Positions 1 to 64,000 of a stretch of DNA of 64,000 nucleotides are shown piece after piece. A model generated the notes under the pieces. It saw only the letters and a list, made by a program, of their open reading frames with translations. It was not told the origin of the DNA and made no database searches. Both the position numbers and the translations under genes were made by a program. The stretch comes from Rhodobacterales bacterium (GTDB lineage: Bacteria; Pseudomonadota; Alphaproteobacteria; Rhodobacterales; CAZPXZ01): positions 4,150,419-4,214,418 of the forward strand of contig OZ244777.1 in assembly GCA_965219495.1 (NCBI GenBank). Direction: 5' to 3'. The stretch's first letter is position 1; each line of letters begins with the position of its first letter.

Positions 1-352
1 CCAACTCTCCTATGGCCGGAGATCCGGTTCTTGAGGCATACAAGGCTAGACAGGTCTTTGGTTCCACATACGGACAGGGTAGTCGCGCCGCTCGGGCCGT
101 TCCGAAGCGGGTGGAACACGTTCAGGTGAAGATCGTGATCGCTTTGAAGGAGCCTTCGCATCAGCATCTCGTTGCACATTCGAGGATCGATGCCGAGCAT
201 TAATCACCGTCTCGCCTGCCGCCGCCAGGATTGCGGACAACGACGCCTTGATCCCCTATGGAGGCTGCACGGAAATGGTAAGTCGTAGCAGCGCTAGGCG
301 CGCGTACAGTCTCTGGCCCTAGCAGCTGGCTTACGAAAGTGCAGTTTGTAAA

Positions 353-1054
353 CTAAGCGCTAATTTCATGTGATGCGCGTGCGAGGGCCCGTGCATCTTC
401 GGCGAGGAGATCCAAGTGTCCTCCCATCGCACGTGACGCATCATCAGAGTCGTTCTGCTCAATCGCATTGAGGATAGCCTCGTGCTCGTCAATGGATTCT
501 TCGACACGTCCGGGCCTGAAAGTAATCAACCTTCGGTAGGGTGCAAGGCGTTTATCAAGGGCCATAATCGTTTCGTACAGTACGGAGTTGTGCGCCATGG
601 CGTAGATTTGTTCATGGAAAACCCGGTTCGCTGTAAAGAAGATCCCCGGGTCCTTTCTCTTTGCTGCATCCTTGCACTTCTTGTGTGCATTCCTAAGAGC
701 CGGTAGGTCCTCGCCCGTAGCTCGGCGAGCTGCTTGGGACGCCGCAAAAGCTTCCAGCATTGCCATCAACTCGAACATTTCCATGATTTTGTCTAACGCC
801 GGGCTAGCGACGAAAACGCCCGCATGAGGCCGAATGACCACCAGCCTTGCCGTGGCAAGGCCCTTCAAAGCCTCGCGGATCGGCGTGCGAGACACACCGA
901 AGCGCTGCGCCAGCCTCGATTCGTCCAAGCGCTCACCAGCACTGAACTCCCCCTGGACAATGGCCGTCTCGATGCGCTCTTGAAGTTCCAGTGCCTGAGT
1001 CTTTCCTTTCGTCGACAGAGGCTTGGAAGTGGAAAACCTTTCCGCTGTTGCCAT
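353..1054 (-). CDS. GntR family transcriptional regulator (FCD domain)
   Basis: 233 aa; wHTH RLDESRLAQRFGVSRTPIREAL; FCD-type C-terminus (NRVFH...EHEAILNAI). Confidence 0.95.
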   Translation of the reverse strand: MATAERFSTSKPLSTKGKTQALELQERIETAIVQGEFSAGERLDESRLAQRFGVSRTPIREALKGLATARLVVIRPHAGVFVASPALDKIMEMFELMAMLEAFAASQAARRATGEDLPALRNAHKKCKDAAKRKDPGIFFTANRVFHEQIYAMAHNSVLYETIMALDKRLAPYRRLITFRPGRVEESIDEHEAILNAIEQNDSDDASRAMGGHLDLLAEDARALARASHEISA

Positions 1055-1751
1055 CTACTGACTACTCCATGCATGCCTGATCTCCCGGGCTGATTGACTT
1101 TGGGCAAAGAATGCCGGACAGCACTGATTGCTGCTGCAGAGAAATGAAAAAAGTCCGCCCACGTCCCATTCTTGCAAATTGTTGGGCGACCTCCCAGGCT
1201 CTGTAGCGTTAACCAAGTTCCGTAGCAAAAGCATCCAAACGATTACCCCGTTCCTGATCGTTACATGCCTACCCGCTACGAAGTCCAAGAACCGGCCGAC
1301 CCTCCCAAGCAACCGGAACTTACCTTCTTGACCTCTTCAGGCAACATCAGCCAAGCCAGACCAGCACAACAATTGGATTCAAGGCAAGTTTTCTTGCATG
1401 AATCAGACATGGCGACGCGATGCAGTTTGACCAAATCGGTTTGGCCGGAGGTTTCTGTCAAAACAGCACAGATCATTGGACAACATATACAAAAAAGAAC
1501 TTGCTGTATGCGATCGTTCGAATTTTTCGGCCGAACATGGAGCCATCAACTCGTATGCGAAATTCGAAACTGACCGCTCGGGATCGAACGTAATTCGAGC
1601 CGCCAATCAGCATGGCTTTCGGCAATTGCTCTTGCTGTACGTGAACTTTGAAGGCATTCGAACGGCAAGACTTGCAGCCGAGGAAAGCAGAGCGGAAATA
1701 GCGGACCGCCTCCAAGACTGATCGGAAGTCACCTCCCCAGCCCTATTGCAT

Positions 1752-2063
1752 TCAGCCATCCGGGAAGGCGTCCGATACAATGTCCAGAGGCACTGGCCGT
1801 GCAGATATACGCGGTTGATTGAACAGGAGTTGCTTGCCTTCTGCGCCGAGATGATCTGCTAGTGCTGGCGCAGCGGCGTCACCACAGAAACGTCCTCGGC
1901 AGCGACCCATTTCAGCCCGGGGCCAGAGTTTGATGCCGTAGAGCCCATTCGCTCCATCTTCCGAGGCAGTCCACATGTCTCGCCAGGTAACCTCCTCGCA
2001 ACGACAGACATGCGCTTGGGAAGCATTTTGTCCGATGATTTTTGGAATCATGAGCCGGAACAA
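1752..2063 (-). pseudogene. C-terminal remnant of HcnB/OoxA-like FAD oxidoreductase (BFD-like 2Fe-2S domain)
   Basis: VCRCEEVT...MGRCRGRFCG...PRISARPVPL matches the C-terminus of opine-oxidase A/HcnB-like proteins; the FAD domain is missing. Confidence 0.7.
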
Positions 2064-2233
2064 CGGAATTGTTGCTGTCCCAATCGGCTTGGTCGATCCA
2101 GCACAGCAATCAGATCAACGGCAATCACTATTGCATAGCATGATCGAGAGAACGCGATGCAGTGCGGTTCCAATACTATACCACAGACACACCAAATCAT
2201 TGTCAAGTCATACGATTTCGATCGTATTGAACA

Positions 2234-2446
2234 CTATACATTGCGCCCGGTTCTTGATTTTGAGGCTGTTGCCTCGCATCCGACAATTGAAACTGACGCC
2301 ACTCGAAATTCCCTGCCGCACCCGGAAAGTCCCCTCGGTCCCATACGCCTGATCAGAAATCGATTGCCCGCTACCGCTTGGCCGGACGTAATTTGGCGTG
2401 GAGGTAGAACCAATGGTGGCGGCCGCTTCAGAGAGCATTGTATCAA
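2234..2446 (-). pseudogene. Possible degenerate HcnA/OoxB-like 2Fe-2S subunit remnant
   Basis: MGPRGLSGCG...SIVG..ASKSRT loosely resembles the GPRGxFCGMG..C...DG...RAC motif; lies directly upstream of the HcnB-like remnant. Confidence 0.35.
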
Positions 2447-2629
2447 CCTAACTCAGTCGTTTGTGACAGAAGGCGAGCGCCACGGGGAAATTGGACATAT
2501 CCCGCGCGATTTGAATGCACCAAAGCACACGACGAAGAGATCACGACGAAGAGATCATGCTTTGAACCGAACAGGCTTCCCAGGCTATTCGGACGTTAGA
2601 TCTCATCATGAAGTCGTATGTTGAGTGGG

Positions 2630-4024
2630 CTAGTCCGGCCGACTCTCCTTGACCCATGTGTAGGTTTCATCGAGAGTGTTCTCGAACCTTTCGCAAATCT
2701 CGTCGATCTGACCCTCAGTTGTGATCAGCGGGGGTGTTATCGCCATGGAATCATCTGCGAGAGGACGTACAATCAATCCGTGTTTCAGGCCATACTCGGA
2801 GCACCTGTGGCCGACCATTGAAGATGGCGCGAAGTTCGTGTGACGGGACGAAGACTTGTCCTTGACAAGTTCGATGCCGGCCAGCATACCCACTCCCCGC
2901 ACCTCACCGACTAACGGATGGTTCACCAACTCGGCCAGGCGATGCTGCATGTAATCGCCTATGCGCGCAGCATGAGAAATGATGTTTCGCTCCTCATAGA
3001 TCTTGATCGTCTCCAATGCCACTGCTGCCGTTACAGGATGAGCGGACGACGTAAAGCCCGTTCCAAGCACACCAAATTGGTCCCCTCCCGTTTTCAGACC
3101 CTCATAAATCCCATCGGAAATCAGCACGCTGGAAATCGGCAGATAAGCTGAGGAAAGCTGCTTGGCCAAAATCATGACATCAGGCGTGATACCGAAAGTT
3201 TCCGAGCCGAACAAATTGCCTGTCCGGCCAAACCCGCAGATCACTTCGTCTGCAACCATCAAGACATCGTGCTTCCTTAGAACTTCTTGCACTCTCTCGA
3301 AATAGGATTCCGGCGGGACGATCATTCCGCCGGCGGCAATTGCCGGTTCGGCAAAGAAGGCTGCGACGGTCTCTGGCCCTTCGTCTTCAATGAGCTTGTC
3401 AATTTGTAGCGCCAGACGACTTGCAAAGTCCTGTTCACTCTCTCCTTCTCGTCCCCCATGATAATAGTGTGGTGTCTCAACATGCAGGAACTCAGGAAGC
3501 GGAATGCCAAAACCATTGTGAGCAGACGGTATTCCGGTCATACTGGCCGTTACGGTCGTCGTTCCGTGATACCCCTTGATATGAGTGATGATCTTCCGTT
3601 TCTGCGGCATGCCCCGCGCAGTGTTATGGTACCAAATGAGCTTCACCGCAGTATCATTCGCTTCAGAACCCGAACTCGCAAAGTATGCTTTTGAAAGTGG
3701 CTCTGGCGCCATGTTTATTAGCTGTTCCGCAAGGCGAATGGCCGGTCCGTTAGCAAGGTGGTTAAAGCTGTGGTGGTAGGCGAGCTTCTTCATTTGATCG
3801 CACGCCGCCTCAATCAACCGATCTTCTCCCCACCCAAGACTGACGCATGACAAAGCTGCCACGCACTCCAGATATCGATTGCCGGCATTGTCGAAGACGT
3901 AGATTCCCTCACCTCGCTCAATGATCATCGGCCCGACTTCTTCATGGTGCCGCGGATTCGTGAAAGGATGCAAGCTAAAGGTTATGTCTTTGGACTGCAG
4001 AGAGTTAGGAGCACTGCGGTTCAT
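2630..4024 (-). CDS. Class III PLP aminotransferase (omega-amino acid/polyamine transaminase type)
   Basis: 464 aa; SGSEANDTA, DEVICGFGRTG, Schiff-base region LAKQLSSAYLP, GEVRGVGMLAGIEL. Confidence 0.95.
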   Translation of the reverse strand: MNRSAPNSLQSKDITFSLHPFTNPRHHEEVGPMIIERGEGIYVFDNAGNRYLECVAALSCVSLGWGEDRLIEAACDQMKKLAYHHSFNHLANGPAIRLAEQLINMAPEPLSKAYFASSGSEANDTAVKLIWYHNTARGMPQKRKIITHIKGYHGTTTVTASMTGIPSAHNGFGIPLPEFLHVETPHYYHGGREGESEQDFASRLALQIDKLIEDEGPETVAAFFAEPAIAAGGMIVPPESYFERVQEVLRKHDVLMVADEVICGFGRTGNLFGSETFGITPDVMILAKQLSSAYLPISSVLISDGIYEGLKTGGDQFGVLGTGFTSSAHPVTAAVALETIKIYEERNIISHAARIGDYMQHRLAELVNHPLVGEVRGVGMLAGIELVKDKSSSRHTNFAPSSMVGHRCSEYGLKHGLIVRPLADDSMAITPPLITTEGQIDEICERFENTLDETYTWVKESRPD

Positions 4025-4100
4025 TGTGTACCTCTATTGTCTATTGATCGGTCATGCCCTGAAGGGCCGCACGCATCCCCAATTCTCGTATTCATTGCGA

Positions 4101-5615
4101 TCACCCATAGCGCGTTCCGCCGCCGAACCAATCATCAAAATCAGGCTCTGTTCGCACTACAATGCTGCGCTTGCGCATATAGCTTTTGAGCGCATCCCAG
4201 CCGTTCTCCTTGCCATAACCACTGGCTCCAAACCCTCCCCAGATGGATCGGGGATCGTTCTTGTGGTGATCATTGATCCACATAACGCCCGAGCGTAACC
4301 GATTGGCGACACGATGTGCGCGAGTGACATCTCGTGTCCAGAGCGCCGCGCCCAGGGCGTATTCACTATTGTTCGCGATCGTGAGTGCCTCCTCCTCTGT
4401 CTTGAAAGGTGTGACAGAGACCACCGGGCCAAATATCTCGTTTTGAAATAGCGCCATATCCTGTGACACGTCGGCAAAGACTGTTGGCTCGACGTAATTC
4501 CCCTTGTCGAAGGGCGCAGGCATTTCAGGTCGCCCACCTCCCGCCACACAGCGCGCTCCCGCTGCGCGGGCCTCTGCGATTGCTTCCAAGCAACGCTCTA
4601 GCGAACTTGCGGATATAACTGGACCCATATCTGTTTCGGGGTCAGCCGGGTCCCCAAGTCGGATCGCTTTCGTGCGTTCAGCGAATAGTGCAACAAATTC
4701 TTCGTAGACTGGCTCTTCGACAATAAACCGCGTACCGGAAACACATGTCTGTCCCGCAGCAACGAATGCTGAAAAGACTGCCCCTGCGGCGGCCTCTTCA
4801 AGAGGTGTATCACCAAAGATCACAACGGGGGCCTTTCCACCCAATTCCAAGCTACAGGGGACCAGACGCTCGGCCGCGCGCGAAGCAACATGGCGACCCG
4901 TTGTGGTCCCTCCGGTCAAGTCAATGCGTGAGACCAGAGGATGGTCGCAAAGTGCCGTTCCAGCCACTGGCCCACCCGTTACAACATTGACAACGCCGGC
5001 CGGAAGTTCAGCCTCTGCAGCCCAGCTTGAGAGAAGCAACGGTGTTACAGGCGCCTGCGATGAGGGCTTCACGACACAGGTATTGCCAGCAGCAAGCGCT
5101 GCCGAGAGTTTCTTGATCAGAATAAGAACTGGATGATTCCAAGGCGTCAGCAACGCGCAGACACCGAGTGGTTCGTAACGGGTCAGTGTTAGGAACCCAC
5201 CTTTAACGTTGTTGGCTTCGGCTTCCAGCCCAACAGCAATTGAGGCAAAGTATTCGAGCCACTCCGGAACGCGGGCAAGCTGCGCCCGCATCTCCCGGAT
5301 CGGCCTCCCTGTGACCGCGGTTTCGAGCTCCACCAGCTCGTTCATGTGCTGCCTGACGACATCCGCAAAAGCGCGAAGATATCGGGCACGGTCAAAGGGA
5401 TCGAGGACGGACCATGTACTTAGGGCTTTGTCAGCTGCCCGAACGGCTGCGTCCACCACGCTCGGCCCGGCTTTTGGGACTGTCGCTAGATGGCCACCGT
5501 GGGCAGGCGAGCAAACTTCGATCACGGAATCCACTTCCGGCTCATACCAAAGCCCACCGACATGAATCTGGCGCGAAGGTACGGAACACCCCGCCGCCGC
5601 CAGTATCTCAGCCAT
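4101..5615 (-). CDS. Aldehyde dehydrogenase
   Basis: PWNHP, GGTTTG, LELGGK, catalytic GQTC, EIFGPV; ATG at 5615 (MAEILAA) preferred over 5657. Confidence 0.95.
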   Translation of the reverse strand: MAEILAAAGCSVPSRQIHVGGLWYEPEVDSVIEVCSPAHGGHLATVPKAGPSVVDAAVRAADKALSTWSVLDPFDRARYLRAFADVVRQHMNELVELETAVTGRPIREMRAQLARVPEWLEYFASIAVGLEAEANNVKGGFLTLTRYEPLGVCALLTPWNHPVLILIKKLSAALAAGNTCVVKPSSQAPVTPLLLSSWAAEAELPAGVVNVVTGGPVAGTALCDHPLVSRIDLTGGTTTGRHVASRAAERLVPCSLELGGKAPVVIFGDTPLEEAAAGAVFSAFVAAGQTCVSGTRFIVEEPVYEEFVALFAERTKAIRLGDPADPETDMGPVISASSLERCLEAIAEARAAGARCVAGGGRPEMPAPFDKGNYVEPTVFADVSQDMALFQNEIFGPVVSVTPFKTEEEALTIANNSEYALGAALWTRDVTRAHRVANRLRSGVMWINDHHKNDPRSIWGGFGASGYGKENGWDALKSYMRKRSIVVRTEPDFDDWFGGGTRYG

Positions 5616-5982
5616 CGCTGAACCCCCGGGGGACACGCGCCAGCACTTGCGCGGCAATATCGAGAGTCTCTGACTTCGCTCTTGTGCTGCAATCAGTCAC
5701 GGGCTTCTCCTGACCTTGCTTCATTTCACCGATCAATCCCGCATGTCGGGTCTTGCTCCGAAGTTTCGGATTGTGCACTACTAAAACCATCTTGTGTACA
5801 ATCTATGGACTCCGGTCAAGCCCCTATGCACGCAGGAAATGGGCAAATGCTGCGGCGAGTTCCGAAATAGGACCGAAGTGAAGAGCTGTTCCTTCCGTTT
5901 GTTGCCTCCGGGCCAACTTGTAGTCCGACTCGGCTTCCTGGAAAGGCGCGACGCCAATATTTCGCGACGAAATGCGCCCTCT

Positions 5983-6100
5983 TGCGAGTTCAGCCGGTCG
6001 CTGCAACACAAGCATTGAATCGCACTGCTGGTGTTTCGAAGTCTAATGTCTTCCTCGGCGTCCAACGGTTGTTGCACCACATCTTTGCCAGCGCAGATAC
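5983..6100 (-). mobile_element. IS30-family 3' end remnant
   Basis: Minus strand reads NNRWTPRKTLDFETPAVRFNACVAATG*, the typical IS30 transposase C-terminus, followed by TGAACTCGCA. Confidence 0.7.
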
Positions 6101-6131
6101 GCTGCAATGAGGTTTGAGGTCGTCTCTGGCA

Positions 6132-6458
6132 TTAGCCATCCGACTCGCCATCGGCGATGCCTGACAGTTTGACCGGAGGCCGGTCGGGGAACCTCGCGAT
6201 GAGCGAGAGGCGGCCGCCCATGGCCTCGACTGTCCTGCGCAGCGTCGAGAGCAGTAGATCGCTGCGCTGCTCGAGCCGCGAGACGCCGTCCTGGCTGATG
6301 CCCGACTCGCGCGCGACGCTGACTTGGGTGAGCTGGCGGGCTTCGCGCAGTTCGCGCAGCGTCATCTCCTCGGCGATGAGCTCCGCGGCTAGGTCCTCGA
6401 CCTTGCGGCGCTCGGCGAGGTCGAGCCCCGCGATCACGTCTTCAGCATTCAAAGCCAT
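6132..6458 (-). CDS. XRE-family HTH antitoxin (HigA-like)
   Basis: 108 aa; TLRELREARQLTQ...QDGVSRLEQRSDLLLSTL; ATG overlaps the toxin TGA (TGATG). Confidence 0.9.
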   Translation of the reverse strand: MALNAEDVIAGLDLAERRKVEDLAAELIAEEMTLRELREARQLTQVSVARESGISQDGVSRLEQRSDLLLSTLRRTVEAMGGRLSLIARFPDRPPVKLSGIADGESDG

Positions 6459-6819
6459 CACGACTCTCTTTCCTTCGCAAGCTGGGTGAGGCGCCGGTCG
6501 AATCGTTCGTCGGCCTTGCGGATGAGCGCGCGGTAGAAGCGTCTGGCTCCGCCGCCCGACTTGTCGCCTGTAACGAGCAGGACGGGGCGATGCGCGCAGG
6601 ATCGAAGGCGAACCCCCACTCCCCATCCGCCGCGCTGCACCGCATCTCCTTCATGTTGGTATGCCGCGAGCCGTTCAGTGTGTCCACTCGCGGTCGTCCC
6701 GATTGCCGTCCGAACTGCCGCAGGAGGCGCGACAGGGCGAGGATCGTCCCTCGCACGTCCTGCGGCAAACCGAAAAATTCAGGCTCGAACTCCTCGGCGA
6801 TCTCGACCCGCCGGCGCAT
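6458..6819 (-). pseudogene. RelE/HigB (Gp49-like) toxin, frameshifted
   Basis: GRPRVDTLNGSRHTNMKEMR...FAFDPAR in one frame, LLVTGDKSGG...FYRALIRKADERF in another; shift near 6595. Confidence 0.85.
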
Positions 6820-7254
6820 GGGCTCAATATGTAATGCTCGACATATGAATTCAAGACAAATTCCAAGACCTCCATACTGTGATTGGTTGAAGTGGGCGCC
6901 CCGGACGGCGGTTGCGAATTCGGAGGCGACCAGGTGCAGACCGGCCGGAGTCCTGGGCGGAAGCGTCGTCGCGGTCGCCGTTCTCGGTCCGGTCCGGGGC
7001 GTCGTCGAGAAGGCGTGCGGCATCGCGCAGCGTTGCCGCTCGGTCGCGTAGTTTGCGTACGCTCACGAAGGGTGCGGGTGGGCGATCGGAGCCGGCCGTC
7101 TACGACACCCCACCGCGAGAGCCGGGCGAGTCCCGGCGAGCACGTCGGAGAGCGCCCGGGCGGGGGCGCCGCGGAGCGCCCTGGTCACAATGCGGTCCTT
7201 CGGAAGCGGGCGGCATCGCAACGGCCGCAAAGCCCCACGCCGGGCTGAGAGGAT

Positions 7255-8071
7255 GTCCGGCAGCGCCGGCCGGGACTTCGCGCCAAAGCGCGCGGAATGC
7301 CGGAAGCGGACAGCCTCCGGCTGACGTCATGCGCTTCGCTGGCTCGCGCAATCACGACCCCGACAGACCGCATCGTCGGCGCAGGGCCGGCAGAAAGGAG
7401 CGTCCAGCAACCGCCGGCCCGCAGCGAAGGGAAATGCCGATGACGGCAGAGCCAACAACGCCGCCGCCAGGAACAACCCCCCAGCCCGGTCGAACCAGCG
7501 CCCGCGAATGCCGCCCGAACGCGCCCAGAGTGATCAGGCCGCAAAATCGCCGGTGGAAATGGCGCGACCCTCCGTCGCACGCCGGAACCGGCCCCGCACC
7601 GGCCGAACACCCTGCCGGGGGCGGATCGAAACCCGGCACGACCGAGCGCCCGACCGGCAGACATGCCGACCTGCCCCCAAGCCGCCACATCCAAGTCATC
7701 CGAGGTCCCTTCCCAACAGTGGAACCACCGAGTTCCGTGAATCCGGCTACGCCTCATCCACTAACCGGGTCCGGAGCAAACCAACACCGGCAGGCACGGT
7801 CCCACCGAATTGCACTCGCCTCAGGGAGAGCTGATGCGGGATCGTGCCCGGTCCGCGCCGCGACGGCCGGGGCGCATTAACGCGCCGCCAGACCGGCGTT
7901 CAACCCGGTCCGGCAGACCTTGCCCATTCAGGAAACAACACCCTGGACTGCACGCACGGATAGTGGGACCGCGCAGCGATCAATCGTCATCTCGCCTCGA
8001 GTCCATGGACGCAAAATGCGCCAGGTAAGTCGCCACCGAAAAGTTCGGCATGATAGTTGTCGCTGGTGGCC
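7255..8071 (+). repeat. ~820-bp non-coding repeat, copy 1 (diverged inverted copy at 56465-59790)
   Basis: Shared collinear blocks: GGAAGCGGACAGCC, GTGATCAGGCCGC..TCGCCGGTGGAAATG, CGAGTTCCGTGAA.CCGGCTACGCCTCATCCAC, GGCATGATAGTTGTCGCTGGTGGCCA. Confidence 0.8.
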
Positions 8072-8226
8072 AACGTAATTGACGCTTGTATGGACTAGCG
8101 GAAAACGGTGCAGGGAACTCGCTAGCGTGTTTCGCGCCAAAATACCTGAAAATATGTCCGCAACTCCGTTTCATCGGGGTAATTTTCAAATCCGGGTCAT
8201 CGAGAAACGGTTCGACTCGGCAGGCG

Positions 8227-8564
8227 TCACCCTGCAGCGCGGCTCAGAACTTCTTCGGCCCACTGGTTCAGGCTCTTGCCAGACAGTTCCGCCGCAAGCG
8301 CAGCCTTGCGATGAACGTCGGGACTGACACGAAACATCATCTGCCCCGAGTAAGATTTCTGGGGCTCCTTGCCGATCTTGGCGCAGGTTTGGATACAGTC
8401 GTCAACAGCATCGCGAAAGGCTGCCAGAAGAGCTTCAACGTTATCTGCGTGAAAACCGACGCCGTCGCGGATGCCGGCTATCCGTCCGGTGAAAATCCTT
8501 TCCTTTCTTCGTCGTCATAGCCGATACGAGCGGAGTAACCCTTGTACGTCATTGTGTTCATCAT
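8227..8564 (-). pseudogene. hicB: HicB antitoxin, frameshifted by a 5-bp duplication
   Basis: MMNTMTYKGYSARIGYDDEER then IFTGRIAGIRDGVGFHADNV...YSGQMMFRVSPDVHRKAALAAELSGKSLNQWAEEVL in the shifted frame; AAAGG duplicated near 8495-8505. Confidence 0.9.
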
Positions 8565-8804
8565 GGCGCGTGACTCCAATTCTCTCCAGAATCGTGCGGG
8601 CGGCGCGAACCTGGTAGCGCTTCGCCTCCTTTGCGGGATGCGGGCGGTAAAACGTCTCAGCCTCGCGATCCTTCGCGATCCCCGGCCTTCGATCAACCAC
8701 GCGCCTGCGGCAATGAGCAGCGCTTCCTCCGCCGGCCATTCGACGGCGCCGGAAACCGGATCACGAAAGACAAGTTCCAGTGTCTCGCGATGTTTGCCCC
8801 GCAT
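8565..8804 (-). pseudogene. hicA: HicA toxin, frameshifted
   Basis: MRGKHRETLELVFRDPVSG.VEW...EGRGSR, then FYRPHPAKEAKRYQVRAAR in another frame. Confidence 0.85.
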
Positions 8805-9610
8805 ATGGGAACCTTGGCAGATGCTTGCAATATCTGCAAGCGCAGTTCTTGGCACCCGGCTGACGCAGCCACGGCCCGACATCGCGTCCGAACCGTTCGG
8901 ACTCCTGCGCTTTCTCCGGCTTCCGGATTGGCTGCCAACGGAAATCCTGCGCTTCCTTTGTGCGCTCCGTGTCCCTTCCGGGCAGCAGTTCCCTCTCGCC
9001 GAACTTGACCTTCTCCTGTCCGACCGCTTGGAGTTCCGCCATCTGCTCGCCTGTGATGGCCTCCAGACGTATTCGCAGTACCGGATCGTCCCCTTGCCGT
9101 TGATGAAGAATGAAATACTCGCAGCCGCCTTTGTTTCGTGCGTGCTTTCCACCGCCCAATTCACGGCTTCCTTCCATACGTGCGGGCAAACGCAACCATG
9201 CTCCGTCTTGGTCGCGTCGGACTTCCGCTTCAATCTGTCGCCGAAACCCAACGCGCTCGCAATTCTGATCGTGCTCTTGAATATACTGACCTTGTTTGTC
9301 AACGAGTTGTTCCTCCGCCGTGCGATTCGGCGGCGAACAGGCACTGTCCCGCGTTCGTCTGCTGCGCAGCGCAGAGCGGCGTAGGGACCGCGCAGGGGAA
9401 AACCGGGCCGTGCTCAGGAAGAGGCGCGTTATCCGATCTTCCATTCTCCATGAATTCGGAGTTTCGGCAGCACGCGGCGGGATGCGGAAAACCTGCCGAA
9501 CGATTTCCGCGACGAACTGCAATGCGGGCTGGCGCAGGCCGAAGGGCGCGCCGGGCCAAGCCGGGTCAGTTGCCCTTCTGCTCTCCCGTTGGACGGACGT
9601 TCTCTGAGTT

Positions 9611-10860
9611 TTGGTCGTGCCGCGGGAGAATTGCCTGGAGCGATACGCTGGGGCGTTTGTGTTCAATCCGATGGTTCTTCCGGGTGCGGATTTTGGTTCC
9701 AGCCAATTGCGAATGCTGAACCTCTCCGTCGTCAAGGGTGCGCAAAGACTGATCGGTTCGTTGCCGGGCTATTGTCCTACGCCCTTGGTTTCCTTGCCGG
9801 GGCTTGCAACGGAAGCGCAGGTCGCGAGTCTCTTCTACAAGGATAAAAGCAATCGCTTCGGGTTCGAAGCTTCAAGCCCCGTGAAGGCACCTACGCGGTC
9901 GCGCGCATGCTCTTGCGGGAGCTGTCGAGAATTACGGGAAAGATCGATATCGAATGCGCTCACCTGCTAGACGGGCGCTTCCGGGAAGATGCGGCTCGAA
10001 TTGCGGTCACGGCTGCGACCGATGGCAATCACGGCCGGTCCGTCGCCTGGGGGTGTCGATGTTCGGCTGCCGCGCCGTCATATTCATCAACGAAGCCGTC
10101 AGCCGGGGCCGTGAGAGCACGATCCGGCACTATGGCGCCGAAGTGCGCCGCAATCCCGGGAACTTCGACGACGCGGTTCGAACGGCGGTGGCGACCGCGA
10201 AAGCGAAGGGGTGGCATGTCATATCCGACACTTCGATGAGCCTGACGGAGGAAGTCCCCTCGATGTCACCCGGGATTACGCCGTGATGGCCGCCGAAACG
10301 ATTGAACAACTGCCTGATGGGGAGCCGCCCACGCATATCTTCTTGCAGGCTGGCGTGGGCGGAATGGCCGCGGCGAGTTCCGCGCAATTCTGGCTGCGTT
10401 TCGGAGGGAGGCACCCGACGACGGTGCTCGTCGAGCTCGGAACTCGGCGTGCTGGTTCGAGAGCCTGAAAGCGCGTCGCCCGGTGGTTATCGGCGGGGAT
10501 CTTGAAACCGTAATGGGCGGGCTGGCTTGTGGGGAGATTTCGTGCATCGCGTGGGAAATACTCTCGGTCGGCACCCATGCGATGATCAAGATCCGGGACG
10601 AGGACGCTTGCGATTGCGTGTGCTTGCCGGTGGAAGGACGATAGGGCGATACGCAGATTGTCGGCGGGGAATCCGGAGTCGCCGGTTTGACGGGATTTCT
10701 GGCGGCGGCGGCGAATGGCGGCATGCGAGAGGCGCTCGGAATAAACGAAGAGATCCGTGTCGTCGTGTTTGGAACCGAAGGAGCGACCGATCCGGAGACC
10801 TACGCCAGGATTACCGGTGTCCGGCCGCAATTCCTGAAAGGGCAACCGATTCGGAAATCC
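9611..10860 (+). pseudogene. dpaL: Diaminopropionate ammonia-lyase, multiply frameshifted
   Basis: YCPTPLVSLPGLA..KDKSNRFG; ATDGNHGRSVAWG; THIFLQAGVGGMA; GLACGE; FGTEGATDPETY spread over several frames; end approximate. Confidence 0.9.
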
Positions 10861-10915
10861 CGCAAGGTAGCCTCGGAGATCGAGCCCACTCTCTTTCCGC
10901 AATCGGAGTTGGCAG

Positions 10916-11867
10916 ATGGCGAGGGAGAAGTGGCATGGCCAAGGTCTTGCCATTGCGGCCGGTGAAATGGGGCCGATCTCCCGCGACGAATCCCGCGCCT
11001 CGGCGATCCGCCGGATGACCGACATGATGCGGCAGGCCAAAAGCCTCATGGTAGAGTTGACGGTATTTCCGGAACTGGCGCTGACGACCTACTTTCCGAT
11101 GTGGTTTATAGAGGACCAAGCAGAGATTGATTTCTATTTCGAGCGGGAAATGCCGAACGAGTACGCGCGGCCGCTCTTCGGGACGGCTGCCGAGTCGGAA
11201 ATGGGGTTCTATCTCGAGTACGCGGAGATCTCCGAGGGGAATGGCGAGAGGCGGCGTTACAACGCGGCAATCCTGGTCGACGCAAGCGGGGTCATCATCA
11301 GCAAGTACCGGATCACCTTCCCGGTTACGCGGAGCACGAGCCCTGGCGTCTTTTCCAGCACTTGGAGAAGCGATTCTTTTTCACGGGGGACTCGGTATTC
11401 CGGTGTTCGACGCGTTCGGCGGGCGCGTGGGCATGTGTGTTTGCAACGACCGCCGGTGGCCTAGAACTTACAGGGTAATGGGATTGCGAGGCGTCGAAAT
11501 GCTGCTACTCGGCTACAACACGCCGTGTCACTACCCGCCAGTGCCCCAGCACGATCACTTGCAGGAATTTCACAATCACCTGGTCATGCAGGCGGGCGCG
11601 TACCAGAATGGCGCCTGGATCGTCGACGTGGCCAAGGCGGGCAGGGAGGAAGGCTGCGATTTGATCGGCGGGACTTGCATTCTTGCGCCCACTGGTGAAA
11701 TCCTTGCGGAATGCGAAACGCTATCCGACGAGGTGATCACTTTTACATGGAGTTTGGACCGCTGCCGCGAGATCCAAAGCCACATATTCGATTTCGCGCA
11801 GCATCGGGAACCCAGATTCTATTCATTGATCGCGGAAACCAACCTCTCTGGGTTCCGCAAGGAATAG
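10916..11867 (+). pseudogene. N-carbamoyl-D-amino-acid amidohydrolase (nitrilase superfamily), frameshifted
   Basis: FPELALTTYFP, YNAAILVD...KYR, VGMCVCNDRRWP, GYNTP, MQAGAYQNG; frameshifts around 11310-11400. Confidence 0.9.
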
Positions 11868-11877
11868 GGGCAAGGGG

Positions 11878-13380
<1,503 letters not shown>

Positions 13381-13524
13381 TTTCCTGGAGTTTGTCGTTG
13401 TCAAATTTTGGCACAATCGAATTGTTCGGATGTTCGACCAAATTTTGCACACGCTGCGGCTACACGCGCTCGGAACGCAAGAGATCCCATGCAGCAAAGG
13501 GCAGCACATATTGGTTTCCCAAAC

Positions 13525-13576
13525 CGTCAGGCTCATAACCTGAAGGTCGTAGGTTCAAGTCCTACCCCCGCAACCA
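13525..13576 (+). tRNA. 3' fragment of tRNA-fMet (att-site scar, not a complete tRNA)
   Basis: CGTCAGGCTCATAACCTGAAGGTCGTAGGTTCAAGTCCTACCCCCGCAACCA: anticodon arm (CAT), T-arm and CCA; 5' acceptor strand and D-arm absent. Confidence 0.9.
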
Positions 13577-13581
13577 AGATT

Positions 13582-13618
13582 AAGCCCTTGAAAACAATGA
13601 AGTTTTCAAGGGCTTTTT
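13582..13618 (+). terminator. Rho-independent terminator-like hairpin
   Basis: AAGCCCTTGAAAAC-aatgaa-GTTTTCAAGGGCTT: 14-bp perfect stem followed by Ts. Confidence 0.75.
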
Positions 13619-13648
13619 GATTCTTGAGAATCAGTCGAAAATTTGACA

Positions 13649-13667
13649 GTCAACACATGGTCAACAC
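13649..13667 (+). promoter_or_regulatory. Putative tyrosine-integrase arm-type site pair
   Basis: Direct repeat GTCAACACATGGTCAACAC; related GTCAACACATGCGACAACAC at 40754-40773 near the other tRNA fragment. Confidence 0.5.
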
Positions 13668-13984
13668 GAGAGTCTGAGCGCGAAATTTGTATTTGCCGTG
13701 GCCTCGTTGAGGACCCGTCTCCACGAATGCCGATATGTCGCCGATCGCTCCCCACGGCGAAGGCGTGAATTCGTGTCACCGGGGCCGAGTAACCAACCGG
13801 TGTTGACACTTGCGGCGGGCATCCGTGTTGACTCTCTCGCAGGCATGGCCGCGAACGGTTGGCGCAGTTCCCGCGAATGACGGGCGCCGCCCTTGCGGTT
13901 GATTGGGTGCGGGCGGCAGGAGTGGCCCACGAGTATGCGGTCGGCGCTTGAACACGCTGCCGATGTCCATCACGTTGCGGCGGC

Positions 13985-14896
13985 ATGGTCGCAGATTCGG
14001 AAAGAGGGCCGATGGGAATTTCCAGCTACTCGCCTGTTGCGCTCGCGGAAATGATAGCGGGCGACTTTTACCTTGATGGGTTAGACAATTCTTCGAGAGG
14101 CTTGGAGCCTGTCAAGCCTTGGTTACTGATCCCGGAGGTGGACGCCGCACACCGGGTGCGTGAGCTCGGCGCTTCGGAATAGGAAGTCCGGCGTTTCCTG
14201 ACACTGGTGTGCGCGGTGGACTACCAGTTCAATTCCGACCGGCTATGGAGAGCAGCGGCGCAGCTGTATTCGACGCGGCCCAAACTGTTCGATCCTGCCG
14301 TGGTTGCAGCCATGCTTCCGGAGAAATTGCATCGAGACCTGCATGGCGCGGGTGTGGCGGGGAGGTTCCATCAACGGAACGCGAAGAGCTGGCAGCGGAT
14401 CGCAGAGCGCCTGGTCACCCGCGATGGGTCGGCAGTACGACGCGTGATCGACGAGGGTATAGGCTGCGTGGACGCGCTGAGGAAGGACTTGAGGCATTTC
14501 CCTTTGCTGCGCGGGGAAAAGATCGGGCCGGTGTGGATTCGGATCATGGCGAATCCTGGCGGGGCCGAAATCACCCCGGTCGAAGCCATGACGGTCGGCG
14601 TGGACATCCATGTCCGCCGTCTCACCCGGAATCTGGGTTTGCTGGGCGACGGGAAGGCTATCGCGGCAATGGACACGGATGACGACAGCCGGGACACGGA
14701 CATCCGTCGAATCTGGTACGATGCCGCGAGCCGGGCGGGAATCGAAGGCCCGCCGGGGATCGGCCGCGGTGCCGGCGCCGTAGACCCGGCGCTTTGGTTC
14801 TTTGGTCGGTGGGGTTGCGGCCATTGCGAGAAGTTGGCGAGGCGGGTGCGTTTCGGGCGCGCGTGCGAGGCTTGCCGGATGTGCGCCGCTTCCTGA
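13985..14896 (+). pseudogene. HhH-type DNA glycosylase/lyase-like protein with Cys-rich tail, one in-frame TAG
   Basis: ORFs 13985-14182 and 14207-14896 share a frame, separated only by TAG 14180-14182; FPLLRGEKIGPVW, GVDIHVRR, DPALW..GCGHC...CEAC..C. Confidence 0.6.
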
Positions 14897-15358
14897 CAAC
14901 CGGTATTGCGCTTGGTGAGTTCGCCGTATGGTTTGCATGCAAACCCAAGCCTTCGGGTTGATGGGGCTACTTGACCCCGTCACCTGTTGCCTGTTCTCAG
15001 GGGCAAGCGTCGATGTTTATTGCCGTCAACCGGGCGATCGCTCGCTGAGCGGGTGATAAACGGATGGCGTGGCTGGTAGACGTTCCGGACGCAGGCGACA
15101 GGGAGGTCTCTTCATAGAGATACCGCGGTTGCAACCTGATCGAAACCGGTTTGTTTTCATTCGGATCGGCGCTATCGGCTCGACCTGAGCCGCATCTGAA
15201 GAGAACGGCGATGCGGTCGGAATACCGTGTTGACGGCAGACGGGCACGGCTGGCCTGGAAAGTTGTGATGGTGGCGAAGATCGAGCCGGATCAAGAACGC
15301 TCCGGTGGAATGCGATTGCCGGCAATTGAGTGGTGAGACGAATGAGTGGTGAGACGAA

Positions 15359-15919
15359 ATGATCGTGACGCCAGAGGACTGGCCGACCCAAAAGGCTGAA
15401 CCGGCATTCTGGGAGGAACTTGGCAGAGCGGTGGCCACGTTCGGGTTCTTGGAAGACCTGATTCCAAGGTTCCTGTTGGCACTCGAAGGAAGCAGGGATG
15501 CGAAAGAATATACCGAGGACGAGGTAGAGAAATGGGTAGGCTCGCTGGAACGGTCTCTGAGCGATCCCTTGGGGCCATTGGTGCGCAGGGTCAAACGAGC
15601 GGTTGAACGCGATGCACGAATCGCGGAGGAAAACGGTGTCGAATTTATCGGCCGTTTGCAGAAATTGAGCGAATGGCGCAATGCCCTGTGCCACGGGGCC
15701 TGGGTTCGTTTCGACCGAAGCGGTCGCGCACAGCTTCGGCACTTTTCGAGAAGAGGCAAGAAGGAAGTCATGCAGCTTTGCGATGAGCTGTCGAAGGAGG
15801 ACATTGCAGCCATCCGCAGTGAGACTGTCTCCGTGACGCATTGGTTGGTTCAGGAAATAGCGTCCATCGGTGTCCGGTTCCCTGGCTCCGAATTGCCTGG
15901 TACGGATTTGCGTGAATGA
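15359..15919 (+). CDS. Hypothetical protein, HEPN-like
   Basis: 186 aa; helical; WRNALCHG fits the R-x4-H motif. Confidence 0.65.
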   Translation: MIVTPEDWPTQKAEPAFWEELGRAVATFGFLEDLIPRFLLALEGSRDAKEYTEDEVEKWVGSLERSLSDPLGPLVRRVKRAVERDARIAEENGVEFIGRLQKLSEWRNALCHGAWVRFDRSGRAQLRHFSRRGKKEVMQLCDELSKEDIAAIRSETVSVTHWLVQEIASIGVRFPGSELPGTDLRE

Positions 15920-15946
15920 AGGTCGATCGACAAGCCGCTCACGACA

Positions 15947-16702
15947 TTGGGCAGCCAAGCTTGGTCGATGTCTGAAATAGCGGATTCTGCAGCAAGGGGT
16001 AGAGGTGGTTTAGCGAGCATGAACGTTGATGCCAATCCGGACGACGGTGCTTGGGAGCGGCTGCTCAGGGGCTTTCAGAAAAAAGATATCCCGCCGGCAG
16101 ACTGTCCTCAGTGCGGCCAGAAGAGCGCAGCCGCGCCTGTCGCGGGGCTTCCGAGACGGCAAACCTTCGGCGGCGGCGCCGATTACACGTTCGGTGTTTG
16201 CCGCGAATGCGGAGAGCTTTGCGGCCTTGAGGTCATGCTGGTGTCACTCGACGGTGACCTTTCGACCCGCGCGTACGGGTTTCCCCGACCGGCGATGTCC
16301 GGCGTTTTTCCAAAGCAGAAGCAGACGCTCAGCGCCGACGAGATCGTCGTTCCGCCGCACATGCCCGAACCGGTCGATGCCCTGTTCCGGCAAGCGCGCC
16401 ACAACCTCATTTTGCGGAACTGGGACGCGGCAGGGATGACCTACAGGAAAACCCTGGAGGTTGCCCTGCGCACGGAATTCGGTATCGAGGGCGGGACCCT
16501 AGCATCGACGATCGCGCATGTATCCCGGACGCAGCCCTCAGTTTTCAAGCTCTTCGCCTGGCTGACGCGCGTGGCTGGGAACGAAGCCGCCCACGAAACG
16601 CAGTTTTCGGAGGCGCTCGCCGTGCATCTGGACAGTCTCGTTGAACAACTAGTGGTCTACCTGTTCACCGTTCCCGAAGTGAAGGAACAGGTCGCTCGAT
16701 AG
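15947..16702 (+). CDS. DUF4145 (HEPN) domain protein with N-terminal Zn ribbon
   Basis: CPQC...CREC; AAGMTYRKTLE; RVAGNEAAH; true start may be downstream of 15947. Confidence 0.75.
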   Translation: MGSQAWSMSEIADSAARGRGGLASMNVDANPDDGAWERLLRGFQKKDIPPADCPQCGQKSAAAPVAGLPRRQTFGGGADYTFGVCRECGELCGLEVMLVSLDGDLSTRAYGFPRPAMSGVFPKQKQTLSADEIVVPPHMPEPVDALFRQARHNLILRNWDAAGMTYRKTLEVALRTEFGIEGGTLASTIAHVSRTQPSVFKLFAWLTRVAGNEAAHETQFSEALAVHLDSLVEQLVVYLFTVPEVKEQVAR

Positions 16703-17111
16703 TCTCCGTCAGATCCGCGGCTGACCACCCCCATGCCGGGGACGACGGCGAGATATGCGCATCTGGCGCGGGGTATTCGAGACATAGGCGGTGCGCCGGA
16801 CCGTGGACGGCAGTGGGGCGGGATGCCGATTGCCGGCCGCGCTGAACCGGGTGTCCGTCCTCGTACAGATGGGCTTTCCGGCGGATTTTTCGAGAACCGC
16901 CAGAGGCATGGCGGGGTCGGGGCGCCGCAGGCTGTCGGCTTCATGCTCTTGCGGCATGAATTTTACCTCAAGAGGCATTTTCTTTTTCGCTGCTGTGCCG
17001 CTAGTCGATTTCGCGGACTGCGCGGCGGTGAGAGGGTCCTGAGCGTTTCTCCGGACCGGAGCGCTTTCCCGTACCGGGACATTCGCCGGTTCCGCCGCGG
17101 GAGGCGGAACC

Positions 17112-17730
17112 ATGAGAGGTCAAGGGCAGCGGGCGTCGCGCGGACGCGGGGACGCCCGGTGGCTGGTCGTCGTCGAATCCCCGGCCAAGGCGCGGACGGT
17201 CGAGCGGTTTCTCGGGCGCGGCTGGCGGGTGCTCGCCTGCCACGGCCATGTGCGGGACCTGCCGACGACGGCTTCGCGATGGTCTACGAGACCGCGGGGC
17301 GGCGCGCGGCGCGGGCGCTGGGGGCGATCCGGGCGGCGCTCGGCGATGCCGAGGGGCTGATCCTCGCCACCGACCCGGACCGCAAGGGCGAGGCGATCGC
17401 CTGGCAGGTGCTGACCTGGCTGCGGGAGAAGGATGCGCTCGGGGACAAGCCGGTCGAGCGGGTCGCCTTCCGCGAGATCACGGCCGAGGGGGTGCGCGCG
17501 GCGATGGCGCGCCCGCGCGGCCTCGACATGGACCTGGTGCAGGCGCAGCAGGCGCGGCGCGCGCTCGACTACCTGGTCGGTTACGGGCTGTCGCCGCTGA
17601 TGTGGCGCAAGGCGCCGGTCGGCCGGTCGGGTGCAGTCGGTGGCGCTGCGCCTCGTCTGCGCGCGCGAGGCGGAGATCGAGGCCTTCGTCCCGCAGGAAT
17701 ACTGGACCGTGGAGGCGGCGGTCTCGGTCG
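17112..17730 (+). pseudogene. topA: DNA topoisomerase IA N-terminal fragment, frameshifted and truncated
   Basis: [44 protein letters not shown], then [23 protein letters not shown] in another frame. Confidence 0.9.
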
Positions 17731-17791
17731 AGCGCCGGACGGTGCGGCGGCGGTCGGCCTGTCACCGGTCACGGTTGCGGAGAGAGCGGCA

Positions 17792-18100
17792 ATGAAGAAG
17801 TCGGAGATGGCCGAGCGTGTGGCGGGCAGGATGGGGCTGAGCAAGTCCGCCGCCGAGGGTGCTGTCGACGCGGTGTTCGAGACGATCGTCGAGGCGCTGG
17901 CGAGGGAAGAGGCGGTGCGCATCGCCGGGTTCGGGACGTTCGCGACGAGGAGCCGGAGCGCGCGCACCGGACGGAACCCGCAGACCGGGGAGAGCATCGC
18001 GATCCCGGCGTCGAAAGCGCCGTCGTTCAAGGCGGGGAAGGCGCTCAGAGCGGCGGTCAACGAAGGGCGGGAGGCGAAGCCCGATAGGTGCGGAGAGTGA
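17792..18100 (+). CDS. hup: HU family DNA-binding protein
   Basis: [11 protein letters not shown]...VRIAGFGTF...[28 protein letters not shown]. Confidence 0.95.
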
Positions 18101-18291
18101 GGATACGGAGGCTGTGGCCGTGAGGAAGACGGATTGAGGCTCGGACGGGTCGTTTGAAGCGGCGTTGTGTGGCGACTGCATTGGGCGCAGCCGGTAAAAC
18201 GATCGAGTCTCCGAAGGACGGCGATCTCTATGTCAGGTCCGGGGCCAGATTAGCTCTTGTACGCTACAGCAGTACGGCTTTCCCTTGTCCG

Positions 18292-18918
18292 TTAGGTCAA
18301 GTATCTCCTGACAATGGCCTTCGCAGATTCGTCGAGGCCAGGAAAGAGCACCTCTTTGGTTACATGCAGGATTTCCAGCTCGTGAAGTATGTCTTTCTTT
18401 CTTGAAGCGGGCACTGTTACTTTGTGGTGGCAGTAGACTGGCACATTCTTTGTCCAGCTTCGAATAGTATCGCTTTCGTAGGTCTTGATGATAGATTTGG
18501 GTACTGCAAATATGTGGAATACACCATCCGTTTGATCATCTGACGATAGATTGGAAGACGCATCACAACAATGAAACAGGGCAACTAGCGGGTTTTTTGT
18601 GATGTCAAGAAGTCGGGTCTTCAGTCCATGGTGTTGAGCCAACACCCATTGAGACAGGGCCGATGACACATTGGTAAAGTCATCAGGCCTCCTTGACATC
18701 AGTTCCAGCAGCATTTCACCTTCCGAGTTGCGCAAGAGTGGCTTGTCCGTTTGCCCACGCATCACCGAAGGTATGAGGAGCCATTCATTCTCATATTGTC
18801 CGCGGAAATAAAGTGTATGTTCCTTGCTAACATCCCCGTGCTCCAACCGACGGTAATGATTCTCTAAGGTTAGACATACATCGACCAGAGATTTGACGTC
18901 ATTTACGTGGCTTATGTC
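18292..18918 (-). pseudogene. FRG-domain C-terminal half of an IS5-split pentapeptide-FRG gene
   Basis: LYFRGQ, AQHHGLKTRLLDITKNPLVALF; the frame stays open up to the IS5 target site at 18919. Confidence 0.85.
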
Positions 18919-18921
18919 TAA

Positions 18922-19883
18922 GAGTTTGACCTAAAACTATTGAGAGGCTTCGACATGTGGTATTTTCCATATAGCTTAAACACGAAATATGGAGAGCACC
19001 CATGCCCTGGAATGAAACCACTCGCGCTGAGTATAAGCGCCCCTCGTCTCGTTACGAGACGGATTTGACGGATGCGGAATGGTCACTGTTGGACCCCCAT
19101 CTTCCGGGACCGGCATCGACCGGTCGTCCCCGCACCACGGACCTTCGGGAAGTCTTGAACGCGATCCTGTACATGGCCAGCACAGGTTGCCAATGGCGCG
19201 CCTTACCCAAGGATTTTCCACCGTTTACGACGGTTCAGAACTATTTCTACGGCTGGTCGAAAGGGGGACGAATGGAGGTCATTCTGGCGTCGCTTCGGCG
19301 GGCGGCGCGCCTCGATGCGGGACGCGCGGAAGAGCCAACGGCGGGTGCGATTGATAGCCAGAGCGCCAAGACCACCGAGAGCGGAGGACCGCGCGGTTAC
19401 GACGCCGGCAAGAAGGTGAAGGGCCGCAAGCGCCACCTTGTGGTGGATACGGAAGGGAACCCTCTGACGGTGCAGATTCATGCGGCGAGCATTCAGGATC
19501 GGGACGGCGCGCCGGACGTGTTGGAAGAGGCGGTCGCGTGCTGCCCGACATTGCAGGCGTTGTTCGCGGATGGGGGCTACTCGGGGCCGAAACTTGCGGC
19601 GTCCCTGTGCGACCGCAGCCTGGATCTGGATCTCATCATCGTTTCCAAGCCCCCGGGAAGCAAGGGTTTTGCGGTTCTCCCCCGCCGCTGGGTGGTGGAA
19701 CGGACTCTTGCCTGGCTGAACCGCTGCCGACGATTGGCCAAGGACTTCGAGCGAACCATCGAGAGCGCCAAGGCGTGGGTGCTCTGGGCTGCGGTGCGGC
19801 TCTTGGTCCGTCGCCTCGGGCGGCGCGTAAGTGCCTGTGCAACAATGGGTTAAATGGACTTGCTAAAGTTTTGATTCAGACAC
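18922..19883 (+). mobile_element. IS5-family element (IS1031-like), 962 bp
   Basis: Imperfect IRs GAGTTTGACCTAAAACT / GTGTCTGAATCAAAACT; TAA duplication at 18919-21 and 19884-86. Confidence 0.9.
19002..19853 (+). CDS. IS5-family transposase
   Basis: 283 aa; YETDLTDAEW, GCQWRALPKDFPP, AIDSQS, GKKVKGRKRH, ADGGY, RWVVERTLAWL. Confidence 0.95.
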   Translation: MPWNETTRAEYKRPSSRYETDLTDAEWSLLDPHLPGPASTGRPRTTDLREVLNAILYMASTGCQWRALPKDFPPFTTVQNYFYGWSKGGRMEVILASLRRAARLDAGRAEEPTAGAIDSQSAKTTESGGPRGYDAGKKVKGRKRHLVVDTEGNPLTVQIHAASIQDRDGAPDVLEEAVACCPTLQALFADGGYSGPKLAASLCDRSLDLDLIIVSKPPGSKGFAVLPRRWVVERTLAWLNRCRRLAKDFERTIESAKAWVLWAAVRLLVRRLGRRVSACATMG

Positions 19884-20462
19884 TAAGATATGTGGTGCGT
19901 CTTGATCGTGGACTGTGCGGAAGAGTTTAGCGTTCCAGGGTTGTGTATCCGTGATGTCAACGGCAACCAGTTTGGTGCCACTGAAGTCTGTATCCTTGAT
20001 TTTCGATCTAACGAGATTTGCATTCGTTAGGTTGGAGTGGGTTAGGTCAACCCCTTCCAAGTCAGCGCCGCTTAGATTGGCACCGACAAATTTGACATGG
20101 CGCGTTAGCGCATCCACGAGGGTTGCGCAAAGGAGGACTGCGCCTGAGAAATCGGAATCGGTGAGATCGGCGCCGGTAAGGTCGGCGCTCCACAACTGAC
20201 AGTGTTGCATTTGAGCGGACTGAAGATTTGCGCGTCGAAGCCCAATACCGCTCAGACTGGCACCGCGAAAGGATGCGTTTTTCAAGTTAATTCCATCGAG
20301 ATGAGTGTCGGTACGTATAGTGGGTGGGTCATATAGAGGTCCCTGAAGTGCGGCGGGAATATTGGCGCCCGAAAAGTCCGGAAAGAAATCAGCTTTGTCG
20401 CGGCGAGCGTTCCAAGCTGCAACGCCCTCTTTGAGCCATTGGATGTGCTGTGGATTGGCCAT
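19884..20462 (-). pseudogene. Pentapeptide-repeat N-terminal half of the IS5-split gene
   Basis: MANPQHIQWLKEGVAAWN followed by A(D/N)LxGA-type repeats; frame runs into the IS end. Confidence 0.85.
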
Positions 20463-21786
20463 AGTATGAAGTCCTACTTTTCATGCTTGACGCGGTTAAT
20501 GGCTGCAACAGCGTTAGCCGAGCTGGTCAGGAAAAACTCCTCTGTAGGGTGCACATTTCATATGGAGTAAAGTAAACCGTTCGTTTGCAATCAGTTAGAC
20601 TAGCACTGGCGCATTCCGAGTCGTCGTTTGGTGACACGATTTCCCGGGTTTGACCGCTTATGCCGGATTTTCGCGAATTTCCTCCGGTTTCCCGGGGCAG
20701 GAGGGGGGGGTGAGTGCTCCTACCAACATGTGGTATATGGATTGAAGTTCACAACAATATCCGGGAGCACTCCGATGACAGTATTGCCGTTTCCTGCGCG
20801 AGAGTCCAGCATTGCGAGAGATGCGACCGCTGTGGAGATCGAGACGATTCTCTCGAAGTTCGGAACGAATGCGCGGGCGCTGTTTGCGTCCCTTGCGGAG
20901 GGGACCCAGTCTGCGGAGGGTTTCGAGCGTTCTCTGGCGGCGGTCTCGAACGCCGCCAGTTGTGCGTTCATGCGCCTGGCGATCGAGTCGGTTGACGAGG
21001 AGAGCGACCGATTGGTGGTGGACGGCAACGTGTATCACCGGATCGGCACATCGCCCCACACGATGCTGAGTTCGTTTGGTCCGGTTTGGTATGAGCGTTC
21101 CCGCTATCGCCGTCGGGGTTGCGATTCCGTTGTCCCGGCGGACCTCCGGTTTGGCCTGATCAACGGCTTTTGGTCGCCGCTTGCGGCGCGGCGTGGGACG
21201 TTGTTGATGGGGCTGGCGCCTGCCGGGGATTGCGTGCGGCTTTCCGAGGAGCTGGGCGGCATGTCGCCGTCTGCGACGGCGCTCAATCACCTCGTGGAAA
21301 CGGTTGGCGAAGCCTGGAATGTCGTGCAGGTCAAGGCCTTGCCCAGCATCCGCGCCGACGAGGACATCCCTGCGGGATCGTCGGCGCTTTCGATTTCGCT
21401 GGACGGCGTCATGCTTGGGATGCGCAACGAGAAAGGTGAAGGGCGGCAAGGAGATGCGGCGGCGACGGGTTTCCGCGAGGCGTCCTGCGGCGCGGTGTCG
21501 TTGCTGGATGCGGATGGCGAGCGTATCCGCACGGTCTATTCCGGGCGGATGCCGGAAGCCGGCAAGGCGACGCTGAAGCGCGGCCTGCTCGAGGAGGCCG
21601 GGCATGTGCTGCACATCCGCCCGGACCTGGAAGTGGTGATCCTCGCCGATGGGGCCGCCGACAACTGGAACTGGTTCTCCGAGGCCTTTCCGGAAGCCAC
21701 CGAAATCCTCGATTTCTGGCACGCCGCCCAGCATCTCAAGGCGGCGCTGGACAGCGCCTGTGGAACCGACAGCATGGAGGCGCGGC

Positions 21787-24293
21787 CTGCCCATTAGTCA
21801 GTTTTTAACTGGACGTATCCAATTGTACAGCGGGCTTTCCTCGCCATTCTTGATCAGGCGCTCCATTGCCTGCGTCGCGACAGCCAGGCGGGTGTAGCCT
21901 TCCCAGATCACCTGATGACCGGGTGGTGCGTCATGCTTCCGGTTGAGGTAGCCGCCCAGCCGCGCGATCAGCAGGATCGCGCAGCCAAGCGACAGCGGTG
22001 GAACCTCCCGGCCTTTGGCAACCGCCGTTGGAGCGCGGTCGCCGGGTTGCGCGGCAGTCGAGGGAAGAGCAATCCCGCGTTCGATCGCAAAATCGCACAA
22101 CACCGCGATTTCAACCTTCGAGAACATGGTTTCGGCAAGCAGTTCCGGGGTCTCGCGCCCGAGCAGGGTCAGCGCGGCCAGCCGGTAGGCGATGATCGCG
22201 TTGATGGTGACCGCGCGCTTGATCCGTTCCGCTGTCGTATGGGCAATCTTCTCGACATCGCAACCGCTCTTGAGGATCCGGTGATAGTCCTCGATGCGCC
22301 AGCGAAGGCCATACAGATCCACCACCTCCCGGGCCTGTTGGTCGGTCGTCACCGACACGGTGGTGATCAAGAGCCATTCGATCCCCTCCGCGCCTTTCGG
22401 CGGTTCCGCCTCGTGCACATGGACCACCGACAGCGGCGCCGGCGCCGCGCCAAGGCGCGCTTTCTGTTTCGCCGGCATCGGCATCTCGATGCGCTCCCAG
22501 CGCAGCGCGACGCGCGCCAGGCGCGCCTCGCGGCCCGCGAACGCTTTCTGACCGCGCGCCGCCTTGCGCGCAGAGGCCCGGTCAACCTTGACCTCCAGCG
22601 CCGCCCGAACCGGCGTCGCACGCATCGTCGCGAACAGCTTGCCGCCATCGCCGAGAACACGGTCGTGCTTCGCCCGCACGAGCAGCGCCGCGCCACCCTC
22701 ATCGCGATGCGCCGCGAACAGTTCAGCCAAGTCACCCTCGCGATCCATGACCGAAATCACCCGCGTATCCGCGAGATCCGCCACCAGCGCATTGGTGTCG
22801 CGCCAGCCCCGCAGCCAGCGCTGCGTCTTCTTCTCCGCCGCCGGCTTGTTCTTGTCCGACTTCCCGTCCGGGGCATCGAATTCGATGCGCGGGATGCCGA
22901 GCGGCACCCCCTCCGCGTTCACTGCAAAGGTCGTGTGCATATGCAGCCCCAACGTGCCCGAAGCCCCCTTGTTCTTCGAGATCACCCCGAGACCCGAACA
23001 GCCATGATGGGTCGCGAAGTTCAGGTCGCTGCCGTCCTGGATGCAAAGCACCGTCGGGTGTCCCCGCATGCGACGCAGCGTCCGCCCCCGGTGCGTCGCC
23101 AGCATCGCCTCCGGCGTCAACGCCGACTCGTCAGGCCGCTCGATCATTCGATAATATCCCTGCACCGCCGCCGCATCGCCACAGGCGGCGGAAAAGAACG
23201 TCTTCGCCGGCGCCGCCGCCTGGATTGCGGCGCTTTTCACCAGCCGCTTGCACAGCGCCGCATTGCCGACCGGCGCAGCGCCGAATTCATTTGCCGCCCA
23301 GTTCTCCCGGTCCAGCCCGTCACCCGGGCCAAGTACCCGCGGGGTCGGCCGCGGCGGCGCAGCGCCCAGCCCGGCAACCCCCAACTGCCGTCGCCAGTTC
23401 CGGGCCAGCGGGTACATGTAGATCGCCTTCGCCGGCACGCGGGCGCCCGCCGCAGCGCGCCGGCCGCGGCCCGCCGTCTCGCCGACATAGGTCCAGTTCG
23501 CCGCCCGCAGGCTGACCCCGCTCTGTCCCGGCCCGACAAAGGTCTCGACCAGAAGCGGTGCGACACCATAGCGCGCCGCGTAGTCACCGGCCATCGCACG
23601 CAGGCACAGGCTGAGCGCCTTCGAGGCCAGGTTCCGGCACCCGGTCCCGGGACGGACAAGAAAACGTGACAGCCCCACTACCCGGTCAAGATGCGCCTCG
23701 CGGCGGCCCGCGTCCCATCCGATCCAGCGGTCGCGCGGCTGCAGCGCCAGCGCCGAGGCGGCGAACAGGCAGCCGCCGAGCCAGCCGTGCTCCGAGCCGA
23801 TCAGATACCGAAGCTGCCGCCCCACATGCACAACCGCCCCCTGCGGATGTTCCCGCCGCATCATCTCGTTGAACCGGCGCCGATCCGCTTCCTCATCGAC
23901 CCGCAGCGCCACAAGACCGTCGATCCGGTCGACACGATCCGGAACATCGACCGCCGCCGGAACCGGCTCGGCCAAGCCTTGCGCCGTCCGCCCGACACCG
24001 GAACCGGGACCTGGCGGCGGCAGCACAATACCCCCCGCACGCTCAAGCTCCCGCAGCGCCGACAGGCATCCCGCCTCCTGCAGCCGGCCACGCGGATCGC
24101 GGAAATCGAAACGCGCGCAAACCTCGCGCACCAAAGCCGAGCGACCGGAAAACACATCCGGCGCCGGAAGCGCCGCCAATGTCTCCCGTCCTGCTTCCGA
24201 AAACAGGGTGCGGCGAATCAAATTCTGTGCAAGCATGCACCCTGATAACAGGTGAATTAAAAAAAGTCCAGCAGCAAAAAGCGCAATGGGCAG
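21787..24293 (-). mobile_element. IS4-family element, copy 1 (2507 bp)
   Basis: Terminal CTGCCCATT / AATGGGCAG; 8-bp flanks GGCGCGGC / GCCGCGGC (1 mismatch). Confidence 0.92.
21798..24236 (-). CDS. DUF4338 (DruA-like)-IS4 (Tn5/IS50-like) transposase fusion, 812 aa
   Basis: N-terminal RDRWIGW..SRFLV..NLAS..LLVETFV..AANWTYVGET; C-terminal IQDGSDL, VMDREGD, YGLRWRIEDYHRILKSGC, ARLGGYL...PG..VIWEG; start MLAQNL lies inside the IR. Confidence 0.88.
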   Translation of the reverse strand: MLAQNLIRRTLFSEAGRETLAALPAPDVFSGRSALVREVCARFDFRDPRGRLQEAGCLSALRELERAGGIVLPPPGPGSGVGRTAQGLAEPVPAAVDVPDRVDRIDGLVALRVDEEADRRRFNEMMRREHPQGAVVHVGRQLRYLIGSEHGWLGGCLFAASALALQPRDRWIGWDAGRREAHLDRVVGLSRFLVRPGTGCRNLASKALSLCLRAMAGDYAARYGVAPLLVETFVGPGQSGVSLRAANWTYVGETAGRGRRAAAGARVPAKAIYMYPLARNWRRQLGVAGLGAAPPRPTPRVLGPGDGLDRENWAANEFGAAPVGNAALCKRLVKSAAIQAAAPAKTFFSAACGDAAAVQGYYRMIERPDESALTPEAMLATHRGRTLRRMRGHPTVLCIQDGSDLNFATHHGCSGLGVISKNKGASGTLGLHMHTTFAVNAEGVPLGIPRIEFDAPDGKSDKNKPAAEKKTQRWLRGWRDTNALVADLADTRVISVMDREGDLAELFAAHRDEGGAALLVRAKHDRVLGDGGKLFATMRATPVRAALEVKVDRASARKAARGQKAFAGREARLARVALRWERIEMPMPAKQKARLGAAPAPLSVVHVHEAEPPKGAEGIEWLLITTVSVTTDQQAREVVDLYGLRWRIEDYHRILKSGCDVEKIAHTTAERIKRAVTINAIIAYRLAALTLLGRETPELLAETMFSKVEIAVLCDFAIERGIALPSTAAQPGDRAPTAVAKGREVPPLSLGCAILLIARLGGYLNRKHDAPPGHQVIWEGYTRLAVATQAMERLIKNGEESPLYNWIRPVKN

Positions 24294-24781
24294 GCCGCGG
24301 CGCCGGTTCGAGAGGCTCCGGGAAAAGCTGCGCGACGAGGAAGACGGCGTCGAGCGGATCGTGCGGGCGCTCCGCCATCTGGCCAGCAAACATCCGCGCC
24401 GGAAAGCCATCGCCCGGGAACTGGCCTTCTTCCGCAAGAACCGGCAACGCATGCGCTACGCCGCGTTCCAGAACCGGAAGCTGCCGATCGGCTCGGGGGT
24501 GGTCGAGGCTGCCAACAAGGTTCTCGTGACCCAGCGGCTTAAATGCTCCGGGATGCGCTGGAAGCTCGACGGAACCGGCCAATATGTTCTGAGCGTGCGG
24601 GCCTTATGGAAATCCCACCGATTTGAAGCGGCCTGGAGCGAAATCATCACCGCCCTGGAGCCTCCGGAATTCACGTTTCAAAATCGCAATAATGTCGTAA
24701 TAGCTGAAGTATTGCACTAAGCGCGCCCTTCAACTATTTACTCCATAGAAAATTTTCTCCCCCTCTGTATGCGCTTCACCT

Positions 24782-25810
24782 TTAGCTGACAGCTCTAATC
24801 GTATGCTTGATTAGGTTGGGTCGGTCGGAAAATGAAATCATCATCCCTCCTTGAAAGGTAAGCCAGTCTGGCTGGGAAGATTCCGCTTGTTCCGGCGCGC
24901 ACGCGACTCCCAGTGTGAGCTGGAAGATGTCGACGTCCGGAGGTGCGATCGAACTTTCGGTCAACAGTTTCTCGTACAGGTACAGCGCAGTCTCGATTAC
25001 GATGAGGTGCGCGTATGGGATTCCAAACATGGTGACGGCGTTGAGAATGTGAGGTGCTGGGTTCGTGGCTGCCTTGGAAGGCTGTTCACCCTCGACTGTG
25101 GCCAGACGGCCGACATTGATTGAATGGGCGCCCTCGTAGTTCACGACGGTCCGAATTATTTCCTTGAGGGAAATCCCCTTCCCATCAAACAAAACGACCT
25201 GCTGGCCTAGCCAGTCGTCGCAACTCAAACTGGAGTGCGCTCTTGACTGGAACAGTTGGTCGGAACCGATCAGCCAAGGTTCCTCTTCGGATGGTACTGC
25301 TGTCCAGTTTGCAGCTCCCGGTAGCGGCCATTCAAGGAGTATCGTCACCTCCTGGGGCCCGGCACGAAAACGATAGGTCTCCAAGGGTTCCCGCGTTTGG
25401 TCGTCTAGTCTCGTCATCACGAGGAGCCCCTCAGTGAGACGTAAGCCGATCTTCAGTTCTTTCCGCTTGTCCCGGGGGATTCTGCGCAATGGATCGAACC
25501 GCAAGTCCAGCGATGCTAGAACGCGATCGTCGAGCAACCGGGTCTCGCGCCTGCCGTGGTCTCCCAGGACGGCCTTACGGAGAAAGATCGAGCAAACCCG
25601 GGCAAATGAGCCCAATGCGGTTGCCCACCGACTCCCATCGTTCACGTCAAGCTGCCGTCCCCTTAACCCGTCGATTGCTAGCTGCACGTCGGAGATTGCG
25701 TCGGTGATCCGTGCGGTCTTCTCCTTGGCTATGCCTCCGATGAGACTCCCGCTGGTAGGAACGAACTTCACGCCCTGTTCCTCGGTGCCCTTGCATTGAC
25801 CACTGTTCAT
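24782..25810 (-). CDS. Hypothetical protein (342 aa)
   Basis: Long ORF with coding-like composition; no family recognised; start uncertain. Confidence 0.65.
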   Translation of the reverse strand: MNSGQCKGTEEQGVKFVPTSGSLIGGIAKEKTARITDAISDVQLAIDGLRGRQLDVNDGSRWATALGSFARVCSIFLRKAVLGDHGRRETRLLDDRVLASLDLRFDPLRRIPRDKRKELKIGLRLTEGLLVMTRLDDQTREPLETYRFRAGPQEVTILLEWPLPGAANWTAVPSEEEPWLIGSDQLFQSRAHSSLSCDDWLGQQVVLFDGKGISLKEIIRTVVNYEGAHSINVGRLATVEGEQPSKAATNPAPHILNAVTMFGIPYAHLIVIETALYLYEKLLTESSIAPPDVDIFQLTLGVACAPEQAESSQPDWLTFQGGMMISFSDRPNLIKHTIRAVS

Positions 25811-26330
25811 GTTCCCTCCTCTACAGGACGTCGGCGCTAAGCGATGACGATCAATGACTGGTGCCGCTCAGTGTTACCGAAATGACGACCTGGAGGGTAG
25901 CCTCGAACACGATGGCATTTCGCGGTTGGAAGACGGAGCATTGACGAAGGGCGAGGCGACAGAGGACGCGACTCGCGAGGTTGTCAATGCGCTCAACGGA
26001 GACCGGGGTCGGCATGAGCTTGCGGGGAGTAGCCGAGGACCTGCATGGCACCGAGCGTGTGGCGGCGGTGTGGTACGCAGACAGCGGTGGGCAATTGCTA
26101 ACGCGGCGCGTGGTGCGGATGGCGCGGGCGCATGCCGAACGGGACTAGCGCGACATTGCGGCTGCACGGCGGGTGGACGTTTGACTAAGAGGTGTTCCCG
26201 GTTCTGCGGGTCCCGCTTCTTCGCGGCGGGAGATAGCCAAGCGCACGGTTGGTGGATGGGCGAGTGTCAACGACCGAGGCATACCGCGCGAATATCGCGC
26301 GAATTCGGGATGGTCGCCGAAATCATGCGG

Positions 26331-26352
26331 CTGACGTGACATGTCACGTCAG
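26331..26352. promoter_or_regulatory. Perfect 22-bp palindrome
   Basis: CTGACGTGACATGTCACGTCAG equals its own reverse complement. Confidence 0.5.
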
Positions 26353-26612
26353 GAAGTGGATCAACTCCAGTTACGGTATGATTACGGAAGCCGATGTGGA
26401 CAATCTACGAGGGCACGAAAGGAACTAGAGATACATGTAAAAACAACAGGTTAGGAGGATTCAGGCAGCTAGACGATAGTCGAATGATGCAGAAGTGTGT
26501 CGTAGATCGTGAGTCGTGTATTTCGGCGGTCCGGGTTCGGGGCAGGCTTCGTTTCGTTAGCCGCGGCCATTCCGGGCAAGCAAGTATGAACGCGGTTCGG
26601 GGCGGATCGATG

Positions 26613-27185
26613 TCAGCGCCAGGGGTCGATCAGGATCTCGTCGACCACAGAGATCGTGCCGTCGCGCCCGATCCTGAGCAGGAAGACCTCGCCCGAGGCG
26701 GGGATTCGGCCCGTGAGCGCTGTGATGTTCACCTGATGGGTAACCAGGATGACGGTTTTCCCCGGCGGCAGGCCGAGCAGGAATTGCCGGAGTTCGGCGG
26801 TCTGAGAGCTGGCCCGGTCCCGGTTCCGGAAGAACGAGTTCAGCGCGGGCAGGTCCGCGACCGGACCGATGTGGAGGAATCGGGCCGTGTCGCGGCAGCG
26901 GCACCATTGGCTGGTGACGACCCGGTCGACGGTCACGCCTGCGGCGCGGATCGCCGCCCCGATTTTTCGCGCCTGTTCCCGGCCTTGCCCATCAAGATTG
27001 CGCTGGGTAGTGCAATCGTCGAGCTTGAACGATGTGGGGTCTCCGGTCCCTGGCGCGAAGGCGTGGCGCAGGATGGCGCCGACGCCGGGCTCGGACAGGC
27101 GGGCAAAGCGCGCGTCCGCGGCTGTCGGCAACGGGGAGAGAAGGAAGGCCGCCACCAGGGCGGCGGCGAGAAGCAGGCGCGTCAT
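26613..27185 (-). CDS. Histidine phosphatase family protein with signal peptide
   Basis: MTRLLLAAALVAAF signal; LRHA..PG.GDP; QRNL; SQWCRCRDTA; LVTHQVNI. Confidence 0.9.
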   Translation of the reverse strand: MTRLLLAAALVAAFLLSPLPTAADARFARLSEPGVGAILRHAFAPGTGDPTSFKLDDCTTQRNLDGQGREQARKIGAAIRAAGVTVDRVVTSQWCRCRDTARFLHIGPVADLPALNSFFRNRDRASSQTAELRQFLLGLPPGKTVILVTHQVNITALTGRIPASGEVFLLRIGRDGTISVVDEILIDPWR

Positions 27186-27324
27186 CGGCGGCTGTGTGAG
27201 ACGGAGTGGCGATCGGGGCCGGCTGGACGAAACTAGCGCCCGGATTCGGAAGCTTCCAGTCATGTTGAGCATGCAATGCGCCGGTTGACGATGGCCGATG
27301 CCGGTCCTAAGCCGTGTCGGGTAG

Positions 27325-28410
27325 TCACGCGCGCTCGGACAGAAGGGCCAGGAGCGGGGGGTTGATGTAGAGGTTCTCGCGCCCAGCCTTGATTTCCTCG
27401 AGGAGGCCTTCGGCTGCGAGGGCTTTCAGATAGACGGCGGCCGTCTGGCGCTTGGCGATGTCCGCTTCGACCACGTCACTGATCCGGCAGTAGGGATTCA
27501 CGAAGATCAGTTCCGCCAGTTCGCGGGAGTAGATTTTCGGCATCCCCTGTCGAATTGCGGCGCCTGTCTCGTCGAGAAGCTCCCGGATCGCGCGGATTTT
27601 CGCCGTCGTCCATTCCGCCGTCGTTCTGACAGCCTCCAGAATGAAGAGTATCCATGCTTCCCAGTCCTGTCGGGTCGTCACCTCGAGCAGATACCGGTAG
27701 TAGAGCGCCTTGTTCCGGATGATGTGCCGGCTGAGATAAAGGACGGGAACGTCGAGCAGGCCTTTGTCGACGAGATAGAGCAGGTTCAGCACGCGTCCGG
27801 TCCGGCCGTTTCCGTCGACGAACGGATGGATCGCCTCGAACTGATAATGCATGACCGCAAGCCGGATCAGCGGGTCGATCTCCTCAGCCTCGTGAATGTA
27901 GCGCTCCCAATTGGCCAGTTTGCTCCGGAGAACGTCCTCTCCCTCCGGCGGCGTGTAGATGACCTGCTTGGTTGCATCGTTCACCAACGCCGTTCCCGGC
28001 GTGTTGCGAATGTCCAGCTCCACTCCCTTGATCGTTCGACAGACTTCGACCGCAATGGCGGTCGAAACCGGCCGTTGGTTCAGCATCTCGAATCCGCGGT
28101 GCAATGCGGTGCGGTAGCGCAGAGCTTCCCTGGTGGCAGGGTCGGCTCGACCCGTCGCGTCGTTGGCATAGCGGAACAGCCGGTCGGCCGTCGTCACGAT
28201 GTTCTCGATCTCGGAACTCGCCTGCGCTTCGAGCAGGGGGATCGAGTTGATCAGCATCGCCTGGTTCGGGATGAGATTCCCGGAGACGCGGAGCTCTACC
28301 AGTGCCGCGCGCGCGGCAATGCAACTCCGAAGAATGGCCTTGGTCTCGGTTTCCGAAGCCGGTGGCAGGTTCGGGAGGTCATTGAAGGGACGACCGGGAT
28401 CGAAGGTCAT
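27325..28410 (-). CDS. fic: Fic family protein adenylyltransferase
   Basis: HPFVDGNGRTGR; EAQASSEIEN inhibitory-type motif; start MTFDPGRPFNDLP. Confidence 0.93.
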   Translation of the reverse strand: MTFDPGRPFNDLPNLPPASETETKAILRSCIAARAALVELRVSGNLIPNQAMLINSIPLLEAQASSEIENIVTTADRLFRYANDATGRADPATREALRYRTALHRGFEMLNQRPVSTAIAVEVCRTIKGVELDIRNTPGTALVNDATKQVIYTPPEGEDVLRSKLANWERYIHEAEEIDPLIRLAVMHYQFEAIHPFVDGNGRTGRVLNLLYLVDKGLLDVPVLYLSRHIIRNKALYYRYLLEVTTRQDWEAWILFILEAVRTTAEWTTAKIRAIRELLDETGAAIRQGMPKIYSRELAELIFVNPYCRISDVVEADIAKRQTAAVYLKALAAEGLLEEIKAGRENLYINPPLLALLSERA

Positions 28411-28471
28411 GTCGATGTATCCAGCTCCTGTCGACACATTTTCCGAACATGTCGATTCCGTCGACATGTCA

Positions 28472-28514
28472 CCGCAACGTGTCGATGAAAAGAATATACA
28501 TCAACACGTTGCGG
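28472..28514. promoter_or_regulatory. Inverted repeat upstream of fic
   Basis: CCGCAACGTGTCGATG-N11-CATCAACACGTTGCGG (15/16 match). Confidence 0.5.
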
Positions 28515-28534
28515 TATGGCAAGCAGGGGGATGG

Positions 28535-28603
28535 GCAATGCCGCGCGCTGTCGATCGGGCGCTCCTCGCTCTACTACGAGCCGAAGGGGGCGAGGGCCGC
28601 GAG
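28535..28603 (+). mobile_element. IS3-family orfB scrap
   Basis: GQCRALSIGRSSLYYEPKG resembles the IS3 OrfB start (RQC.LL.I.RSS.YY.P). Confidence 0.5.
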
Positions 28604-28673
28604 TGTAAGAATGGCGCCAGCGGTTTGTGCTCGTTGGGAACTTGTGGAGTGAGGCGGAGTGAACGGGGGCGGG

Positions 28674-29897
28674 TCACGCAGCGTCGGCGACGCTTTCCGG
28701 CCCGGCCAAAAGCGCCTCGATCCGGTCGGCGACATTCTGCGCCGGTTCTCGGAGTTGGGAGACGGTCCAGTCGGCGGCATAGCCTTCGGTGACGTCGTTG
28801 GGGCGGGCATGGTTGACGAGGCGCTTGGTGAGGGAGGAGGGCAGCATCAGCTCGCGCTCGGCGACGGTAATGAAGCAGTTGCGCAGGCCGTGGAACCAGA
28901 ACTTGGCGCCGCCGGCCTTGCTGATGCGGTGGTAGAGGTGATGGATGTCCTGCACATGGCCGGTGGCGCTGGTGGGCGAGGGAAACACCCAGTCGCGAAT
29001 GCCGGCAGGCAGGTTGTCGGCCGCCAGCCGGCGGCGCTCGAGAATGGCCGCGAGTTGCCGGGTGATCGGAAGCTCCAGGGGCGCGCCGGTCTTGGTCTCC
29101 TCGACCCGGAAGGTGAGCGCTGCCAGGTCGACCCGCTCCCAGCGGAGTGTGAGCACCTCCTCGCGGCGCATGCCGGTGTAGAGCCCGAACCAGAGAGCGT
29201 CCCGGATCGCCGGGTTGTGCACCTCCGCCTCGATCCCGGCGCGCCAGCACGGCAGCACCTCTGCCGGGGCCGAAATCTTGCGCCTTGTCTTTCGGTGGAA
29301 CTTGCCGCCGCCGGCGAGCCAGAGATCGACCGGATTGCGCAGCCCGTCCAGGTCGACGCAGGGCCTGCGGTAGACCGAGCGCAGAAGCGACATCGCCCGG
29401 TTGGCTGCAGACCAGCCGTGGTCGGCCGTGATGCTGTTGAAACGGGTCTCGACATCCTTGCGCGCGATAGCGTCGAGCGGGCGGGTGAGCCAGTCGCCCA
29501 GATACCGCTTCGCCTCGTAGCGGTAGAGCTCGTTGGTGCGCTTCGAGCGGTTGGGATTGGCCGCCATATACTCTTCGAAGGTATCTCCGAGCGAGGGCAT
29601 GCTGCGCGCCTCGGCGCGTTCCTCCGCCGGATTGTCGCCGTCGGCGACCTTGCCGAGGATCTTCTGTGCCTGTCGCCGCGCCTGGTCGGCCGTCACCTTG
29701 CCGTAGCGGCCGATGACGACGCGCTTGTTGGGCGCCTTCCGGCCACCGTCGCCGGCACGGTAGTTGACGATGAAGGACTTGGCGCCGCCGGGATGGACAC
29801 GGATGCCGAAGCCCACGAGCTTGTCGTCCCATGCGATCCATGACGTATCGGTCGGCTCAAGCGCTTCGATGATCCGCTTGGTGAGTGTCGTGCGCAC
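28674..29897 (-). CDS. Tyrosine integrase with N-terminal arm-binding domain (P4-like)
   Basis: 407 aa; WDDKLVGFGIRV..G.KSF; TGMRREE; KTG; HGLR; LVNH; GY. Confidence 0.93.
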   Translation of the reverse strand: MRTTLTKRIIEALEPTDTSWIAWDDKLVGFGIRVHPGGAKSFIVNYRAGDGGRKAPNKRVVIGRYGKVTADQARRQAQKILGKVADGDNPAEERAEARSMPSLGDTFEEYMAANPNRSKRTNELYRYEAKRYLGDWLTRPLDAIARKDVETRFNSITADHGWSAANRAMSLLRSVYRRPCVDLDGLRNPVDLWLAGGGKFHRKTRRKISAPAEVLPCWRAGIEAEVHNPAIRDALWFGLYTGMRREEVLTLRWERVDLAALTFRVEETKTGAPLELPITRQLAAILERRRLAADNLPAGIRDWVFPSPTSATGHVQDIHHLYHRISKAGGAKFWFHGLRNCFITVAERELMLPSSLTKRLVNHARPNDVTEGYAADWTVSQLREPAQNVADRIEALLAGPESVADAA

Positions 29898-30061
29898 CTT
29901 CGCGGTACGTTTTCCGGTGTTCGTTGTGAGCGCTCAGTTTGATTGCTGGATGTATTTTCACGCTGTCTGATGGAATGAGGGCTGTTGGGGCCGATTTTGC
30001 GCGGTTTGGACGCCGGCGGTCTTGGGTTGCGGACGTTGTCCGTTGGATAGTTTGATTTTTC

Positions 30062-31892
30062 GTAACTGCCCAGCACTCAGTCTCGCGCGTACGTGAAGGC
30101 TGCGCAAGGCTTGCGTTTGAAATTATACATGCTTGGGGCGGGACCGGCGTGGCGGCAGCGGGCAGGGCGTATGGAGCGGTTTAGCATTGGATTTTTCCGA
30201 TCAGTTGGTTCGGCGATGTCATCAAGGTTTCGATGATGTTCCAGCCCTGCTTTCTGGCGGTGGTGATGGCGCTGCGCAGGGTGGCGAAGTCTTGGGTGCC
30301 TTTTGGGGAGCGGAACCCGCCGGAGATTTTCTGGCGCAATTTCCCCATTCGACCATCGCGTTCGGCTTCATTATTGGTAAACGGAACGTCGGCGTCGGTG
30401 AGGAAACGCAAGGTCTCGGTTTTGTAGTCCTGGAGCCGGAGGGCGAGATTGTGTCCGGCGCGGCGTTTCTTTCGCCCGCGTTTGCCGGGCTCCGGCGGCG
30501 CGAGCGGTGGCTGCGCCTCATGAAAGGCGAGCGCCTCGGCGAGGATCCAATCATAGGTTCGCCCGATCCGGTCGAGCAGCGTTTCGGGGGGAGGTCTTGC
30601 CATTGTTCTGGCGAGATGAACGACCCGATTGGCGCGCGACAGGAGCCGGTGCATATGCCGGGCCCAGTCCTCTTTTTCGATGTCGATCAGGGCTTGAAGT
30701 TCGCGCAGGTGATGGGCGTTGCAGAGGGCGTGTGAAACGCCGCTGATCTTGAAACAGGGCTTCCAATGATCGTGAACGACACAACCGGAGAACCCCGCCA
30801 GCAAGTCGCCGCGCTTTTCGTGGACGCGAAACAAGGTCAGCCATGGCGTGCAGGCAATGTGGAGCCACTGCGTGCGCCCGCCAACCCGGAAGCCGGTCTC
30901 GTCGAGATGCTTCACCGGCGCCTTGCGGACGATCAGCTCCCGCACATGGTTGACGAAACCCTGGAACTGCTCGGCCATCCGGCGGCTCATCGCCGCCAGC
31001 GTCGCGGCGCACACGGGCGCGTTGAACAGGTCGGCCATCAGTTGCGACAAACGATCCTCGGGCAGGAAATGCGCATGGCTCAGATAGGCCGCCACCGCCG
31101 CCATGCGCGGACCATACTGCACCGGCGCCGTCACGCCTGCGGGAAACGCCGCCCGTGTCGTCGCGCCGCAATGACCGCAAACGCAACGGTGAGCGCGGTG
31201 CTCCGTGGCCTCGAGGGGGCGCGGCTCCGGCAGGTCGAAGACCTGTCTTGCGACATGGCTTTCATCCCCGTCCGCAGCCGACAGCGGCGCGCCGCAGCCC
31301 GCACAGTGCGACGGATGATGATCCTCGACATGGTCCGGCCTGTCGGTCCGGCGCAAGGTCGAGCCCGCGTGCCCGGGCTGCCCGCCGCTCGGCCTGCCCG
31401 ATTTGCCGCGCTGGCTCCTTGTCCGGGGCTCCGCCCGCGGCTTCTGCAGCCCGTCACTCGAAGGAGGCTTGCTGCTGTTCCGGCTGTTCCGGCCAAGCTG
31501 GCGCTCCAGCTCTTCAAGACGTTGCCGCAGGGTCGCGTTCTCGGCTTGCAAACCAGCGAGCTGTTCGCCTTGCGCCGCGAGTTGCTCGTCCTTTTGTTCG
31601 AGTTGCTCCCGCAAAGCCTCAATCTGTTTCGTTCCGCCATCATCATGCGGCGCCCCTTGCGCCGGGTGGGTCGGCCCTGAAAAAGCCGGCAAGAACCGTC
31701 GGGTCTGAAAGCGAATCGCCATGCCGCTATAAATAGCGCAGGTTGAATTCTGTTACCAGTCCCTGGTGTTACCAGTAATTTTTCGAGAAAGAACTGTTCT
31801 CGCCCGTGTAACCGTCACAACCGGGCAGCATCGACCTTGCGGCAGTGGCGGGCAATGCACTCCGTGGTGCACGCACTTACCTGGGCAGTTAC
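30062..31892 (-). mobile_element. IS66-family element, single-ORF type (1831 bp)
   Basis: IR GTAACTGCCCAG at both ends; 8-bp duplication GATTTTTC at 30054-61 and 31893-900. Confidence 0.93.
30181..31722 (-). CDS. IS66 transposase
   Basis: 513 aa; NSRNSSKPPSSD, GGQPGH.G, HLDETG, VHDHW, LCNAHHLREL, FTNNEAERD. Confidence 0.95.
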   Translation of the reverse strand: MAIRFQTRRFLPAFSGPTHPAQGAPHDDGGTKQIEALREQLEQKDEQLAAQGEQLAGLQAENATLRQRLEELERQLGRNSRNSSKPPSSDGLQKPRAEPRTRSQRGKSGRPSGGQPGHAGSTLRRTDRPDHVEDHHPSHCAGCGAPLSAADGDESHVARQVFDLPEPRPLEATEHRAHRCVCGHCGATTRAAFPAGVTAPVQYGPRMAAVAAYLSHAHFLPEDRLSQLMADLFNAPVCAATLAAMSRRMAEQFQGFVNHVRELIVRKAPVKHLDETGFRVGGRTQWLHIACTPWLTLFRVHEKRGDLLAGFSGCVVHDHWKPCFKISGVSHALCNAHHLRELQALIDIEKEDWARHMHRLLSRANRVVHLARTMARPPPETLLDRIGRTYDWILAEALAFHEAQPPLAPPEPGKRGRKKRRAGHNLALRLQDYKTETLRFLTDADVPFTNNEAERDGRMGKLRQKISGGFRSPKGTQDFATLRSAITTARKQGWNIIETLMTSPNQLIGKIQC

Positions 31893-31899
31893 GATTTTT

Positions 31900-32835
31900 C
31901 TACTTGGAAAGGAAGGCGCCGAGGGTTTCGGATTTGAGCAGCATTTCGCTCCAGTCTGCGGCGCCTTTGGGCCTGAGGCGGCGGATTCTGGGGTCGCTTT
32001 CGGCGAGATGGCGGGCTGCGCGGTCTCCGGGGATGTCGGCGTCGTAGCCACAGAGGATTTGGCTGGGGGTCCATTGGTTCATCCAGGTGGGGATGCGGCG
32101 TGCGAGTCCGGCGGTGGATGCGACGGTGACGGGCTGTTTGGCGAGCTGCCTTGCAGCGAGGGCGTCAACGGCGCTTTCGGCGATCAGGACGGTTTCGGGG
32201 GGGATCGGTCCGGCAGCGATCCAGAATGCGCCGAGGCTTTTGCGGGAACCTGGCGCCATTGTCTTGCGTCCGCCGGGCCGGGGTTCGGCGATTTCGGCGC
32301 CGTTCGGGCGTCCTTCGGCGTCGGCGCAGACGAACACGGCGCGGCCGTACTGGTCGGCGTGCAGCCGCTTGCGCCTGTGGCACTGTTCGAGGAGCGCGGG
32401 ATCGATGCCGCGTTCAGCGGCGAGGGCGTCGCGGAGACGGGGCCATTGCGCGGGGTCGGGGCCGGGAATCCGGATGCGGGGTTGCGGGGGATTGTCGGGT
32501 GCGACGGTTTCAGCCTGCATTCCGGCGAGCCATTCGAGCGCTTCGGGGAAGCTTCGTCCGGTCGCATGGATGACGAAGTCGAGGGCGCCTCCGCCGCCCT
32601 GTCCTGCGATGTGATCGAAGAATTTGGATCCGTTGATGCTGACGATGGAGCCATTGCGGGTCCATTTCGCGCGGTCGCGCGGGTGGGGTCGGAAGCCGAG
32701 GGATTTTGCGACCGTTTGGAGCGGGACGGTCCTTGCCCGGGCGGCTGCTGTGGGCGGTGTTTCCGGTTTCCGTTTCCCTGCGGTCCCGGCGGACCGGGGG
32801 AAACGGAACCGCTCAGGATGCGATCCGGCAGCCAT
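31900..32835 (-). CDS. Toprim/primase-like protein (DUF3991-toprim type)
   Basis: GGGGALDFV.H; VLIAESAVDAL; LCGYDADIPG; KGAADWSE; start uncertain. Confidence 0.75.
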   Translation of the reverse strand: MAAGSHPERFRFPRSAGTAGKRKPETPPTAAARARTVPLQTVAKSLGFRPHPRDRAKWTRNGSIVSINGSKFFDHIAGQGGGGALDFVIHATGRSFPEALEWLAGMQAETVAPDNPPQPRIRIPGPDPAQWPRLRDALAAERGIDPALLEQCHRRKRLHADQYGRAVFVCADAEGRPNGAEIAEPRPGGRKTMAPGSRKSLGAFWIAAGPIPPETVLIAESAVDALAARQLAKQPVTVASTAGLARRIPTWMNQWTPSQILCGYDADIPGDRAARHLAESDPRIRRLRPKGAADWSEMLLKSETLGAFLSK

Positions 32836-33778
32836 TCGGGGTGCTTTCGACGCGGCCCTCGTCGACCAGTTCCTTGAGCGCCTGGACCACGGCCTCGGCC
32901 CGGATGCCGGCCCGGGAGCGCAGCTCCCTTTGCGGCATCGGCGCCTTCGCCTTTGCGAGGACGGCCTCGATGCGCTGGCGGGGGGTGTCGGCGGGGGGTT
33001 GTTCGGCGTCTGCGTCGTCGACATGGAGCGCGAGTTCCGGGGGACGGGCCCTGAGTTCGAGGGCCAGTTCGGGGCCGCTGGGCAGCCCCCGGTGCTCGGC
33101 GTTGAGCAGGATGCGGCGGCTTCCGCGGCGCTGGAGGTAGAGCAGGGAGTCGGCCCAGGCGTGAAGCTCGGTGGAGCCGCGCAGCGCCTGTCCTCCGCGC
33201 CGGTGGCCGTCCTTGCGGGCGTGGTGGACCAGCAGCACGGCGCATCCGAAGCGGACCTGGAGTTCGCGCAGCGATCCGAGCAGGGGGGCGATCTCGCCGG
33301 CCTGGTTCTCGTCGACCGCGTGCAGCCGGACCAGCGGGTCGAGGGCGAGCAGCCGGGGCCGGACGCGTTCGACGGTTTCGGCCAGCCGGACCCGGTCGGC
33401 GGCGACATCGAGGCGCAGCCGGGGGGTGTCGATGATCTCGATGTCGAGGCTGTCCAGGGCGCGGCCTGCGGCGCGGGCGATGCCGCCGAGCCGTTCGCGG
33501 AGAATGTGCCGGGCGTCCTCGGCGGCGAACAGCAGCGCGGTTCCGGGGGCGGCGACGGCGAACCGCCGCAGGCAGCGGGCGCCGGTGGCGACGGCGACGG
33601 CGATGTCGAGCGCCAGGAAGGACTTGCAGCACTTCGGCTCGCCGCCGATGATGCCCACCGCCTGGTCGCCCCAGAGCTGCTCGACCAGCCACTTCTCCGG
33701 CTCCGGCCTGGCCTCCAGGTCGGCCGGGCGGAAGGTGGGGAAGCCGCGCCGCCTGGCGCCATTGCCGGGCGGACTCAT
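32813..33778 (-). CDS. RecA/RepA-like AAA_25 helicase with C-terminal wHTH
   Basis: WLVEQLW; GGEPKCCKS; LALDPL; LVHHARK; LRGSTELHAWAD; ATG overlaps the ExeA stop. Confidence 0.85.
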   Translation of the reverse strand: MSPPGNGARRRGFPTFRPADLEARPEPEKWLVEQLWGDQAVGIIGGEPKCCKSFLALDIAVAVATGARCLRRFAVAAPGTALLFAAEDARHILRERLGGIARAAGRALDSLDIEIIDTPRLRLDVAADRVRLAETVERVRPRLLALDPLVRLHAVDENQAGEIAPLLGSLRELQVRFGCAVLLVHHARKDGHRRGGQALRGSTELHAWADSLLYLQRRGSRRILLNAEHRGLPSGPELALELRARPPELALHVDDADAEQPPADTPRQRIEAVLAKAKAPMPQRELRSRAGIRAEAVVQALKELVDEGRVESTPNGCRIAS

Positions 33779-34599
33779 CGCCGCGCCCGGGCGGTGTCGG
33801 GATAGGCCTTGAAGTAGAGCGCCATGTCGATCCGGTCCTCTTCGCGTTCGGCGGCGGACCTGAGCAAGGCGTCGCCCATGATGGTGAGGGAACGCAGGTT
33901 GCCGCCGCAGTGGGCGCACAGGGTGTGCTTCAGTTCGGCGTCCATCAGGCCGGGGTTGCCGGCCTGCTCCAGCATGTGGTCGAGGCTGGCCTCGAGGTCG
34001 GCCGGCTCGGCGAAGCCGAGGTTGAGCCGCAGGCGGACGCGGGACAGCAGCGGCAGCAGGTCGGGCCGGCGCATGCGCGCCAGCAGTTGGGTGTCGCCGG
34101 CCAGGATGACGGCGAGGATGCTGCGCGAATCGAACTCGGTGGAGGACAGCAGCCGCAACTCGCCCAGCACTTCCGGGGCTGCCGCCTGGGCCTCGTCGAT
34201 CAGCAGCACGGGGCGCAAACGGGTGCCGTCGAGATGCGCCGCCCAACTCTCGCGGAGGCCCTTGAAGCCGGACCACAGGTTGCCGGCCAGCATGCCGACG
34301 CCGAACAGTTCCGCCATCTCCCGGTAGAAGTTCGAGAGGCTGGCGCTGGCGTGGCTCAGGGAGGCGGTCTTGAGGTCGGCGCGCCGGGACAGCGCCTCGC
34401 CGACGATGCGCAGCGCGGCGCTCTTTCCGGTGCCGGGTTCGCCGCTCACCATCGCGAAGCCGCCATGCGCCAGCAGGTGGTTCTCGACCTGCCAGCGGAA
34501 GCTGGCGATCTGCGGCGTCTCGCGCAGGGCCGAGGTCGGCGCATCCGGCAGGAACGGATTCCATTTGAGCCCGAAACGGGCGTGCAGCCTATGATCCAT
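33775..34599 (-). CDS. ExeA/TnsC-like AAA+ ATPase (transposition helper)
   Basis: 274 aa; FGLKWNPF; GEPGTGKS; LLIDEAQ; ILAGD; GNLRSL. Confidence 0.9.
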   Translation of the reverse strand: MDHRLHARFGLKWNPFLPDAPTSALRETPQIASFRWQVENHLLAHGGFAMVSGEPGTGKSAALRIVGEALSRRADLKTASLSHASASLSNFYREMAELFGVGMLAGNLWSGFKGLRESWAAHLDGTRLRPVLLIDEAQAAAPEVLGELRLLSSTEFDSRSILAVILAGDTQLLARMRRPDLLPLLSRVRLRLNLGFAEPADLEASLDHMLEQAGNPGLMDAELKHTLCAHCGGNLRSLTIMGDALLRSAAEREEDRIDMALYFKAYPDTARARR

Positions 34600-35198
34600 C
34601 GCCGTCCTCCTCTTCGATCTCGTCGCACGGAACGTAGGGCGGCGGCAGGCCGGTGGCCGCGAACTCCTCGAGCATCCGTTTCAGCAGCGGCGCGTCGTCG
34701 CCGCCATCCGCGCGTTCTTCCGGGGCGTCCGCTGCGGGATCGATCCGCCGTCGCCGGCCGTCGGCGTTGGCCGCCAGGTCGACCGGAAGCAGCCGGCACA
34801 TCTCCGCGCCGCGCGGGTCGACGGCGGTGGCCGTCGACAGGTCCCAGCGGGCGAAACGCACCCGCAGCTTGCGCAGGCGCCGGAAGCGGGAGGGAACCTC
34901 GAAGCGGACACCCCGGAGCGACACCGTGCCGTCCGTCCGCCGCTGGGTGCGGTACTCCTGCAGGCGGAACGACGCCCGCAGGGCCTCCGGGCCGGGACAC
35001 GGGCGACCGGCATCGGGGCCCGCGAGCAACCGCTCCAGCGGCGTCGAAGCGATGCTGCGGTGGCGGCGCCGGTTATAGTCGCCCTCGGCCCACACCGAAG
35101 TGATGCGGTTCAGTTCCGACAGCGTCAGCTCCCGGCAGCCGCCGATCATCGGAAGCAACCGGCTTTCAACCAAGCCCCGGAAGGCTTCCACTTTACCG
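34589..35198 (-). pseudogene. Mu/TnsB-like DDE transposase, C-terminal piece
   Basis: NGKVEAF..., YNRRRHRSI..TPL, RTQRRTDGTVSL.GVRFEVP (Mu-transposase C-like). Confidence 0.88.
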
Positions 35199-35199
35199 T

Positions 35200-35502
35200 T
35201 TGAGTGAACAGACAAGTGCACCTGAAGGTCACGGTGCGACGACGGCTTTCACGGTCACTCACCCGTTTCATCCGCTGAACGGCCGCACCTTCGATCTCCT
35301 GGAGATCAAGCTCTGCTGGGGTGAGATGCGCGTCTACTGGCTTGACGAGGCCGGTGGTGTGCGGCGCATCCCGTTGTGCTGGACCAGTCTGGAGACGCCG
35401 GACCCCTTTGTGGCGGTGTCGGCCGGACGCTCCGCGTTCCGTGTCCTGGATCTTCTGGCGCTGAGCGACCTTGTCGCCTCGCTGCGCGGGGACGTGTCAT
35501 GA
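35200..35502 (+). CDS. DUF5372 (Y4bD-like) small protein, lacks an ATG start in the integrated state
   Basis: VTHPFHPLNG..F...WTS..PDPF...AGRS.FRV.DLL.L. Confidence 0.75.
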   Translation: MSEQTSAPEGHGATTAFTVTHPFHPLNGRTFDLLEIKLCWGEMRVYWLDEAGGVRRIPLCWTSLETPDPFVAVSAGRSAFRVLDLLALSDLVASLRGDVS

Positions 35503-35709
35503 CTGTCAAAGAGATTATGCCGCAATATGTAAGAACATTTATGCCGATGTATGGTGACGTGCCCCAGGCGATCATCGGATCGGTTGATGTCGACTGCATC
35601 GCAACTCGCTGTTGTTGGCGTATAATCCCCAATGAACAGTGCGAGAAGCTTGACGACGCCCTCCTGGTGCGGCATATATATAATGACAGTTTCGCGAAAG
35701 GAACCCCCC

Positions 35710-36165
35710 ATGCCGAAGAGCGACGACAAGACATCAAACCTCAAGAAGCATGGCGCCCTCAACCGGCATCCCGAACAGGTGCGCGACCCCCTGTTCCTCG
35801 AAGAGGCCTTCTTCGATCCATGCGACCTCGTTCAGGTCCGCTACGAGATGCTGCGGCGGGTCACGAAGGACGGGCAGCCGGTGAGCAAGAGCGCGCGCAC
35901 CTTCGGTGTCTCCCGGCCCACCTGGTACCAGGCAGCAAAAGCCTTCGAGGCCGGGGGCCTGCCGGCCCTTCTCCCCGAGAGACCGGGACCAAGACGCGCC
36001 CACAAGCTCGACGAGGCCGTGGTCAGGGCGCTCATCAAGGCGCGCTCGGCAACGCCCGCCATCACCACCGCAGAACTCGTCGCCCTGGTACGCGAACGCT
36101 TCGCTCTTTCCGTTCACCGCCGCAGCATCGAACGGGCTCTGTCCCGTGCCAAAAAAAACCTCTGA
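35710..36165 (+). CDS. HTH protein of the LSR element
   Basis: FFDPCDLVQVRYEMLR; FGVSRPTWYQ; GPRRAHKL; VHRRSIERAL. Confidence 0.85.
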   Translation: MPKSDDKTSNLKKHGALNRHPEQVRDPLFLEEAFFDPCDLVQVRYEMLRRVTKDGQPVSKSARTFGVSRPTWYQAAKAFEAGGLPALLPERPGPRRAHKLDEAVVRALIKARSATPAITTAELVALVRERFALSVHRRSIERALSRAKKNL

Positions 36166-36449
36166 AGACACCGCCGCCGTGTGTCGACCCACAACACACG
36201 ACCGGGGAATACGAACATCTGCGCCAATCCAGAGAACACGCCGACAGCATCGCCAGACACCGCGGGCTCGCCATCCTGACCGGCCACGGCATGGCAGCGT
36301 GGCTCGCCATCCTCGGCCAGGCGGCAGCACCCCCGGAACGCCGTCACGATCCCGCAATGCGCCTTTCCCGGGATCTCGAAGCCGGTCTGATCGACATCAT
36401 CGTCGCCATTGCCATGAACCAGACAAGGGAGACCCGCCATGAGCCGTGA
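36150..36449 (+). CDS. Small accessory ORF without a clear start (possible -1 frameshift fusion to the HTH protein)
   Basis: YEHLR...GLAILTGHGMAAWL; opens in the -1 frame at an A8 run. Confidence 0.55.
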   Translation, partial: QKKPLKTPPPCVDPQHTTGEYEHLRQSREHADSIARHRGLAILTGHGMAAWLAILGQAAAPPERRHDPAMRLSRDLEAGLIDIIVAIAMNQTRETRHEP

Positions 36450-38523
36450 GAACCACAAGGTGACGGAGCGTCATCTGGCCCGCAACGCCTATCTCTACAT
36501 CCGCCAGTCGACCCTGCGACAGGTGGTCGAGAACACCGAGAGCACACGGCGCCAGTACGAACTGCGCGATCGTGCCCATGCGCTCGGATGGCCGATCGAG
36601 AAGGTCATGGTCATCGACTCCGATCTCGGTCAGTCGGGTGCGGACCGGGACCGCGCCGGCTTCAAGAACCTGGTCGGCGAAGTCTCCGTGGGTCATGCCG
36701 GCATCGTCCTCGGTCTCGAGGTCTCCCGGTTGGCCCGCAACTCCAGCGACTGGCACCGGCTGCTCGAGTTCTGCGCCCTGACCGACACCTTGATCCTCGA
36801 CGAGGACGGTGTCTATGACCCCTGTGACTTCAACGACCGCCTCATCCTGGGGCTCAAGGGCCAGATGTCGGAAGCCGAGCTTCACATGCTGCGGGCGCGC
36901 CTGCAGGGCGGCATTGCCAACCGGGCGAAGCGTGGCGAACTCAAGGTGCGCCTGCCCGTCGGCCTGGTCTATGATCCGCTCGACCGGGTGGTTCTCGATC
37001 CCGATGCCCAGGTGCGCAACAGTGTTACGCTGCTGTTCGAGACCTTCATGCGCACCGGATCGGCGATGGCCACCGTCAAGGCGTTCCGCGCCACCGGACT
37101 GAAGTTCCCCCGAAGGCCGTGGAGCGGCCCGCACAAGGGCACACTGCACTGGGACGAACTGTTGCATTCGCGGGTCCTGCAGGTTCTCCACAATCCCCGC
37201 TACGCTGGCGCCTTCGTGTTCGGCCGCCAACGAAGACGGCGTCTGCCTGACGGCACGTTCGCCTACAGGCGCGGATCCCACGAAGAGGCCACCGTGCTGC
37301 TGCGCGACTGTCATCCCGGCTACATCACCTGGGAGCGCTTCGAGGCCCACCAGCAACGCCTTGCCGAGAACCGGACATCCGGCGCGGACAGCCGGCGACC
37401 GCCGCGCGAGGGACCGGCTCTCCTCCAGGGCCTCGCGCTGTGCGGCCTGTGCGGCAGCAAGATGGCGGTCAGCTATCATCTGCGCCGCAACTGTCAGGTT
37501 CCGGACTACATCTGCCAGCGTCAGACCCTCGATCACAGCCTGAAGGCGTGCCAGCGTGTGCCGGGTCGGCGCATCGATCAGGCGATCGCAGAGTTGCTTG
37601 TCGACCTCATGACACCGACGACACTGGAAGTGGCGTTGCGCGTGCAACAGGACCTCGAGGCACAACTCGAGCAGATCGATGTCTGGCGCCGCCAGCAGGT
37701 GCAGCGTGCCCGCGAAGAGGTCGATCTCGCACGCCTGCGGTTCATGAACACCCATCCCGACAATCGCATGGTCGTCGATGCCCTGGAAGCTGAATGGGAC
37801 GCGAAGCTGCGCTATCTCGACACGGTGCGCCACGACTGCGACCGGCGCCGGGACGAACAGCGCAGGCAGCTCGAGACCGGCGAACGCGAGCGCATCCTCG
37901 AGCTTGCCTGCGACTTCCCGAAACTGTGGCGCGACCCGGCAACTCCGGACCGTGAACGCAAGCGCATGATCCGGCTCCTGGTCGAGGACATCACCATCAC
38001 CGGCGGTGAAGAGATCGGACTCGACATCCGGCTGCGTGGCGGCGCCACGCGCCGGATCGCTGTCACGCCGGACCCGCCGAGATGGAAGACGATGGTCACC
38101 CCGCCCGGCGTGATCGATCGGATCGATGCATTGCTCGACGCTCACAGCGACGGCGCGATTGCCGATCTCCTCAACCAGCAGGGCTATCGGAGCGGGACTG
38201 GCCAGCTCTTCAACAAGAAACTGATCCAGGCCTTGTGCTGGCGCCGTGGTCTGAAGACCCGTTACAAGCGTCTGCGCGAACGCGGCCTGTTGACGCGCGA
38301 GGAAATGGCGCAACGCCTCGACATCCAACCACTCACGGTGGTGCTATGGCGCCGACAGGGCCTGCTCGTCGGTCATCCATGGAACGACAGGAACCAGTGT
38401 CTCTACGAGATGCCGGACCCCCCACCCGTCAGAAACACGCACAAGCTCGCCCGGATGCAAAGAGCCGCGTCGGATCACGCTCACCAGAGTGCGCAGGATC
38501 CGGCCAGGCAGGAAGAACGATGA
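36439..38523 (+). CDS. Large serine recombinase (resolvase, recombinase and Zn-ribbon domains)
   Basis: 694 aa; AYLYIRQST, DSDLGQSG, EVSRLARN, HNPRYAG, CGLCG...C...C. Confidence 0.95.
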   Translation: MSRENHKVTERHLARNAYLYIRQSTLRQVVENTESTRRQYELRDRAHALGWPIEKVMVIDSDLGQSGADRDRAGFKNLVGEVSVGHAGIVLGLEVSRLARNSSDWHRLLEFCALTDTLILDEDGVYDPCDFNDRLILGLKGQMSEAELHMLRARLQGGIANRAKRGELKVRLPVGLVYDPLDRVVLDPDAQVRNSVTLLFETFMRTGSAMATVKAFRATGLKFPRRPWSGPHKGTLHWDELLHSRVLQVLHNPRYAGAFVFGRQRRRRLPDGTFAYRRGSHEEATVLLRDCHPGYITWERFEAHQQRLAENRTSGADSRRPPREGPALLQGLALCGLCGSKMAVSYHLRRNCQVPDYICQRQTLDHSLKACQRVPGRRIDQAIAELLVDLMTPTTLEVALRVQQDLEAQLEQIDVWRRQQVQRAREEVDLARLRFMNTHPDNRMVVDALEAEWDAKLRYLDTVRHDCDRRRDEQRRQLETGERERILELACDFPKLWRDPATPDRERKRMIRLLVEDITITGGEEIGLDIRLRGGATRRIAVTPDPPRWKTMVTPPGVIDRIDALLDAHSDGAIADLLNQQGYRSGTGQLFNKKLIQALCWRRGLKTRYKRLRERGLLTREEMAQRLDIQPLTVVLWRRQGLLVGHPWNDRNQCLYEMPDPPPVRNTHKLARMQRAASDHAHQSAQDPARQEER

Positions 38524-38597
38524 CGCCTCGAGCCTGCGCATCAACGACAACGTTATCGTGTGCTGCCGAAGCCGGGCACGCGGACAAGGAGAACACG

Positions 38598-38885
38598 ATG
38601 GCCCTCAGCCCCGCAGAGAAGCAGCGCCGCTACCGTGAGCGTCTCAAGGCCGGCGCCAGACCGGTCCACTATCGATGCCCCCGGGACAGGCGCTCAAGGC
38701 CGCAACGCTGGAAGGATGCCGTGGAGATCCTGATCGCCCTGCAGGAGCACTACAGGACATGGCTCGAAGCCCTGCCGGAGAGCCTCCACGACACGACGGT
38801 CCACGCGATGCTGGAGACGATCAGCGATCTCGACCTCGAGGAACTCCGGGACGTCGAACTGCCCCGCGGATATGGACGCGACTGA
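38598..38885 (+). CDS. Small hypothetical protein
   Basis: 95 aa; AGGAG RBS; MALSPAEKQRRYRER...LPRGYGRD. Confidence 0.7.
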   Translation: MALSPAEKQRRYRERLKAGARPVHYRCPRDRRSRPQRWKDAVEILIALQEHYRTWLEALPESLHDTTVHAMLETISDLDLEELRDVELPRGYGRD

Positions 38886-39072
38886 TGACACCCGATACGG
38901 TCACGTTACCATGTACGGTTGAAATCCCGGTCGCCACCAACGCAGTTCCAACCGACGGCGGGGCGGACGCGAACCTTGAGTACAACGGCACGGGAACGGC
39001 TCTGATCAATCAAACATGTTCCCATCGAACCCATGGAGTGCAGTATGAATCACAGTCCTTCTGCTGCGGACT

Positions 39073-39933
39073 CTAGGGACGCGTCGTCACCCGCAGAATG
39101 CCGAGTTCCTCAAGCCCGTTCACCACCTCGCCGGCCGCCATCGCCGAGCCGTTGTCGACCATCAGGGACCTGGGACAAGTGCGCTTGAGAAGCGCCTGCA
39201 CAAGGCCGTGAACAAAGCTCCGGGCGCTCTCCGAGAAGTACCATTGCCCATGGCAGAGAAGCCGCGAACGGTCGTCGATGAACGTCAGCAGCACCGGCTT
39301 GATCCATTCGCCGCTGCGCCGCAGCACCCGCAGCGAGCCCGTGTGGAAATCCGCATGCCACAGGCCATGCACCCGCTCGACCTCGTAGCCGCGGGTCTCC
39401 AGCTGCGAGCGCCGCCGCAGCGCCGCCGCCTCGCCGGCAAGCATGCGCCGTCCGGGCCGCGTCCGTCGCAACCCCTCCGCCCGCATGAAGCGCAGCACCG
39501 ACGGATAGGACGGAAGCGGGCTGAACGCCGGGTCGGCGCCGGCGACCACGACCAGGTTGTCGTAATGCAGCTGCACCGTCCAGCCGGGATGCGCGGCGTA
39601 CTGGCGGCGCAGCGTCTCCGCGATCCGCGGGGTGAACGAGCGCTGGAAGCCGGCGTCGGAGCGCCGGCGCTTGCAAAGCGCCCCCACCGGATCGCTGTCC
39701 TCCGCCCGCGCCAGGTAGTACCACCGCTCGATGGTCGCCGCCGCGAACCGCACCGGCTCCGCCGTCGCGGGGTGGCGCCAGTCCCGGGACGCCAGGCGCT
39801 CGAACTCGCGCCCCAGCCCGCCGGCCGCCGGCGGCGACGCCAGAAGCGGCCCCACGATCGAGAAGCGCAGCCGCGCCCAGCCGTCCCGTCCACCGTTGCC
39901 TCCGTCCATTCCGTCCCCCTTCCTTGCAAGCAA
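39073..39933 (-). pseudogene. Mu/TnsB-like DDE transposase, N-terminal piece
   Basis: LRFSIVGPLL; HTH; WHADF; FIDDRSR; VDNGSA; ends P*SPQQ with TAG in place of Tyr. Confidence 0.88.
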
Positions 39934-39947
39934 AGTCTCCGGAGAAC

Positions 39948-40568
39948 CTATGAAACGGAACCGGCCTCATGTCGCGCGGCAACTTCTGCGCGACCCCCGC
40001 CGGCCGCCGCCAGCCCGATCGAAACGGTCCACGGCAACAGCCACCGGAGCGCCCGCAGCAACCCGCCGCGGTCCCCCGCAACGCCGAACAACGCCAGCAG
40101 CGAAGCCGGAAGCGCGTCGCCCGCCGGAGGCCGCGCCAACCCGCCCCGCCGCGAGATCCATTGCGGCGTCCGCGGGAACGCCTCGCGCCACCACCGCCGC
40201 CAACGCCGAAGCGTCCGCCGGGCGATGCCGAGCCGCATGCGCAGCTTGCGCGCCGCCGCGCCGCAACCGCCGGAAAGCGCCGAAACCACCAGAAAGCATC
40301 CGGAGGCATAAACCCGCGAGCCGAAATAGCGCACCGAGGGCGGCGTCGACCGCCGCCGGCAGCCCTCCGAACCGCAGCAGAAGCTGAACCGCGTGAAGCC
40401 CTCACCCCGGCGGAAGCCGAGGCCACGGGGCTTGCGCGCATAATCCGCAACGTGAAGCCGCCCCCCGCAGTGGCCGCAGCCCGCCTCGCGAAACGCCTCC
40501 GCGATCGACGCGTCAATCCGGGTGAAAAGCGCCCACTCACTGGCGCCGACGAGGATTCCGTGCAACAT
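39948..40568 (-). CDS. Zn-finger/HTH protein upstream of the transposase (DUF6431-like)
   Basis: CGHCGGRLH, FSFCC...CRRR.TPPSVRYFG.RVY, RRTLRRWRRWW. Confidence 0.7.
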   Translation of the reverse strand: MLHGILVGASEWALFTRIDASIAEAFREAGCGHCGGRLHVADYARKPRGLGFRRGEGFTRFSFCCGSEGCRRRSTPPSVRYFGSRVYASGCFLVVSALSGGCGAAARKLRMRLGIARRTLRRWRRWWREAFPRTPQWISRRGGLARPPAGDALPASLLALFGVAGDRGGLLRALRWLLPWTVSIGLAAAGGGRAEVAARHEAGSVS

Positions 40569-40914
40569 TGATTCGTCTCTCCTGCGACATAACAAGAGAG
40601 ACAAACCCCCCGGGGATGCTTGTGCAAGCTCCCCGGGGGAACCGATCGACATTCATGCACGGAATCTGATCGGATCCACCCGATCCGGAATCAATCTATG
40701 TGAGCACGCACATTCGTCTCCATGAAGGGAGTATGGAATCGCACGAGAAACGCGTCAACACATGCGACAACACCAGAAAAGAAATGCTTGACACCCAATG
40801 GCCCTGTATGGCCGCATGGTCGAAGACTAGGAACCCCGTAACACCTTGGCTAACATGACTAAATGGCACTGTCTGGCATCGGTCGGCTTCCTCTGGCCCA
40901 ATATTGGAACGAGT

Positions 40915-40960
<46 letters not shown>

Positions 40961-41078
40961 GATAAACCATTGAAAATAAACACGTTTCCAGGGTTTTCGC
41001 TTCTCCAATCGGTTCATGACAATTCGATTGGGAATCTATTGGGAATCACGCGGAATCAATGTTCTGCGCATCTATATA

Positions 41079-42844
41079 GTGTCTGTGCAAAAATACCGGG
41101 TTTTGAACCCGGCGCGACGTTTCCGGCCCAGGCGCCCGGCGCGGAATTCGGCCCCTGGCGCCGTGAATGAGCGGTTCGGGGCGGGTTTCGCGCGAATGTC
41201 GAGGATGCCGACAATCTTCCGCCATGAGGACGGGGCCCCGGCCAGGGCCGGGGCGCATGCCGACGGCGTTGGCTCGGCCGGCCGCAGTCAGGCGGCGCGG
41301 CGAATGCCTTGGCGTCGCTGATTCTGGATCTTGTCCCGCTCGGTTCTCTGCAGCACCAGGCCGATCCGGTGCAGATTTGCGGCAAGGATTGCGAGAGCGA
41401 CCGTTCGAGCGAAGCCATCCCTGCCGTGCGCGCGGACCCGGTCCAGGCCGCGGCATTCCAGGTTGTGGATGGCGGATTCCACCGCCGGATGCTGCCGCCG
41501 CGCCGCGACGAATTCGGGGCGCGCCTCGCGCTCCCGCGCTTTCTGCGAAAGAGTGCCCTTCGCCGGCAGCGCGTTGCAATCCAGCAGCGCGTCCAGCCGC
41601 ACCCGGTTGGACGGGCTGTGGAAGCCCCGGTCGAAGCTGCAGCCCCGCACCGACGGAAACAGGGCGAGGGTTTCCGACAGCAGCGGAACCGCCGCATCGA
41701 CGTCGTCGTCCGCCCACGAGATGCGGTGGTGCAGAACCAATTGATGCTGGTCCTCGACGATGCAGACCGGAACCCCGAGTTCGACCATGCGCCCGGCCTT
41801 GCCCTTCGCGCACCAGCGGGTATGCGGCTCGAAGATGGAGAACACCTTCTCTTCATGCGGGATCGCTTCGCCCTGCAGCAGCCGCCGGTCGACCTGGTCG
41901 ATCTGGCGAAGCGCATGATCCATAAGGTCTTGCACGGCATCGATGTCCCATGTCTCCGCCCCGGCCGCCTCGAGTTCCCGCCGCAGCCGTTCCGCCCGCG
42001 CCACCAGCGACCGGCAAAGACCCAGGTAAGCGCATACGCGGTCCGGATGCCGCCTCTGCCGCCAGCCGCCAAGCCCGAAGGCCGAAGCCAGCTGCGCGGA
42101 AACCCGGATCAGGCACCGCATCGCGTCCCACAGCAAGTTGACGTCGGTCGGATAGTGCACGTCGGTTTCCACCACAAAGGAATCGGCCCGCGCCCGCAGC
42201 GGCGCTTCCGGCTCCTGCCCGAACAGCGCGTGGCCCGCCTTCACCACCAGTGCGTTGATCTCGTTCAGAAGTTCCGGCGTCAGCAGCGAGACATTGCGCA
42301 CCAGCGTCCGGTGCTCGTACCGGCGATGGTCGTCAAGCCCCGAATGGCCGAGCATCTCCCGAACCGTCCCATGGCAATTGGCAAGATCCTGCAGACGGTC
42401 GTAGTCGCACCGGATGCCCTGCTTCAGCGTCGCCAGCACGAAGATCCGCCACAAATCCATGCCCGGGCGCCCAAGCCCCCGGTCCACGCCCGGAAGAAAA
42501 TGCGCGTCCAGCAGGTCGAAAACCTGCCGGCGCAACGCTTCGTCGCAGTACAGGTGCTGGATGCCCCGCAACACCGCCGGGATGTCATCCCGGCAGACCG
42601 GGTCAATCGCAATGTCCTCGATGGCGATTTCGCCAAGCCGAACAAACGGTTCCTGGATTGCCCTCATGCTCTCGCCCTCGTCTCTGCTCTGCCGGAACGA
42701 GCGACCCATCGCGAAGATTCCGCCCATTCGACCAATTTCGCCTGAATTTTGCCTGGAATTATACGCCTGGGACCAATCTTCGCAACCCAAAACCGACCAC
42801 AACCTGTTGATATGAAACGAATTGCGACCTTTTTGCACAGGCAC
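41079..42844 (-). mobile_element. IS with ISNCY/IS5-like transposase, flanked by TATATA
   Basis: IRs GTGTCTGTGCAAAAA / TTTTTGCACAGGCAC; TATATA at 41073-78 and 42845-50. Confidence 0.85.
41288..42667 (-). CDS. DDE transposase (ISNCY-type), 459 aa
   Basis: GRPGMDLWRIFVL, ADSFVVETDVHYPTD, KVFSIFEPHT, FDRGF, RRQHPAVESAI. Confidence 0.88.
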   Translation of the reverse strand: MRAIQEPFVRLGEIAIEDIAIDPVCRDDIPAVLRGIQHLYCDEALRRQVFDLLDAHFLPGVDRGLGRPGMDLWRIFVLATLKQGIRCDYDRLQDLANCHGTVREMLGHSGLDDHRRYEHRTLVRNVSLLTPELLNEINALVVKAGHALFGQEPEAPLRARADSFVVETDVHYPTDVNLLWDAMRCLIRVSAQLASAFGLGGWRQRRHPDRVCAYLGLCRSLVARAERLRRELEAAGAETWDIDAVQDLMDHALRQIDQVDRRLLQGEAIPHEEKVFSIFEPHTRWCAKGKAGRMVELGVPVCIVEDQHQLVLHHRISWADDDVDAAVPLLSETLALFPSVRGCSFDRGFHSPSNRVRLDALLDCNALPAKGTLSQKAREREARPEFVAARRQHPAVESAIHNLECRGLDRVRAHGRDGFARTVALAILAANLHRIGLVLQRTERDKIQNQRRQGIRRAA

Positions 42845-42850
42845 TATATA

Positions 42851-42957
42851 GTGTCCGTGCCAAAATACCGGGTTTTGAACCCGGCGCGACGTTTCCGGCC
42901 CAGGCGCCCGGCGCGGAATTCGGCCCCTGGCGCCGTGAATGAGCGGTTGGGGGCGGG
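42851..42957 (-). repeat. Isolated second copy of the IS right end (107 bp)
   Basis: Near-identical to 41079-41185. Confidence 0.9.
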
Positions 42958-42968
42958 CGGACGAGATT

Positions 42969-45531
42969 ATGCAGCTCAATGAGCAGCGGATCGCGGTTCG
43001 CAGTGGGCGGGAAGACCTGCCTAAGCGGCGGGATGAATATCGTCTCGAGTTGGAGTCGCTGACCAGGTTGGGCGCTGAGATCGGTTGGGATATTGAGGAA
43101 CCAAGCGAGCTGATCGAGCGGATACCGCCTAGGAGCAACGTTGAGACAGTACGGAAACTACTGGCACGGGATGGGGAACTGGCAGTAGAGCTACGCGGCG
43201 CGCGAAGGGCGTTGGAGGAGTCGCAGGCGGCGTTTCAGGACAAGACAGAGCGTCTGGAGGAAATTGGACAGGCGACGGACGTGTCCGAGCTGGCCGCTGT
43301 GTTGAATGCCGTTCGGGATATCGGCGACGTGGCAGGCCGTATTCGGACGGCACAGGGGCAGGTGGCCGAGATTTCCGGAGGGATTGAGAAGAAGCTCCGG
43401 TCAATGAAGCCGGTTCTGCCTGTAGGCACCGATATCGAAGCACTGGCGGTACCGCCGAGGGATATGGTCACCGCGCATCGGGACGATGTACGGAATTGGG
43501 CGCTGCGCCAAGGCGAGACGAAGCAGCGGCTCACCGAGGCGCGCAATGACGTGGAACGGGATCAAATGGCGCTGGAGCGGCGCGTGCGGGTTGAAGGCGT
43601 CGTGGGACCGGGAGCGGTGGAAGAAGCCCGCGGCTATCGGGAGACGCTGTGGGAGCTGGTCAAGGCTCGGTACATTGCGTGTTCGGAGATCCCGGCCGAA
43701 GAGGCACAGGCCCATGCCAAGGCCTTGGAAGATCTACCAGCGTCTCTCGAAGGAGCGGTTGAACAGGCGGACAGCATTGCCGACCGCCGCTTCGACAAGG
43801 CCCAGGCGGCGGGGGAGTTGGCGGTGCTGGCACACAACATCGCCGGACACGAGACGCGGATCCGCCAACTGGAGACGGATGAAGCGGCACTGAAGGCTGA
43901 GGGCGAGCAACTCGATCAGGCGTGGCGCGCGCTGTGGGCTAAAGTGCCCATTGAGGTGGTTGCACCCGATGTCATGTTGGCATGGCTGGAAGCCCGTGAA
44001 GACGTCGTGAGACTGATCGACCGTGAGCGCGACGTGCAGCGTCAGCTGGACGACAGTAGGCGAGAAGAACAGGAGGCAATTGCTCAGATTCACGCGGCGC
44101 TGACAAAAGTCGGCCGGGGTGCCGAGGAGGCCGAGGCAAATGAGCTGCGAGTGACGGTCGAACGGGCGGACGTGTATCGGAGGGAGCAGGAGGCAAAGGC
44201 CGAGAAGATTGTTGAGATGCGCGAAGCGGTGCGGACGGCCAAGTCTGAGGTGGCAAGGTGAATTGGAACGAGCGGAGGCGGAGCGGAAAGGCTGGCAGGC
44301 AGATTGGGCCAAGGCGGTTGCGGCGATTGACCTCCAATGTGACGACAAGCCTGACATTGTGTCCGCAAATATCAACGTCATCGAAGAGATGCGCGAGCAT
44401 GCGGCGGCGGCGAGAGAGCTCAGGGATAGACGCATTGCCACGATTGAGCGGGACATTGGGACATTTGAGCGAGCTGTGGCGGAGGTTGTCGCAGAATTGG
44501 CGCCGGACCTGACCAACGGCGATGCCGATGCTTCCGTGGTGGCGCTGGATCGTCGGCGGGAAGAGGCGTTGAAGCTGCATCAACAGCATCGGGAACTGAC
44601 GGATGCGGTGGGCGAGCGGCGGAAGAAGATCGAGGAGCTGGAGGAAGACCGAAAGGCCGCGTGGACCCTGGTGCAGCCGCTCCTGGAGACTGCCGGAGTT
44701 GAGGAGGTCGAGAAGCTATTCAAGGTGATCGAGCGGTCGGACCAGTTGAGGACGTTAAAGGAGAAGCTGGACGGCGTCATTGAAACGCTCGGTCAGCAGG
44801 GTGACGGACTCGCGATCGAAGTTATTGAGGAGGAGTGCCGGGATGTCGACATTGACGCGGCGCGGGTCAGGGAAGAAGCGGCCGAGGCCGAAATAAAGGC
44901 GCTCGGCGAACAGCTGGAGGAAGCCGTTGTAGCGCAGAGCGAGGCGCGGAAGGCCTTCGAAGCGATCGGGGGAGACGACGCGGCGGCCAGGGCGGCGGCC
45001 GATTGTGAGGAAGCACTGGCTGCCATGCAGGATGTTGCCGGGCGGTATGTGCGAGTACGGGCGTCGGGAATGCTGCTGCGCTGGGCGGTCGACCGATATA
45101 GGAAGGAAAAGCAGGGGCCGCTGCTGAAGCGGGCCGGTGAGTTGTTCCGAGTGCTGACACGGAATTCCTTTGAAAGACTGGAGGTAATGTTCGACGAACA
45201 AGACACCATGCATCTGACGGGAGTGCGACCAGACGGAGAAGTGGTAGCGGTGCCGGGTCTGAGTACGGGGACGGAGGATCAGCTGTTTCTAGCGCTGCGA
45301 ATTGCGGCGGTAGAGGACTACCTGACGCGGGCCGTAGCGCTGCCCTTTGTGGCGGACGACCTGTTTATCAACTTTGATCCGGAGCGGTCGGCGGCTGGGT
45401 TTGAGGTGCTGGGGCAGCTGGCCGAGCAGACGCAGGTGCTGTTCTACACTCATCACCCGCATCTGGTGGATGTGGCGCGGGAGACGTTGGGTCTCGACGT
45501 GGATGTAGTGACGTTGGCCGACGCCGCGTAG
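42969..45531 (+). pseudogene. YhaN-like SMC/AAA_27 ATPase, N-truncated and frameshifted
   Basis: Coiled coil; LSTGTEDQLFLALR, PFVADDLFINFD, FYTHH; no Walker A; frameshift near 44258. Confidence 0.85.
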
Positions 45532-45940
45532 AGTTTAAACTTTGAATCTAGAATCTTGTTCGGCGTGGCTGTTGGGCGCCGATTAGCATTCTAACCCGTT
45601 GCGATCGATACGAACTGAGGGGTCAAAGGGCTGCGATGAATAACACTCGTGCCCACCATTTCCATCAACCAGGGCACAAAGAGCACGTATCGCAGCCGAG
45701 TGTGCAGGACGGACGTTCCGGGAAAGAATCTGTCCGCGAACCGTTGGTGGAGCGAGAGAAACCCACTTCGTCGCGTACGCCACTGTCGTTCGCCGCGAGC
45801 GTTTCCTCGGCCCGCGCCACTGCTTCTCGCGAAAGGAGGACCACCCTACCGGTTCGTTTTGCCCTCGCGTCAGCAGATCCTCCGCTCGGCTCGACTTCGC
45901 CCGTTAATAAGCGTGAAATATTGACCCCCTAACGGGGTTG

Positions 45941-48637
45941 TTACAGCAGCACGGCTTCGACACCGGCTTCATAAGAAGGACGCTTTCCCAATTGCTTGCG
46001 GCGCTCAAGTGCCATCTTGGCAAACGCCTCAAGTTCCGCGATGTCCCTGTCAACCTGGTCGGGCTCTGGAAGGTCTGGCGGCAGGTCTGGGGCTCGGTCA
46101 TGTCCGGAATAGTGAGAGCACCGCTTCATGCCTTCAAAAATAGCGGGGTAGTCGGCTGCGGGATCGACACAGGCTTGTTCGATGCTTTTCGTCATGACCT
46201 CCGGTCGGAAACGCTGCACAACATTATTGAACAAGATTTCTTCGACAATGCGCTCCCAGGATTCCCGCATTTTCGCGTAGAGCCCAACAATGCTGGACCG
46301 GAATTGCTGGTCTGTATGGTCGTACCCATCACGAATGAGTGCTGCAAAGTCTTGTCGGACATTGTGAAGGCGCTCGAGAACACGCTTCATCTGCCAAGGC
46401 TTTTGGGAGTCATCGATCAGGCCGAACCGGTCGTTCCCTGCGCTGCTCATCCATTCGCAGTGCCGGCCAACCCGGGCACGGCGGGCCTCTGTCCACAGCA
46501 TGTGATGGAACAGGATGTTGTGGGTGAAGACAATCACCTGACGGCCATTGGAAGCTTCCTCCGCGAGGCGTTCGGCCACAGCTTGCATGCGGCTATGATC
46601 TAGCGAAGAAACCGGGTCATCGACAATGATGCCGTGATCGCTGCCGATTTCCTGCAGTTCTGCCAGAAAGCAGGCGAGTGCGAGGGCGCGCTGTTCGCCC
46701 TCACTCAGGACATCGCTGTTGTTGGCGACGCGCTGCTGGGCATCGAGCGCAATCTCGATGATGCTCTCGCCACCTCGGCCGCGATCAGCCAGATCCAGCG
46801 GAATATGGGTAAGCCGCAACCTCTCCAGTTCCTTTTTCAAGGCAGCTCGTAGGCTCGGAGTGAGGATCTCACGACGACGGTCGGTGATTCTGCGCGTGAT
46901 CGCGGTCAAGCGGCACTGCTGTGTACAGGCGTGGAGCCGGCGACGCTCCTCCAGACGGTTGCGCCGCTCGACGATGATTTCGATCTGTTCGCTTAGCTGC
47001 TTCTGGTCCGCGAGTTCGGCGTGACGTGCCTTCAGCCTGGCCAGAGCCTCCTCGTCACGTTCGGCGATTTCCAGCTCGGCAATCTCGGCATCGAGGCGGC
47101 CGATTTCGTCTTCGATGAACGGAGTTGGCGAGGCGGGTAGCGGATCCAGATCCTGGAGAGCGTCGTACCGATTTTCGCGCAGGGCGCCCTTGACAGCTTC
47201 CAGACGCTCGCCGGCCTTCTCGACGAAGGTAGCCATCGTGGTCGCGCCCTCCTTGCAGGCAACCGAAAGGGCAGCGTAACCGGCAAGCAAGATTTCGATT
47301 TCGCGGCAGGGCCTAACTCTGAATGCCAGGAGCCTGTCGCGATGCTCGGCAATAGCCCGATCAGCGGCGACGCTCTCCTCGGCGGCTCGGCCAGCGATGT
47401 AGTCGTCGAATGCCGCCATGCGGGTCGTAGCATTCTCGTCGAGATCCTGCTGACACAGGACGCACAGGCCTCCGTTGGCGAGCTGGGGAGGCGGCACATC
47501 CGGAAATACGGTGACTGCAAACTCCCGCGCATATGTGAGCATCTGGCGCCAAGTCTCAGATCCGAGATCGGAGATGGGCTGATCACTGAAGAGATCTCTG
47601 GCAGCAGCTTCCACGGCTCGATTTGTAGTCTCGGCCTCCTGATGTTTTCGACGGATGGCGGCGAGCGCCCCATCGGCGAGATCGGCCTCGATCGCCGAAA
47701 CTTCTTCCCTGACAGTTTCGAGGGCCCGCTTTGCCTCGGACCGCAGCCGGATCATGACCTGCGGGTCTTGCTTCAGTTTTTCTTCAGCAGCGTCGAACTC
47801 AGCCTGCTTCTCAGCCGTCCAGCCACCGAGTTCGCGCAGGTGGGGTTCGCTTGGAAGGTCCGCGAGCGCGGTCTGAGTGACGAGGCTGGCAAGCGCTGCG
47901 TGAACGGTCGAGCCTTCGTGGTACCCTTCCGGCAGGCGGGTATTGACCGCTGCGTTGACGGCGTCCAGCCGTTCTCTGAAGTCTTCGTCGAGTGCCCGGC
48001 AGGTGAGGCCGAGCTTGTTCATGAGATCGAGTTCGTAAGGGAGGAACTCGATCTTTCGTTCCTTGTCGACATAGACGCGTGCGGTAGCGGTGTCGAATAC
48101 TGAGATTCGCGACAGCTCGCCGGGTGGGTCCTGGTCAGCGTACCAGGTCACCTCTTCCTTGGGTTGATCGTCGCCCCCGACACGAAAGGCGACAGCCACT
48201 TCGGTGCGATCTGCAGCCGCGCCGTCATACACGTTGCCGCGAAGTGAAACCGGGCTCAGCGATCGGCAGAGCTGCCTTGCGATACGGCAGTAGCCACTCT
48301 TGCCGGAAGCGTTAGCGCCATAAACGAGAGTGACACCGTTGACCGCAAATTGAAGAGGCGGCTGGTTGGAGGACAGCCGGTCAACATGGCGGATGGGGCC
48401 AAGCGAGGCGAGCACGGTTGTGGGGTTGTTGCTGGCCGCTTGATTGAGATGCTCCTCGGCAAGCGGTACAGGATCCGAAACGTTTTCGGCGGGGAGGCCT
48501 GCGGCCCGCTGAATTTGCAGCCGGAGTGCCGAAAGGTCGTCGGTCGTCAGTTCGCCCTGCGAGGCGAGGCGACGCAGGGCGTCCTGTTGCCAGGGCAATC
48601 TGCCGGCGGCCCAGCCGAGTAGTTCCTCATGCGCCAT
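45941..48637 (-). CDS. RloC/PrrC-like ABC ATPase (AAA_13-type) with C-terminal HEPN-like domain
   Basis: 898 aa; GANASGKS, CVLC hook, LSEGEQRAL, DDPVSSLDH, VFTH, RCSHYSGHD. Confidence 0.75.
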   Translation of the reverse strand: MAHEELLGWAAGRLPWQQDALRRLASQGELTTDDLSALRLQIQRAAGLPAENVSDPVPLAEEHLNQAASNNPTTVLASLGPIRHVDRLSSNQPPLQFAVNGVTLVYGANASGKSGYCRIARQLCRSLSPVSLRGNVYDGAAADRTEVAVAFRVGGDDQPKEEVTWYADQDPPGELSRISVFDTATARVYVDKERKIEFLPYELDLMNKLGLTCRALDEDFRERLDAVNAAVNTRLPEGYHEGSTVHAALASLVTQTALADLPSEPHLRELGGWTAEKQAEFDAAEEKLKQDPQVMIRLRSEAKRALETVREEVSAIEADLADGALAAIRRKHQEAETTNRAVEAAARDLFSDQPISDLGSETWRQMLTYAREFAVTVFPDVPPPQLANGGLCVLCQQDLDENATTRMAAFDDYIAGRAAEESVAADRAIAEHRDRLLAFRVRPCREIEILLAGYAALSVACKEGATTMATFVEKAGERLEAVKGALRENRYDALQDLDPLPASPTPFIEDEIGRLDAEIAELEIAERDEEALARLKARHAELADQKQLSEQIEIIVERRNRLEERRRLHACTQQCRLTAITRRITDRRREILTPSLRAALKKELERLRLTHIPLDLADRGRGGESIIEIALDAQQRVANNSDVLSEGEQRALALACFLAELQEIGSDHGIIVDDPVSSLDHSRMQAVAERLAEEASNGRQVIVFTHNILFHHMLWTEARRARVGRHCEWMSSAGNDRFGLIDDSQKPWQMKRVLERLHNVRQDFAALIRDGYDHTDQQFRSSIVGLYAKMRESWERIVEEILFNNVVQRFRPEVMTKSIEQACVDPAADYPAIFEGMKRCSHYSGHDRAPDLPPDLPEPDQVDRDIAELEAFAKMALERRKQLGKRPSYEAGVEAVLL

Positions 48638-48922
48638 TCGTACACCCGATGTTCACGTTATTCGTTCAGGAGATGCTGATGTCACTAGTGGACCAGGGCA
48701 GGCAACACGCCACAGACGTCGCGGAATTCTGGCCCTTTGGAAGAAAAGAGGTGTTCTGGTGAGGGTCGGCGATCCGTCGATTGAAAACAATGCCCGGGAC
48801 CAATGGCAAAAGCAGGAATTTGGCAATCACGAATGAGAAATGCGACTGGGTGGGACAGCGAGGTCCGTGACTGCGATGCCGAGGGCGGCATGGAGAACCT
48901 TCGGAGTGGAGGCCGGAACCAA

Positions 48923-49492
48923 TCAGAGCAACGCCGAAAACTGAGCCATTTCGGCGGCGGTAGCGACGAGCCCCAACCCGCCGAGGGTGGTGAGATAGTC
49001 TTGTACAGAGACGGGCGGTGCTGTCAGCCGCGCTCGTATCTTGCGGACGGCGTCGCAGAAGGGGCCGGGCATCAGGTCAAGGTGATTGGCAAGAAAGTCA
49101 TCGGGGTGCTGGACTTCGATTCCGTAGGGCACGACCGCGGCTTCTGGGAAGTCCCGCAGGTTGGAGGTGACGATCACGTCGCAGCGTCCGACTATTGCTG
49201 CTGCGAGAACATGACAGTCGTCGGGGTCGGGAAGGTCGAGTGTGGAGATAATCGTTTCGTATCCGGTGATCAGGCAATCCCGTGTTGCCCGATCCATGAG
49301 ATCGCGCGTCCGTTCCAGGGCTGCTCGATCACGGTGCGGTTCGTTGCGGATCAGGGCGTCGATCCACTCCCGATGGATGTCTGCGGTCCATTTCGCGCGA
49401 AAGAGATCGTCAACGGCCAATTGCAGAAAAATATCCCGCATCGGTGCGGGATAGAGAATGTTGGCGTCAAGGAGAGCCGTGAAGGCCGTCAC
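48923..49492 (-). CDS. PIN domain protein
   Basis: LLDANIL...LPDPDDCHVLAAA...IVTSNLRDFP. Confidence 0.9.
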   Translation of the reverse strand: MTAFTALLDANILYPAPMRDIFLQLAVDDLFRAKWTADIHREWIDALIRNEPHRDRAALERTRDLMDRATRDCLITGYETIISTLDLPDPDDCHVLAAAIVGRCDVIVTSNLRDFPEAAVVPYGIEVQHPDDFLANHLDLMPGPFCDAVRKIRARLTAPPVSVQDYLTTLGGLGLVATAAEMAQFSALL

Positions 49493-49953
49493 CGAGGGCC
49501 ATATCCCATATCATGGGCCTGAGCTTCGCGGGTCAGCTGTTCGAGCACCTGCTCTCGTTCCCGGTCGATGGCATTCTTGTATGCCATGACATCCTCCATG
49601 CGAATACGGCGGTGCTTGCCGACTTTCCGATGCGGGATGGCTTTCTGCTCAAGGAGTTTGATCAGGAAGGGACGGGAGACGTTCAGCACGTCGGCTGCCT
49701 GGACGGTGGTGAGCTCGGCGCTCTCCGGAATCAACGTAAGGCCCTGTCCCGCGGCCATGGCTTCCAGAACATGCATGAGCAGGTCGACCGCGCCTGCCGG
49801 GAGATCGATCGGTTGTTCCTGTTCGCTGTCTCTGACGCGCAGCTTCAAGGGCCGGTCCGTCCCGCCGTACGGCGAAAGAGCCTGGTAGGTGCTTCGTGCG
49901 ATCGCTGCGTCCCGCGGCGTGGGCGGGAGCTGTCGGTGAGCTAGCGTGATCAT
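49489..49953 (-). CDS. Excisionase-like HTH_17 protein (putative antitoxin of the PIN gene)
   Basis: ELTTVQAADVLNVSRPFLIKLL...KVGKHRRI; 4-bp overlap with the PIN gene. Confidence 0.9.
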   Translation of the reverse strand: MITLAHRQLPPTPRDAAIARSTYQALSPYGGTDRPLKLRVRDSEQEQPIDLPAGAVDLLMHVLEAMAAGQGLTLIPESAELTTVQAADVLNVSRPFLIKLLEQKAIPHRKVGKHRRIRMEDVMAYKNAIDREREQVLEQLTREAQAHDMGYGPR

Positions 49954-50735
49954 GTATGCCTCCCTGGAAGGCGTGACCCAACAGGGTCAAGATACGTATA
50001 TGAAATAAATGAAGCAAGCGAAGCAAATGTCAATAGGGGAGTTCTGCGTTGACATGCCGGCCGGATGGTCGACCGGGTTCATTCGGAAGGCGAGAATCTG
50101 TCAGTTTCCTGATCCACCAACAGATCCCCCCCCCCAATGCTCCCAGTGATCCGTGCGGCCGCCGTTTGGATGGAATCTCGTGCGAGGTGGGCGTAGCGGG
50201 CGGTCGTCTGGACTTGGGTATGCCCCAGGAGCTTGCCGAGTAGCAATGGCCAGCTTCCACTCTGAGGGTGGGAACAGGATTTTTACGATAGATTATAATA
50301 CCTTACAAGCTGAACTCGCATTTCACACCCTCAGTCCATTTTGCTTTGGGTACCGTATGGGTACCATTTCATTTCCAGTCCCAGCGCGTCGTTGGCTACA
50401 TGTGCCGCCTTTTGTCCACCCCATATTTCCACCATCGTGTTCGTTCGGTCATCGGGTGATGCCATCGCGTGGCGATCGCCTCGATTCTCGACATAGCGGT
50501 CACGAAAGTGCGGGTTCGCTCGACCGTGTCGTCCGAGACCTCGGATGGCGCATTCTCCAGGATCGGATCGAACGGGAGTCCGATACGGAAGGCGAGACGT
50601 AGTCTGAGGAGGTTGCGCCCGACCGGCCGTGACTGAGATGGGTGGGAGAGGGCCGTGACCCGACCCGCTCAACAGCGTGTCCATCGGCTCCCCACGTCGG
50701 GAATACAGCAAACAAAGCTACACTACATCTCCCGA

Positions 50736-53700
50736 CTAAGCTGCCGCCGTCCGCCGCTCCGGCGGAATCGAGACGTCCACCACGCAGATCGAGATCAGCC
50801 ACCGCTCTTCCTCAGGCAGCGACTCCTCAAGCCGCCGCCTAACGTCCTCGGACGTCTCCGGCGACCAATCGCCGTGCTTGGTCGGTCGGCACTTCTCCGT
50901 GTCTCCGAACCAGAGCACCAGATAGATTCCGAAGCCGGCCGCGCCGGGATCCCGCGTGTACTTCGCAATCAATTGCTCCCCGACAGCCTCCCAGAGATCG
51001 TCATGGCAGCTTCGCTTGATCTCCACCGGAACATTGAAACCCGCGAAGCTCACTCGAATGTCCGCCCGCTTATCCTCGGCGTAGACGCTTTCCGGCTGCG
51101 CGTCGATCCCGAGACGCGCGAGCCGCAGCTCGAGATCTGATAACAGCGCGTCCCGGCATGCGTCCTCGGGCCTCGGATCCGTTGGACGCCTGTACCCGTC
51201 CAAGTTCCAGTGCTGCCGCCAGTCCGACGTACTTCCGTCCCGAATCCTCCTGGCGAGACCCTCCAGTTCGTCCAAGACCAGCGCCGCCAAATCCGACGGG
51301 TTCGCCGGCCTGCGGTTGGCCAGCGTCTCGAGCACGCTGCCAATGTCGCAATGCCGGTACTCGTCCTCCCTGCGCTTTCCCGCCTGCCGCCCGCGCGCGT
51401 CCCTGATCGCCGGCAACCACGGTGCCGCCTCCGGTTTCTCTTCGAGCGCCGCAAGTGCTTCCCCTGCCGACCTGCTCGTGTCGTCCCCGAACTTGGCGAT
51501 CAGTTCCGCCACGAACCAGAACGCCCTGTTCGTCAGGATGTTCCTGCGGTACGCCGCCCCAAGCGCGGCGACCAGCGGTTCAATGTCACTCGCGGATAAA
51601 CTCCGCCAGACATCCGATCGCGGGACGCTCGCCAATTCCACGAACATCACCAGCCAAGTCAGCCCTTCGTCGTCGTCCGCCAAAGCCCGGATGTCCGCCC
51701 CGTAGCGGTCCGGTGCCGTGAAGTATCCGGCAGACACCCAGCAGGCCCGCTCCCCCGCCGGCTGGCCCCCTCTTTCGAGCCGCTCAACGATCACCCGATC
51801 CACGTCCGCCTGGCCGCATCGCTCCAGCGCCGCGTGCAGCGCCCAGCAGAGCGACACCAGCGACGCCGCTGTATCCGCCCTCGGGAACCGCTTAAGAACC
51901 GGCAGCGCCGCCAGCGCGGCGACCTCGCGGTGGTCGTCGACATCCGCCAATTCGCGTAGTTCCCGCGCTTGCCGCACGCCCGACGCGAGTTTCCGCGCCG
52001 CAGTGCGGCAAACCACGTCGGCCACCAGCGCCGGATCGTCGCGGAGCAGCGCTCGGAACCACTCCGGCCGGTAGATCCCCGCCCCGTCCGTGCTGTCCGG
52101 GTCCACCAGCCGGCGCGGGAGCGTGTAGAGAATCGTCAACGCCAGCCGGATCTGCCAGTCCTCCAGGTTGCCCACCGCGAGCCGCCCCGACCGTTCCAAG
52201 CTGTGCAGTCCGGCCGCGAACGGCAGCACGCGCCAATCGACTCGATCTCTGTCGGCCAGCCGCACCACATCGTCGCCACCGGGCAGATCTTCGCCCCCGA
52301 CCGCCTCTTCGAGCGCGGCCACCAGAACATCGACCAGTTCCTCCGAACCGCCAACCAGACTCCCCAGACGGTCCCGGGGCGTATTCCCCGCAGCGTCCTC
52401 GCGGTTCCCAAGATACGCCTCGGCCACCCGATGCAGGGCCTCGGGCGTCGCGCGCAACGCCGCATTCCATGCCGCCGCCATGTCCTCCCGCGAGTCCTCC
52501 TCCTGCGCATCCGCCAGCGATGCCCCCTCCGCGCTGACCTCGCGCGGGGTGCCCGGTCCTTCTCGGCGTCGCACAACCGCCTCGAACCGATTCAGCAACG
52601 GCTCGTTGTCCGCCAGCTCCGCCCGGACGCTCTCCACCGTCAGCCCGCGCGCGCCGCTCCTCTCCGCCACGCTGTCGAGCAGTTCCCCGAGATAGAAGGA
52701 CGCGGCCCGTCCGTCCTCGGCGCCGAGCGCCATCTCGAGGCACCACGGCGCGTAGTCGAACGGGCGTGCCCCGAACAGCCGCCGGTCGACCAGTCCCAAG
52801 CAGTCTTCGCCGTTCTCGAGGGACCTCTCCACACCCCGCACGATCAGGACCTTTAGCGCGTCCTGGTTCCACCGCAGATCGAACCCTACGAGGCTCCTTT
52901 CCCGCTCCGGCAGACCGAGCCCCGGATCCGAAACCACGCCCAGCCAGTCGTACATGCGGTCCGGTGCAATCTCGGCGTCCTTGTCCCTGAAGATTTGTTT
53001 CAGCAGCTCCACCGGCAGATTTCCCATCCGGGTGTACAGCGCCACGCGGCGGACCATGAACGGCCTGAAATCCTCGAACCTGGCCACAATCCCGTCCAGC
53101 AGGTCGGCCAGCTGTTCGGGTGCGGACTCCCTCGGGACATGGTTCACCCAGAATCGCGAGTACTCACCACCTGTCTCCACCAGCTTCGGTGCCCTCAGGT
53201 ACCGCAACGCTTCGGCAACCAACAGCACCTCCGGGTAGAGCGCCTTCAGCAGAATGCCCAGCAGTTCGTCCTGGGGATCGTCCAGCCTCCCCTCGTGGAT
53301 CTCGGCCGCCATCCCCGCGAGCGCATCGAAGCCGAGTCGATCCTGCACCGCATAGCCGGTCAACACGTCGAGTGCGGCGCACCGGACGCCCTGCCCCCAG
53401 CTCGGATCGCGCACCGTCTCCTCCAGAACGCACGCGAGCGCCGGCAACGGCTCCCCGTCCGCCAGCAACTGCATCAGCAGCATCACGTAGGACTGGTGCT
53501 CGTGGTCGCGCTCCGGGTCCGACAGGATCTCCAGGAACATTCCTTCAAGCTCCGCCGATACGATCGCGCCGATGCCGGACACCTTCCCCATCGATCGCGA
53601 GCACCACGGATTCCACGCAGTCTCCCGGCGCAGGTTTCGCACAATCTCCCGCTTCTCGTCGGCCGAATAGGTGTCGCGTTCGCCCGCGTAGATCAGCCCG

Positions 53701-54830
53701 CTCGCGTCGAACCGGCTGAGCCTTTTCCGCGACGCCTTGTTGTGCACCGCCAGCCAGGAGACGAAGTTCTGGAAGGCCGCCAGCAGACCGCCGTCCGACC
53801 CGGTGATCAGGGCAAGAACCCGCTCCAGCGGCAGCCCTGCGTCCAAGAGCCCCGAGACATGCTTGGCCGCGAGGAACTCGGCGATCTGCCGGTGCGCCGG
53901 CGCCAGCCTCCCCTCCGACACGCCCTCGAACAGGCGCGTGCCCAGCACCTGCCACGGCCCGCGCCGCGGGTCGCCGTCGACCTCTGCGACCGATGGGTAG
54001 TCGGCCTTGGGCACCGCCCGGTCCGGCAGCGTGTAGCCCGCCCCGCCGGAAAGCAGTTGCCCGGCGCACAGCCGACCGGCCGCCTCAATGAGGGACTCGG
54101 TGTCGGTGGCAGCCGGGTTTGCGGCCCGATGCTCCCCGTTCGTCTCCCGGGCGAGCATGCGGCAGGCGTTCTCGAACGTCTCCGTGCGGGAATCCGGCCA
54201 CTTTCCCACCGCCACCGATTTCGCGAGCAGGTCGAGGTTCTGCGGGTTCCGCAGCAGCCGGTCGACTCCCCGCTTCCGCGCTGCGGCGATGAACCCGTCG
54301 CCGTCCTCCACGCCGTGGTTCTTAGCGAGAATGTCCTTGATGTCGCGTTCGGACAGGGGATCCAGGCGGACCACCACGACCGTCCCGTCCGGTGAGACCT
54401 TCTCCAATCCTTCCTTGTCGTTCGCCGCCAGCCAGTCGGCCCACCGGCACGACAGCCGAAAGCGCGGGCGTCCCAGACCGTCGAGCTTTCTTCGGACCTC
54501 GTCTAGCGGCGTCCGCCCGTCCTCCGTGCCGGCGCGGGACTCGTCGAGCCCGTCCAGAAACAAGGTGACGCCATGCCACTCTGGATCGTCGTCAAAGGTC
54601 CGAAAATCCCGCACGGTCACGTACGCGGCCCCTTCCCTGGCGGCCTCGCTCCTGAACGCCGTCGTCTTGCCAGCACCCGGTTCCGCGATCAAAACGTACG
54701 CCCCCGCACCCGCGTGGTCGATCAGCACCGTCGACTTTCCGGCCGCCCGCTCTCGCTCGCTCTCGTCCACCACCGTGCAGGTTCTCGGAGCAACGTAGCT
54801 CGTTGGCGCGCCCATGTGCTGCTCACTCAT
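50736..54830 (-). CDS. STAND/NACHT NTPase with C-terminal PD-(D/E)xK nuclease-like domain
   Basis: 1364 aa; AEPGAGKTT, LFLDGLDE, LSCR, NPQNL, HRQIAEFLAA; C-terminal KRADI...VEIK...QLIAKY...GIYLVLWFG. Confidence 0.85.
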   Translation of the reverse strand: MSEQHMGAPTSYVAPRTCTVVDESERERAAGKSTVLIDHAGAGAYVLIAEPGAGKTTAFRSEAAREGAAYVTVRDFRTFDDDPEWHGVTLFLDGLDESRAGTEDGRTPLDEVRRKLDGLGRPRFRLSCRWADWLAANDKEGLEKVSPDGTVVVVRLDPLSERDIKDILAKNHGVEDGDGFIAAARKRGVDRLLRNPQNLDLLAKSVAVGKWPDSRTETFENACRMLARETNGEHRAANPAATDTESLIEAAGRLCAGQLLSGGAGYTLPDRAVPKADYPSVAEVDGDPRRGPWQVLGTRLFEGVSEGRLAPAHRQIAEFLAAKHVSGLLDAGLPLERVLALITGSDGGLLAAFQNFVSWLAVHNKASRKRLSRFDASGLIYAGERDTYSADEKREIVRNLRRETAWNPWCSRSMGKVSGIGAIVSAELEGMFLEILSDPERDHEHQSYVMLLMQLLADGEPLPALACVLEETVRDPSWGQGVRCAALDVLTGYAVQDRLGFDALAGMAAEIHEGRLDDPQDELLGILLKALYPEVLLVAEALRYLRAPKLVETGGEYSRFWVNHVPRESAPEQLADLLDGIVARFEDFRPFMVRRVALYTRMGNLPVELLKQIFRDKDAEIAPDRMYDWLGVVSDPGLGLPERERSLVGFDLRWNQDALKVLIVRGVERSLENGEDCLGLVDRRLFGARPFDYAPWCLEMALGAEDGRAASFYLGELLDSVAERSGARGLTVESVRAELADNEPLLNRFEAVVRRREGPGTPREVSAEGASLADAQEEDSREDMAAAWNAALRATPEALHRVAEAYLGNREDAAGNTPRDRLGSLVGGSEELVDVLVAALEEAVGGEDLPGGDDVVRLADRDRVDWRVLPFAAGLHSLERSGRLAVGNLEDWQIRLALTILYTLPRRLVDPDSTDGAGIYRPEWFRALLRDDPALVADVVCRTAARKLASGVRQARELRELADVDDHREVAALAALPVLKRFPRADTAASLVSLCWALHAALERCGQADVDRVIVERLERGGQPAGERACWVSAGYFTAPDRYGADIRALADDDEGLTWLVMFVELASVPRSDVWRSLSASDIEPLVAALGAAYRRNILTNRAFWFVAELIAKFGDDTSRSAGEALAALEEKPEAAPWLPAIRDARGRQAGKRREDEYRHCDIGSVLETLANRRPANPSDLAALVLDELEGLARRIRDGSTSDWRQHWNLDGYRRPTDPRPEDACRDALLSDLELRLARLGIDAQPESVYAEDKRADIRVSFAGFNVPVEIKRSCHDDLWEAVGEQLIAKYTRDPGAAGFGIYLVLWFGDTEKCRPTKHGDWSPETSEDVRRRLEESLPEEERWLISICVVDVSIPPERRTAAA

Positions 54831-55108
54831 CGCTCGTCTTCCTAACCTCCAGCTCCTTCACGCATTGCCAGGGACCTACTGGGACCGCGTTCTCAGATCG
54901 CGCCGCGTGCTCTCCTGCGCGCGCTGCCTTCGCAAGCCCGCGTCCAGACCAACCGGACCATCTCGTCACGTGATAGATCGCAACCCTTCCCGTCGGGGAC
55001 ACTCGGGCCGGCGGTAGTAGAGCCCCGGCGCCAGGTAGCCCGCTACGCAGTCCACCGGTTGTCACCTTCACTCAACCCTCGTCAGATGCCAACGCACACT
55101 TGCCGCAT

Positions 55109-55879
55109 TCAGGGCACTTCTTGGAATCGGATCTCGAAACGCGCGTCGTCGAGTACTGCCCAAAGCATCGGCAACTCCCGATACTCCTCGCTCAAACTCC
55201 CTACCACCGTCCCGTCCACTCGTGCACCGACCAACAACCGCGTGATGGCGTGCTTTGGGAATTCGAAGCAATGCAATGGCTTGTGTCCCACTTCCACAAC
55301 TGAGCAATTACCACTTTCGTTAGCTGAGTTCCCTTCCGGCTCCAAACCGCCCAGACACTTGGCAACCCTTACTTCTTCCTCGTAGGCCCATTCCAACGGC
55401 TTCGTCAGAAACAATCTCTGCCATTTCTCGTAATGGCTCAGAACGAAATGATGCGTAGCACCAACCACGACACCTTCCGTGAAGTTCGAAACGAGCGCTG
55501 CATTTGCTCTGACCCGAGAATAGATAACAGTCCCGAATTGGGCGGGAATCATATTTCTCCTCACATCCATGAAACCCGCAAGCTCCGTATCGATCTCCAG
55601 TACGGCACCATGGTGACCATCAGCATAGTGCGCCCACATCAACGCATTTGTGGATGAACGGGTAAGCGAAAGAATTGCGGTTCTTTCCTCCCACAAGTGG
55701 TTCTTCATGTCCGTTCGAACTTTCTCAAAGACTCCGCTTATCGGGTCCGCTTCTGCCCCCAATGGCATACGTGGTCTATCAAATGGGTCATTGAAGAACC
55801 CAGGCCGCCTAAATTCCATCTGTCCAACAGAAATGATCCTTCGGGCTGACTCAATTGAAGTGTATTTGTAGAGGATCAT
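55109..55879 (-). CDS. DUF2971 domain protein
   Basis: LYKY, FNDPFD, LMWAHYADGHHG, TKPLEWAYEEEVR. Confidence 0.85.
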   Translation of the reverse strand: MILYKYTSIESARRIISVGQMEFRRPGFFNDPFDRPRMPLGAEADPISGVFEKVRTDMKNHLWEERTAILSLTRSSTNALMWAHYADGHHGAVLEIDTELAGFMDVRRNMIPAQFGTVIYSRVRANAALVSNFTEGVVVGATHHFVLSHYEKWQRLFLTKPLEWAYEEEVRVAKCLGGLEPEGNSANESGNCSVVEVGHKPLHCFEFPKHAITRLLVGARVDGTVVGSLSEEYRELPMLWAVLDDARFEIRFQEVP

Positions 55880-56928
55880 CGCAGTGGCTCCATGCAGTCG
55901 GCACTACCCAAAAGCAGTGCTTGACCGCTTTCATCTGGAGTTCGCCACGTATTGCGGGCAGTCGCTACTCGTCCCATCGCTTGTCCCAACCCGTCCGAAT
56001 CGTTGAAGCCAGGTACATCGAGATTTCCTGTATGCCGTTTGGTCGCTCATGTGGCAGCCTGCACGTTGCAGAAACGTGCACTCCGCCCCCTATTCTTGCT
56101 CCACGCTATCTTCGTCATGGCGCACCTTCGAGAGACCCGCAGCCACCAGTCCAGCCGGCACTGCGACGATTCTCAACCCACACATCAGGATTATGAACGT
56201 GAATATCTTGCCACCTGCCGTGATGGGATAAACATCACCGTTGACCTGCCCCTGGCGACTGGTCCAGTGCGGTAGTCAACCCGTCCTTCCGGTCACTCAT
56301 TGCCAGTAGGCCTTCATCACCGCCAGCCTCGATCACGCGATCGAAGAACTCTCCGTATTCGACCTCCTTCTCGCGGTCTGCGGGTTCCGTGTGGACCACC
56401 TCGCCCTCCACCGTGTACCGAAACGTCCCTTTCACGCTAACCACGATGTGTCAAACGACAACTATGATGGCCACCAGCGACAACTATCATGCCGCACATT
56501 TGCGGGGCGATTTGGTCGGCGTTTTTCCGGTTCCCGGTTCCTGGCGGGTTGGCGTCTTGTCGCCGGACGATCCCATTATTCGTGCATGACGTTCGCCGTA
56601 CCGGTTCCCTGAAGGGCGCGATGCGGGCGACCGTGCGCAATGCGTGTGTTTCTTGACGGTGTCAGGATCCGGTGACGCCGATTGCCGGAGCGGCGCCCTG
56701 GTTTCGGCGTGTGGCACCCTGCCTGCGGGGGTTGGCGGCTTGCTGCCTGGCCGGGTGGGTGGATGAGGCGTAGCCGGGTTCACGGAACTCGATGGCGCCA
56801 CCGCTTGGCGGGTGCTTCGGATGCCCGCGATATGACGGCTTGCGGGGAGGCCGGCATGGCTGCCGGTCGGCAGCGGGGGCGGCGCCGGATTTCGGGCTGC
56901 CCCCGGCAGGGGGTTGAGCTGGTGCGGG

Positions 56929-59435
56929 CTGCCCATTAGTCAGTTTTTAACTGGACGTATCCAATTGTACAGCGGGCTTTCCTCGCCATTCTTGATCAGG
57001 CGCTCCATTGCCTGCGTCGCGACAGCCAGGCGGGTGTAGCCTTCCCAGATCACCTGATGACCGGGTGGTGCGTCATGCTTCCGGTTGAGGTAGCCGCCCA
57101 GCCGCGCGATCAGCAGGATCGCGCAGCCAAGCGACAGCGGTGGAACCTCCCGGCCTTTGGCAACCGCCGTTGGAGCGCGGTCGCCGGGTTGCGCGGCAGT
57201 CGAGGGAAGAGCAATCCCGCGTTCGATCGCAAAATCGCACAACACCGCGATTTCAACCTTCGAGAACATGGTTTCGGCAAGCAGTTCCGGGGTCTCGCGC
57301 CCGAGCAGGGTCAGCGCGGCCAGCCGGTAGGCGATGATCGCGTTGATGGTGACCGCGCGCTTGATCCGTTCCGCTGTCGTATGGGCAATCTTCTCGACAT
57401 CGCAACCGCTCTTGAGGATCCGGTGATAGTCCTCGATGCGCCAGCGAAGGCCATACAGATCCACCACCTCCCGGGCCTGTTGGTCGGTCGTCACCGACAC
57501 GGTGGTGATCAAGAGCCATTCGATCCCCTCCGCGCCTTTCGGCGGTTCCGCCTCGTGCACATGGACCACCGACAGCGGCGCCGGCGCCGCGCCAAGGCGC
57601 GCTTTCTGTTTCGCCGGCATCGGCATCTCGATGCGCTCCCAGCGCAGCGCGACGCGCGCCAGGCGCGCCTCGCGGCCCGCGAACGCTTTCTGACCGCGCG
57701 CCGCCTTGCGCGCAGAGGCCCGGTCAACCTTGACCTCCAGCGCCGCCCGAACCGGCGTCGCACGCATCGTCGCGAACAGCTTGCCGCCATCGCCGAGAAC
57801 ACGGTCGTGCTTCGCCCGCACGAGCAGCGCCGCGCCACCCTCATCGCGATGCGCCGCGAACAGTTCAGCCAAGTCACCCTCGCGATCCATGACCGAAATC
57901 ACCCGCGTATCCGCGAGATCCGCCACCAGCGCATTGGTGTCGCGCCAGCCCCGCAGCCAGCGCTGCGTCTTCTTCTCCGCCGCCGGCTTGTTCTTGTCCG
58001 ACTTCCCGTCCGGGGCATCGAATTCGATGCGCGGGATGCCGAGCGGCACCCCCTCCGCGTTCACTGCAAAGGTCGTGTGCATATGCAGCCCCAACGTGCC
58101 CGAAGCCCCCTTGTTCTTCGAGATCACCCCGAGACCCGAACAGCCATGATGGGTCGCGAAGTTCAGGTCGCTGCCGTCCTGGATGCAAAGCACCGTCGGG
58201 TGTCCCCGCATGCGACGCAGCGTCCGCCCCCGGTGCGTCGCCAGCATCGCCTCCGGCGTCAACGCCGACTCGTCAGGCCGCTCGATCATTCGATAATATC
58301 CCTGCACCGCCGCCGCATCGCCACAGGCGGCGGAAAAGAACGTCTTCGCCGGCGCCGCCGCCTGGATTGCGGCGCTTTTCACCAGCCGCTTGCACAGCGC
58401 CGCATTGCCGACCGGCGCAGCGCCGAATTCATTTGCCGCCCAGTTCTCCCGGTCCAGCCCGTCACCCGGGCCAAGTACCCGCGGGGTCGGCCGCGGCGGC
58501 GCAGCGCCCAGCCCGGCAACCCCCAACTGCCGTCGCCAGTTCCGGGCCAGCGGGTACATGTAGATCGCCTTCGCCGGCACGCGGGCGCCCGCCGCAGCGC
58601 GCCGGCCGCGGCCCGCCGTCTCGCCGACATAGGTCCAGTTCGCCGCCCGCAGGCTGACCCCGCTCTGTCCCGGCCCGACAAAGGTCTCGACCAGAAGCGG
58701 TGCGACACCATAGCGCGCCGCGTAGTCACCGGCCATCGCACGCAGGCACAGGCTGAGCGCCTTCGAGGCCAGGTTCCGGCACCCGGTCCCGGGACGGACA
58801 AGAAAACGTGACAGCCCCACTACCCGGTCAAGATGCGCCTCGCGGCGGCCCGCGTCCCATCCGATCCAGCGGTCGCGCGGCTGCAGCGCCAGCGCCGAGG
58901 CGGCGAACAGGCAGCCGCCGAGCCAGCCGTGCTCCGAGCCGATCAGATACCGAAGCTGCCGCCCCACATGCACAACCGCCCCCTGCGGATGTTCCCGCCG
59001 CATCATCTCGTTGAACCGGCGCCGATCCGCTTCCTCATCGACCCGCAGCGCCACAAGACCGTCGATCCGGTCGACACGATCCGGAACATCGACCGCCGCC
59101 GGAACCGGCTCGGCCAAGCCTTGCGCCGTCCGCCCGACACCGGAACCGGGACCTGGCGGCGGCAGCACAATACCCCCCGCACGCTCAAGCTCCCGCAGCG
59201 CCGACAGGCATCCCGCCTCCTGCAGCCGGCCACGCGGATCGCGGAAATCGAAACGCGCGCAAACCTCGCGCACCAAAGCCGAGCGACCGGAAAACACATC
59301 CGGCGCCGGAAGCGCCGCCAATGTCTCCCGTCCTGCTTCCGAAAACAGGGTGCGGCGAATCAAATTCTGTGCAAGCATGCACCCTGATAACAGGTGAATT
59401 AAAAAAAGTCCAGCAGCAAAAAGCGCAATGGGCAG
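56929..59435 (-). mobile_element. IS4-family element, copy 2 (2507 bp)
   Basis: Same ends as copy 1; exact 8-bp duplication GGTGCGGG. Confidence 0.93.
56940..59378 (-). CDS. DUF4338 (DruA-like)-IS4 transposase fusion, copy 2
   Basis: Translation appears identical to 21798-24236. Confidence 0.88.
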   Translation of the reverse strand: MLAQNLIRRTLFSEAGRETLAALPAPDVFSGRSALVREVCARFDFRDPRGRLQEAGCLSALRELERAGGIVLPPPGPGSGVGRTAQGLAEPVPAAVDVPDRVDRIDGLVALRVDEEADRRRFNEMMRREHPQGAVVHVGRQLRYLIGSEHGWLGGCLFAASALALQPRDRWIGWDAGRREAHLDRVVGLSRFLVRPGTGCRNLASKALSLCLRAMAGDYAARYGVAPLLVETFVGPGQSGVSLRAANWTYVGETAGRGRRAAAGARVPAKAIYMYPLARNWRRQLGVAGLGAAPPRPTPRVLGPGDGLDRENWAANEFGAAPVGNAALCKRLVKSAAIQAAAPAKTFFSAACGDAAAVQGYYRMIERPDESALTPEAMLATHRGRTLRRMRGHPTVLCIQDGSDLNFATHHGCSGLGVISKNKGASGTLGLHMHTTFAVNAEGVPLGIPRIEFDAPDGKSDKNKPAAEKKTQRWLRGWRDTNALVADLADTRVISVMDREGDLAELFAAHRDEGGAALLVRAKHDRVLGDGGKLFATMRATPVRAALEVKVDRASARKAARGQKAFAGREARLARVALRWERIEMPMPAKQKARLGAAPAPLSVVHVHEAEPPKGAEGIEWLLITTVSVTTDQQAREVVDLYGLRWRIEDYHRILKSGCDVEKIAHTTAERIKRAVTINAIIAYRLAALTLLGRETPELLAETMFSKVEIAVLCDFAIERGIALPSTAAQPGDRAPTAVAKGREVPPLSLGCAILLIARLGGYLNRKHDAPPGHQVIWEGYTRLAVATQAMERLIKNGEESPLYNWIRPVKN

Positions 59436-59798
59436 GGTGCGGGCCCGGTTCTCGAGTACGCCGGAGGGCCGGGTCATTTCCACCGGCGAGTTCGCGGCCT
59501 GATCACCCCGGGCGCGATGCGCTCGACATGCGCGGGCGTCGGTTCGGGTGGAAGTGGGGGCTGCTGGTGGGGGCGCCGATGGCGGCTCTACCGCGGTCGG
59601 CATTTGCGTTCGCGGCGCGCCGGCGGTTGCGGCATGTGGGGTTTGGTCGGCATGCGCCGGCGATGCGGTCTTCGGGGTGGTATGGGTGCGAGCCCGCGAA
59701 CCGCATGACGGCAGCCGAAGGCTGTCCGCTTCCTCCTCCGACCGGCTTCGGCGCAGGGTCCTGCCCGGCGCTGCCGGGCGGGCGTGCGGCGTTGGTGG

Positions 59799-60112
59799 TG
59801 TTGTTTTTCACTTTATTTCGGCACGTTTTTCCCAAAACATACCGTGCGCGTTTCTCGCAATGCTCCGTAACTGCCGGATGGTGTTGTCACGCGCTCGGTG
59901 CCGCGTGAACGCGCAAGGCTTCGCTACGGTTCAGGGGACAAGGACAATGGGCATCGTGCGTAAGGCATTCTACTGGCGGACAGCCTCCTGGAAAGATGCC
60001 CTGCCTGGAGAAGAATCCTGATCACGCTTTCCCGGATTAATCCAACAGTTCGCGCGCGAAACAATCTGGGACAATTCGCCCTATTTCTGCCGAGATAATT
60101 AGAAAAACAACA
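59799..60112. mobile_element. 314-bp MITE-like segment with TG...CA inverted ends
   Basis: TGTTGTTTTTCactttatttcggca vs TGTTGTTTTTCtaattatctcggca (reverse complement of the right end); no target duplication seen. Confidence 0.45.
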
Positions 60113-60513
60113 CGCTTCGCCGCGAGGTCCTTCAGGAACAGCGCGTTCATCGTGCCCTTGACCCCGACGTGAAGCTCGCTGATCTCGCCCTCGGCCAGCG
60201 TGACGACCGTCACGCCGGCGAAGCGCAGGTGCTTGTACAGCACCGCCACATCCACCTGGTCGCGGCTCACCCTGTCGAGGGCCTCGGCCACCACAACGTC
60301 GGACACGCCGCGCCGCGCGTCCTCCAGAAGCGCCTGCACGGCGGGGCGCAGGATCACGCTGTCGCCCGAGATGGCGGCGTCGCGGTAGCACCCGCCAATC
60401 TTCCAGTCCTCCCGCTCCGCATGCTCGCGGCAGACCCGGAACTGGTCCTCGATCGACGCCGCCCGCTGCTGGTCGGACGAATGGCGGGAATAGAGCGCGG
60501 CGCGCATGGTCAT
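60113..60513 (-). pseudogene. Serine recombinase, only the N-terminal catalytic domain left
   Basis: RAALYSRHSSDQQ..SIEDQ, DAAISG, EALDRVSRD; breaks after FLKDLAAK at the 60112 inverted end. Confidence 0.9.
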
Positions 60514-60526
60514 GGGGCAGGGTCTC

Positions 60527-60724
60527 CTATCTCTCGCCGGCGTCCTTCGTCGGCGCGTTGTCGTTGGCGGCCTCCCGCCGCCCGCATTCCTCGCGCGCGA
60601 TCCGGCGCCCGAGCAGCCGGGCCAGCGTCATGACGGCGGCCTCGATCCGGGCTTCGGCCCCGCCATTGTCGTTCGCCGGCAAGCCTCGCGCGGCGGCAAA
60701 CTCGCGATCCTCCCAGTCGGCCAT
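60527..60724 (-). CDS. Small hypothetical protein
   Basis: 65 aa with two ANDN motifs; GGAGAG RBS; directly upstream of the recombinase. Confidence 0.55.
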   Translation of the reverse strand: MADWEDREFAAARGLPANDNGGAEARIEAAVMTLARLLGRRIAREECGRREAANDNAPTKDAGER

Positions 60725-60917
60725 CTCTCCATGTCTCCCTCGACATGTCGCTCCCGGGAGTGGATTTGAACCGCGATTTAGCGGGAGTCAAACCGCTCCG
60801 ATAGGGAAGTTCCTGCATGGAATCATACACTTGCGTAAATCCGGGTGGACATGTCGGGACAGGCGGCGTCTGGAGTGCGATGAAAAAAATCTGTCGGACT
60901 TTGCGGAGCCATGCGGC

Positions 60918-61319
60918 TCACGACTCTTCCAGTTCGAAGACAGGAATATCCATGGCGCGGGCGACGGCGATCATTCGGCGGTCGTAGGCCGCGAGTTCGA
61001 CAGCCTGACCGTGATCGAGCAAATACGCGCATGATGCCAGATGCAGCGCATCGAGCGTCCGCAACGGGGCAGGACCGGGAAAGGCGTCCAGCGCCCGCGC
61101 GAGCACCGACGGGGCAAGCTCTAGCATCGCAACCCGTCCGATCAGCCAGCGGGCCGCCTCGCCGTGGGAATCGGCGAGCCCGCGCGCATGCAACGGCGTC
61201 CATAGCTCGTACTCCAGCAATCGGCTGGAAACCAAGGTCTCGTTCCAGAGCGAAACCGGAGGGCGGCGATCTTCGACCAGCAGATGCGCGAGCGCGACGG
61301 ACGTGTCGAGGTAGATCAC
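60918..61319 (-). CDS. vapC: VapC PIN toxin
   Basis: MIYLDTS...LRTLDALHLAS...AYDRRM. Confidence 0.9.
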   Translation of the reverse strand: MIYLDTSVALAHLLVEDRRPPVSLWNETLVSSRLLEYELWTPLHARGLADSHGEAARWLIGRVAMLELAPSVLARALDAFPGPAPLRTLDALHLASCAYLLDHGQAVELAAYDRRMIAVARAMDIPVFELEES

Positions 61320-61609
61320 CGGTCGCGCCGGTTCTCGTCCAGTTCGTCGAGAATCTCGTCCAGCCGGGCGATCGGCTCCGGCGTTGGCGGTGGCCCCGAG
61401 GCGGTCAGCGCCGGTGGTGTAAGCACGCCGGACCGCACCGCGTCAGCCAGGAATGCGTCGGCCAGGATCGGACTCCGTGTCTCCCTGAGCGGGCCAAGCT
61501 CCGCCACCACCTGGTCACGGTCCGTCACCAGGATGGTTTCCCCCGACGCCGCGAGCCGGACGTACTCGCTCAACCGGCTGTTCAGAACCTTGATCCCGAC
61601 CGATCTCAT
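61316..61609 (-). CDS. Phd/YefM-type antitoxin
   Basis: MRSVGIKVLNSRLSEYVRLAASGETILVTDRDQVVAEL; overlaps vapC. Confidence 0.9.
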   Translation of the reverse strand: MRSVGIKVLNSRLSEYVRLAASGETILVTDRDQVVAELGPLRETRSPILADAFLADAVRSGVLTPPALTASGPPPTPEPIARLDEILDELDENRRDR

Positions 61610-62016
61610 AGGCAGAAAAGTAGCAACCGATTGCTACCTTGTCAATCTCCATCGCACGAAAGGTTCCGCAAACTGGGAAACCGACGCCACAAGAGGCGCT
61701 CAATCGCCCCCTCGGGCTACTCGACGGTTATCCGGCGCGAGCCCGTTGGGTACGGGCAATCGCACCCCTACATCCCACGGAGGTTTGCGCGTCACACTCA
61801 ACCGTATCGGTCCCGACGGAGGGCACCGCTTTGGCTGGAGCGAATTATAGACTAGGTCGACGCTGGTATTTTGTCGGTCCCACCGAGGAGGCCCGTAGTT
61901 TCCGCGGAGCAACGGCTCGTGAGTGTCGCTTCGATGAGACTCTGCGGCGCCATATCGCCCGAAAATGATGCCCCCGTTAGGTGGGGCGTGCCCGGTGGCG
62001 AGGTTCGAGGTTCAGG

Positions 62017-62724
62017 ATGAGCAAACGACCGAGGAAACTACCGCGCGTCGAACTCCTGAACGTTCCCTCTCACCGCCAAGGAGCATTCGACAATCTTTGC
62101 GTCTACTACACGGCCGCGATGATGCTGTCCGCGCTGTTTCCAGAGTACACGAGGCGATCCGGTGAGAACGCTCGGGAGAGAGCGACCAGGAACCTGTCCA
62201 ACGATCCACTCATCACGAACTACGGTGGCCAAGACGACCACCAGCGGATTCTGGCGAGATGGTACTATCAGGGAGAATACATCAGCAAGGCTTCGACCAT
62301 CTTGAATCGGATCAGGCAATAGGACGGCAAGAGCACGAGGTTCAAGTGCGAAGACGAGACCGCCCATGACAATACGTTCCGCGATGTGATCGCGGGCAGT
62401 ATTGATCTCGGCTTGTCGGTCATGCTCGGGTGGAGCACACCCGACTACGGTAACCACGCTGTTTTGGTAACCGGGTACCGGGAAGGTAGCGAGAAATGGC
62501 TTCTCATCAACGATCCGGCGGGAGACGCACATCAGATCAGCTGGGATTCGCTCAAGCAGCAGAAAAGGGAAAATCTTGAGGTCGGCCTGTGCGATCCGAC
62601 GACCCATGTTGGCTACCGACCGCTGAAGAGATGCGAAGCCGCTCCAGGCCGGGCGCCGATCATCAGTCGTTGGACGTGCAAGGGGTACAAGCCGGTCGAG
62701 CACGATTTTGGCGGATACTCGTGA
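62017..62724 (+). pseudogene. C39/papain-like cysteine peptidase with one in-frame TAG
   Basis: Q...LCVY, NHAVLVTGY, INDP; the two ORFs share a frame across TAG 62320-22. Confidence 0.7.
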
Positions 62725-62915
62725 ACCAGACACTCAGTCAGCATCGGACACAGTTCGACCGTCGAATGTTGTCAGCACTCGACCATCGCCGTCAATTCAC
62801 CAGACTGCGATGGCTCAGATATCGGTGTGCCCAGAACCGCAGCGACCGGAACGCTCGCCTCCCCGCGATCCCGGACGCAATGCTTGTCCGCGCTCACGAC
62901 TTAGAATATGTCAAC

Positions 62916-63205
62916 TTAGTCGGGGTCTTGAATCCCCTTCGCGAGACAGGCTCTGAGTTTCCTTGCTTGGCAAATCGGCGATAGTTCGTCGTCCTCCAGA
63001 ACCTTCAGGTTGAATTCGAAGAATTGATTCTTCACCAGCGGGTACGCATCGGCTGCGCACCACTTGTGCCATATCATCGTTGCCAGTTCTGCTAACGCGC
63101 TGAAGTAGTCCTCATCCATTCCCTGGGGGAAACCGCCCAGTTCGATATCCGCCAACCGCGTAGGGAGGTCATTGTGAGCGATGATCTTGTCGCGGGCAGG
63201 TCTTA
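62916..63205 (-). pseudogene. C-terminal piece of an AbiU2/HEPN-like gene cut by IS5
   Basis: RDKIIAHND R-x4-H motif; frame begins at the IS5 end. Confidence 0.55.
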
Positions 63206-64000
63206 GAGTTTGACCCAAAACTATTGAGTGGCTTCGACATGTGGTATTTTCCATACAGTTTAAACACGAAATATGGAGAGCACCCATGCCTTGGAATGAA
63301 ACCACTTGCGTTGAGTATAAGCGCCCCTCGTCTCGTTACGAGTCGGATTTGATGGATGCGGAATGGTCGCTGTTGGAACCCCATCTTCCGGGACCGGCTT
63401 CGACCGGTCGTCCCCGCACCACGGACCTTCGGGAAGTCTTGAACGCGATCCTGTACATGGCCAGCACAGGTTGCCAATGGCGCGCCTTACCCAAGGATTT
63501 TCCACCGTTTACGATGGTTCAGAACTATTTCTACGGCTGGTCGAAAGGGGGACGGATGGGGGTCATTCTGCGGTCGCTTCGGCGGGCGGCGCGTCTCGAT
63601 GCGGGACGCGCGGAAGAGCCGACGGCGGGTGCGATTGATAGCCAGAGCGCCAAGACCACCGAGAGCGGAGGACCGCGCGGTTACGACGCCGGCAAGAAGG
63701 TGAAGGGCCGCAAGCGCCACCTTGTGGTGGATACGGAAGGGAACCCGCTGGCGGTTCAGATTCATGCGGCGAGCATTCAGGATCGGGACAGCGCGCCGGA
63801 CGTGTTGGAAGAGGCGGCCGCGTGCTGCCCGACGTTGCAGGCGTTGTTCGCGGATGGGGGCTACACGGGCTCGAAACTTGCGGCGTCCCTGCGCGACCGC
63901 AGCCTGGATCTGGATCTCATCATCGTTTCCAAGCCCCCGGGAAGCAAGGGTTTTGCGGTTCTCCCCCGCCGTTGGGTGGTGGAACGGACTCTTGCCTGGC
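63206..64000 (+). mobile_element. IS5-family element, copy 2 (runs off the window; transposase starts at 63286)
   Basis: Same left end GAGTTTGACC and a closely related transposase to 19002-19853, with scattered substitutions. Confidence 0.9.

What the first reader, a model, noticed from the sequence alone, without database searches (positions are those of the whole stretch)
50736..54830. NLR-like STAND protein with the nuclease at the C-terminus
Seen: the NACHT domain starts almost at the N-terminus, followed by about 900 aa of helical repeats and a terminal D...EIK nuclease-like domain. Known: characterised Avs/bNACHT proteins usually place the effector N-terminal to the NTPase. Inference: an inverted-architecture antiviral STAND whose sensor lies between NTPase and nuclease.
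Basis: partly seen in the sequence, partly recalled or inferred. Interest (0 to 1): 0.65.

Follow-up and report, generated by a model that had tools for sequence, protein, structure and literature searches.

The report
Erebus-like NACHT antiphage nuclease gene
This is an intact single gene for a bacterial NLR-like immune protein (NACHT ATPase, helical sensor, DNA-cutting tail); it belongs to the already named Erebus (EruA)/Avs10 anti-phage family, so the unusual tail-end nuclease is real but not new.

Summary
The NACHT NTPase starts about residue 36, with Walker A GAGKTT and Walker B DGLDE. An all-helical solenoid follows to about residue 1160, and a PD-(D/E)xK nuclease fold sits at the C-terminus (E1247, D1257, E1270-I-K1272). 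These residues are invariant in relatives down to 29% identity. AlphaFold models match NLRC4/NLRP3 for the N-terminal part and Can1, PspGI and Hjc for the tail.

The architecture is not undescribed. The protein matches NCBIfam NF058535, "NACHT domain-containing antiphage protein EruA" (Erebus), end to end (E 5e-235, 783 bits). That is below the 1000-bit equivalog cut-off. Lee et al. 2026 group Erebus/Hypnos/bNACHT64 as Avs10, which is triggered by phage major capsid protein. Kibby et al. 2022 already noted C-terminal effectors after repeat sensors in bacterial NACHT proteins.

The family is very large (2943 clusters at 50% identity). The window's copy sits in a well-supported "solo" clade that lacks the DUF4143 ATPase partner coupled to most sampled relatives at 40% identity or less. 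The upstream DUF2971 gene is unrelated. The sensor is highly diverged from a bona fide EruA, so the trigger is inferred, not shown.

Verdict: a new member of a known kind, of low interest.

The parts
50736..54830 (-). Complete EruA-like (Erebus-like) gene, 1364 codons plus stop
   Evidence: ORF. NF058535 hit covers protein 36-1354 against profile 18-1318/1318, E 5.3e-235, 783.5 bits. DNA homology to the closest relatives ends within about 12 bp of the ORF ends.
53571..54725 (-). NACHT NTPase module (residues ~36-420: NBD, helical domain, winged helix). Walker A 49-57, Walker B DGLDE 93-97, sensor-1-like R129, NPQNL 195-199, H313-R314.
   Evidence: Motifs are invariant in 35 sequences down to 29% identity. 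The AF2 model shows beta-alpha NBD strands at 44-48, 90-95, 124-128 and 152-156. Foldseek top hits are NLRC4 4kxf and 8fvu, and NLRP3 8swk.
51351..53570 (-). Central all-alpha solenoid (residues ~421-1160), the presumed sensor, with a disordered linker at 756-790
   Evidence: AF2 secondary structure is all helices. Foldseek matches HEAT/ARM solenoids such as importin-beta, CAND1 and SF3b155. It is the least conserved region: about 25% identity to distant family members, against 52% for the NBD and 48% for the nuclease.
50739..51170 (-). C-terminal PD-(D/E)xK nuclease-like domain (residues ~1221-1364). E1222, E1247, D1257, E1270, K1272.
   Evidence: Residues are invariant or nearly so. The AF2 core is alpha-beta-beta-beta-alpha-beta. 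Foldseek hits are Can1, PspGI, Cdn1, Hjc, Can2, SfsA and OkrAI.
54831..55108 (-). 278-bp upstream intergenic region with purine-rich RBS-like stretches (GGAGG, AGGAAG) 6-20 nt before the ATG
   Evidence: Sequence read. No sigma-70 consensus promoter was found. The region is not conserved with relatives.

Best explanation
The gene encodes a single-protein, NLR-like antiphage receptor of the Erebus (EruA)/Avs10 type.

Proposed mechanism:
1. In the resting state the NACHT NTPase is locked by the helical sensor.
2. During infection the central alpha-solenoid binds a phage protein. By analogy with Avs10 this is most likely the HK97-fold major capsid protein.
3. Binding releases the NACHT module to exchange nucleotide and oligomerise.
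4. Oligomerisation brings the C-terminal PD-(D/E)xK domains together into an active nuclease.
5. The nuclease degrades DNA and aborts the infection.

Shown here: the three-part architecture, the intact and family-wide conserved catalytic residues of both enzymatic modules, full-length homology to a family named as antiphage, the solo (single-gene) state, and the defence-island and mobile-element context.

Inferred: the trigger, oligomerisation, the DNA substrate, and the abortive outcome.
For: Family membership:
- Full-length match to NF058535 antiphage_EruA.
- Collinear hhalign match over 1200 columns to a bona fide EruA equivalog, probability 100%, E 4e-46 (the equivalog scored 1339 bits).

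Architecture and residues:
- The NACHT signature DGLDE and Walker A are conserved.
- Fold matches are NLRC4/NLRP3 for the N-terminal part and PD-(D/E)xK nucleases for the tail.
- E1247, D1257, E1270 and K1272 are invariant.
- The sensor is the fastest-evolving part, as expected for a phage-binding surface.

Context:
- Four clade relatives stand alone next to HEPN-Toprim, Mrr, type I R-M, AbiJ, integrases and transposases.
- Plasmid homologues sit beside Ppl, Abi and RES genes.
- In the window the neighbours are PDC-S06 and PDC-S31 candidates and IS elements.

Literature:
- Avs10 (Erebus/Hypnos/bNACHT64) is activated by the major capsid protein, and effector mutations abolish killing (PMC12803255).
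Against: - The score of 783 bits is below the 1000-bit equivalog cut-off.
- BLASTP against a true EruA equivalog aligns only the NACHT region (28%) and the nuclease region (32%), not the sensor. Trigger specificity therefore cannot be transferred with confidence.
- PADLOC v2 and the local Pfam-A give no hit.
- Fold-search E-values for the nuclease are weak.
- I could not read the paper that defined Erebus (van den Berg 2024).
Confidence: 0.8

Rival explanations
1. Same chassis, different trigger. The protein is an antiphage NACHT-nuclease, but its diverged sensor recognises a phage protein other than the major capsid protein, or guards a host factor.
For: The sensor region is only about 25% identical to other family members and cannot be aligned by BLASTP to a bona fide EruA. 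The window's clade is a separate, strongly supported lineage. Lee et al. show that different Avs sensor clusters map to different phage proteins.
Against: Erebus, Hypnos and bNACHT64 are grouped in one family, Avs10, that is reported to sense the capsid protein. This protein scores far higher on the Erebus model (783 bits) than on the Hypnos model (137 bits). Profile alignment is collinear through the sensor.
Confidence: 0.3
2. It needs a second component. Like most sampled relatives it would work with a DUF4143/AAA_14 ATPase, or with the upstream DUF2971 gene, so on its own it is incomplete or inactive.
For: 67 of the 69 sampled full-length loci outside the window's clade (31.9-39.6% identity) have an overlapping upstream AAA_14+DUF4143 gene. 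A pseudogenised copy of such an ATPase lies elsewhere in this genome. DUF2971 is on the same strand, 278 bp upstream.
Against: The other 13 full-length members of the window's clade also lack the ATPase, and the clade has 100% SH-aLRT support. A bona fide EruA equivalog and the Pantoea, Vibrio and Ralstonia plasmid homologues are also solo. DUF2971 occurs next to none of 84 homologous loci. The distant ATPase copy is broken by two stops and has no EruA-like neighbour.
Confidence: 0.07
3. It is a decaying or non-defensive passenger of a mobile island, with no current function, or with a role in competition between mobile elements rather than in phage defence.
For: It lies between two 99.8% identical IS4-DruA copies in an IS-rich, pseudogene-rich region.
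Against: The 4.1-kb frame is intact with every catalytic residue preserved. Relatives at 56-79% identity keep the full length in several phyla, which indicates purifying selection.
Confidence: 0.05

Closest known systems
Erebus (EruA; NCBIfam NF058535; Pfam PF28130/DUF8371), grouped with Hypnos (HyoA) and bNACHT64 as Avs10 (Lee et al. 2026, PMC12803255; van den Berg et al. 2024, not readable here)
   Same: Same length class (~1320-1400 aa) and the same collinear architecture: N-terminal NACHT, helical sensor, C-terminal PD-(D/E)xK domain with D...E-x-K. Single gene, with a defence-island and mobile-element context.
   Different: It scores below the equivalog cut-off (783 against 1000 bits). 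It is 28-32% identical to a true equivalog, and only in the two enzymatic modules. The sensor is strongly diverged. It sits in a separate clade found mainly in uncultured metagenome-assembled genomes of Acidobacteriota, Chloroflexota and Pseudomonadota.
Partner-coupled EruA-like genes (AAA_14+DUF4143 'PDC-S01'-type ATPase overlapping the start of the NACHT gene)
   Same: The large protein is homologous over its full length (31.9-39.6% identity).
   Different: There is no ATPase gene upstream here, nor in any of the other 13 members of the window's clade.
Avs1-4 (Gao et al. 2022) and most bNACHT proteins (Kibby et al. 2023)
   Same: STAND NTPase plus a helical-repeat sensor plus a nuclease-type effector. 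The presumed logic is the same: binding of a phage protein leads to oligomerisation and effector activation.
   Different: Their effector is N-terminal, whereas here it is C-terminal. There is no PADLOC v2 hit to the Avs or bNACHT models.
NLRC4/NLRP3 (animal NLRs)
   Same: They are the best structural matches of the N-terminal 1200 residues, and they share the NACHT D[GAS]hDE signature.
   Different: Their sensor is LRR rather than an alpha-solenoid, their effector is an N-terminal CARD/PYD adaptor, and they have no nuclease.

Membership tests
EruA / Erebus (NCBIfam NF058535, equivalog) | Full-length match to the family profile | tested here: met
   Protein 36-1354 aligns to profile 18-1318/1318, E 5.3e-235. 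hhalign against a 1339-bit equivalog gives probability 100% over 1200 columns.
EruA / Erebus (NCBIfam NF058535, equivalog) | Score at or above the curated equivalog cut-off (1000 bits) | tested here: not met
   It scores 783.5 bits. The whole clade scores 774-836 bits. I therefore file it as a member of the wider EruA-like/DUF8371 family, not as an EruA equivalog.
EruA / Erebus (NCBIfam NF058535, equivalog) | Antiphage phenotype as a single gene | not testable with these tools
   Only the genomic solo state was tested. No neighbour is conserved in clade loci.
Avs10 (Lee et al. 2026) | Activation by the HK97-fold major capsid protein, with effector-dependent cell death | not testable with these tools
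   No multimer co-folding or wet assay was available. The paper's supplementary tables are not held.
NACHT clade of STAND NTPases | Walker A, a Walker B with the D[GAS]hDE signature, and a C-terminal winged-helix extension | tested here: met
   GAGKTT is at 52-57 and DGLDE at 93-97, both invariant. The signature definition is quoted from Kibby 2022. Foldseek top hits are NLRC4 and NLRP3. The Pfam NACHT model itself gave no hit.
PD-(D/E)xK nuclease superfamily | An alpha-beta-beta-beta-alpha-beta core with D...(D/E)xK on strands 2-3 | tested here: met
   D1257 precedes strand 2 and E1270-I-K1272 lies on strand 3 of the model. These residues are invariant. Foldseek hits are Can1, PspGI, Cdn1, Hjc and Can2, best E 6.5e-4. 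Catalysis was not tested.
Avs1-4 / canonical bNACHT layout | Effector N-terminal to the NTPase | tested here: not met
   Only about 35 disordered residues precede the NBD. There is no PADLOC v2 hit.
DUF4143-ATPase-coupled EruA-like pairs | An AAA_14+DUF4143 gene overlapping the 5' end of the NACHT gene | tested here: not met
   Upstream is a 278-bp gap and then a DUF2971 gene. The only close ATPase homologue in the genome is a distant pseudogene.

The most novel reading that the evidence does not exclude
The window's solo clade would be a lineage that shed the DUF4143 ATPase partner and re-tuned its sensor. It would then recognise a phage component other than the capsid protein, for instance one typical of phages of uncultured bacteria such as sponge symbionts. 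That would offer a natural comparison of partner-dependent and partner-independent activation within one NLR-like family.
Probability: 0.15. Interest if true: 0.45.

Novelty: new member of a known kind. Interest (0 to 1): 0.2.

Why it matters
It matters little beyond annotation. The gene can be labelled an Erebus-like (EruA-family, Avs10-type) NACHT antiphage nuclease rather than a new system.

Two modest points of value remain:
- The family is far larger and more widely spread than its narrow equivalog model suggests. It has 2943 clusters at 50% identity, and about 8% of sampled genomes in this phylum carry it.
- The family splits into solo and DUF4143-ATPase-coupled forms, and this copy lies in a cleanly solo clade. 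That split could help in asking what the ATPase partner does.

Tried and rejected
- PADLOC v2 and the local Pfam-A gave no usable hit for the protein. A sequence search of the PDB gave nothing.
- Literature searches for 'EruA', 'HyoA' and 'Eru'/'Hyo' found nothing relevant. The link came through 'Erebus'/'Hypnos', prompted by an earlier agent's note.
- The van den Berg 2024 and Kibby 2023 journal papers are not held. The supplements of Lee et al. are not held either.
- Megablast against plasmids found nothing.
- DUF2971 as a partner is rejected, because it is absent from all 84 homologous loci.
- A DUF4143 partner in the window is rejected.
- I tested whether cultured-organism plasmid homologues (Pantoea, Vibrio, Ralstonia) are true equivalogs. 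They are not, at 776-792 bits.
- The full protein was too long for the representative search, so residues 165-1364 were used instead.
- The organism's name could not be obtained.
Full report
**Observation**

The minus-strand frame 50736-54830 is open for 1364 codons. The search found more than 1260 homologues. The 120 best listed are of about the same length (1295-1416 aa) and 56-98% identical, so the gene is real.

- The sequence carries Walker A AEPGAGKTT (residues 49-57) and Walker B LFLDGLDES (90-98).
- DGLDE is the D[GAS]hDE signature that separates NACHT from other STAND NTPases. The definition is quoted in Kibby et al. 2022 (bioRxiv 10.1101/2022.07.19.500537).
- Near the C-terminus the sequence reads RADIRVSFAGFNVPVEIKRS, which is D1257...E1270-I-K1272.
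- In an alignment of 35 family members down to 29% identity, G52, G54, D93, D96, E97, R99, E1222, D1257, E1270 and K1272 are invariant. K55 and E1247 are nearly invariant.

**Structure**

An AlphaFold2 model of residues 1100-1364 (mean pLDDT 75) gives a helical lead-in. It is followed by an alpha-beta-beta-beta-alpha-beta core, with D1257 just before strand 2 and E1270/K1272 on strand 3.

- Foldseek against the PDB returns PD-(D/E)xK enzymes: Can1 (6sce, E 6.5e-4), PspGI, Cdn1, Hjc resolvases, Can2, SfsA and OkrAI.
- The E-values are weak, but the kind of hit is consistent and agrees with the motif.

A model of residues 1-1200 (pLDDT 76) shows three regions:

- About 35 disordered residues come first.
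- A beta-alpha NBD follows.
- Helical and winged-helix domains run to about residue 420, and an uninterrupted all-helical solenoid runs to about 1160.

Its best PDB matches are NLRC4 and NLRP3, followed by HEAT/ARM solenoids. There is no N-terminal effector.

**What it is**

NCBIfam NF058535, "NACHT domain-containing antiphage protein EruA", matches from profile position 18 to 1318 of 1318 (E 5.3e-235, 783.5 bits). The paralogous HyoA model scores 137 bits.

- The curated equivalog cut-off is 1000 bits, so this is a relative, not an equivalog.
- Close relatives score 774-836 bits. More distant family members score 784-945.
- One genome of the same phylum holds a true equivalog at 1339 bits.
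- Against that protein, BLASTP aligns only the NACHT part (28% identity) and the nuclease part (32%, with the D...EIK motif conserved).
- Profile alignment is nevertheless collinear over 1200 columns with probability 100%.
- Region by region, the NBD (52%) and nuclease (48%) are conserved across the family, whereas the solenoid is at about 25%. This is the pattern expected of a rapidly evolving sensor between two constrained enzymatic modules.

**Literature**

- EruA and HyoA stand for Erebus and Hypnos. Lee et al. 2026 cite van den Berg et al. 2024 for them, but that paper is not held here.
- Lee et al. 2026 (PMC12803255) group Erebus/Hypnos/bNACHT64 as Avs10. [quoted passage not shown] They also report that effector mutations abolish killing in all families tested.
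- The supplementary discussion of Kibby et al. 2022 states that some bacterial NACHT effectors lie at the extreme C-terminus, after tandem repeats. It suggests they occupy the same spatial position as N-terminal effectors.

**Distribution and context**

- The family has 2943 clusters at 50% identity with E <= 0.001.
- A pattern scan of species-representative genomes gave at least 554 confirmed loci. The best 80 are all metagenome-assembled genomes and span more than ten phyla.
- In the window's own phylum, 16 of 201 sampled genomes carry a match.
- Of the 69 sampled full-length loci outside the window's clade (31.9-39.6% identity), 67 have an overlapping upstream AAA_14+DUF4143 ATPase gene.
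- The window's protein falls in a clade of 14 (SH-aLRT 100), all without that partner.
- Solo copies also occur elsewhere: the true equivalog L097 and the plasmid homologues in Pantoea, Vibrio and Ralstonia.
- Neighbours of four clade relatives differ completely. They include HEPN-Toprim, Mrr, type I R-M, AbiJ, integrases and transposases.
- DNA similarity to the nearest relatives stops within about 12 bp of the ORF ends.
- The DUF2971 gene 278 bp upstream matches the PADLOC candidate PDC-S31 and is next to none of 84 homologous loci. It is an independent cassette.

**Mechanism**

The best reading is a single-protein abortive-infection sensor:

1. The solenoid binds a phage protein, most likely the major capsid protein.
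2. The NACHT module oligomerises.
3. The C-terminal PD-(D/E)xK domains are assembled into an active DNase.

Architecture, residue conservation, family membership and context are shown. The trigger, oligomerisation and substrate are inferred. The main rival is the same chassis with a different trigger, because the sensor is so diverged.

**Verdict**

This is a new member of a known kind, of low interest.

Noticed in passing
window 21779-24309 and 56921-59451: Two direct copies (2531 bp, 99.76% identical) of a gene that fuses a DruA-like N-terminal domain to an IS4-family DDE transposase (884 and 887 aa). They bracket about 32.6 kb that includes the EruA-like gene, PDC-S06, DUF2971 and the transposon studied by earlier agents. 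This could be a composite-transposon-like unit. A DruA-DDE gene also lies near the closest homologue (L002).
   Followed up: partly
window 45941-48637 (-): An 898-aa AAA_13/SMC-like ATPase matches the PADLOC candidate PDC-S06 end to end (E 8e-166). It is a second candidate defence gene, 2 kb downstream of the EruA-like gene.
   Followed up: partly
window 55109-55879 (-): A DUF2971 protein matches the PADLOC candidate PDC-S31 (E 3e-21). It is not linked to EruA-like genes in any other locus.
   Followed up: yes
G000:C1:2784348-2785328 (outside the window; locus L086): A pseudogenised AAA_14/DUF4143 ATPase (one TGA and one TAG inside) is 51% identical to the partner of EruA-like genes in other genomes. 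No EruA-like gene is detectable elsewhere in this genome, so it may be the remnant of a lost two-gene cassette.
   Followed up: partly
loci L014-L085 (for example L015:3733-5004 with L015:4986-9005): An AAA_14+DUF4143 ATPase is tightly coupled to EruA-like NACHT genes, with overlaps or gaps of -24 to +9 nt. This holds in 67 of the 69 sampled full-length loci outside the window's clade, across many phyla. It agrees with earlier agents' notes. I found no paper describing it, but I ran no search aimed at it.
   Followed up: partly
window 13529-13583 and 40912-40966: A 55-bp direct repeat (91% identical) looks like the 3' end of a tRNA gene, yet ARAGORN finds no tRNA in the window. These are probably att-site remnants that mark the edges of a 27-kb integrated element.
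   Followed up: no
window 18916-19716 and 63200-64000: A second repeated element (801 bp, 96% identical, running to the window end) is probably another IS copy.
   Followed up: no
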